Below, piece by piece: positions 1 through 64,000 of a DNA stretch of 64,000 nt. Numbering within the stretch: position 1 is the first letter of the stretch; each line of letters opens with the position of its first letter. Source of the stretch: Escherichia coli (GTDB taxonomy: Bacteria; Pseudomonadota; Gammaproteobacteria; Enterobacterales; Enterobacteriaceae); assembly GCF_029227855.1 (NCBI RefSeq), contig NZ_CP074356.1. One strand, given 5' to 3'. A program made the position numbers and the translations under genes. Under the pieces are notes generated by a model, which did not search any database, was not told the DNA's origin, and was given only the letters and a program-made list of their open reading frames with translations.

Positions 1-956
1 CTGGGCAAAACCATGACCCGGAACAGATTGATTTGATTGATTTACTAGTGCAGTTGTGGCGTGGCAAGATGACAATCATCATTTCCGTCATTGTGGCTAT
101 TGCCCTGGCTATTGGATATTTGGCAGTAGCGAAGGAGAAATGGACGTCAACAGCAATTATCACTCAGCCCGATGTGGGGCAAATTGCTGGCTATAACAAT
201 GCCATGAATGTTATCTATGGTCAGGCTGCACCGAAAGTATCGGATTTGCAGGAGACGTTAATTGGTCGCTTCAGTTCTGCCTTCTCTGCATTAGCAGAAA
301 CGCTGGATAATCAGGAAGAACCAGAAAAACTTACCATCGAACCTTCTGTTAAGAACCAGCAATTACCATTGACTGTTTCTTATGTTGGGCAAACTGCAGA
401 GGGCGCACAAATGAAGTTGGCCCAATACATTCAGCAAGTTGACGATAAAGTGAATCAAGAGTTAGAAAAGGATCTCAAGGACAACATTGCTCTGGGACGG
501 AAAAACTTGCAGGACTCTTTAAGAACGCAGGAAGTGGTTGCGCAGGAGCAGAAAGATCTGCGTATCCGTCAGATTCAGGAAGCGTTGCAGTATGCGAATC
601 AGGCGCAGGTGACAAAACCGCAGATTCAACAGACTGGCGAAGATATCACACAAGATACGTTGTTCCTTTTGGGGAGCGAAGCGCTGGAGTCGATGATTAA
701 GCATGAGGCGACTCGTCCGTTGGTGTTCTCACCAAACTACTATCAGACACGTCAAAACCTGCTGGATATCGAAAGCTTAAAAGTTGATGATCTTGATATT
801 CATGCTTACCGTTATGTGATGAAACCGACGTTACCTATTCGTCGCGATAGCCCGAAAAAGGCAATTACCTTGATTCTGGCAGTGCTGCTGGGTGGCATGG
901 TTGGCGCGGGGATTGTGCTGGGGCGTAACGCTCTGCGTAATTACAACGCGAAGTAA
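1..956 (+). CDS. wzzB: O-antigen chain length determinant WzzB, 5'-truncated by window edge
   Basis: In-frame translation from pos 3 reads GQNHDPEQIDLIDLLVQLWRGKMTIII... to a stop at 956, matching E. coli WzzB (Cld) as recalled; position next to hisI fits K-12 synteny. Confidence 0.9.
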   Translation, partial: GQNHDPEQIDLIDLLVQLWRGKMTIIISVIVAIALAIGYLAVAKEKWTSTAIITQPDVGQIAGYNNAMNVIYGQAAPKVSDLQETLIGRFSSAFSALAETLDNQEEPEKLTIEPSVKNQQLPLTVSYVGQTAEGAQMKLAQYIQQVDDKVNQELEKDLKDNIALGRKNLQDSLRTQEVVAQEQKDLRIRQIQEALQYANQAQVTKPQIQQTGEDITQDTLFLLGSEALESMIKHEATRPLVFSPNYYQTRQNLLDIESLKVDDLDIHAYRYVMKPTLPIRRDSPKKAITLILAVLLGGMVGAGIVLGRNALRNYNAK

Positions 957-977
957 TCTTTTCGGTTTTAAAGAAAA

Positions 978-1010
978 CGGGCAGGGTGGTGACACCTTGC
1001 CCGTTTTTTT
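978..1010 (+). terminator. GC-rich hairpin followed by T-run between convergent wzzB and hisI
   Basis: cgggcagggtggtgacaccttgcccg stem-loop followed by tttttttt; flanked by an A-run on the other side so could act bidirectionally. Confidence 0.5.
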
Positions 1011-1052
1011 TGCCGGATGCGACAACAACATCGCATCCGCTCAGCACGCCAC

Positions 1053-1657
1053 TCACTGATGCCGTTTACGCAGGTTCTCAATTACCGTCGTTAAATCCAG
1101 ATCCTGATCCTGCAACAACACCAGCAGGTGATACATCAAGTCAGATGCTTCGTTGGTCAGTTCAAAGCGGTCATGCACCGTTGCGGCCAGTGCGGTTTCC
1201 ACGCCTTCTTCGCCCACTTTCTGCGCAATGCGTTTGGTGCCGCTGGCATACAGTTTGGCTGTGTAAGAGGTTTCCGGGTCGGCAGATTTGCGTTCGGCGA
1301 GCAGTTGTTCCAGTTGATACAGGAACAGCCACTGGTGAGCGGTGTCGCCGAAGCAGCTGCTGGTACCTTTGTGGCAGGTTGGCCCGATTGGATTTGCCAG
1401 CACCAGTAACGTGTCGTTGTCGCAGTCCGGAGCAATACTCACCACATTGAGAAAATTGCCCGACGTTTCGCCTTTGGTCCACAGTCGCTGTTTAGTGCGC
1501 GAGAAGAAGGTGACATTGCCGCTTTCGATGGTTTTGTCCAGAGCTTCCGGGGTCATATAGCCCAGCATTAACACTTCGCCAGATACCGCGTGTTGCACAA
1601 TCACCGGCATAAGTCCGTCGGTTTTTTCCCAGTCCAGTTCGCGACGTTGTTGTTCTG

Positions 1658-1664
<7 letters not shown>
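1053..1664 (-). CDS. hisI: Bifunctional phosphoribosyl-AMP cyclohydrolase / phosphoribosyl-ATP pyrophosphatase
   Basis: 203-aa [34 protein letters not shown]...; last gene of the his operon, overlaps hisF stop. Confidence 0.95.
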
Positions 1665-3742
<2,078 letters not shown>

Positions 3743-3743
<1 letters not shown>

Positions 3744-4809
3744 TACAGCACTCCTTTCGACGAGGGCAGAGTATCGCCTTCCACGCGGATGGCCTGGCGC
3801 AGGGTGCGACCAAAGGCTTTAAAGAGACTCTCTACACGGTGATGATCGTTTTTACCTTTGGTTTTCAGGTGCAACGTCACGCCCATGGTGTAAGAGAGCG
3901 AACGGAAGAAGTGCTCGATCATTTCAGTGCTGAGATCGCCCACGCGCTGGTAGGTAAATTCAGCTTTATATTCCAGGTGCGGGCGACCAGAGATATCCAG
4001 CGCGCAGCGGGCAAGGCATTCGTCCATCGGCAGCACAAAACCAAAGCGGCAAATACCGCGTTTGTCGCCAAGAGCAATTTTTAACGCTTCGCCCAGCGCC
4101 AGGCCGGTATCTTCGACGGTGTGGTGATCGTCGATATAGAGGTCGCCTTTGACGTTGATTTCCATGCGGAAACCGCCGTGGGTAGCGATCTGATCCAGCA
4201 TGTGATCAAAGAAGCCAACACCGGTGTTAATCTTGCTGCCACCTTCGCGATCCAGCCACACCTGGACGTCAATTTGCGTCTCTTTGGTGTTGCGCACTAC
4301 ATGGGCGTAACGGTCTCGTTTAGTGAGCTGCTCGCCAATCATTGGCCAGTTCAGGGTTTCGCGGTCATAGCGTAAACCATTAATGCCCATGTTTTCCGCC
4401 AGCTGAATATCGGTCGCGCGATCGCCAATCACATAACTATTGGCACGATCCATCGCTTGCTCAGCGAGATAACGCTCCACCAGTTTTACTTTCGGCTTAC
4501 GGCAGTCGCACTCATCGGCGGGCAGGTGAGGACAAATCAGCACTTCATCAAACTGCACGCCTTGCGAGGTGAAGATCTGCATCATCAGGTTGTGCGGGCC
4601 ATCAAAATCCTCCTGCGGGAAACTTTGTGTTCCAAGACCATCCTGATTAGTGATCATCACCAGCTTGTAGCCCGCTTTTTGCAGCTTCAGCAGCTCCGGG
4701 ATCACGCCTGGTTCAAAGGCGAGTTTGTCAAAACGGTCCACCTGAAAATCACTCGGCGGTTCGCTAATCAGGGTTCCATCGCGATCGATAAAAAGATACT
4801 TCTGACTCA

Positions 4810-4810
<1 letters not shown>
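3743..4810 (-). CDS. hisB: Bifunctional histidinol-phosphatase / imidazoleglycerol-phosphate dehydratase
   Basis: [22 protein letters not shown]...; ATG at 4808-4810 overlaps hisC stop (ATGA). Confidence 0.95.
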
Positions 4811-7181
<2,371 letters not shown>

Positions 7182-7186
7182 GGCGA

Positions 7187-8086
7187 TCACTCCATCATCT
7201 TCTCAATCGGCAGCACCAGGATTGAACTGGCACCCAGCGCTTTCAGTTTTTCCATCGTTTCCCAGAACAGGGTTTCGCTACTGACCATGTGCATCGCTAC
7301 GCGCTGTTGATCACCTGCCAGCGGCAGAATAGTTGGGCGTTCGGCACCTGGCAGCAGGGCGATGACTTCATCCAGACGTTCAGTCGGTGCGTGCATCATG
7401 ATGTATTTTGATTCGCGCGCCTGGATCACGCCCTGAATACGGGTCAGCAGCTTGTCGATCAGTTGCTGTTTAGATTCTTCCATTTCGCCATCGCGCTGGA
7501 TCAGGCAGGCTTTCGAGCGGTAGATAACTTCGACTTCGCGCAGGCCGTTAGCTTCCAGCGTGGCACCGGTGGAAACCAGATCGCAAATCGCATCCGCCAG
7601 TCCGGCGCGCGGGGCGACTTCAACAGAACCGTTCAGTAAGCAGGATTTAAAAGAGATGCCTTTCTGGTCGAGATAACGCTTGAGCAGGTGAGGATAAGAG
7701 GTGGCGATACGTTTACCGTTTAAGGAGAGCGGACCGTCCCAGGCTTCATCAACCGGCGTTGCCAGCGAAAGGCGGCAGCCGCCGAAATCCAGTCGACGCA
7801 GGGTAAAGTAGCGCGGATCTTCACCCTGGGCTCGGCGGTTAAGCAGCTCTTCTTCCAGCACGTTTTCGCCGATAATCCCAAGGTCTACCACGCCGTCCAT
7901 TACCAGACCGGGAATGTCGTCGTCACGCACGCGCAGAATATCAATCGGCATGTTTTCTGCCATCGCGATCAGGCGCTGGGTGTGAAGATTGATTTTAATG
8001 CCACAGCGCGCCAGCAATTCGCGTGAGTCATCACTTAAACGGCCGGATTTCTGCATAGCTATGCGTAAACGAGTGTTGTCTGTCAT
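7187..8086 (-). CDS. hisG: ATP phosphoribosyltransferase
   Basis: [37 protein letters not shown]... (299 aa) from ATG 8084-8086; the six-frame ORF extends 13 codons further upstream. Confidence 0.95.
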
Positions 8087-8131
8087 TTTCTTATTCCTCT
8101 TTAAACCTGTCTGAACCGTTATCAACAGCGC

Positions 8132-8170
8132 AATAAAAAAGCCCCCGGAAGGTGATCTTCCGGGGGCTTT
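8132..8170 (-). terminator. his operon attenuator (leader terminator hairpin plus U-run)
   Basis: Minus-strand transcript reads GAGAAAGCCCCCGGAAGAUCACCUUCCGGGGGCUUUUUUAUUG between hisL and hisG; classic his attenuator architecture. Confidence 0.85.
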
Positions 8171-8231
8171 CTCATGCGTTCATGCACCACTGGAAGATCT
8201 GAATGTCTTCCAGCACACATCGCCTGAAAGA

Positions 8232-8282
8232 CTAGTCAGGATGATGGTGATGATGGTGGTGTTTAAATTGAACGCGTGTCAT
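8232..8282 (-). CDS. hisL: his operon leader peptide with seven consecutive His codons
   Basis: Reverse complement of 8232-8282 encodes MTRVQFKHHHHHHHPD-stop. Confidence 0.9.
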   Translation of the reverse strand: MTRVQFKHHHHHHHPD

Positions 8283-8527
8283 AAAAGTCTCTGTGAATGT
8301 TTATTCAACTGATGTCTTTTAACCTAAACCACTTTCACGTTAGAAAGCAAGGGCTTTTTTATATATTTTATGGCGATGGATTTGTTTAATGAATGAGCGG
8401 GGAAAGGAGGGGGCTAAGAGGACTGTCCTCTAACCTGACGGCACCAAAAATAGCGAAGCCTGGATTTTCGTCTCACTGACAATATCTTGATCTACAAACT
8501 AATTAATAAATAGTTAATTAACGCCCA

Positions 8528-8552
8528 TCATTGTACAATGAGCTGTACATAA
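8528..8552 (+). promoter_or_regulatory. Candidate yefM-yoeB operator (two TGTACA palindromes)
   Basis: ttgTACAatgagcTGTACAt lies 15-35 bp upstream of the yefM ATG; paired TGTACA motifs are the reported YefM-YoeB autoregulation sites. Confidence 0.6.
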
Positions 8553-8564
8553 GAGGAGATTGAT

Positions 8565-8816
8565 ATGCGTACAATTAGCTACAGCGAAGCGCGTCAGAAT
8601 TTGTCGGCAACAATGATGAAAGCCGTTGAAGATCATGCCCCGATCCTTATTACTCGTCAGAATGGAGAGGCTTGTGTTCTGATGTCACTCGAAGAATACA
8701 ACTCGCTGGAAGAGACGGCTTATCTACTGCGCTCCCCCGCTAACGCCCGGAGATTGATGGACTCAATCGATAGCCTGAAATCAGGCAAAGGAACGGAAAA
8801 GGACATTATTGAGTGA
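8565..8816 (+). CDS. yefM: Type II antitoxin YefM
   Basis: 83-aa [79 protein letters not shown]; 4-bp overlap with yoeB. Confidence 0.92.
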
Positions 8817-9067
8817 AACTAATCTGGTCTGAGGAGTCATGGGATGATTATCTGTACTGGCAGGAAACAGATAAGCGAATTGTTAAAAAGATCATTGAAC
8901 TTATCAAAGATACCCGCAGAACACCATTTGAAGGTAAGGGGAAGCCAGAACCCCTGAAGCATAATTTGTCAGGCTTCTGGTCCCGACGCATTACAGAGGA
9001 GCACCGTCTGGTATACGCGGTTACCGACGATTCACTGCTCATTGCAGCATGTCGTTATCATTATTGA
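8813..9067 (+). CDS. yoeB: Type II toxin YoeB (ribosome-dependent mRNA interferase)
   Basis: 84-aa [30 protein letters not shown]...[21 protein letters not shown]; immediately downstream of yefM. Confidence 0.92.
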
Positions 9068-9149
9068 ACAGATTCATTCATAGAATGAATTGTCAGTTTT
9101 GATACGCTAGCGTAGCCTTATAGATCTAAGGTGTATCAGGAGATAACGG

Positions 9150-9974
9150 ATGAAAAAGGTCGCAATTGTCGGGTTAGGGTGGTTAGGCATGCCGCTGGCG
9201 ATGTCACTTTCAGCGCGAGGCTGGCAAGTCACCGGGAGTAAAACCACGCAAGATGGTGTCGAAGCGGCCCGAATGAGTGGCATTGATAGTTATCTGCTTC
9301 GCATGGAGCCTGAGTTAGTTTGCGATTCTGACGATCTGGATGCCCTGATGGATACCGATGCGCTGGTCATTACGCTTCCGGCACGTCGTAGCGGCCCCGG
9401 CGATGAGTTCTATTTACAAGCGGTACAAGAGTTAGTGGATAGCGCGCTGGCCCATCGTATTCCCCGCATTATTTTCACCAGCTCAACATCTGTCTATGGC
9501 GATGCGCAAGGCACGGTGAAAGAAACTACCCCGCGTAATCCGGTGACCAACAGTGGACGAGTATTAGAAGAGCTCGAAGACTGGCTGCACAATTTACCCG
9601 GTACTTCGGTCGATATTCTGCGTCTTGCGGGGCTGGTCGGACCGGGACGTCATCCCGGACGCTTCTTTGCCGGAAAAACCGCCCCTGATGGTGAACATGG
9701 TGTTAATTTAGTCCATTTAGAAGATGTTATTGGCGCTATCACTCTGTTGTTACAGGCACCTAAAGGCGGACACATCTATAATATATGTGCGCCAGCTCAC
9801 CCTGCGCGTAATGTTTTCTATCCGCAGATGGCCCGTTTACTGGGGCTGGAACCTCCGCAGTTCAGAAATAGTCTGGACAGCGGCAAAGGTAAGATTATTG
9901 ATGGCAGTCGGATTTGTAATGAACTGGGATTTGAATACCAGTATCCCGATCCGCTGGTAATGCCGCTGGAGTAA
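9150..9974 (+). CDS. yeeZ: NAD(P)-binding Rossmann-fold protein YeeZ (epimerase/dehydratase-like)
   Basis: 274-aa ORF with N-terminal MKKVAIVGLGWLGMPLAMSL nucleotide-binding motif; K-12 synteny. Confidence 0.85.
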   Translation: MKKVAIVGLGWLGMPLAMSLSARGWQVTGSKTTQDGVEAARMSGIDSYLLRMEPELVCDSDDLDALMDTDALVITLPARRSGPGDEFYLQAVQELVDSALAHRIPRIIFTSSTSVYGDAQGTVKETTPRNPVTNSGRVLEELEDWLHNLPGTSVDILRLAGLVGPGRHPGRFFAGKTAPDGEHGVNLVHLEDVIGAITLLLQAPKGGHIYNICAPAHPARNVFYPQMARLLGLEPPQFRNSLDSGKGKIIDGSRICNELGFEYQYPDPLVMPLE

Positions 9975-10019
9975 ACGATCACGCCAGCAGGACGCCGCAT
10001 GCACTGCAAGGGGGCGTGT

Positions 10020-10949
10020 ATGAAACCACTGCTGGATGTGTTGATGATCCTCGATGCCTTAGAAAAAGAAGGCAGTTTTGCGGCGGCGTCGGCCAAACTC
10101 TACAAGACGCCGTCCGCTCTGAGTTACACCGTTCACAAGTTGGAAAGCGACCTTAATATTCAATTGCTTGATCGTAGCGGACACCGCGCTAAATTCACCC
10201 GCACCGGAAAAATGTTATTAGAGAAAGGGCGGGAAGTTCTGCATACCGTGCGGGAACTGGAAAAGCAGGCGATCAAACTGCATGAAGGCTGGGAAAACGA
10301 GCTGGTGATTGGTGTGGACGACACCTTCCCTTTTTCTCTGCTTGCGCCACTCATTGAAGCTTTTTATCAACATCATAGTGTGACGCGCCTGAAGTTTATC
10401 AATGGCGTACTCGGTGGTTCCTGGGATGCCCTGACTCAGGGGCGAGCGGATATTATTGTTGGCGCGATGCATGAGCCACCATCTTCCAGTGAGTTTGGTT
10501 TTTCACGGTTGGGCGATCTGGAACAAGTCTTTGCGGTCGCGCCTCATCATCCGTTAGCCCTGGAAGAAGAACCCTTAAACCGTCGTATCATTAAGCGATA
10601 TCGGGCGATTGTGGTGGGGGACACTGCGCAGGCCGGCGCTTCTACGGCCTCACAACTTCTCGACGAACAAGAAGCCATTACCGTTTTCGATTTTAAAACC
10701 AAGCTGGAGCTGCAAATTAGCGGCCTCGGCTGCGGCTATTTACCCCGTTATCTGGCGCAACGTTTTCTCGATAGTGGCGCGTTAATCGAGAAGAAAGTGG
10801 TCGCCCAAACTCTCTTTGAACCCGTCTGGATTGGCTGGAACGAACAGACCGCAGGACTTGCCAGTGGCTGGTGGCGGGATGAAATTTTAGCAAATAGTGC
10901 GATCGCCGGTGTTTATGCAAAATCTGATGACGGAAAATCAGCCATTTAA
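10020..10949 (+). CDS. yeeY: LysR-family transcriptional regulator YeeY
   Basis: ORF MKPLLDVLMILDALEKEGSFAAASAKLYKTPSALSYTVHKLE... (HTH then LysR substrate domain); start set at ATG 10020, preceded by aaggggg SD-like sequence. Confidence 0.85.
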   Translation: MKPLLDVLMILDALEKEGSFAAASAKLYKTPSALSYTVHKLESDLNIQLLDRSGHRAKFTRTGKMLLEKGREVLHTVRELEKQAIKLHEGWENELVIGVDDTFPFSLLAPLIEAFYQHHSVTRLKFINGVLGGSWDALTQGRADIIVGAMHEPPSSSEFGFSRLGDLEQVFAVAPHHPLALEEEPLNRRIIKRYRAIVVGDTAQAGASTASQLLDEQEAITVFDFKTKLELQISGLGCGYLPRYLAQRFLDSGALIEKKVVAQTLFEPVWIGWNEQTAGLASGWWRDEILANSAIAGVYAKSDDGKSAI

Positions 10950-11215
10950 AGAAAAATTATTATGACAAGCCTCTCATTCTCTTGTCATTTCCCCCCCATT
11001 TAGGCACAATGCGCCGCTGTCAAAAAATGACTAAAAACCGACGTTTCATCAGCGTCGGTTATTTTTTGCTTCAAACCAATCATTCATACCAAGAGGCCGG
11101 GCTTCGTACCGGATAGATATTTACTAAAAATCGACAGTTGTTGTCGCTGAGGAATCCAAAAAAATGGGGCAATTTTTTGCTTACGCGACGGTTATCACCG
11201 TAAAGGAGAATGACC

Positions 11216-12574
11216 ATGTCGCATAACGTTACTCCAAACACCTCTCGCGTGGAATTGCGTAAAACGCTTACGTTAGTTCCGGTTGTAATGATGGGTCTTG
11301 CCTATATGCAGCCGATGACGCTGTTTGATACTTTTGGTATCGTTTCAGGCCTCACGGATGGTCATGTGCCGACAGCCTATGCGTTCGCATTGATTGCGAT
11401 CCTGTTTACGGCTCTGAGCTACGGGAAGCTGGTTCGCCGCTATCCTTCTGCTGGCTCTGCATACACTTACGCCCAGAAATCCATTAGCCCGACTGTCGGC
11501 TTTATGGTGGGTTGGTCTTCTCTGCTCGACTATCTGTTCGCGCCGATGATCAACATTCTGCTGGCGAAAATCTATTTTGAAGCTCTGGTGCCTTCCATTC
11601 CATCGTGGATGTTTGTGGTGGCGCTGGTGGCCTTTATGACCGCCTTTAACCTGCGTAGTCTGAAATCCGTAGCGAACTTCAACACTGTAATCGTCGTGTT
11701 GCAGGTAGTGCTGATCGCGGTGATCCTGGGCATGGTTGTTTATGGCGTATTTGAAGGTGAAGGCGCGGGTACGCTGGCGAGCACTCGTCCGTTCTGGTCT
11801 GGCGATGCGCATGTTATCCCGATGATTACCGGGGCGACAATCCTGTGCTTCTCCTTTACCGGCTTTGACGGCATCAGCAACCTGTCGGAAGAAACCAAAG
11901 ATGCAGAGCGCGTGATCCCGCGTGCGATTTTCCTGACCGCGCTGATCGGCGGCATGATCTTCATCTTTGCAACTTACTTCCTGCAACTGTATTTCCCGGA
12001 TATCTCTCGCTTTAAAGATCCGGATGCGTCACAGCCTGAAATCATGCTGTACGTTGCGGGTAAAGCGTTCCAGGTTGGCGCGCTGATCTTCTCCACCATT
12101 ACCGTACTGGCGTCCGGTATGGCGGCGCACGCAGGCGTAGCGCGTCTGATGTACGTAATGGGGCGTGATGGCGTGTTCCCGAAAAGCTTCTTCGGTTATG
12201 TACACCCGAAATGGCGTACTCCGGCGATGAACATCATCCTGGTTGGCGCGATTGCTCTGCTGGCAATCAACTTCGACCTGGTAATGGCTACGGCGCTGAT
12301 TAACTTTGGTGCGCTGGTGGCGTTCACCTTCGTTAACCTGTCGGTTATTTCGCAGTTCTGGATTCGTGAGAAGCGTAACAAGACGCTGAAAGATCACTTC
12401 CAGTATCTGTTCCTGCCGATGTGTGGTGCGCTGACCGTTGGTGCGCTGTGGGTTAACCTGGAAGAAAGCTCAATGGTTCTGGGTCTGATCTGGGCGGCTA
12501 TCGGTCTGATTTACCTGGCTTGCGTCACCAAGAGCTTCCGTAATCCGGTTCCGCAGTACGAAGACGTAGCATAA
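11216..12574 (+). CDS. plaP: Putrescine importer PlaP (APC-family amino acid/polyamine permease)
   Basis: [40 protein letters not shown]...; multi-TM permease; start at ATG 11216, 7 nt after AAGGAG. Confidence 0.9.
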
Positions 12575-12587
12575 TCATCTTTTCTAA

Positions 12588-12628
12588 TAATAAACCGGAG
12601 TCGAATGAATATTTGGCTCCGGTTTTTT
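12588..12628 (+). terminator. Rho-independent terminator after plaP
   Basis: aaccggagtcgaatgaatatttggctccggtttttttatt: hairpin ccggag/ctccgg followed by T-run. Confidence 0.55.
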
Positions 12629-12752
12629 TATTCTTTTTTATCGACATCCTCATTGATAACCATTTGTTCTAATTTAGAGAATTTGGTTATTGGTCTGCAT
12701 TCCACCAGTCATGAATAATTTCCCCATTAACATTCATCTGGTTAATTAATTT

Positions 12753-13811
12753 ATGTTTTCAATGATATTAAGCGGGCTAATTTGTGGTGCTCTGCTGGGA
12801 TTTGTCATGCAGCGTGGGCGTTTTTGCCTGACAGGTGGTTTTCGCGATATGTATATCGCGAAAAATAATCGCATGTTTTACGCCTTGCTGATTGCAATTT
12901 CGGTACAAAGCGTGGGGGTTTTTGCGTTAATTCAGGCGGGCCTACTGACTTACGAAGCCGGGGCGTTCCCGTGGCTTGGTACTGTTATAGGTGGGTATCT
13001 TTTCGGGCTGGGAATTGTTCTGGCGGGTGGATGTGCCACCGGGACCTGGTATCGCGCGGGTGAGGGATTGATCGGCAGTTGGATCGCGCTTTTCACTTAT
13101 ATGGTGATGAGTGCGGTGATGCGTTCTCCACACGCCAGTGGTTTAAATCAAACCTTGCAGCACTACAGTACTGAACATAACTCTATTGCTGAGACTTTTA
13201 ATTTGTCTGTGTGGCCGTTGGTTGCCGTTTTGCTGGTGATAACGCTCTGGGTAGTGATGAAAGAGTTGAAGAAACCAAAATTAAAAGTCGCGACCTTACC
13301 GCCGCGCCGAACCGGGATCGCTCATATTCTGTTTGAAAAACGCTGGCATCCCTTTGTCACTGCTGTACTCATCGGTTTGATTGCGCTTTTAGCCTGGCCC
13401 CTGAGTGAAGCAACCGGACGCATGTTTGGGTTAGGAATCACTTCCCCAACGGCCAATATTCTGCAATTTCTGGTCGCGGGTGACGTGAAATACATTAACT
13501 GGGGCGTTTTCCTGGTGTTAGGGATCTTCGTGGGGTCATTTATTGCAGCCAAAGCGAGTCGTGAGTTCCGCGTTCGCGCAGCTGATGCACAAACAACATT
13601 ACGTAGCGGGTTAGGTGGTGTACTGATGGGCTTCGGTGCCAGTATTGCAGGTGGTTGCTCTATCGGTAATGGACTGGTTATGACTGCAATGATGACCTGG
13701 CAGGGCTGGATTGGCCTTGTATTTATGATTCTCGGAGTCTGGACTGCGTCCTGGCTTGTGTATGTTCGACCGCAGCGTAAGGCGCGACTGGCAACTGCTG
13801 CGGCAAATTAA
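12753..13811 (+). CDS. yeeE: Inner-membrane thiosulfate-uptake-like transporter YeeE/TsuA
   Basis: 352-aa polytopic membrane ORF MFSMILSGLICGALLGFVMQRGRFCLTGGFRD...; K-12 synteny with yeeD. Confidence 0.85.
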   Translation: MFSMILSGLICGALLGFVMQRGRFCLTGGFRDMYIAKNNRMFYALLIAISVQSVGVFALIQAGLLTYEAGAFPWLGTVIGGYLFGLGIVLAGGCATGTWYRAGEGLIGSWIALFTYMVMSAVMRSPHASGLNQTLQHYSTEHNSIAETFNLSVWPLVAVLLVITLWVVMKELKKPKLKVATLPPRRTGIAHILFEKRWHPFVTAVLIGLIALLAWPLSEATGRMFGLGITSPTANILQFLVAGDVKYINWGVFLVLGIFVGSFIAAKASREFRVRAADAQTTLRSGLGGVLMGFGASIAGGCSIGNGLVMTAMMTWQGWIGLVFMILGVWTASWLVYVRPQRKARLATAAAN

Positions 13812-13824
13812 GTAAGGTGTAAAG

Positions 13825-14052
13825 ATGGCGATTAAAAAGCTGGATGTGGTGACGCAGGTCTGTCCGTTTCCACTCATAGAAGCAAAAGCAGCACTGGCAG
13901 AAATGGCCAGCGGCGATGAGTTGGTAATTGAGTTTGATTGCACCCAGGCAACTGAAGCAATCCCACAGTGGGCGGCAGAAGAAGGACATGCCATCACCGA
14001 TTATCAGCAGATTGGCGATGCAGCGTGGAGCATCACCGTTCAAAAAGCCTGA
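13825..14052 (+). CDS. yeeD: TusA-like sulfurtransferase YeeD/TsuB
   Basis: 75-aa ORF with the TusA-type motif VCPFPLIEAKAAL; directly downstream of yeeE. Confidence 0.85.
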   Translation: MAIKKLDVVTQVCPFPLIEAKAALAEMASGDELVIEFDCTQATEAIPQWAAEEGHAITDYQQIGDAAWSITVQKA

Positions 14053-14094
14053 CTCAAAATTGTCCTCCGCCGTACCAGCGGCGGAGGCTTCACA

Positions 14095-15522
14095 TTAGAC
14101 AATCTCTTCCGCGTACTGCCAAAGCGCTTTTAACAGCGCCACTTTTTCTTTATCGTCGGCATACTGCTGCGCCAGCATCTGAATCTCTTCTGCATAGCCT
14201 TGTAAAAACTCTGGCGTGAAGACCTGGCGGCGGTGCTCCAGCCAGCGTTGCTGCTCGGCATAATCCAGCGTCCCCGGGAAGTTGCGTGCCCGATAATTGA
14301 ACAACAGCTTTTCAATCCGTTTATCAACAAAAGTGATATCCAGTGCCGGTAAATTACGCGGCTCGGTTTCCAGCACAATTTTCATTGCTGCACGATCGGC
14401 GTCACTGAAAAAGCCATTATAAAGCTGTGCATCCACGTTATCTGAAGGCGTAAACGGTTCGGCTTCCGCGAATATCGCCACCACTTTTTCACGCACTTGC
14501 GGATTTTCACGCAGAATTTTCAGGTTATCGAGGCAATGCTGACGATTAATTCCCAGTCGGTCGGCATCTTCCGGGCGTAGCGTATTCGCCTGGGCCAGCA
14601 CCGGACATTTATTGATATGCACCAGTTTAACCGGAACGGCGGCGTTATCGCCAAGATCGGTTTTTGCGGTATATAAACGCTCGCGCAATGTGTCGCTATC
14701 CAGTTCCAGTAATGGCGAAATATCTCCTGCCAAATCCACCATAATTACGGCATTGCGATTTTCAGGATGCCACGCCAGCGGTGCCACCCAGCTGGTATTG
14801 CCGCGCCATGCCCCAAACATTCCGGAAACGTGAACCAGGGGTTTCATCTGCGGAACATCAATCAACGCCATCAGTTTGTGTTTATTACGATGGGTAAAGA
14901 GATAATCAAACAGGCGTGGCTGACGCGTTTTTACCAGTTTCGCCATCGCAATAGTGGCGTACACATCAGCCATCGCATCGTGGGCGTTGCTATGTTCAAT
15001 ACCATTCGCTTTGGTTAAATGCTCAAGGCGAAAGCTCGGTAGACCTTCATCATTTTCAGGCCAGTTTATTCCTTCCGGGCGCAGGGCATAGCAGGCACGC
15101 ATAACATCCAGTAAATCCCAGCGCGAGTTATCATGCTGCCAGCTCCAGGAGTAAGGATCGTAGAAATTACGATAAAAAACGTTGCGTGTGACTTCGTCGT
15201 CGAAACGCACATTGTTGTAGCCCAGAATACAGGTCTTCGGTACGGTAAAAAGCGAGTGAATACGGGCGGCAAACGCGGCTTCGTTTTCTCCTTTCGCCCG
15301 TGCTTCCTGCGGGGTAATACCGGTAATTAATACTGCTCCTGGCTGGGGTAAATAGTCATCCGCGGGCTTGCAGTAAAAGACTTCGGGTTCGCCGATGACA
15401 TTGAATTCGTTATCAGTGCGAATGGCTGCGAACTGTGCAGGGCGATCTAACGCGGGGTGCGTTCCAAAGGTTTCGTAATCGTGAAACAAAAAGGTAGATT
15501 GTTGCTTACCGTCATTCATCAT
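14095..15522 (-). CDS. sbcB: Exodeoxyribonuclease I
   Basis: ORF MMNDGKQQSTFLFHDYETFGTHPALDRPAQFAAIRTD... (475 aa); start set at the internal Met matching known SbcB N-terminus. Confidence 0.9.
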   Translation of the reverse strand: MMNDGKQQSTFLFHDYETFGTHPALDRPAQFAAIRTDNEFNVIGEPEVFYCKPADDYLPQPGAVLITGITPQEARAKGENEAAFAARIHSLFTVPKTCILGYNNVRFDDEVTRNVFYRNFYDPYSWSWQHDNSRWDLLDVMRACYALRPEGINWPENDEGLPSFRLEHLTKANGIEHSNAHDAMADVYATIAMAKLVKTRQPRLFDYLFTHRNKHKLMALIDVPQMKPLVHVSGMFGAWRGNTSWVAPLAWHPENRNAVIMVDLAGDISPLLELDSDTLRERLYTAKTDLGDNAAVPVKLVHINKCPVLAQANTLRPEDADRLGINRQHCLDNLKILRENPQVREKVVAIFAEAEPFTPSDNVDAQLYNGFFSDADRAAMKIVLETEPRNLPALDITFVDKRIEKLLFNYRARNFPGTLDYAEQQRWLEHRRQVFTPEFLQGYAEEIQMLAQQYADDKEKVALLKALWQYAEEIV

Positions 15523-15724
15523 TAGGTTAAATCCGTTATTTCTGCTGTCTGCCAGAGTATCAAATATCACCGTGCTAATCAGCTTTAGCGCGACAATTTG
15601 ACAGCGAGTGGCAACAGATCATGTCAGATGAAAATGAGAGGGTAGTCACATTTTCTTGCACTTTATTCCAGCCAGTTCATAAGTATTTCCGTAAAAAGAA
15701 CAGCTATTTGAAACTCCTGAGGGT

Positions 15725-16897
15725 TTGCTGTTGAAACGCCGTCTTATTATTGCTGCTTCTTTGTTCGTTTTTAACTTATTGTCTGGTTTTGCGGCGGAAA
15801 ACATTCCTTTTTCACCTCAGCCTCCTGAGATTCATGCCGGCTCCTGGGTATTGATGGATTACACCACCGGTCAGATCCTCACCGCGGGTAATGAGCATCA
15901 ACAGCGCAATCCCGCCAGCCTGACAAAGCTGATGACGGGCTATGTCGTGGATCGTGCTATCGATAGTCATCGCATTACGCCAGACGATATTGTCACCGTG
16001 GGGCGTGATGCGTGGGCGAAAGATAATCCGGTGTTTGTCGGTTCTTCACTGATGTTTTTGAAAGAGGGCGATCGCGTATCGGTACGTGATTTAAGCCGTG
16101 GTTTAATTGTGGATTCCGGAAATGACGCTTGTGTTGCACTGGCTGACTATATTGCCGGTGGGCAACGGCAGTTTGTTGAAATGATGAACAACTATGCCGA
16201 GAAGCTGCATCTCAAGGATACGCATTTTGAAACAGTGCATGGTCTGGATGCACCAGGCCAGCATAGCTCGGCTTATGATTTAGCTGTGCTTTCTCGCGCT
16301 ATCATCCACGGCGAGCCCGAGTTTTATCATATGTACAGTGAGAAAAGTCTCACCTGGAACGGTATCACCCAGCAAAACCGTAACGGGTTATTGTGGGATA
16401 AAACCATGAATGTTGACGGCCTGAAAACGGGTCATACTTCTGGTGCCGGGTTTAATCTCATTGCTTCGGCTGTGGATGGGCAGCGTCGTCTCATTGCAGT
16501 GATAATGGGTGCTGACAGCGCAAAAGGTCGTGAGGAAGAGGCAAGAAAATTACTGCGTTGGGGGCAACAAAACTTTCCCACGGTGCAAATTTTGCACCGT
16601 GGGAAAAAGGTTGGTACGGAACGCATCTGGTATGGCGATAAAGAAAATATCGCCCTGGGAACGGAACAAGAGTTCTGGATGGTGCTACCGAAAGCCGAAA
16701 TTCCACATATCAAAGCCAAATATACCCTTGATGGTAAAGAGCTCACCGCGCCAATTAGCGCCCATCAGCGGGTAGGGGAAATTGAACTTTACGACCGTGA
16801 TAAACAGGTGGCGCACTGGCCGCTGGTTACCCTGGAATCTGTCGGGGAAGGCAGCATGTTTTCTCGCCTGAGTGATTATTTCCACCATAAGGCCTGA
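15725..16897 (+). CDS. dacD: D-alanyl-D-alanine carboxypeptidase DacD (PBP6b)
   Basis: ORF (TTG start) MLLKRRLIIAASLFVFNLLSGFAAENIPF... with the SxxK motif in NPASLTKLMT and an SGN motif. Confidence 0.9.
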   Translation: MLLKRRLIIAASLFVFNLLSGFAAENIPFSPQPPEIHAGSWVLMDYTTGQILTAGNEHQQRNPASLTKLMTGYVVDRAIDSHRITPDDIVTVGRDAWAKDNPVFVGSSLMFLKEGDRVSVRDLSRGLIVDSGNDACVALADYIAGGQRQFVEMMNNYAEKLHLKDTHFETVHGLDAPGQHSSAYDLAVLSRAIIHGEPEFYHMYSEKSLTWNGITQQNRNGLLWDKTMNVDGLKTGHTSGAGFNLIASAVDGQRRLIAVIMGADSAKGREEEARKLLRWGQQNFPTVQILHRGKKVGTERIWYGDKENIALGTEQEFWMVLPKAEIPHIKAKYTLDGKELTAPISAHQRVGEIELYDRDKQVAHWPLVTLESVGEGSMFSRLSDYFHHKA

Positions 16898-17015
16898 CCT
16901 TTCTTTTGCAGCAGACTGGCAGGAGTGCGAGTCTGCTCGCATAATCAACACTCATTCCTTGTGGTTTTAATATTGCAACTATACTGTATATAAAAACAGT
17001 AATAATGGAGGCGTC

Positions 17016-17489
17016 ATGAACTACGAGATTAAGCAGGAAGATAAACGTACCGTTGCAGGTTTCCATCTCGTTGGCCCGTGGGAACAGACGGTAAAGAAAG
17101 GTTTTGAGCAGTTGATGATGTGGGTAGATAGCAAAAATATTGTGCCGAAGGAGTGGGTTGCTGTCTATTACGACAATCCGGATGAAACACCCGCCGAAAA
17201 ATTACGCTGCGACACCGTCGTGACGGTACCGAATAACTTTACGCTCCCCGAAAACAGTGAGGGCGTCATTCTGACAGAAATTTCAGGTGGTCAATATGCG
17301 GTGGCGGTGGCTCGTGTAGTCGGTGATGATTTTGCTAAACCCTGGTATCAGTTCTTTAATAGCCTCTTGCAGGACAGTGCTTATGAAATGTTACCAAAGC
17401 CCTGCTTCGAGGTTTACTTGAACAATGGCGCGGAAGATGGGTACTGGGACATCGAAATGTATGTTGCGGTGCAGCCAAAACATCACTAA
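17016..17489 (+). CDS. sbmC: DNA gyrase inhibitor SbmC (GyrI)
   Basis: 157-aa [62 protein letters not shown]... Confidence 0.9.
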
Positions 17490-17686
17490 TTCATCTCAGG
17501 GCGGTGTGTTGACGCGAAGACCACTCTTTTTTTGAAAGCGAAAAGAGTAAGATGCGCCTTTCAAATTTTTCGCTCCTGCCGGGAAATTACACCGTTCCCG
17601 GTATGTCCGTCGGATAACTCAGAGGCGCGCCTTCTGGCCGACAGATGTGTTATGAGCGCTTTTAATCTTCATTACGGAGTTTCTGC

Positions 17687-18745
17687 GTGCGTGCCGATAA
17701 GTCATTAAGCCCGTTTGAAATCCGGGTATACCGCCATTACCGCATTGTGCATGGTACTCGGGTCGCGCTGGCATTCCTGCTCACTTTTCTCATTATCCGC
17801 CTGTTTACTATCCCGGAAAGCACCTGGCCGCTGGTCACCATGGTGGTGATTATGGGGCCAATCTCGTTCTGGGGGAACGTTGTCCCTCGTGCCTTCGAAC
17901 GTATTGGCGGTACGGTGTTGGGGTCGATTTTAGGTCTTATCGCTCTACAACTGGAGTTAATCTCGTTACCGCTGATGTTAGTCTGGTGCGCGGCGGCCAT
18001 GTTCCTTTGCGGTTGGCTGGCGCTGGGTAAGAAACCGTATCAAGGTTTATTGATTGGGGTGACGCTGGCAATTGTTGTTGGTTCCCCGACAGGTGAAATT
18101 GATACGGCGTTATGGCGAAGCGGCGATGTGATCCTCGGCTCTTTACTGGCAATGTTGTTTACCGGTATCTGGCCACAACGGGCGTTCATCCACTGGCGCA
18201 TTCAACTGGCAAAAAGTCTGACCGAGTATAATCGGGTCTATCAATCTGCATTCTCACCGAACTTACTCGAACGCCCGCGTCTGGAAAGCCATCTACAAAA
18301 ACTCCTGACCGATGCCGTGAAAATGCGTGGGCTGATTGCGCCCGCCAGCAAAGAAACTCGTATTCCAAAATCGATATATGAAGGTATCCAGACCATTAAC
18401 CGCAATCTGGTTTGTATGCTGGAGTTGCAAATCAATGCATACTGGGCCACGCGCCCCAGCCATTTCGTGTTATTGAACGCGCAAAAACTTCGTGATACCC
18501 AGCACATGATGCAGCAAATACTGCTGAGCCTTGTTCATGCGCTGTACGAAGGTAATCCGCAGCCGGTTTTTTCCAATACGGAAAAATTGAACGATGCTGT
18601 GGAAGAGCTGCGTCTGTTGCTTAATAACCACCATGACCTGAAGGTTGTGGAAACACCAATCTATGGTTATGTGTGGCTGAACATGGAAACGGCGCATCAG
18701 CTTGAGTTGCTATCGAATCTGATTTGCCGGGCCTTGCGCAAATAA
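17687..18745 (+). CDS. yeeA: Inner membrane protein YeeA (FUSC-like)
   Basis: 352-aa ORF, GTG start, MRADKSLSPFEIRVYRHYRIVHGTRVALAFLLTFLII...; K-12 synteny. Confidence 0.85.
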   Translation: MRADKSLSPFEIRVYRHYRIVHGTRVALAFLLTFLIIRLFTIPESTWPLVTMVVIMGPISFWGNVVPRAFERIGGTVLGSILGLIALQLELISLPLMLVWCAAAMFLCGWLALGKKPYQGLLIGVTLAIVVGSPTGEIDTALWRSGDVILGSLLAMLFTGIWPQRAFIHWRIQLAKSLTEYNRVYQSAFSPNLLERPRLESHLQKLLTDAVKMRGLIAPASKETRIPKSIYEGIQTINRNLVCMLELQINAYWATRPSHFVLLNAQKLRDTQHMMQQILLSLVHALYEGNPQPVFSNTEKLNDAVEELRLLLNNHHDLKVVETPIYGYVWLNMETAHQLELLSNLICRALRK

Positions 18746-18916
18746 TTCCTGAACTTCAGAATCATCTTGCTGCTGCTTCGATTCAGCAAGGATAAAGGGT
18801 ATGATAGTGAAAAGGGATAAAAGCATTGTCATCTGCGGCAGCTATGAGTAATGTTGGCCCTATCGAATAGCGGTTGCTTAAACGAATCCGACTCTCACAT
18901 TATCAGGGGTATAAAA

Positions 18917-19246
18917 ATGGAAACTACCAAGCCTTCATTCCAGGACGTACTGGAATTTGTTCGTCTGTTCCGTCGTAAGAACAAACTGCAACGTGAAATT
19001 CAGGACGTTGAGAAAAAGATCCGTGACAATCAGAAGCGCGTCCTGCTGCTGGACAACCTGAGTGATTACATCAAGCCGGGGATGAGCGTTGAAGCAATCC
19101 AGGGCATCATCGCCAGCATGAAAGGTGACTATGAAGATCGTGTTGACGATTACATCATCAAAAATGCCGAGCTCTCCAAAGAACGCCGCGATATCTCCAA
19201 AAAGCTGAAAGCTATGGGCGAAATGAAAAACGGCGAAGCGAAGTAA
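18917..19246 (+). CDS. yeeX: UPF0265 protein YeeX
   Basis: [50 protein letters not shown]... (109 aa) from the internal Met. Confidence 0.85.
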
Positions 19247-19260
19247 TTCCTGTTTTATTC

Positions 19261-19288
19261 AATGAGGGTTGCCCGGCAACCCTCATTG
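19261..19288 (+). terminator. Hairpin terminator between convergent yeeX and pduV
   Basis: aatgagggttgcccggcaaccctcattg perfect stem-loop followed by a T-rich tract. Confidence 0.6.
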
Positions 19289-19346
19289 CTCATTGTTTCT
19301 TTTCTGTGTATCACCGTCATCATTCCCATCTGATAACCTATTGAAA

Positions 19347-19790
19347 TTAGCGACAGCCTTCTTCTGTATGCAGCAAGGCAAAAAGTTCTGCAACTCCATT
19401 GTTATTAACCGCACTGGTTACTAACACATTGTGCGCTCCAGCTTCCCGTAACCAACTTTTCACCAAAGATATTTGTTCCATGCTGGCTAAATCTGCTTTG
19501 GTGACTACTCCAATGACCGGGCGATTCATTGACGAGGTAAAGCCTGGCGAAAAAGGGGACCACGGTGCGTCCGCATTAAGCACCAGGGCGATAATGTCCG
19601 CTTCGCAGGCGCTGACCAACAGAGCACTGTAGAGGCTGCGGTTTTCGAGGTATTCGCCTGGTGTATCAATGGTGGTCGGGGACCAGACGATTGCCTGCGT
19701 TTTCTGATAATGAATATTTTCGCCACGCAGACATTGCGTGAGTGACGTTTTTCCGCACTGGCTGGGGCCGATGAGCATCATACGTTGCAT
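19347..19790 (-). CDS. pduV: Propanediol utilisation GTPase-like protein PduV
   Basis: 147-aa ORF with P-loop [18 protein letters not shown]; EutP/PduV family; last gene of the pdu operon here. Confidence 0.85.
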
Positions 19791-19794
19791 AACG

Positions 19795-20145
19795 TCAGGT
19801 CCGCGTAATGGGGCAGGCGGTAAAGCGCATCATTTCACCCAGCGTACGGGTAACCTGGCTAAGTGCATATTCAATGGCAGAAACATCACCAGTCAGCACT
19901 ACGGCACCGGTAAAACGATCAAGAAAACCGATCTCTACAGCGCCTGATTTTGTGGCGATATCACATGCGATGATAGATGCTTCGCTGGGGGTAATTGTCA
20001 GAATGCCAATAGCAGAAACGGTGTCTGGTAAACCCAATTTCTTAAACAGATCCTTCCCTGGATTGGCGATGACATGTGCCAGCGTGACCTGCTTACCAGG
20101 GACATATTCCTGAATCATCCGTTCAGTTGTGTGCTGAGTTGTCAT
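19795..20145 (-). CDS. pduU: BMC shell protein PduU
   Basis: [39 protein letters not shown]... (116 aa); ATG 20143-20145 overlaps pduT stop. Confidence 0.85.
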
Positions 20146-20699
20146 TATCCCTCCACCATCTGACGCCACATGGCTTCATGTGGACGGGCAATCACCGACC
20201 GATAGACCAACAAACCTTTTTCTCCCGCACGCTCGCTGGCGACAGAGACCGCGTTATTAACATCTGAAATATCGCCAGCAACCACCATGTAGCATTTACC
20301 GCCAATGCCAAAAGCCATATGCACGCGAACAAGAATGACATTCGCAGCTTTGACAGCACAATCGGCAGCGTCAATGCAGGCGGCGACACTCCAGGTTTCG
20401 ACTACGCCGACAGCCCGGTGCTGTTCAACTTGGTTCAGTCCGCTGGTTGCAGAAAGGAGGCTGGGATGAATATTCGGCAGGACAAGACTGTCGACCAGCA
20501 TTTCACCAGCAAGGGAAGCACCGCTGTTGATGGCCTGTTGCACCGCGCCCACATCGCCACCGAGCATCAGCAGAAATTTTCCGGGGCATAGCGTTTTGCT
20601 GACCAGTAACTCAACGTTGGCGCTTTTCAGCATGGCGTCGCCGGTTTCCATCCCTTTCGCGATACTGCTAAGTTCTAAAATACCTACCGCTTTCGACAT
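20145..20699 (-). CDS. pduT: BMC shell protein PduT (tandem BMC domain)
   Basis: 184-aa [45 protein letters not shown]... Confidence 0.85.
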
Positions 20700-20701
20700 C
20701 G

Positions 20702-22045
20702 TTAACCTCTCACAAGCGTAATCGCGTTTTCTGTCACATCGCTGACCATGCCATCAATACTGGCATGAATGGGGGCACCTAATGTGCCGTGTGGAATTTG
20801 ACCTACACATTGCCCATGAACGACGCGATCGCCTTTTTGTACACACGCAATTGCGCTGGCACCGATGTGCTGGCGTAACAATAACGTCACTTTTTCGGTC
20901 TGAGGCACCTGTTCAGACAATGGCGCATCCTGATACCACGGGGTTAAGCCAAGTCTGGTTACCAGCCGTTTTACGGGAATCAGTCGATAATTTGCCATGG
21001 GATCTGCAGGATTTAAGGTACCTTCGTAACGGAGATTTTGTGCGCGTAATTCTTGCTTAAGCAGGCGGTTTATGCGCATTGGTGAAATTCCTACCGGACA
21101 GGCGACGCTGGCGCAGACGTTGCACTCCGAACAGGTGAGCGCCGTCAGTAACAGTTGTGGCGTAGCGAGCTGTTGGTAGTTAACCGCACGTACTAATAAA
21201 TGGGGTGCCAGTTCGTGACCGATTAAATGACGTGGGCAGAGATCGGTACACAAGCGGCATTGCTCACAAACAGTTTTCGCGACGGCAAGTACGCTGCGGT
21301 CATTCTGCATTCGACGTTGGATCAGTGAATGAGAGTTGGGTAAAACCAGCAAGCCGCCAGTGGTTTTGCTGACTGGTGTGTCGAGCGATGTGATCAAACT
21401 TCCCATCATCGGCCCGCCATTGATAAAACCAGGAGCATCCACTGTTGCGCCGCCCGCCAGCGCCAGGACTTCACGTAAAGACATGCCGATGGGGACGGTT
21501 ACCGTTATTGGTTTCGCCACTGCACCATTAACGGTGAGTGTGCGGCGCGTCACTGGATACTGTTGCTCGACGGCTCTGGCAATATTAAGTACGGTTTGAA
21601 CATTATTGACCACCACACCGACGTTAACGGGTAATGCAGCGGGTGGAACACGGCGACCAGTTGCCATCCAGATGGTCAGCACTTCGTCTCCTGCGGGGTA
21701 AACGTCGGGCAAAATATGCAGGCGGATATCCGGTGGTAACAGTGGTGTGAGTGCGTTTATTGCCCGTTGATATTTCTCTTTCAGCGCGATGATTCCGCTA
21801 CTGGCCCCGGTGGCTTTCATCGCATAGTGAACACCGCGAAGCAGGCGGCTGGCTTGCTGCGCCATTAACTGTTGATCCACTTTCAACATTGGTTCGCATT
21901 CCGCCGCATTCACCAGGAACGTGTCAACACGCGCTTGTAGCTTAATATGGGTTGGGAAACCTGCGCCGCCAGCACCCACGACACCAGCTGCCTGTACTCG
22001 CTCGCGGATGGTCTGGTCGTCGCAGGAGGTTAACTCGACGTTCAT
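20702..22045 (-). CDS. pduS: Cobalamin reductase PduS (RnfC/NuoF-like Fe-S flavoprotein)
   Basis: 447-aa ORF with GAGGAGFP nucleotide-binding motif and two CxxCxxC-type Fe-S cysteine clusters. Confidence 0.9.
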
Positions 22046-23154
22046 AACAACTCCTCGAGCAGTTCTGCAATAGCGGTGGCATCAGCCGTACGCGGGTTGG
22101 TACGCAACGTTGCATCCGCCAGTGCCGCCTGAACCATATCTGGTATGCGTATTGACCATTCTGCTTTTTTTTCTTTCAGCACATTGGTAAGAGTCGGTAG
22201 CTTACAGGTTGTTTTAAGCTGTTCAATATGTTGAATAAGTATATTCAGGCTGGCGGTGTCATTGGCGTTGTCCGGGCATAAATGGCACGTTTTCGCCAGC
22301 CGGGCGTAGCGTTTGGCAGCGCGCGGATCGCCAGCATTAAAGCGGATAACCGCCGTGAGCAGGAGCGCATTCGCCAGGCCGTGTGGCAGATGAAACTGTC
22401 CGCCGAGTTGATGAGCAATTGCATGGTTTAATCCCAGTCCAGCTTGGCTAAAGGCCATTCCTGCAAGTGTCGATGCATTATGCATTTTGCCACGGGTGGC
22501 GAGACAATCGCCTTTCTTCACTGCAGTGGGCAGGTATTGAAAAACAATTTGCACGGCTTTTTCGACCAGTGCATCCGTGAAGTCGCTGGCGCGGGGAGAA
22601 ACATAAGCTTCAAGCGCATGGGTTAAAACATCCATCCCGGTATTGGCCGTTATCGCCGGTGGCACGCTGACGATCAGAGATGGATCAAGGATCGCGATAT
22701 CCGGATAAAGTGCATTATCGAAAAGGGGATATTTAATCCCTTTCTCAGGATCGCTGATGACACAAGCACTGGTCACTTCGGAACCGGTACCGCTGGTGGT
22801 AGGAATGGCTACGCAGGTTTCAATTTCAATGCCACACTGGCGACCGAACCAGACAATCGCTTTTGCGGCGTCCAGGGCAGAACCGCCGCCAAAACCGATA
22901 ACCACATCCGGGCGTAAAGTCTGCATTTGCGCAATGCCTTTCACCACGGTCTGGATAGTTGGGTCGGGCGTTATTTCGCTAAAAATACTAAGACGATTAC
23001 TGTCGGGCAGCGCCTGATGCAACGTGTTAATGAGTGGTGAGCGTGCCAGAAAGACGTCGCAAATAATCCAGATGTGTTTATGAGAGAAACGGCTAAGTAC
23101 CTTGAGACTTCCCGGTCCGCTGTATAAACGCGTCTGCAGTGAAAAAGTATTCAT
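22042..23154 (-). CDS. pduQ: 1-Propanol dehydrogenase PduQ (iron-containing alcohol dehydrogenase)
   Basis: 370-aa ORF with GFGGGSALDAAKAI motif. Confidence 0.9.
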   Translation of the reverse strand: MNTFSLQTRLYSGPGSLKVLSRFSHKHIWIICDVFLARSPLINTLHQALPDSNRLSIFSEITPDPTIQTVVKGIAQMQTLRPDVVIGFGGGSALDAAKAIVWFGRQCGIEIETCVAIPTTSGTGSEVTSACVISDPEKGIKYPLFDNALYPDIAILDPSLIVSVPPAITANTGMDVLTHALEAYVSPRASDFTDALVEKAVQIVFQYLPTAVKKGDCLATRGKMHNASTLAGMAFSQAGLGLNHAIAHQLGGQFHLPHGLANALLLTAVIRFNAGDPRAAKRYARLAKTCHLCPDNANDTASLNILIQHIEQLKTTCKLPTLTNVLKEKKAEWSIRIPDMVQAALADATLRTNPRTADATAIAELLEELL

Positions 23155-23164
23155 TTCCGTTTCT

Positions 23165-24550
23165 CTAGCGAATTGAAAAGCCGCTGGTTAACACGCAGCG
23201 TCGTGAGCGGGCAAAAGTCCGTGCTGACGTTGTCCCTTCTCCGGTCGGTGTTGCAATGGTAAAGGTCGTAAAGCCTTCGCCGCCGACGCCAATACCCGCC
23301 CAGGAGGGGCCGTTTTTGACAAAGATTGAGGTTTGCATAACGCGTGCGGTAAGGTTGAGCCGTGAGACGTTCTGCGAGTGCATAATTGCCGTGTGGTGCA
23401 AGCCGTCTTCCACTTTCAGCGCCAGGGTGAGAGCGCTATCAAAATCGTTGACCTTCACAATGGGCAGCATTGGCATCAGTTGTTCACAAGTAACCCAACT
23501 ATCATTGGCGTCGACAACAGCAATCAGTAGGCGCGGCGCTTTTGCGGGCAAAGGGAGGCCTGCCGCTTCCAGCAAGGCTGATGGGCTTTTCCCAACCAGT
23601 TTTTTGTTGGCGCTACCGTCTGGCAGGCAAATTGCACGCAATTTCTCCGTTTGCTCATAGTTAAGAAGAAGCGCGCCAAAACTTTGCATCTGCTGAATTA
23701 AATAATCTGCCACTGATGCCACGACAATCAGGCTTTTTTCAGCAATACACGGCAGGTTGTAATCAAATGAAGCGCCGTTGATGATGTCCTCGGCGGCTTT
23801 CACAATATCCGCCGTTTCATCGACGATGCACGGAGGGTTACCCGCTCCGGCACCAATCACTTTCTTGCCACTTTTCATTCCCATGGCGACGATCCCCGGA
23901 CCGCCGGTAATCGCCAGAACGCTGATTTTAGGGTGCGCCATCATCTGTTCGGTTGCAGCAAAGGTCGGTTCAGATACGGTAACGATCAGGTTATGAATGC
24001 CACTACAACGAAACGCGATGTCTTCGATTGTGGTAATCAGTTTTAACGAAACGTATTTGGCTCCCGGGTGTGGACTGAAGTAGACGCTATTACCTGCTGC
24101 CAGCATGCTGATGCTGTTGTTAATGATGGTTTCCGTGGGGTTGGTGCTTGGCGTGACCGAGCCAATAACCCCAAACGGGGAGTATTCAAACAAAACCATG
24201 CCACCATCACCGGTTAGTGCAGTGGTGGTTAAATCTTCAATTCCTGGCGTGTTATCAAGTGCCGCTTTGTTTTTTAGGTACTTATCTTCTTTATTTCCCA
24301 TCCCCGTTTCTTTGGCGCTTTCTTCTGCCAGTTCGGTCAGGCGGGGTATTAATTCTTCGCGAATGGCGCTGATAATGGCGCTACGGGTTTTAAGCGGGCA
24401 CTGTTGAAAGCGTAAAAAGGCCTGGTGTGCTGCGCAGACCGCTTCATCAACAGTCTGGAAAATAGCGTTTCTTTGCATTCGTTGCGTAGCGGGGGCAAGC
24501 TGCTCACGCAGAATATTGCGGATCAGTGTTTCTAATTCAGAGTTATTCAT
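23165..24550 (-). CDS. pduP: CoA-acylating propionaldehyde dehydrogenase PduP
   Basis: 461-aa aldehyde dehydrogenase-family ORF in canonical pdu position between pduO and pduQ. Confidence 0.9.
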   Translation of the reverse strand: MNNSELETLIRNILREQLAPATQRMQRNAIFQTVDEAVCAAHQAFLRFQQCPLKTRSAIISAIREELIPRLTELAEESAKETGMGNKEDKYLKNKAALDNTPGIEDLTTTALTGDGGMVLFEYSPFGVIGSVTPSTNPTETIINNSISMLAAGNSVYFSPHPGAKYVSLKLITTIEDIAFRCSGIHNLIVTVSEPTFAATEQMMAHPKISVLAITGGPGIVAMGMKSGKKVIGAGAGNPPCIVDETADIVKAAEDIINGASFDYNLPCIAEKSLIVVASVADYLIQQMQSFGALLLNYEQTEKLRAICLPDGSANKKLVGKSPSALLEAAGLPLPAKAPRLLIAVVDANDSWVTCEQLMPMLPIVKVNDFDSALTLALKVEDGLHHTAIMHSQNVSRLNLTARVMQTSIFVKNGPSWAGIGVGGEGFTTFTIATPTGEGTTSARTFARSRRCVLTSGFSIR

Positions 24551-25554
24551 TGGTTTACTCCCACGTTAATTGCCGCCATTGCGCTTTGGGCAATATCCAT
24601 GTCTTGTTCAACGCTACCACCGCTGATGCCAAGCCCCCCGAGCAATATTCCGTCACGCCAGAGGGGGAAGCCGCCACCAAAGGTGACGACTTTGCCTTGC
24701 ATATGGCTTTCGAGCCCGTAAAGCGGCGCGCCGGGTTGCACGGTATCAGCAAGTTTGTGGGTTGCCGTTTTCATCGCCACGGCAGTCCAGGCTTTTTTCG
24801 GTGCCAGTTCACTGCTGACCAACAGGGCATCAGGCATCCGCCAGGTAACACTTTCTGTTCCGTTGGCATCAACAATGCTGATGACAACGGGAATATGCAG
24901 TTCATCCGCGCGCATTGCCGCACTACGAATGAGCTGGTGAAGATCCTGAAAAGTGAGCGGCATTGTGCGTTCCTTCAATGCTGGTGTGTGGTTGGCTTTG
25001 TGATAACGTTTTGTGATTTCCTGAATTATCAGGTTTTGATGAGCGACGTTGTCTTCCACGCGGGCGAGGGCATACAGGCAATCGGAAAGTCGGTTGATAT
25101 AGTGCAGCAAAACATTCCGGACGGTGATTTCCGTTGTCAGTTCAACCAGACGTCTTTCAGCACGTCGAGCCACCGTGCGGGCGAAATGCATACGGCTTGC
25201 AGCTTCACATCGCCCAGGCAGAATGAAGCTGTGAACTGGGGGGACGGCGTTCATTGCGCTATCGATCGCGTTTTCCAGCGCGGCAATTTCTTCCGTACCG
25301 ATGTAACGCAGCTGCGCTGACGGCTGTTCGCTTTCACTGGCAAGTTCGGCGCTAAACCAAAATATCTGTTGTTGAATGGCTTCCAGTAAGATGCGATGGC
25401 TTTCGATGGCGGTGGCGCAATAACACAGACTGAGTGTCGCGTTCAGTTCATCCAGCGTGCCATAGGTTTCGACACGTAGATGAGTTTTGCTGACGCGCTG
25501 TCCGGTAAATAAAGACGTACTTCCTGAATCACCTGTTCGGGTATAAATTGCCAT
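24547..25554 (-). CDS. pduO: ATP:cob(I)alamin adenosyltransferase PduO
   Basis: 335-aa ORF MAIYTRTGDSGSTSLFTGQRVSKTHLRVETYGTLDELN... (PduO-type N-terminal domain). Confidence 0.9.
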   Translation of the reverse strand: MAIYTRTGDSGSTSLFTGQRVSKTHLRVETYGTLDELNATLSLCYCATAIESHRILLEAIQQQIFWFSAELASESEQPSAQLRYIGTEEIAALENAIDSAMNAVPPVHSFILPGRCEAASRMHFARTVARRAERRLVELTTEITVRNVLLHYINRLSDCLYALARVEDNVAHQNLIIQEITKRYHKANHTPALKERTMPLTFQDLHQLIRSAAMRADELHIPVVISIVDANGTESVTWRMPDALLVSSELAPKKAWTAVAMKTATHKLADTVQPGAPLYGLESHMQGKVVTFGGGFPLWRDGILLGGLGISGGSVEQDMDIAQSAMAAINVGVNQ

Positions 25555-25565
25555 CTTTCAGCTCC

Positions 25566-25841
25566 TTAGCGCGAAAGCGTATCGACAATGCCGACCACTG
25601 CCAGGTCGATGGCCTCGTTAGGGCCGGAAAACACATGTCTGGCGCTGGAACCACTGCTGAGGAGTACCAACTCACCAACGCCTGCGCCGACTGAATCAAC
25701 GGCAACTTCGTCGCCGGTTAATGGCGTGAGAGGCAGTTCGCCGTCAGCACTGACCCGGCGAACCAGCAGCAGTTTTTTCCCGATCAGAGATGGTGATTTT
25801 TGCGTGGATACTACCGCGCCAGTGACTCGAGCCAGATGCAT
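25566..25841 (-). CDS. pduN: BMC vertex (pentamer) protein PduN
   Basis: 91-aa [33 protein letters not shown]...; EutN/CcmL family. Confidence 0.85.
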
Positions 25842-25844
25842 AGG

Positions 25845-26336
25845 TTACTCCTGCCTAATTAACTGAATATTTCGGGTAATTGCCGCTTCACGAGCCAGTG
25901 CGGTCACACAACATTTCCGCTGTAACACCAGTATTCCCGAGCTTAACTGTGCGATATCGGCATAACTTAAAAGTCGATCACGATGAAGGTAGATCGGTTG
26001 CCCTTGTTCGTCGCACCAGCTTAGCGGTAGACGGGCGAGAGTCTTCAATTCAATGGCGTTCAGGAAATGACGCTGCAACGACAATTGAATGTGCATTCCC
26101 CAGGCTAACGCTTCGTGTATCTGGATTGCTGCTCGATCTGACGTTTCGTTCTCCGCAAGTTGTCGCAGCAGCGGCAGATCGACATATCGGATTTGTAATG
26201 ACGCATACTGATGAACGCTCTCTTGAACGCTGGCGTCTCGCAGTTGAAAAACAGTCAGCACGAGTGCTTTTCTCGCACGTTGTTTAAGGCGAAAAACCAC
26301 CTCGTCAACAATACGTTGCATCAGCATGTTATTCAT
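25845..26336 (-). CDS. pduM: Microcompartment-associated protein PduM
   Basis: 163-aa ORF in canonical position between pduL and pduN. Confidence 0.8.
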   Translation of the reverse strand: MNNMLMQRIVDEVVFRLKQRARKALVLTVFQLRDASVQESVHQYASLQIRYVDLPLLRQLAENETSDRAAIQIHEALAWGMHIQLSLQRHFLNAIELKTLARLPLSWCDEQGQPIYLHRDRLLSYADIAQLSSGILVLQRKCCVTALAREAAITRNIQLIRQE

Positions 26337-26965
26337 GGCACTGACACCAGTGTGGCAAAAACGTCAGGGCTATCAGCGCCTGCGGCGTTGGCCTCATCGG
26401 TATCAATATGCATTTCAAGACGCATATCCGGAGAGACGCGAACAGCGACGTTTTCGAATATCAGTCGTCGCTCACCACCTTCAATGGCAACCGCCACTTT
26501 ATCGCCATGCGTAACGCCATAAATCAGGGCATCCAGCGGAGACATATGAATATGCCGTTGCGCGACAATGACGCCAGATGTGATCTCCAGTTCCGCAAAT
26601 GGGCTTATCAAACGAATCCCCGGAGTGCCGCTGAGATCGCCTGACATGCGTAGCGGGGCGGTGATCCCTAACGTTCTGGCGTCCGTCCGGGAAATTTCCA
26701 CCTGGCTTGCATTGCGTAGCGGCCCCAACAAGCGAACGTTGTGCAATTTGCCTTTTGGTCCCTCCAGCGTAACAACCTGTTCAGCAGCGAATTGGCCAGG
26801 TTGCATTAACGGCTTTTTCTCGCTAATCGGTTGTTCAGGAAAAAGACGCAAATAATCCGCTGTTGAAAGATGAATATGGCGACTGGAAACGCCCAGTGGG
26901 ATAGGGCGCTCGCGCATCTCATCCAGAATCTGGCTCACTGTTTCCTGCAGGGTTTGTTTATCCAC
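26333..26965 (-). CDS. pduL: Phosphate propanoyltransferase PduL
   Basis: 210-aa ORF MDKQTLQETVSQILDEMRERPIPLGVSSRHIHLSTADY... Confidence 0.85.
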   Translation of the reverse strand: MDKQTLQETVSQILDEMRERPIPLGVSSRHIHLSTADYLRLFPEQPISEKKPLMQPGQFAAEQVVTLEGPKGKLHNVRLLGPLRNASQVEISRTDARTLGITAPLRMSGDLSGTPGIRLISPFAELEITSGVIVAQRHIHMSPLDALIYGVTHGDKVAVAIEGGERRLIFENVAVRVSPDMRLEMHIDTDEANAAGADSPDVFATLVSVP

Positions 26966-26967
26966 TG

Positions 26968-27390
26968 CTACTCCCCTCGCTTATTGGCGTACAGGCAAAG
27001 TGAGCGGGGCTCACCTTTTTGCCGCTGACATGCCGGGTCAAGACACAAATTACAACTGATAATCTCTGAGGTGACGGTTGTTGCTGGTGTTTTGCTTGTT
27101 TCAACCGTCACGGTCAATGCTTCAATTGTGTGGGGCAGAATGCCGTCTCCCGGGCGGGCAATCACTTTGTGTGCGACAAGGCCATTTCGCTGTCCGGCGA
27201 AACTGGCTCCCGTCGCGATCGCCGCATTAACCGAGGCGACGTCACCGGTGATTTTGATGAGCGTCCAGCCTGAGCCATTGGTCTTCTCAAGGCCAACCAG
27301 CGTGATGGACGCGGCTTTTGCCATAGCGTCTGCGCAACTGATGGCGAGAGCCAGACCACTGACTTCAAGTAATCCCAGTGATTGCTTCAC
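26968..27390 (-). CDS. pduK: BMC shell protein PduK
   Basis: 140-aa ORF with N-terminal BMC domain MKQSLGLLEVSGLALAISCADAMAKAASITLVGLEK... Confidence 0.8.
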   Translation of the reverse strand: MKQSLGLLEVSGLALAISCADAMAKAASITLVGLEKTNGSGWTLIKITGDVASVNAAIATGASFAGQRNGLVAHKVIARPGDGILPHTIEALTVTVETSKTPATTVTSEIISCNLCLDPACQRQKGEPRSLCLYANKRGE

Positions 27391-27413
27391 GCTGTGCTCC
27401 TTAGCGAATGGGG

Positions 27414-27689
27414 TTATGCTGATTTAGGTAAAATAGCCTCAACATCACTGTGTGGGCGCGGGATGACATGGCAGGATTTCACTTCGCCAACGGCGCTTGC
27501 GGCGGCGCTTCCTGCATCAACGGCGGCTTTTACTGCGCCAACATCGCCACGGACCATCACCGTAATCAGACCCGAACCAATCTTTTCATAGCCAACCAGC
27601 TGCACGTTGGCGGATTTAACCATGGCATCTGCAGCTTCAATTGCGCCAACTAACCCTTTTGTTTCAACCAGTCCTAGTGCGTTGTTCAT
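27414..27689 (-). CDS. pduJ: BMC shell protein PduJ
   Basis: 91-aa [63 protein letters not shown]... Confidence 0.9.
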
Positions 27690-27708
27690 ACTGCATTTCT
27701 CCTGTGGA

Positions 27709-28059
27709 TTATGAGTGGAGTTCCCGGAAGGGAATCCCTTTTACCAGGCGGGCAGCGTTAGAGCCAATGCTGCGCCGGGCATGGTTATCTTGTTGATACA
27801 TCAGCGTAAACAGTGGCGCTGATGCCGGTAAGTTTTTGTAATGCACAATCAGTTTTTCCTGATCGCAGGCAATGCCAACCAACAGGGGAGATTGACTAGC
27901 AGCCAGCCAGGCGCTATCGATAACTTCACCTGACGGAATGTGTTGAATGCGAAAGGGAATACCTTCCTCTTCAATGCCAAGAAGCACCTCATCCCATATA
28001 GTGATGCAGTTACCGATCTCCATGACGACGATGGCTGGTGCACGCTCTTTACTTTCCAT
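27709..28059 (-). CDS. pduH: Diol dehydratase reactivase small subunit PduH
   Basis: 116-aa ORF overlapping the 3' end of pduG, canonical position. Confidence 0.85.
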
Positions 28060-29881
28060 GAATCGACTCCTTGTGCCAGGCGATGAGTAGCCCAGTAGCT
28101 ACCGCGTTGCGCGGACCTTCGCTACCACGGATATTCCCCCGTCCGGCGACCAATCGATAATGCGCCAATGCATCGGTGACTAACTGCGGTACTTCGAAAT
28201 CCAGCGAAGAACCGCCCACCAGAACGACGAACGGAATATCGCGAATATTTCCGGCAGGGCTTACCTGACGTAGCGCGCGCAGGGCATTGGTTACGAAGAC
28301 ACGCTCTTTCGCACTGCGGCGGACAGCGCGTACTTTTTCCAGCGTCAAATCACCGGGAATGGGCACCAGTTCGTCGGGTTTCACTACACAGACGCGGGCA
28401 AATACATGGGGGGATAGGGGAGTAGGGAAGAACTGAACGCTGCCATCTTCATGGCGTAAGTGGAACAGGCTTTCTACTTTTGCCAACGGGTACTTTTTGA
28501 TTTCTTCTGCCAGATAACGATCATTTAAGCCCAGCTCACGAGCGATAATCATCGTTACCATGTCGCCCGCTCCCGCAAGGTGAGTGGCAACAATTTCTCC
28601 TTTCTGATTGATGATGGAGGCATCGGTAGAGCCTGCACCTAAGTCCAGAATTGCCAGTGGACGTGTGGTTCCAGGGGTAGTCAAGGCCCCCTGAATGGCG
28701 GCTTCTGCTTCTGCGCCTCCGACCTGAACATCAACATGCAGTTTTTGCTTAATTTCACTGGCGATCATTGCCATTTGCAGACGGTCGGATTTCACCATAG
28801 AGGCAATACCCACAGCCTGTTCCAGTGAAAATTCACCTGCCAGACCGCCGGTTACGCTGACGGGGACAGAGGTATCTATCGCCAGCAAATCCTGAATAAA
28901 AATTTCGTTGCTGGGTTTGTTGGTCAGTTCCGCCATGGTCTGGCGAACATGTTCCAGCATTCCGCCGATGTTGGTGCCTGGTTCTCCCGTCACGTTTTCC
29001 AGTTTTGGGCACTCACCGACCGCTTTCATAATGGCATCGGCACCAGCAGCTACATCAACGCGCGTTGTGCGCCCGGCAGAAAGCAGTTCGATATTTCCGG
29101 CGGGTATCGAACGGGCTTTAACGTCGCCAGAAGGCGTTTTCACTACCACTGCTGAACGGTTGCCGATTAGCGCCCGCGCGACAGGAACAATATTTTTAGT
29201 CTCTTCAGCATTGAGGGCGAAAACGGTGGCAATCCCATACGGGTTAGACAGGGTTTCGATAACTTTCCCGGGAACGGCAACTTCAATTGCAGCCAGCATG
29301 CCGAGCGGAATACGATCGATGTAGAGGACTTCATCAACAATAGGTACAGCAATTTCCAGGCGGTTACTGACCAGCACGCCATCGTCGCGTTGCAGAATAA
29401 CGCCAGTCAGCTGATATCCGGCACGTACGGAGGCGTTTATCATCGTCGCGATATCGGCAAAATCAAATGCCGATGACACCACCAGGATGTAAGGTGTGTC
29501 CGCCGGGCGTGTTAATAACTCTTGCGGAGTGATGGTGAGCCCTACGCCCAGCCCCACTCCGCCCGGAGTTTTCGGGTTGTGACCGATCATGGTTGATTCG
29601 GTGATGATGGTTTCAGTGATGGTTTCCATCGCCACATCACCAATGACCGGAGTTGCTTCGTTGATACGAATAAGCGAAATATCGCTAACATTGATGCCGA
29701 CTTTTTTCGTTGCCTGTGCGAGCGCCTCCTGAATACCATGGACGTTACGCAACGTACCTTTAATTCCGGTGGTTTCCGCCAGGGCGCTACTCACGAACGA
29801 CAACTCTCCAGTTGCACTGAGCGTTGCCAGCGCAACCTCTGTTGATGAGTTGCCGATATCAATGCCTGCTATATATCGCAT
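28049..29881 (-). CDS. pduG: Diol dehydratase reactivase large subunit PduG
   Basis: 610-aa ORF MRYIAGIDIGNSSTEVALATL... (actin-like ATPase N-terminus). Confidence 0.9.
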   Translation of the reverse strand: MRYIAGIDIGNSSTEVALATLSATGELSFVSSALAETTGIKGTLRNVHGIQEALAQATKKVGINVSDISLIRINEATPVIGDVAMETITETIITESTMIGHNPKTPGGVGLGVGLTITPQELLTRPADTPYILVVSSAFDFADIATMINASVRAGYQLTGVILQRDDGVLVSNRLEIAVPIVDEVLYIDRIPLGMLAAIEVAVPGKVIETLSNPYGIATVFALNAEETKNIVPVARALIGNRSAVVVKTPSGDVKARSIPAGNIELLSAGRTTRVDVAAGADAIMKAVGECPKLENVTGEPGTNIGGMLEHVRQTMAELTNKPSNEIFIQDLLAIDTSVPVSVTGGLAGEFSLEQAVGIASMVKSDRLQMAMIASEIKQKLHVDVQVGGAEAEAAIQGALTTPGTTRPLAILDLGAGSTDASIINQKGEIVATHLAGAGDMVTMIIARELGLNDRYLAEEIKKYPLAKVESLFHLRHEDGSVQFFPTPLSPHVFARVCVVKPDELVPIPGDLTLEKVRAVRRSAKERVFVTNALRALRQVSPAGNIRDIPFVVLVGGSSLDFEVPQLVTDALAHYRLVAGRGNIRGSEGPRNAVATGLLIAWHKESIHGK

Positions 29882-29890
29882 AGTTCGTCC

Positions 29891-30409
29891 TTAATCGTCG
29901 CCTTTCAGTTTTTTGCGCTCGACATAAAGTTCCGCAGCTTCACGGACAAATGCAGCACAAATTTTGGCCTGATAACGCCGTTCAAGATCGTCAGCAATGG
30001 CAATAAGTTCTTGCTTAGTCGAACGATAAGGGCGTAACGCATTGTAGATTTCGAGGATGCGATCATCCGGTACTGAGGTAAGCTCAGCGGCGCGTTCAAA
30101 ATTCATCGCCAGGCGATCGCGACCAGCATCTCTGGCAATCGCGGCCTGAATACGCAATGTTTCAGGGGTTATACGCATATCCTGGGCGGTGACGTTATCG
30201 CTGAGTACATTTTCCAGAGTGAAATCGTCGAGCGTTTTATTGGTCGCCGTTTTAACCCATTCCGGATGTTTATTTGCCAGCGGATAATCCGTCACTTTGG
30301 CGCTCTGTATTGACGCGTTGGGTGCCGCAGAAACAGGAGCTGCATCCTGTAAACTGTTCATGCGATTCAACACGTCCCTGACCATCGACTCAATTGCATC
30401 GGTATTCAT
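29891..30409 (-). CDS. pduE: Propanediol dehydratase small (gamma) subunit PduE
   Basis: 172-aa ORF in canonical order after pduD. Confidence 0.9.
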   Translation of the reverse strand: MNTDAIESMVRDVLNRMNSLQDAAPVSAAPNASIQSAKVTDYPLANKHPEWVKTATNKTLDDFTLENVLSDNVTAQDMRITPETLRIQAAIARDAGRDRLAMNFERAAELTSVPDDRILEIYNALRPYRSTKQELIAIADDLERRYQAKICAAFVREAAELYVERKKLKGDD

Positions 30410-30423
30410 GAAGGTTTCCTTTG

Positions 30424-31092
30424 TTAAAACGTCACGCGCAGTTCTTGCGGTTTTTTGCCAGTGACCACGTACTTCGTCTCTTTAATATGCAAAATGGCAG
30501 ATTTGGCCTGGTATTTCGGCCGCGCCATTTGATCGTTGAGGGTCGGCACCGGTTGTGGAGACTCACGCTTTGCATAACGCGCGGCGTTTTTGCCAATCTG
30601 ACGATAAGTTTCCAGCGTCAACAAAGGCGCTTGTGGGAATAGTTCCAGGTTAGACAAGGGAGGAAGACCTTGCTGGTGGATAACCGTTGTGCCTTTCGAC
30701 TGAATACCGATAGCAATACCTGAACCACTAAGACGATCGCCTTCGACTGCTACGAATGCGACATCGGACGATTTAAAGCAGCGAATCACACGGGCTTTAA
30801 TGCCTTCTTCTTCGATACCAGCAATCACTTCGCGCAAGATGTTTTTATGCGGAATACCGATGATATTGACGGTTTGCGCCAGGCCGAACGCCGGGCCTAC
30901 AGCAATAATGACTTCATCTTGCTGAGTGCCTTGTTGGGCTTCGCCAATTTCGGCCAGAAAAGTTCCGGTATCTGGCGCGGAAGAGACAGTTGCACAGGCA
31001 GGTGCGCGAAATGAAACGGGCTTGTCGCTGGTTTGCATTTCTGCCAGCACGTCTTCGATAATCTGACGCAGTAATTTTTCGTTAATTTCCAT
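30424..31092 (-). CDS. pduD: Propanediol dehydratase medium (beta) subunit PduD
   Basis: 222-aa [22 protein letters not shown]... Confidence 0.9.
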
Positions 31093-31101
31093 TTCTCACC
31101 C

Positions 31102-32766
31102 TTAGTCAATTTCGTTGGGATCAAGTGCACCGGGAATATTTTTGATCTCTTCCCAGCGTTCCCCTTGCAGGCGGTAACCTGTAGCCGGTCCGGCGTAATC
31201 ATTGACGTCATTGACCGCAGAGAGCACTTGTCCGTCATCGACGATGATGGCTGAGGTATGGAGATAATCGCCGGTCAGTTTTGCTTTTTGCATGTTGAGC
31301 ATGTCTTGGGCGACATCGGTAAAACCGCCTTGCGCCAGGGCTTTCACCACTTCCAGGCTGTTCCGGTTTTTATTGATAATCTCCTGGGCGAACTTGATGT
31401 CTTCCACAATATTGCGCTCAGGCATATCTTTTGAACCGTGGGCATAGGTTGCCGCTTCGACTTCTTCATCGGTAATAGGCGGTAGTCCCATACCGGCAAA
31501 GACAGCCTGTAAAGCGCGAGCGGCTTTATTGCGGATAGCGATAACATCTTCTTCGCGTACTGGTCGCAGGCCGCCATCAACCTTCAGGTCACGCTGAATG
31601 ACGTTGTAATCATCGAAGTCTTCAGCATCTTCGTTTGAACCAGCAAACATGTTGTCGTAGTTCGGCACAGCGGAAAAACCGGAAGAGATAAAGTCGGTAC
31701 CTGGCAGAAACTGCATCAGGAAACGTGCGGTACGGCGCATATCCGAGTGGGTAAAGGTCTGGTCATTACTGGAGGCGCATTCCAGATCCAGCGATGAGCA
31801 AATTAAGTTTTCCGCTAATACTGCGCGGATGCCTGATGGCACAGCCGATGGAACACCGATGCAGCTTACCGAACCATTCTGTAGACCCTGAACTCCTGCG
31901 GCTTTGGTGATGTAAATGCAACGAGCCTCGAGATAAAGCATTGATTTGCCTTCCGCGTAACCCATCTGTACTTCAGAGCCGGAGCCGGAAGTAAAGCGCA
32001 TTTTTAAGCCGCGAGACGCATAGGATGACGCGAGAAATCCTTTTGACCACGGGGTGTCATCGCCATCGGTGAAAACAGGTTCTGTACCATAGACAGAAAT
32101 TGTTTCGGCGTAACAGGTGTGGCCTAACATACCGAGTTTCAGTTCGGTGGCTTCTTCCAGTGAACACTGGGTCAAGACGCCCGGACGTCCCACCTGTGAG
32201 CCGACCAGCAGGGCGATGGCGTTGAACGGGGCATAGCGAGCAACGGCAACGGTGGTTTCCTGTTCATCAAACCCGCGCCATGCGCCTTCAGCTGCGTCGG
32301 CGGCAATTTGTACCGGGTTATCTTTGACGTTGGTGACGTGAGCCTGTTGTGATGGTGTTCGACGGGCGCGCATTTTCTGCATCGCCATCATCATCTCTAC
32401 CACGTTCATCTGCGAAACAACTTCGACGATTTTTGCAGGCGTCATTGCTGTGGTAAGGGGAACGATATCGCTACGTTTGACATTTGGATCGCACAACATA
32501 TTGGCAAGTTTTACCGAATCCATCGCGATGACTTCTTCTGCACGCGCGAGATTGATGCCGTAGCGGGCGATAAAGTGGTCGATCAGGTCAAACTGGCTGG
32601 CGGGTTTTCCATCCAGTTCGGTAACGACGCCGTTAACAATTTTGATTGACGGTTTAGGATCGTTCGGGCTTTCCATCGCAATGAAGCCTTCTTCAATCCA
32701 CTCTTTAACGAAACCGTCCTGGTTGACCGGGCGTTTTGCCAGTGCTTCAAATCTTTTCGATCTCAT
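31102..32766 (-). CDS. pduC: B12-dependent propanediol dehydratase large (alpha) subunit PduC
   Basis: 554-aa ORF MRSKRFEALAKRPVNQDGFVKEWIEEGFIAMESPNDPKPSIKIVNG... Confidence 0.95.
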   Translation of the reverse strand: MRSKRFEALAKRPVNQDGFVKEWIEEGFIAMESPNDPKPSIKIVNGVVTELDGKPASQFDLIDHFIARYGINLARAEEVIAMDSVKLANMLCDPNVKRSDIVPLTTAMTPAKIVEVVSQMNVVEMMMAMQKMRARRTPSQQAHVTNVKDNPVQIAADAAEGAWRGFDEQETTVAVARYAPFNAIALLVGSQVGRPGVLTQCSLEEATELKLGMLGHTCYAETISVYGTEPVFTDGDDTPWSKGFLASSYASRGLKMRFTSGSGSEVQMGYAEGKSMLYLEARCIYITKAAGVQGLQNGSVSCIGVPSAVPSGIRAVLAENLICSSLDLECASSNDQTFTHSDMRRTARFLMQFLPGTDFISSGFSAVPNYDNMFAGSNEDAEDFDDYNVIQRDLKVDGGLRPVREEDVIAIRNKAARALQAVFAGMGLPPITDEEVEAATYAHGSKDMPERNIVEDIKFAQEIINKNRNSLEVVKALAQGGFTDVAQDMLNMQKAKLTGDYLHTSAIIVDDGQVLSAVNDVNDYAGPATGYRLQGERWEEIKNIPGALDPNEID

Positions 32767-32784
32767 AAATCTGCCTCAGAGAAT

Positions 32785-33597
32785 TCAGATGTAGGAAGGG
32801 CGATCGTTTTTCGGTGTATCGCCGAGAGTCGAAAGCACGGTTTTACCGATTTCGCGTGCGGAGATGACCGCCTGGCGGACTGCGCCGGAGTCACCCGAGA
32901 TAATCAGAATGACTTCATTGCTGTAGCTGGTGCCTTGAGCGGGGGAGCTGTATGCCACAACATCCACATTGGCGGACTTCAGCGCGGTGTCTGCCATCAG
33001 AACACCCACAGCAGCCGGAGCGCCGACAATAACGCCGCAAGCCCGTCCCAATGGTGCACCAAACGCTTTTTCCAGTGCATAGCTGGCGCGGGCGGTATAT
33101 TGCAGCTCAAGATGTCCGGCTTCGTTGGCATAGACATCGCCAAAGGTTCGATCGAGTTCTTTCAGGGCAACTTCAATACCGCGTTTCACGTCGGAAACAT
33201 CGTTGCCACCTAAGAGGATCAATGAGCCGTGTCCGGCACCGCCTTTAGTATCGCGAGGAAGTTCAATGCTAATAACTTCAGTGTTGGTGGCTTTTACCGC
33301 TTCATCAGCGGCCATAATGTGTGGACCTGCGCCAATACGCGCACCCAGAATGCCAATGGAACGATAGCGTTTTTCAAGTTTCATTGCGTCCAACAGGGCG
33401 CTATCAACGTTCGCAATGACCAGACCTACAGTGTCGCCAATAGCGGTGCCAACAAATTCTGTTAATGTGCAGCTTTTTTCTGCCATAGCCGTCTCTCGTA
33501 TTTGATGAGTGGTTTTCGGGAGAACCTCATGCTCTGGCGTCGCTACGCGAGCGATGACCTGCGCCATGATCTGTTCGACCAGTTCATTGCTGCTCAT
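32785..33597 (-). CDS. pduB: BMC shell protein PduB (tandem BMC domain)
   Basis: 270-aa ORF in canonical position between pduA and pduC. Confidence 0.9.
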
Positions 33598-33878
33598 GGG
33601 TTAATTCCCTTTGGTAAGATTTTTTCGACATCGGTATGTGGGCGGGGAATAACATGTACGGCTTTTACTTCGCCGACGTTACGCGCAGCTGCGGCACCTG
33701 CGTCTGTTGCCGCTTTTACCGCCCCGACATCACCACGAACGATGACGGTCACCAGCCCGGAACCTATTTTTTCGTAGCCGACCAGCAAAACATTTGCCGA
33801 CTTCACCATGGCGTCTGCGGCCTCTATGGCGGCAGTTAAGCCTTTGGTTTCTACCATTCCTAACGCTTCTTGTTGCAT
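33594..33878 (-). CDS. pduA: BMC shell protein PduA
   Basis: 94-aa [64 protein letters not shown]...; first gene of the pdu operon. Confidence 0.92.
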
Positions 33879-34389
33879 AAAGACCTCGCCTGGATTTTTT
33901 TGACGATATGACTATAAAAAAAAGCGAGGAAAAAGAATGGCTGACTTAATCGGCTAATGAGAAAAATTAATAGAGAACAAATATTATAAAATTGCTTTTA
34001 TGAACTATATGTTGTTAATTTATTAGTTGTTTTGTGGATATTTCAATGTGAATTAATTGCGTTGGCTAGTGAGTTTAATCGCGAGTAATATTTCGTTGAG
34101 TTTAGTTCGAGGAAGGAACTGTGATATTTGTTTCAATTTTATTATATCATGATGGCAATTTTTTATTGTGAAAGTTTGACAGTAATTATTACTTTCAACA
34201 CTGATTAACGCTGTGTTGCATGATTCGGCAATGACAATAATTTGTTATGTTAGCACGATTTTTACACGAGTCTGTCATGCATGTTGGCAATATTTTCTGC
34301 AGAGCAATTTTTTATAGTTGCGCTCGGTATACACAACAATCAGCGCGTAGTTGGCTGATAAAGAAAAACTCCGTAAAGAAGGTGTCACT
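33879..34389. promoter_or_regulatory. AT-rich divergent pduA / pduF-pocR control region
   Basis: ~510 bp markedly AT-rich intergenic DNA between divergent pduA and pduF; in Salmonella the equivalent region holds the PocR-dependent pdu promoter. No individual site is called. Confidence 0.5.
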
Positions 34390-35199
34390 ATGAATGATTC
34401 ACTCAAGGCGCAATGCGTTGCCGAGTTTTTAGGCACCGGACTGTTCCTCTTTTTTGGCATTGGTTGTTTGTGCGCCCTGAAAGTTGCCGGGGCAAGTCTG
34501 GGACTGTGGGAAATTTGTATCATTTGGGGGTTAGGGATTTCGCTTGCTGTTTACCTTACGGCAGGTATTTCCGGCGCTCATCTCAACCCGGCAGTTACCA
34601 TTGCTCTGTGGCTGTTTGCCTCTTTCCCAGCCCGTAAAGTGCTGCCATTTTGTGTGGCGCAATTAGCGGGTGCTTTTGGTGGTGCGATTCTGGCATATTC
34701 TCTCTACAGCAGTTTATTTACCGATTTTGAATCTGCTCACAATATGGTGCGTGGTAGCGCAGAAAGTTTACAACTCGCCAGTATCTTCAGTACTTATCCG
34801 GCAGCGGCGATTAATGTATGGCAAGCTGCGTTGGTCGAAGTGGTCATAACGTCCATGTTAATGGGGTTGATTATGGCGTTGACCGATGACGGTAATGGCG
34901 TACCCAAAGGACCACTTGCGCCTTTACTTATTGGTATTCTGGTTGCTGTTATTGGTGCTTCTACCGGACCATTAACCGGTTTTGCCATGAATCCAGCGCG
35001 TGATTTTGGACCTAAGATTTTCACCTGGCTTGCGGGGTGGGGAGAAATTGCGATGACTGGTGGACGCAATATTCCTTATTTCATTGTACCCATTATTGCA
35101 CCGATCATTGGGGCATGTGTTGGTGCGGCGATTTATCGCTATCTCATTGCAAAGAATTTACCTGTCAATAGTGTAGCGCCTAAAGAAATTAGCGAATAA
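34390..35199 (+). CDS. pduF: Propanediol diffusion facilitator PduF (aquaglyceroporin / MIP family)
   Basis: ORF MNDSLKAQCVAEFLGTGLFLFFGIGC... with two NPA motifs (SGAHLNPAVT and FAMNPARDFGP). Confidence 0.88.
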   Translation: MNDSLKAQCVAEFLGTGLFLFFGIGCLCALKVAGASLGLWEICIIWGLGISLAVYLTAGISGAHLNPAVTIALWLFASFPARKVLPFCVAQLAGAFGGAILAYSLYSSLFTDFESAHNMVRGSAESLQLASIFSTYPAAAINVWQAALVEVVITSMLMGLIMALTDDGNGVPKGPLAPLLIGILVAVIGASTGPLTGFAMNPARDFGPKIFTWLAGWGEIAMTGGRNIPYFIVPIIAPIIGACVGAAIYRYLIAKNLPVNSVAPKEISE

Positions 35200-35401
35200 C
35201 GAAATAATCTGGCAGTTATAAACGTTTATTTTTTTACTGTTTGTGATCTGCTTTCCGAACTTATTAAAAAGTCTCCCGCTTCATGGAGGCTTTTGTTATT
35301 GTCCTTTGTGCTTCTCGTCAGTAAATCATCAGGGATGATGTGAAGATTAAATGTAAAACAATTGTTTTGCTATAACAATAAATTAACTGGGAGGTTTTAT
35401 C

Positions 35402-36316
35402 ATGATTTCTGCGGCGACACTTAATTCAGAACTCATTAATAAAATCGCGCAGGATTTTGCGCAGGCGACCAGCCTTGCGGTTGTCGTGGTCAATATTCAC
35501 GGCGATGAAATTTCCGAGCTGTTTAACTTCACTCCATTTTGTCAGATGATGCGGCAACACCCTCAGCTAAGCACTCGATGTCGCATGAGCGATCGTTGTG
35601 GGGGCCTGGAAGCCTCTAAATCCGATCAGCCTTGTATTTATCGCTGTCATGCCGGATTAACCGATTTCTCTATTCCACTGGTAATCGCCGGGCATTTAGT
35701 CGGTTTTGTATTGTGCGGGCAAGTTCGTCTGCGTAATGATGATGTCGATTTGGTCGATATTCTGAATGTCGATGATTGCTGGCAGGCAGATCCCGAATTA
35801 CTTAATGAATTCCGCAAAGTTCCTGAGATGGATTACTCAAGAGTTATGGCCTCTGCTGATTTGTTGAAGTTGATTGTGGAAAATTGCCTCAAAAAACAAC
35901 TCAATTTTGTGGTTATTAAAGAGAACAAATTTCAGTCAGATTCGGTGCGCCAGACTCGTGCGCCTAATCCCCACGACAATAAAATGAAAAAAGCTTTACG
36001 CTATATTGATGCGCATTTATCAGACGATTTGCGTCTGGAAGATGTCGCCTCGCACGTTTATCTAAGTCCTTATTATTTCAGTAAGTTATTCAAGAAATAC
36101 CATGGAATCGGTTTTAATGCGTGGGTAAACCAACAACGGATGGCCAGCGCTCGTGAGTTACTGTGCCATAGTGACTGGAGCATCGCCAGTATTGCGCGTA
36201 ATTTAGGTTTTTCGCAAACCAGTTATTTTTGCAAAGTTTTCCGTCAGACTTATCAGGTTACGCCGCAGGTGTATCGACAGCAAGTGAGTGAAAATGCGGT
36301 GATGGAAACGGTATAG
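35402..36316 (+). CDS. pocR: AraC-family regulator PocR (activator of pdu and cob)
   Basis: 304-aa ORF MISAATLNSELINKIAQDFAQATSLAVVVVNIHGDEISELFNF... with C-terminal AraC-type HTH. Confidence 0.9.
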   Translation: MISAATLNSELINKIAQDFAQATSLAVVVVNIHGDEISELFNFTPFCQMMRQHPQLSTRCRMSDRCGGLEASKSDQPCIYRCHAGLTDFSIPLVIAGHLVGFVLCGQVRLRNDDVDLVDILNVDDCWQADPELLNEFRKVPEMDYSRVMASADLLKLIVENCLKKQLNFVVIKENKFQSDSVRQTRAPNPHDNKMKKALRYIDAHLSDDLRLEDVASHVYLSPYYFSKLFKKYHGIGFNAWVNQQRMASARELLCHSDWSIASIARNLGFSQTSYFCKVFRQTYQVTPQVYRQQVSENAVMETV

Positions 36317-36419
36317 AGTAAATGCCCCAAAAAAAGAGGACGGTTTAAATAAACTCTGCAATGAATAATTAACGTTATTTACCTGTTATGGGAAAAGTGA
36401 AATCAGCTCATAACATACG

Positions 36420-36640
36420 CTGACAGGTGTGGCACATTTGTGCCTGGGAAGAGGGTGAAAATCCCTCGCAGCCCCCGCTGCTGTAATGCTGACAAACCCG
36501 AAAATGCCACTGATCGCGAGATTGGGAAGGTCGGGAGAGGATGACGCTAAGCCAGAAGACCAGCCAGTCAGTCAATACCAACAACTTCGGTGGGAAGTGG
36601 GTTGCCCGGAAGCGTCCGGTAGAGTACCGGCGCGTCTTTA
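36420..36640 (+). ncRNA. Cobalamin (B12) riboswitch-like leader, presumed remnant of the cob operon leader
   Basis: Contains GGTGAAAATCC, GCAGCCCCCGCTGCTGTAA, GCCACTG, GGGAAGG and a B12-box-like AAGCCAGAAGACCAGCC in the order expected for cobalamin riboswitches (by recalled similarity to the btuB/cob leaders). Confidence 0.65.
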
Positions 36641-36803
36641 TACCCCTACCACCCTGAAAGGATCAGGGTATGGCGGCATCATTTAGTTCTTTCATCGCAG
36701 TGCCGACAGGCACCAGGGCTGCACTTAAGGTGTGGCAATCTTGTTTCATGGCTCATCAACCAGACCGCCATTACAGGAAACTAAGTGGAGGGCGAGAGGC
36801 ATG

Positions 36804-37238
36804 AAAACGATAAAACCCGAATCGATAGCTCTTTTTTGCCTCTTATCTGGAGATGTGGATCTGGCGAAACATTTGGCTGAAATATTGCCAATAACTTGTT
36901 TTGTTGGTGAGGACTGGCAGCAAGATTTCCAGCCTCTTGACGGTGGGCCTGTGCAATCGTTATCAGATGTGTATGGCGATTATTCAGTGCTGCTATTGAT
37001 AGCAGCTGAAAGCGAGATATCCGTACCAGAATGGCTCGCTCATTCTGAAGGAACGACGGTAATTGTGATTGCAGAACACAATACCCGTTTGCTGACTGGT
37101 CCGGCTGGTGGGGCTGTAGCATTGATCCATTATCTGAATGAAATCTGTCATTCCAGAGAAACCGCTGTCAATGACGCATTTTGTCGTACGTTAACACGAG
37201 GAAGTCTGGCTATTCCGCAATGCCATCTTCTTTCGTAA
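36804..37238 (+). CDS. Hypothetical protein downstream of the B12 riboswitch (not recognisable as a Cbi enzyme)
   Basis: ORF MKTIKPESIALFCLLSGDVDLAKHLAEIL... preceded by GGAGGG ~9 nt upstream; the six-frame ORF extends to 36732. No family recognised by eye. Confidence 0.3.
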   Translation, partial: KTIKPESIALFCLLSGDVDLAKHLAEILPITCFVGEDWQQDFQPLDGGPVQSLSDVYGDYSVLLLIAAESEISVPEWLAHSEGTTVIVIAEHNTRLLTGPAGGAVALIHYLNEICHSRETAVNDAFCRTLTRGSLAIPQCHLLS

Positions 37239-37371
37239 TGGATTGAGAATGCTGGATTTTTAATTATATTACGCGCAGTATTAATCGCGTAAATGTTTTG
37301 CGGTCAGCAACGGTGGGGGATCCATTGTTCTGTTCAATGAATACCATCATACAATTGAATCAGGAGTCGGT

Positions 37372-37917
37372 ATGATGATTTTGGTGACAGGTGGAGCACG
37401 GAGCGGGAAGAGTCGCCACGCAGAGGCGCTTATTGGGGACTCTTCACAGGTTCTGTATATCGCCACCTCGCAAATCCTTGATGATGAGATGGCTGCACGG
37501 ATAGAACATCATCGGCAAGGCCGCCCGGCGCACTGGCGCACGGTGGAGCGCTGGCAACATCTTGATGAATTAATTCATGCAGACATTAACCCGCATGAAG
37601 CTGTGTTGCTGGAATGCGTTACAACAATGGTGACTAATCTGTTGTTTGATTATGGCGGCGATAAAGACCCTGATGAATGGGATTATCAGGCGATGGAACA
37701 GGCGATTAATGCTGAGATTCAGTCGTTGATTGCTGCCTGCCAACGTTGCCCCGCGAAGATTGTATTAGTGACTAACGAAGTGGGAATGGGGATTGTGCCG
37801 GAGAGTCGTCTGGCACGACATTTTCGTGATATTGCCGGGCGGGTAAATCAGCAGCTGGCCGCTGCGGCAAATGAAGTGTGGCTGGTGGTTTCGGGTATTG
37901 GAGTAAAAATCAAATGA
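37372..37917 (+). CDS. cobU: Adenosylcobinamide kinase / adenosylcobinamide-phosphate guanylyltransferase
   Basis: 181-aa [25 protein letters not shown] (P-loop). Confidence 0.92.

Positions 37918-64000: not shown

Follow-up and report, generated by a model that had tools for sequence, protein, structure and literature searches.

The pdu operon of Salmonella enterica LT2 and Citrobacter consists of 21 genes in the order pduABCDEGHJKLMNOPQSTUVWX. The last two genes encode a kinase of the acetate/propionate kinase family (PduW) and a GHMP-family L-threonine kinase (PduX), and a set of cbi genes is situated between the cob leader riboswitch and cobU. PduW converts propionyl-phosphate and ADP to propionate and ATP, and PduX makes the aminopropanol-phosphate linker solely for de novo B12 synthesis. 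Under aerobic conditions propionyl-CoA can go into the methylcitrate cycle, for which the kinase is not required. Both PduW and PduX are cytosolic proteins rather than components of the microcompartment, and PduX has been characterized as an L-threonine kinase for B12 synthesis (PMC7181861). In Salmonella, AckA phosphorylates propionate, and TdcD is propionate-specific (PMC3475010).

In E. coli, pdu is already known as an accessory operon, with links to adherent-invasive E. coli (AIEC) as well as to certain canine and ExPEC lineages. The published list of LF82 pdu genes has pduV as its last entry, and transcription and induction of this operon have been recorded (PMC6379400, Table 4). That E. 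coli lacks PduW is documented in earlier work. No counterpart was reported for the species (PMC3475010), and the only PduW homologue of the pdu-positive AIEC strain ZvL2 is TdcD (PMC7360682). A search of the literature for the pduA-pduV gene string of E. coli or for the yeeX/pduV junction returned nothing specific.

The window, which is the whole 64-kb stretch of DNA that was analysed, contains a pdu operon on the minus strand (19347-33878) with 19 intact genes, pduABCDEGHJKLMNOPQSTUV. The original prediction of an E. coli backbone in which a complete pduA-pduV operon separates yeeX from cobU is confirmed by annotation, profile matches and alignment with K-12, and the coordinates it gave are correct. 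The features are as follows; where no evidence is given, the assignment is from the RefSeq annotation together with a profile match.

18917-19246, plus strand: tmaR (yeeX), DUF496, convergent with pduV (RefSeq annotation of a near-identical genome; Pfam DUF496, E = 2e-45)
19347-19790, minus strand: pduV, EutP/PduV small GTPase-like protein, last gene of the operon (NCBIfam TIGR02528, E = 1e-55)
19795-20145, minus strand: pduU, circularly permuted BMC shell protein, EutS-like
20145-20699, minus strand: pduT, tandem-BMC shell protein
20702-22045, minus strand: pduS, RnfC-like 4Fe-4S cobalamin reductase
22042-23154, minus strand: pduQ, iron-type 1-propanol dehydrogenase
23165-24550, minus strand: pduP, CoA-acylating propionaldehyde dehydrogenase (NCBIfam NF011927, 717 bits)
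24547-25554, minus strand: pduO, two-domain ATP:cob(I)alamin adenosyltransferase
25566-25841, minus strand: pduN, pentameric vertex protein, EutN/CcmL family
25845-26336, minus strand: pduM (NCBIfam NF011957, E = 9e-74)
26333-26965, minus strand: pduL, phosphate propanoyltransferase (NCBIfam NF011652)
26968-27390, minus strand: pduK, BMC-domain shell protein with a C-terminal extension
27414-27689, minus strand: pduJ, major hexameric shell protein, 100% identical to the Citrobacter braakii protein
27709-28059, minus strand: pduH, diol dehydratase reactivase small subunit (Pfam PF02288, E = 1e-31; RefSeq annotation)
28049-29881, minus strand: pduG, diol dehydratase reactivase large subunit (TIGR04491, 960 bits)
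29891-30409, minus strand: pduE, diol dehydratase small subunit (NF011971, E = 9e-108)
30424-31092, minus strand: pduD, diol dehydratase medium subunit (NF011616)
31102-32766, minus strand: pduC, B12-dependent diol dehydratase large subunit, the signature enzyme (NF011979, 1074 bits)
32785-33597, minus strand: pduB, tandem-BMC shell protein (NF011944, E = 9e-143)
33594-33878, minus strand: pduA, hexameric shell protein, first gene of the operon
34390-35199, plus strand: pduF, propanediol diffusion facilitator, divergent from pduA (RefSeq annotation)
35402-36316, plus strand: pocR, AraC-type regulator of pdu/cob (RefSeq annotation)
36408-36582, plus strand: cobalamin riboswitch in the cob-operon leader position, with no cbi genes downstream (Rfam RF00174, 109 bits)
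36732-37238, plus strand: open reading frame with an N-terminal CbiG-like fragment, inside which K-12 homology restarts at 37067 (NCBIfam NF004463, E = 1e-18)
37372-39748, plus strand: cobU-cobS-cobT, late cobalamin assembly and cobinamide salvage (RefSeq annotation)

The 19 pdu open reading frames are contiguous and tightly packed, with intergenic gaps of -11 to +23 nt. All 19 are full length relative to the references used, are matched by NCBIfam and Pfam profiles, and align end to end with orthologues from Citrobacter and other Escherichia. Identity to the C. braakii proteins ranges from 54% for PduM to 100% for PduJ, and no gene is disrupted. In JNEC-KY178, a genome separated from the window by about 12 SNPs over 59 kb, the RefSeq annotation of the locus agrees. 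The signature enzyme PduCDE and the reactivase PduGH are present, with PduC, PduD, PduE and PduG full length and above the curated NCBIfam cut-offs and PduH identified by its Pfam family. The three classes of shell protein are all represented, as hexameric BMC proteins (PduA, PduJ, PduK and PduU), tandem BMC proteins (PduB and PduT) and the pentameric vertex protein PduN. Profile matches also identify the metabolosome core of acylating aldehyde dehydrogenase PduP, phosphotransacylase PduL and alcohol dehydrogenase PduQ, and RefSeq names and profiles identify the cofactor recycling proteins PduO (adenosyltransferase) and PduS (reductase) as well as the divergent pocR/pduF pair. By its sequence, the locus is a native Escherichia-type pdu locus that is predicted to encode a B12-dependent 1,2-propanediol microcompartment.

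The locus differs from the 21-gene LT2 type in that pduW and pduX do not follow pduV. When the window was searched by tblastn with Citrobacter PduW and PduX, no homologue was found (best E = 0.4), which bears out the prediction that both genes are missing at the pduV end. A relocation within the window was considered and dropped, as matches at E values up to 10 were at chance level. The spacer between pduV and yeeX contains no remnant of either gene that could be detected by blastn at a word size of 7 or by local alignment with Citrobacter; outside the end of pduV and the terminator of yeeX, nothing aligned. Nor is a recognizable pduW or pduX remnant present in the 58 nt that separate the hairpin described below from the pduV stop (19289-19346).

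The spacer between the convergent tmaR/yeeX and pduV genes is 100 nt long (19247-19346) and contains a perfect 13-bp hairpin at 19260-19288, with a minimum free energy of -22.8 kcal/mol and a z score of -3.3. A U-rich tail follows this hairpin on the plus strand only, and for this reason the hairpin is assigned as the intrinsic terminator of tmaR/yeeX. Transcripts of pdu would at most form the hairpin, with no U-tract behind it, and a bidirectional terminator was dropped as a reading because of this missing tract. The operon had been described as followed within about 100 bp by a terminator and convergent yeeX; the spacing, the convergence and the hairpin are correct, but the terminator belongs to yeeX. 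Spacer and hairpin are the same in E. albertii, E. whittamii and other E. coli lineages, and the stem in E. whittamii carries a compensatory change (G>A / C>T). In Citrobacter, an equivalent hairpin is located 3' of pduX.

Citrobacter was used as the reference for pduW and pduX because no Salmonella locus was among the matches of a contig scan with PduV, which came from Escherichia, Citrobacter and relatives; the Salmonella gene order was taken from the literature. The products of Citrobacter pduW and pduX belong to the acetate-kinase and GHMP-kinase families in Pfam. All loci of Citrobacter, Pseudocitrobacter, Pluralibacter and relatives for which the sequence continues past pduV have the order pduV-pduW-pduX. 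Wherever the contigs of Citrobacter, Pseudocitrobacter and relatives extend far enough, yeeX-yeeA is found downstream of pduX.

The same pdu locus as in the window is present in 636 of 5426 complete E. coli genomes. Identity is at least 98.8% over 17000-37500 in the 30 best-matching genomes. In a sample drawn at even spacing from the ranking, six genomes were pdu-positive, and each of them was at least 96.9% identical over 19247-20145. The junction itself, comprising the spacer and the 3' end of pduV, was found in 5414 of the 5426 genomes, including pdu-negative ones and K-12. This conserved arrangement of the pduV stop, a hairpin-containing spacer of about 100 nt and the stop of yeeX is shared across the genus. 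When the 5426 genomes were searched with Citrobacter pduW-pduX DNA, at a sensitivity of about 65-70% identity that a very divergent pduX-like gene would escape, pduX was found in none and pduW in one, strain 48.

These results suggest, with a probability that we put at about 0.88, that the native 19-gene Escherichia pdu locus is the 21-gene Salmonella/Citrobacter operon minus pduW-pduX, produced by one old, clean deletion in an ancestor. The deletion would extend from about the pduW start codon, which lies inside the last codons of pduV, to the stop codon of pduX, situated at the base of the hairpin that terminates yeeX. Since the deletion is fixed in all three of E. coli, E. albertii and E. 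whittamii, it was most likely a single event in the Escherichia ancestor. Because no remnant is present in 19289-19346, the direction of change is drawn from outgroup parsimony rather than from a scar, and on this basis loss is favoured over gain.

The opposite direction, in which pduA-pduV is the ancestral enterobacterial form and pduW-pduX was gained in the Salmonella/Citrobacter lineage, is consistent with an Escherichia spacer that lacks a detectable remnant, but we consider it improbable. The order pduV-pduW-pduX also occurs in Pseudocitrobacter and in an unclassified Proteobacteria MAG, in both cases followed by yeeX-yeeA, and in Pluralibacter, where no yeeX or yeeA was found in the available downstream sequence. 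The missing segment runs from the start of pduW to the stop of pduX, boundaries that a deletion would be expected to have, and the cbi side of the same genomes shows deletion scars in the form of the riboswitch and the CbiG-like fragment. In addition, PDU1 loci from other phyla commonly encode PduW, with only the PDU1B sub-type reported to lack it (PMC4207490).

That pduW and pduX were moved elsewhere in the genome instead of lost is very unlikely. Strain 48 does carry a pduW at another site of the chromosome, but this copy stands at the end of an additional pdu island, complete and of foreign origin, with IS66/IS21 on its flanks, and it is not accompanied by pduX. The 64-kb window holds neither gene, the search elsewhere that the original prediction had called for gave no pduW or pduX DNA in the other 5425 genomes, including JNEC-KY178, and published protein searches of one pdu-positive E. 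coli yielded TdcD only (PMC7360682). A recent strain- or lineage-specific truncation that leaves a defective or unusual locus, as might be supposed from the presence of pduW-pduX at the same position ahead of yeeX in Salmonella and Citrobacter, is refuted by the distribution and has next to no probability, since the same end occurs in 636 pdu-positive E. coli genomes and the junction in 5414 of 5426 genomes, K-12 among them, as well as in E. albertii and E. whittamii.

The state without pduW and pduX is therefore normal and inherited in the whole genus Escherichia and is not a peculiarity of the strain. The original prediction implied that the truncation is a notable feature of this locus, which does not hold, as it is standard in pdu-positive Escherichia. 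Its importance is small beyond correct annotation: the E. coli pdu operon normally ends at pduV.

The ancestral deletion of pduW-pduX and the removal of the cbi genes are probably parts of one reductive history that left the riboswitch, a CbiG-like fragment and cobUST. The identification of this fragment is based on a single NCBIfam match, which covers positions 1-125 of the 351 in the NF004463 profile; there was no match in Pfam. We read the open reading frame as a putative scar of the deleted cbi genes.

PduX would be dispensable in Escherichia because the genus has also lost the cbi genes and is limited to cobinamide/B12 salvage. The role of PduW is probably covered by TdcD and/or AckA, which would convert propionyl-phosphate in its place. 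Of the 5426 E. coli genomes, 5391 carry tdcD, whose product shares 44% identity with PduW. The missing genes should not be counted as a defect in metabolic models or in comparisons with Salmonella. Genome-scale models should route propionyl-phosphate through TdcD/AckA and assume a need for external B12 or cobinamide.

The CP4-44 prophage of K-12 had been placed at the position of the pdu locus, in agreement with the alignment, which breaks off at window position 19529 and restarts at 37067 with CP4-44 in between. K-12 has the 12.7-kb prophage in place of 19530-37066, that is, the rest of the pdu genes, pduF, pocR and the riboswitch, whereas the cobU and yeeX flanks are identical and the 3' end of the CbiG-like open reading frame is also retained. 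The 100-nt spacer remains as well, together with the final 183 nt of pduV (19347-19529), annotated as yoeF, which is best read as a pduV 3' stump. In an evenly spaced sample, most pdu-negative genomes stop exactly at 19529, like K-12. The near-universal pduV 3' scar next to yeeX, the shared end base in most of the sampled pdu-negative genomes and the CbiG-like fragment lead us to propose tentatively, at somewhat under even odds, that the pdu-positive state lacking pduW, pduX and cbi is ancestral to E. coli, and that about 88% of the species may have departed from it through a single replacement event, spread by descent or recombination. If this is true, substrate-level phosphorylation during propanediol fermentation in pdu-positive strains would rely on the threonine-operon kinase TdcD or on AckA, and the ATP yield from 1,2-propanediol would be tied to regulation beyond the control of PocR.

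Compared with the Salmonella LT2/Citrobacter operon, the window has the same order and orientation of pduA-pduV, the same divergent pduF-pocR pair and the same neighbourhood of yeeA-yeeX and the cob leader riboswitch, but it lacks pduW and pduX and all of the cbi genes except the CbiG-like fragment. Loci of the PDU1B type in the LoClass taxonomy, compared by gene content alone, are likewise without the ancillary propionate kinase PduW (PMC4207490). There is no difference of substance from the loci of pdu-positive E. coli such as AIEC LF82, ZvL2 and ST372. The published gene list of LF82 stops at pduV as in the window (PMC6379400, Table 4), and ZvL2, reported to be without a PduW orthologue (PMC7360682), matches it as well.

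The window is E. coli chromosome; over 59 kb, it and the annotated genome JNEC-KY178 (NZ_AP045174.1) differ at about a dozen SNPs. To the left of the pdu locus the gene order is the his operon, yefM-yoeB, yeeZ, yeeY, plaP, tsuAB, sbcB, dacD, sbmC, yeeA and tmaR/yeeX. To the right, pduA is followed by pduF, pocR (plus strand), a cobalamin riboswitch, a short ORF, cobUST, ldtA, tRNA-Asn genes, nac, cbl, yeeO and an integrase-bearing island.

Landmarks of the pdu locus, in window coordinates
18917-19246, plus strand, tmaR/yeeX
19347-19790, minus strand, pduV
33594-33878, minus strand, pduA
36408-36582, cobalamin riboswitch

The operon contains 19 ORFs (pduA, B, C, D, E, G, H, J, K, L, M, N, O, P, Q, S, T, U and V), separated by -11 to +23 nt and free of internal stops. 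The ORFs give whole-length NCBIfam or Pfam profile matches, with bit scores of 1074 for PduC, 960 for PduG and 717 for PduP; PduB, PduE and PduM match equivalog models. Alignments with their orthologues in Citrobacter braakii, E. albertii, E. whittamii and other E. coli likewise run over the full length. The complete pduA-pduV operon in an E. coli backbone proposed by the original prediction is confirmed. Conservation along the operon is very uneven: identity to C. braakii is 100% for PduJ, 92% for PduU and 91% for PduN, but only 54% for PduM (window 25845-26336), 67% for PduK and 73% for PduH.

Outside the operon, the pduF-pocR intergenic region (35258-35341, minus strand) matches the enterobacterial sRNA STnc230 in Rfam with 71 bits (gathering score 50). 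Two genes show SNP-level differences from JNEC-KY178. In the window, the tsuA/yeeE ORF (12753-13811) is intact at 352 aa; the JNEC-KY178 copy, with a mismatch at 12906, is flagged 'internal stop'. An RHS core protein ORF (50572-54174) stops at 54174, compared with ~54753 in JNEC-KY178, and there is a mismatch at 54172. The region 40800-49600, with three tRNA-Asn genes and nac, cbl and yeeO in between, resembles a typical integration hotspot at asn-tRNA genes; beyond the third tRNA-Asn lie integrase genes with frameshifts and an island of low- and high-GC segments, including an RHS element of GC 0.60-0.64.

In C. braakii, the next gene after pduV is pduW (404 aa, acetate-kinase family), with an overlap of 16 nt at the end of pduV; then come pduX (288 aa, a GHMP kinase) and convergent yeeX and yeeA. 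When the Citrobacter PduW and PduX were searched against the 64-kb window by tblastn, no match was obtained at E <= 1e-8, and at E <= 10 only chance-level matches appeared (best E = 0.4), so their predicted absence after pduV holds. At the nucleotide level, E. coli and Citrobacter are homologous through pduV to about the pduW start codon and again from the pduX stop codon, at the foot of the terminator hairpin; between these points, 2.2 kb of Citrobacter stand against ~60 nt in E. coli, without recognisable similarity.

The stop codons of pduV and yeeX are 100 nt apart (19247-19346), in agreement with the terminator and convergent yeeX predicted within ~100 bp. This spacer holds a perfect 13-bp hairpin at 19260-19288 (plus-strand fold -22.8 kcal/mol, z = -3.3). 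A U-rich tail is present on the plus strand only, and the hairpin is therefore the yeeX/tmaR terminator; read from the pdu side, it has no U-tract. In E. whittamii, the stem differs by a compensatory G>A / C>T pair, and Citrobacter has an equivalent hairpin between pduX and yeeX. The E. albertii pduV (L005 10001-10432) encodes 143 aa, four codons short by a point change, with spacer and hairpin conserved.

Scanning one genome from each species gave 28 loci. In E. albertii, E. whittamii, further E. coli lineages and an Escherichia sp., pduV or its stump is directly followed by yeeX. All loci of Citrobacter, Pseudocitrobacter, Pluralibacter and relatives with sequence past pduV have the order pduV-pduW-pduX, and yeeX-yeeA follow pduX wherever the contig reaches that far. 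The simplest history is that pduW-pduX were deleted once, in the ancestor of Escherichia. A 5.5-kb contig assigned to a Planctomycetota MAG (JADFIX010000334.1) has a pduV-like fragment and, ~110 nt away, a yeeX whose product shares 92% identity with the enterobacterial protein; contamination of that bin by Enterobacteriaceae DNA is the probable explanation.

A sensitive blastn search for the Citrobacter pduW-pduX DNA matched only seven E. coli genomes, six of them through short tdcD matches. The seventh is strain 48, from deer, where pduW ends a second, foreign pdu island elsewhere in the chromosome (NZ_CP166879.1 5243959-5275121) from which pduX is absent. It is the sole pduW-bearing genome among complete E. 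coli. The proteins of this pduA-pduW island are 54-98% identical to the native ones. The island is flanked and followed by IS66 and IS21 fragments and lies close to cdiA and toxin genes; the second copy was evidently acquired horizontally.

Of 5426 complete E. coli genomes, 636 carry the whole 20.5-kb segment 17000-37500 without interruption. A 283-nt stretch (the spacer and the last 183 nt of pduV) is found in 5414 of the 5426, in 5359 at >=80% coverage. The K-12 gene yoeF ('putative uncharacterized protein'; L030 18576-18932) is a 3' stump of pduV corresponding to window 19347-19529; its position against tmaR is just that seen in the window, with CP4-44 in place of 19530-37066. Among 45 evenly spaced E. 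coli genomes, 6 carry the complete pduV-pduU segment, 34 end exactly at 19529, 3 end <=9 nt short of it, and one each ends at query positions 399 (window 19645) and 104 (window 19350). The end base shared by most sampled pdu-negative genomes suggests that a single replacement event, or a single recombined allele, spread species-wide.

The cob side of the locus tells the same story as the pduW/pduX loss. In Salmonella, a cobalamin riboswitch leads the cbi-cob operon. The window keeps the riboswitch; in the ORF after it, residues 24-141 match positions 1-125 of a 351-position CbiG model (E = 1e-18); all other cbi genes are missing before cobU, which comes directly after this stretch (36408-37371). 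Judged from this arrangement, cobUST of pdu-positive E. coli may still be under riboswitch/PocR control. In K-12, the cob leader was lost to CP4-44.

The genes of the locus code for an entire microcompartment pathway. From family assignments made here and Salmonella work (PMC7181861), 1,2-propanediol would enter through PduF and be converted by PduCDE to propionaldehyde inside the shell. PduP would then form propionyl-CoA and PduL propionyl-phosphate, with PduQ recycling NAD+ through 1-propanol formation and PduGH, PduO and PduS keeping the cofactor active. The last step, propionyl-phosphate to propionate and ATP, is performed in Salmonella by cytosolic PduW (PMC7181861); in E. coli, we infer, it would fall to TdcD and/or AckA. 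Of the 5426 E. coli genomes, 5391 have tdcD, whose product shares 44% identity with PduW. In Salmonella, TdcD is specific for propionate, and AckA has ~1/10 the efficiency with propionate that it has with acetate (PMC3475010). PduX acts as L-threonine kinase when B12 is made de novo (PMC7181861, citing Fan and Bobik 2008) and would thus not be needed in a lineage with cobUST only.

The facts of the original prediction stand, and its point of interest is removed on the very ground it had named, because this ending is the standard form in Escherichia, shared by those 636 E. coli genomes, E. albertii and E. whittamii. A literature search found no explicit account of the pduV-yeeX junction or its genus-wide distribution. 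It is stated in print that E. coli has no PduW counterpart (PMC3475010), a pdu-positive Crohn's isolate is reported to have only TdcD (PMC7360682), and the published LF82 gene table ends at pduV (PMC6379400). A recognised sub-type of PDU loci lacks PduW (PMC4207490). The feature is already known and adds no new kind of system.

Follow-up and report, generated by a model that had tools for sequence, protein, structure and literature searches.

A cobalamin riboswitch and cob operon remnants between pocR and cobU of pdu-positive Escherichia coli

Why is a cobalamin riboswitch kept between pocR and cobU in Escherichia coli strains that lack the cbi genes, and what are the reading frames that lie behind it? 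We address this in a window of 64,000 nucleotides (the whole stretch of E. coli DNA that was analysed, from contig NZ_CP074356.1), for which an original prediction had described an 'orphan' B12 riboswitch ahead of an unidentified ORF. Alignment with related loci shows the region to be the 5' regulatory part of the cob operon of enterobacteria, which in pdu-positive E. coli has survived collapse of the operon. Taken as a whole, its identity as a collapsed cob leader together with a B12-gated mechanism is, we are fairly confident, the best explanation. The features are as follows.

35402–36316, + strand: pocR, AraC-family activator of the pdu/cob regulon (NF047788, RefSeq)
36317–36407, + strand: shortened pocR–riboswitch spacer, 91 nt, without the promoter-like block
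36408–36582, + strand: cobalamin riboswitch aptamer (RF00174, full model, 1–189 of 189)
36583–36669, + strand: expression platform with conserved ribosome binding site (RBS) hairpin
36670–36804, + strand: 44-codon leader ORF, a cbiA'-'cbiF remnant (alignments to the cbiA start and cbiF 3' end)
36801–37238, + strand: cbiG' ORF, 145 aa, N-terminal domain of CbiG (cobalt-precorrin-5A hydrolase) plus a short novel tail (NF004463, tblastn)
37219–37375, + strand: decayed cbiP 3' remnant, about the last 50 codons, frameshifted (blastn, peptide match)
37243–37270, + strand: sigma-70 promoter-like site TTGAGA-16-TATATT (10/12 consensus matches)
37372–37917, + strand: cobU (NF004469 CobU, 247 bits; RefSeq)
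37914–38657, + strand: cobS (RefSeq annotation)
38669–39748, + strand: cobT (RefSeq annotation)

The riboswitch and its upstream spacer

That pocR precedes the riboswitch, as originally predicted, is borne out by a match of 553 bits to the NCBIfam PocR equivalog NF047788 (cutoff 500), and RefSeq annotation concurs. The order of the locus is that of the Salmonella-type pdu/cob regulon (pduA and following genes, pduF, pocR, cob leader, cobUST, ldtA) minus the cbi genes; no gene from cbiA to cbiP is present between the riboswitch and cobU, as had been noted. The assignment of the leader as a cobalamin riboswitch also stands: the Rfam Cobalamin covariance model gives a significant match of 109.4 bits at 36408–36582 (gathering score 31.5, E 1.7e-26), PGAP places the riboswitch at the same position in RefSeq records, and the B12 box GCCACTG lies at 36506–36512 (GCCACUG in the Rfam alignment). 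Orthologous aptamers in E69 (a divergent Escherichia lineage), E. albertii, E. fergusonii, Salmonella and Citrobacter score 106.9–112.9 bits with Rfam, and in an alignment of six taxa six predicted base pairs keep their pairing through compensatory double changes. Over 304–336 nt, as far as cbiA codon 3, about 80% of the leader's nucleotides are identical to those of its Salmonella and Citrobacter counterparts; by this similarity it is the orthologue of the cob operon leader of those genera, a well-known B12 riboswitch.

Within the expression platform the hairpin ACCCUGA-AAGGA-UCAGGGU (36651–36669) has the Shine-Dalgarno sequence AAGGA in its loop, and its stem stops one base short of the ATG at 36670. 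This RBS hairpin is found in the minimum-energy fold and the centroid fold alike and, together with the blocks ACCAACAACTTCGGTGGGAAGTGGG and CCCTACCACCCTGA, is invariant across the six aligned sequences from Escherichia, Salmonella and Citrobacter. By orthology, the platform is expected to link ligand binding to the downstream start site. The description of the riboswitch as an orphan does not quite fit, as it still sits on the cbiA start codon with its RBS hairpin and opens the 44-codon remnant ORF.

The distance between pocR and the riboswitch is 88–121 nt in the four Escherichia species, and 218–375 nt in the Klebsiella-type locus, Citrobacter, Salmonella and Hafnia. A promoter-like block, CAATAAATTGT(C/T)ATAGCGCAA, is common to Salmonella (TTGTCA-16-TAAAAT, L008 898–925), Citrobacter and the Klebsiella-type locus; with a leader of ~468 nt, this block would be the mapped cob promoter. 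It is absent from the spacer in the four Escherichia species, and a promoter scan detected no sigma-70-like site upstream of the aptamer, so that the separate cob promoter that a Salmonella-type regulon has between pocR and the riboswitch was not found. Without the customary cob promoter region, the riboswitch is probably reached by transcription coming from pocR.

This arrangement, with the riboswitch ~90 nt from the pocR stop and retained wherever pocR and pdu are, even in species without cobUST, would also fit a riboswitch that is mainly a 3' element of the pduF–pocR transcript, tuning pocR and pdu to the B12 supply through termination or RNA stability. B12 riboswitches of Listeria are known to control pocR through antisense RNA, which we count in favour of such a reading. 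We nevertheless regard it as improbable: the platform is the unchanged RBS-sequestering hairpin of cbiA, and an OFF switch would not obviously alter PocR synthesis because the riboswitch follows pocR on the sense strand.

Remnants of cbiA, cbiF, cbiG and cbiP

The leader ORF begins at the former cbiA ATG, and its MAASFSSFIAVPTGT resembles CbiA MAARHHAFILAGTGS. The 27 nt at 36774–36800 align to the 3' end of cbiF, just before the cbiG' start, and the stop of the leader ORF overlaps this start as ATGA (36801–36804). Comparison of the intervening 95 nt (36679–36773) with the 5' end of cbiA and the 3' end of cbiF from Salmonella and Citrobacter detected no similarity (z ~0–1.8), and the cbiA–cbiF deletion junction is therefore placed no more precisely than within this stretch. 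The leader ORF is open in the four species and always ends at or slightly within the cbiG' start. The overlap is ATGA in E. coli, E69 and E. albertii and 20 nt in E. fergusonii, where the ORF stops at the ancestral cbiF stop, 20 nt inside cbiG.

The next ORF is 145 aa from the ATG at 36801 or 168 aa from a GTG at 36732, both ending at 37238 in agreement with the lengths originally given. It had been thought to have no recognisable Cbi similarity, which is contradicted by a match to the CbiG equivalog NF004463 (E 5.9e-19, residues 1–118 to profile positions 1–125 of 351; at 68.4 bits this does not reach the equivalog cutoff of 546) and by tblastn matches to residues 1–119 of 351 of Salmonella and Citrobacter CbiG (43–45% identity, E 6e-23 to 2e-25). 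The tblastn match runs from the start codon common to cbiG' and true cbiG. The supposedly unidentified ORF is thus the first third of cbiG, whose position and reading frame are unchanged and which is preceded by 27 nt of the cbiF 3' end, and so reflects ordinary gene decay with one mildly curious twist.

The intact CbiG homologues in loci L006–L009 and L019 have all three Pfam domains (CbiG_N, CbiG_mid and CbiG_C). Of the N-terminal, middle and CobE-like C-terminal domains of CbiG, only residues 1–119 are matched in cbiG', and a Pfam scan of the ORF gave no CbiG domain, only a chance match to Nup96. Searching the PDB with the sequence of the product returned nothing significant; an AF2 model is a moderately confident alpha/beta structure (pLDDT 72), whose best match among the relevant PDB folds is 3eeq, a CbiG homolog (probability 0.97). 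RefSeq names the ORF 'hypothetical protein' or 'cobalamin biosynthesis protein'. A word-indexed protein search found short Escherichia proteins only and no intact CbiG, and an exhaustive search of representatives gave 33 matches. We considered a stand-alone CbiG_N family outside Escherichia and rejected it, the short non-Escherichia matches being frameshifted true CbiG.

The short frame whose TGA overlaps the cobU ATG at 37372–37375, with cobU starting at 37372, had been proposed as the 3' stub of a gene once located before cobU, and both DNA and C-terminal peptide support this and identify the gene as cbiP. By blastn the remnant matches the last 117–147 nt of cbiP (L008 15411–15527 and L009 15381–15527; E values 2e-8 in Salmonella and 6e-5 in Citrobacter). 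One frame matches CbiP residues 454–478, and the frame of the stub, whose C-terminal peptide is similar to the CbiP C-terminus IYTIMQQHRESV-stop, matches the last 10 codons. As the cbiP frame is broken this is a remnant and not a gene, and species differ in it by indels of 6, 1 and 11 nt. The statement that the ORF is followed directly by cobU is imprecise: the two are separated by a 133-nt spacer (37239–37371) with the cbiP remnant and the promoter-like site. The cbiF 3' end, the cbiG start and the cbiP 3' end are all in syntenic positions.

On these alignments, three old deletions account for the layout. The first shortened the gap between pocR and the riboswitch and removed the promoter-like block; the second joined the first cbiA codons (3 certain, perhaps ~15) to the last codons of cbiF; and the third joined cbiG at about codon 120–130 to the last ~50 codons of cbiP.

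Distribution and uneven decay

The same layout, with the riboswitch annotated, is present in ~643 of the 5,426 complete E. coli genomes in RefSeq. The riboswitch and pocR are retained or lost jointly (both are in 640–645 genomes), and ~88% of the genomes are without pdu, pocR, the riboswitch and most of cbiG'. Neither cbiH–cbiL DNA nor intact cbi genes are found in any of the 5,426. The breakpoints are the same in E69, E. albertii and E. fergusonii, and because they are common to these four lineages the collapse predates the genus Escherichia. E. fergusonii has wholly lost cobUST, and in two E. albertii strains cobU is a pseudogene and cobT is absent; in all of these the riboswitch is intact (112.8–112.9 bits) and the ORFs are open.

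Decay since then has been uneven. Between Escherichia species the aptamer is 87–94% and the platform 85–93% identical, in contrast to 36–83% for the body of the leader ORF and 58–80% for the rest of cbiG'; dS of neighbouring genes is 0.3 to >1.5. The cobUST genes (37372–39748), which serve cobinamide salvage and nucleotide-loop assembly, have dN/dS of 0.03–0.13 between Escherichia lineages. These patterns bear on whether the pocR–cobU interval is simply a non-functional relic that is still decaying, with a riboswitch that regulates nothing useful. The cbi genes are gone, the 88% of E. coli that deleted the riboswitch and most of cbiG' did so with no apparent harm, cbiG' and the leader ORF evolve fast, and cobU has a separate promoter-like site upstream, all of which would suit a relic. 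Set against this, aptamer and platform are kept at 85–94% identity as compared with 36–80% in the adjacent remnants and neighbouring-gene dS of up to >1.5, Rfam scores are undiminished across four species (109–113 bits), the RBS hairpin is invariant and both ORFs are open, and we think it quite unlikely that the interval is without function.

The cbiG' frame is open in four species with indels in-frame only (3, 9 and 9 nt), an outcome with P = 2e-4 for cbiG' alone under simulated neutral substitution; the adjoining cbiP stub, unlike cbiG', is frameshifted and contains indels of lengths not divisible by three. In codons 1–66 or 1–70 of cbiG' dN/dS is 0.22–0.43, compared with ~0.7 in a permutation null conditioned on an open frame (p ≤0.004 for two pairs with E. 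albertii; the Ec–E69 comparison is not significant). Among the three frames the ratio is lowest in frame 0, and piN/piS within E. coli is 0.34. The ratio in the first 70 codons points to some constraint at the amino-acid level, which a pure 'translated spacer' model does not predict.

Such constraint could mean that the CbiG N-terminal fragment has been domesticated as a small B12-regulated protein for propanediol use or corrinoid handling, and that the riboswitch is kept for the fragment and not for cobUST. Besides the open frame and the substitution ratios, its persistence with the riboswitch in E. fergusonii and E. albertii despite the state of their cobUST genes, the end of the ORF near a domain boundary and the modelled fold would agree with this, as would its loss together with pdu and pocR in ~88% of E. 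coli, which fits a pdu-linked role; in Hafnia, moreover, a riboswitch, a cbiA'-'cbiF fusion and full-length cbiG have been retained independently, and further cbi genes are not present nearby. However, the fragment has just 43–47% identity to true CbiG, whereas PocR has 88–89%; dN is ~10 times that of neighbouring genes and the C-terminal 26 codons look neutral (ratio 0.6–0.85). The GATGIAVRV(L/I)APL motif of true CbiG is destroyed, differently in each lineage, and a 7-residue deletion is common to lineages. In natural variants the ORF is internally deleted, stops prematurely or is fused with the leader ORF. Considering also the lack of a Pfam CbiG_N match, the absence of a stand-alone family outside Escherichia and the Ec–E69 comparison, we find domestication doubtful.

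A broader proposal, which we offer tentatively, is that the remnant may be a selected module, whose riboswitch-gated start codon, leader ORF and CbiG N-terminal ORF would have remained translatable from a time before the Escherichia species diverged. This could be either because the CbiG N-domain has a B12-regulated, propanediol-linked role, or because a chain of relic ORFs carries riboswitch control to distal genes. In this view the module lasts even where cobUST is decaying or gone, and Hafnia would have evolved a comparable one on its own.

Proposed B12 control of cobUST and comparison with other systems

Returning to the collapsed leader with a B12-gated mechanism, its likely role is B12-gated translation that feeds the cobUST salvage genes, and riboswitch control of the cbiG' ORF and/or cobUST, raised in the original prediction, is plausible and consistent with the pattern of conservation. 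We infer the mechanism, including the transcription start, the B12 response and polarity at this locus, from the homologous cbiA leader of Salmonella and from what is conserved. With adenosylcobalamin bound to the aptamer, the Shine-Dalgarno hairpin would stay shut, the leader ORF and the overlapping cbiG' ORF would both go untranslated, and the untranslated RNA would be terminated or degraded ahead of cobUST. Under B12 limitation, provided that the pocR/pdu region is transcribed, the ORF chain would be translated and would provide extra cobUST expression, added to that from a putative constitutive promoter just upstream of cobU.

A candidate for such a riboswitch-independent cobU promoter is the site at 37243–37270. 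It lies directly after the cbiG' stop and is identical in K-12, O104:H4, O8:H28 and the window strain, although promoter-like sites of this kind are no more numerous than expected from shuffled sequence. Because of this site between cbiG' and cobU, cobUST may not depend on read-through, and since 134 untranslated nt separate the cbiG' stop from cobU, coupling to cobU would not be direct. The composition expected for Rho utilisation (C-rich, G-poor) is unsupported in the region, where C/G is mostly <1. Finally, E. fergusonii and E. albertii keep the riboswitch and ORFs despite loss or decay of cobUST, and control of cobUST therefore cannot be the whole reason for retention.

A riboswitch acting through a short ORF has a parallel in Mycobacterium tuberculosis ppe2, where a B12 OFF riboswitch gates a short uORF whose translation is needed for downstream expression by termination–reinitiation (PMC11260477). 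The overlap of the leader ORF stop with the next start as ATGA is the likeness here; the sequence, however, is unrelated and the aptamer of another subclass, and dependence on the upstream ORF is experimental there (PMC11260477) and inferred here. Unlike those of M. tuberculosis, the E. coli 'uORFs' are remnants of biosynthetic genes.

The closest comparison is the Salmonella enterica cob leader, which shares ~80% identity across aptamer, platform and first cbiA codons, the RBS hairpin, the B12 box and the position after pocR and before cobUST–ldtA. In contrast to Salmonella, seventeen cbi genes are reduced to the 44-codon cbiA'-'cbiF ORF, the 145-aa cbiG fragment and the cbiP stub, the promoter-like block is missing, the spacer after pocR is 91 nt, and cobUST are the sole intact genes under its putative control. 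Should the preserved frames have a function, this would be a natural case in which relic ORFs have passed control by a riboswitch from de novo synthesis on to salvage genes; a literature search found no account of the remnant, nor of cobUST being under a riboswitch in E. coli. The remnants also correct an annotation gap: what hundreds of E. coli genomes list as a 'hypothetical protein' between riboswitch and cobU is the remaining N-terminal part of CbiG. They mean, too, that pdu-bearing strains have a second cobalamin riboswitch in addition to that of btuB. As cbiA, cbiF, cbiG and cbiP remnants are still in place, the Escherichia ancestor had a Salmonella-like pdu–pocR–cob locus, from which the cbi genes were lost by internal deletions. 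This is relevant to the classical account of enteric B12 synthesis, that of 'loss and reacquisition'.

The Hafnia pdu–pocR locus (L019–L022) resembles that of Escherichia in gene order: pocR is followed by a riboswitch (110.8 bits), by an ORF in which cbiA' and 'cbiF are fused in frame and which overlaps the start of cbiG, and by cbiG itself, with other cbi genes absent nearby. The Hafnia fusion differs in keeping 85 CbiF codons, and the full-length cbiG there (354 aa, three Pfam domains) is followed by a cobT fragment or unrelated genes. A common origin of the two collapses was rejected on CbiG distances: the Escherichia fragment has 44–47% identity to CbiG of Salmonella and Citrobacter and 37–41% to that of Hafnia, so that the Hafnia collapse looks independent.

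E. coli K-12 has the same cbiG'/cbiP junction, spacer, promoter-like site and cobUST, with 95% identity over 37112–37400. Whereas the window strain keeps the whole module, K-12 has lost pdu, pocR, riboswitch and leader ORF, and its cbiG' is missing the first ~90 codons. It retains the last ~290 bp only, which are annotated as a pseudogene, 'cobalamin biosynthesis protein', and an IS5 element adjoins this remnant.

A collapsed cob operon downstream of pocR

The region is 100% identical to the chromosome of E. coli strain NRZ14408, in which the RefSeq order is pduEDCBA, pduF, pocR, cobalamin riboswitch, hypothetical protein, cobU, cobS, cobT, ldtA and tRNA-Asn. Rfam, run over the entire window, recovers the cobalamin riboswitch originally predicted after pocR as a full-length match (109.4 bits, gathering score 31.5), and NCBIfam equivalogs confirm the identities given to pocR and cobU. 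The 145–168 aa reading frame said to lie upstream of cobU is also present, but it is not devoid of Cbi similarity as had been thought, as it matches codons 1–119 of CbiG at 43–45% amino acid identity (E 6e-23 to 2e-25); we refer to it as cbiG'. As references for the alignment to cbi DNA that had been proposed, we used the complete cob operons of Salmonella enterica (L008) and a Citrobacter amalonaticus-like contig (L009), obtained by walking out from PocR homologues, and the segments between pocR and cobU can be assigned to the leader and cbiA, cbiF, cbiG and cbiP, with one stretch unmatched.

Features of the locus (window positions)
35402–36316, pocR, NCBIfam equivalog
36343/36375–36678, cob leader, about 80% identical to Salmonella/Citrobacter, through cbiA codon 3
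36408–36582, plus strand, cobalamin riboswitch, full length
from 36670 (old cbiA ATG), leader ORF of 44 codons, its stop overlapping the cbiG' start as ATGA
36679–36773, no detectable match to the L008 and L009 cob operons
36774–36800, 3' end of cbiF
36801–37136, cbiG codons 1–119 of 351, same start codon as in L008 and L009
36801–37238, cbiG' ORF, 145 aa if started at ATG, 168 aa if started at a GTG further upstream
37219–37375, last ~50 codons of cbiP, frameshifted
37372–37917, cobU, NCBIfam equivalog

Because these segments map to the cob leader, cbiF, cbiG and cbiP, the locus is, judged by alignment, a cob operon from which two internal deletions have removed cbiA through cbiF and cbiG through cbiP. 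The stub ending on the cobU ATG, suspected to be the 3' end of the preceding gene, is indeed that of cbiP, whose final 10 codons are in frame with the TGA overlapping the start codon of cobU. The peptide MAASFSSFIAVPTGT resembles CbiA MAARHHAFILAGTGS, so that the cbiA portion may reach to about codon 15. As the leader ORF of E. fergusonii still terminates at the cbiF stop of the ancestral operon, the original deletion must have produced an in-frame cbiA'-'cbiF fusion.

Independently of the alignment, cbiG' matches the NCBIfam cobalt-precorrin-5A hydrolase profile at positions 1–125 of 351 (E 5.9e-19), although by score (68 bits, cutoff 546) it falls well outside the CbiG enzyme family itself and it lacks two of the three domains; it qualifies as a syntenic N-terminal remnant of CbiG. 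The PGAP annotation in RefSeq sometimes labels this ORF 'cobalamin biosynthesis protein', and also already marks the riboswitch in E. coli genomes. The riboswitch is an ordinary RF00174 member and an orthologue of the classic, experimentally studied leader. The finding holds up but is for the most part ordinary, with a known riboswitch standing in a decayed operon, and the modest interest that remains lies in the long-term retention of the riboswitch and both remnant frames, and in a parallel in Hafnia. A literature search that did not include the key Lawrence & Roth work found no paper on the collapsed operon or on riboswitch control of cobUST in E. coli.

Distribution and age of the collapse

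At least 80% of 36300–37400 is carried by about 643 of 5,426 complete E. coli genomes (pocR with the riboswitch by 640–645); none of the 5,426 has cbiH-cbiL-like DNA. Nearly all genomes outside the 643, MG1655 derivatives included, keep only the 3' part from about 37067–37112 onwards, which PGAP labels an incomplete 'cobalamin biosynthesis protein' pseudogene and which adjoins IS5 in K-12; some strains have other left endpoints within cbiG', for example a fusion to a pduV remnant. A separate deletion variant, E. coli Combat13F7 (hit H95, NZ_CP019245.1), keeps only the 3' riboswitch and platform (window 36534–36700), beside a gene that carries the annotation ATP:cob(I)alamin adenosyltransferase.

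Identical breakpoints and ORF layout are found in the divergent Escherichia lineage E69 (L003), in E. albertii (L004, L013) and in E. fergusonii (L005), so that the collapse is older than the separation of these species. E. fergusonii (L005 10919–12128) lacks cobUST between cbiG' (156 aa there) and ldtA, and in two E. albertii strains (L004 950–2390, L013 7826–9270) cobU is a pseudogene with a 107-nt deletion and a frameshift, cobS is intact and cobT is absent; in all three the riboswitch is intact and the remnant ORFs are open. A contig labelled as a Citrobacter sp. MAG (L002, DXKH01000123.1) has the collapsed Escherichia layout and is 97.9% identical to the window over pocR-cbiG'; probably this is E. 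coli sequence that was binned into that MAG by mistake.

In Edwardsiella, Yersinia, a Klebsiella-type locus, Citrobacter and Salmonella, cbiA directly follows the leader. On Hafnia contigs (L019 3779–5480; L020, L021, L022), pocR is followed by a cobalamin riboswitch (110.8 bits) and an in-frame cbiA'-'cbiF fusion of 115 aa, which retains CbiF residues 171–255 at 67–69% identity, a layout common to three contigs 1.5–2% apart in nucleotides. In both genera the fusion overlaps cbiG, but that of Hafnia is full length (354 aa, three Pfam domains) whereas that of Escherichia is the N-terminal remnant. Downstream of the Hafnia cbiG there is a cobT fragment or unrelated genes, with no other cbi gene within 9–10 kb on these contigs. 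As Escherichia CbiG' is nearer to Salmonella/Citrobacter CbiG (44–47% identity) than to Hafnia CbiG (37–41%), the Hafnia collapse, which also keeps cbiG, looks independent. Two in-frame fusions that both keep the overlap with cbiG are suggestive, though statistically not strong.

Conservation of the riboswitch and the remnant frames

Between the four Escherichia species the aptamer is 87–94% identical and the expression platform 85–93%, with riboswitch scores undiminished (109–113 bits). A hairpin, ACCCUGA-AAGGA-UCAGGGU (36651–36669), presents the Shine-Dalgarno sequence in its loop and stops one base short of the ATG; together with two upstream platform blocks it is invariant across Escherichia, Salmonella and Citrobacter. 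Compensatory changes are seen at six aptamer pairs. The body of the leader ORF is 36–83% identical, and cbiG' past its first 60 nt 58–80%, at a background dS in neighbouring genes of 0.3 to more than 1.5.

Both frames are open in all four species. The leader ORF always ends at or just within the cbiG' start, and its variation is equal over codon positions (13:14:17). Indels in cbiG' are only of 3, 9 and 9 nt; those of the neighbouring cbiP stub, which is also frameshifted, are of 6, 1 and 11 nt. Under simulated neutral substitution on a crude tree, at least 130 open codons persist in all four lineages with P = 2e-4.

dN/dS of cbiG' and neighbouring genes
cbiG', whole ORF: 0.30–0.57
cbiG', residues 1–70: 0.22–0.43
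cbiG', last 26 codons: 0.6–0.85
pocR, cobU, cobS, cobT, ldtA: 0.03–0.13

N-terminal dN/dS of cbiG' is significantly below a permutation null conditioned on an open frame (~0.7) in the two pairs with E. albertii (p ≤0.004) and not significantly so in the E. coli-E69 pair; piN/piS in five E. coli strains is 0.34 for cbiG' and 0.06 for cobU. That nothing functional is left at the locus fits poorly with these conservation data.

Several features speak against cbiG' being a functional enzyme: true CbiG has the motif GATGIAVRV(L/I)APL, which here is ruined by different changes in each lineage, a 7-residue deletion is common to the Escherichia sequences, Pfam detects no CbiG_N domain in the ORF, and some natural variants are deleted internally, stop early or are fused to the leader ORF. 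The structure predicted by AlphaFold is of moderate quality (pLDDT 72, pTM 0.66); of its PDB neighbours the most relevant is the S. solfataricus CbiG homolog 3eeq (probability 0.97, TM 0.49, E 0.08). Among the E. coli/Shigella variants (proteins P0001, P0004, P0007, P0034, P0036) most changes preserve the frame; they include a 188-aa fusion of leader ORF and cbiG', forms of 136 aa that lack three codons in frame and stop earlier, and 95–96-aa forms with internal or 5' deletions.

Transcription and possible targets of the riboswitch

Salmonella, Citrobacter and the Klebsiella-type locus share a promoter-like block (TTGTCA-16-TAAAAT in Salmonella, L008 891–930), where a cob leader of about 468 nt in Salmonella would place the mapped promoter. 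This block is absent between pocR and the riboswitch in all four Escherichia species (window 36317–36407), as is a small AT-rich hairpin directly after the pocR stop. As the aptamer begins just 88–121 nt past pocR in Escherichia, compared with 218–375 nt elsewhere, it may be co-transcribed with pocR, and transcription of the remnants would be by read-through.

By orthology with the Salmonella cbiA leader, bound AdoCbl would hold the Shine-Dalgarno hairpin shut and so prevent initiation at ATG 36670. As translation from this ATG now enters the leader ORF, and the stop of that ORF overlaps the cbiG' start, two translated remnant ORFs in series, ending 134 nt before cobU, are most likely gated by the riboswitch. 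This series would pass B12 control to the salvage genes cobUST by polarity or RNA stability. The ppe2 B12 riboswitch of M. tuberculosis offers a documented analogue: there the downstream gene needs uORF translation by termination-reinitiation (PMC11260477).

Several observations weaken this model. Between cbiG' and cobU, immediately 3' of the cbiG' stop, lies a promoter-like site, TTGAGA-16-TATATT (37243–37270), which may be a constitutive cobU promoter. All E. coli conserve the site, with identical sequence in K-12, O104:H4, O8:H28 and the window strain; in E69 and E. albertii its conservation is lower. A composition check of the region finds nothing Rho-site-like, the module survives in species lacking functional cobUST, and cbiG' is under some amino-acid-level constraint. 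These weak points leave room for residual function of the cbiG' protein, or for action of the riboswitch on the pocR transcript. Within the leader ORF, 36718–36746 form a weak hairpin with a T-rich run after it, perhaps a relic, perhaps a weak attenuator; E. coli, E69 and E. albertii all retain the T-run (TCTTGTTTC, TCGTTTTTC or TCTTTTTTC), but the stem is poorly conserved.

Elsewhere in the window, the enterobacterial sRNA STnc230 (Rfam, 71 bits) lies between pduF and pocR (35258–35341, minus strand), and at the same position in E69, L002 and E. fergusonii. EFASI RNA (100.8 bits; 48543–48670, minus) and C4 antisense RNA (62 bits; 50104–50192, minus) suggest a phage-related or mobile element. 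Three tRNA genes of identical score (tRNA-Asn in RefSeq) lie around nac and cbl (40804–45106), with a His leader at 8133–8256 (minus) and STnc240 at 10995–11069 (plus).
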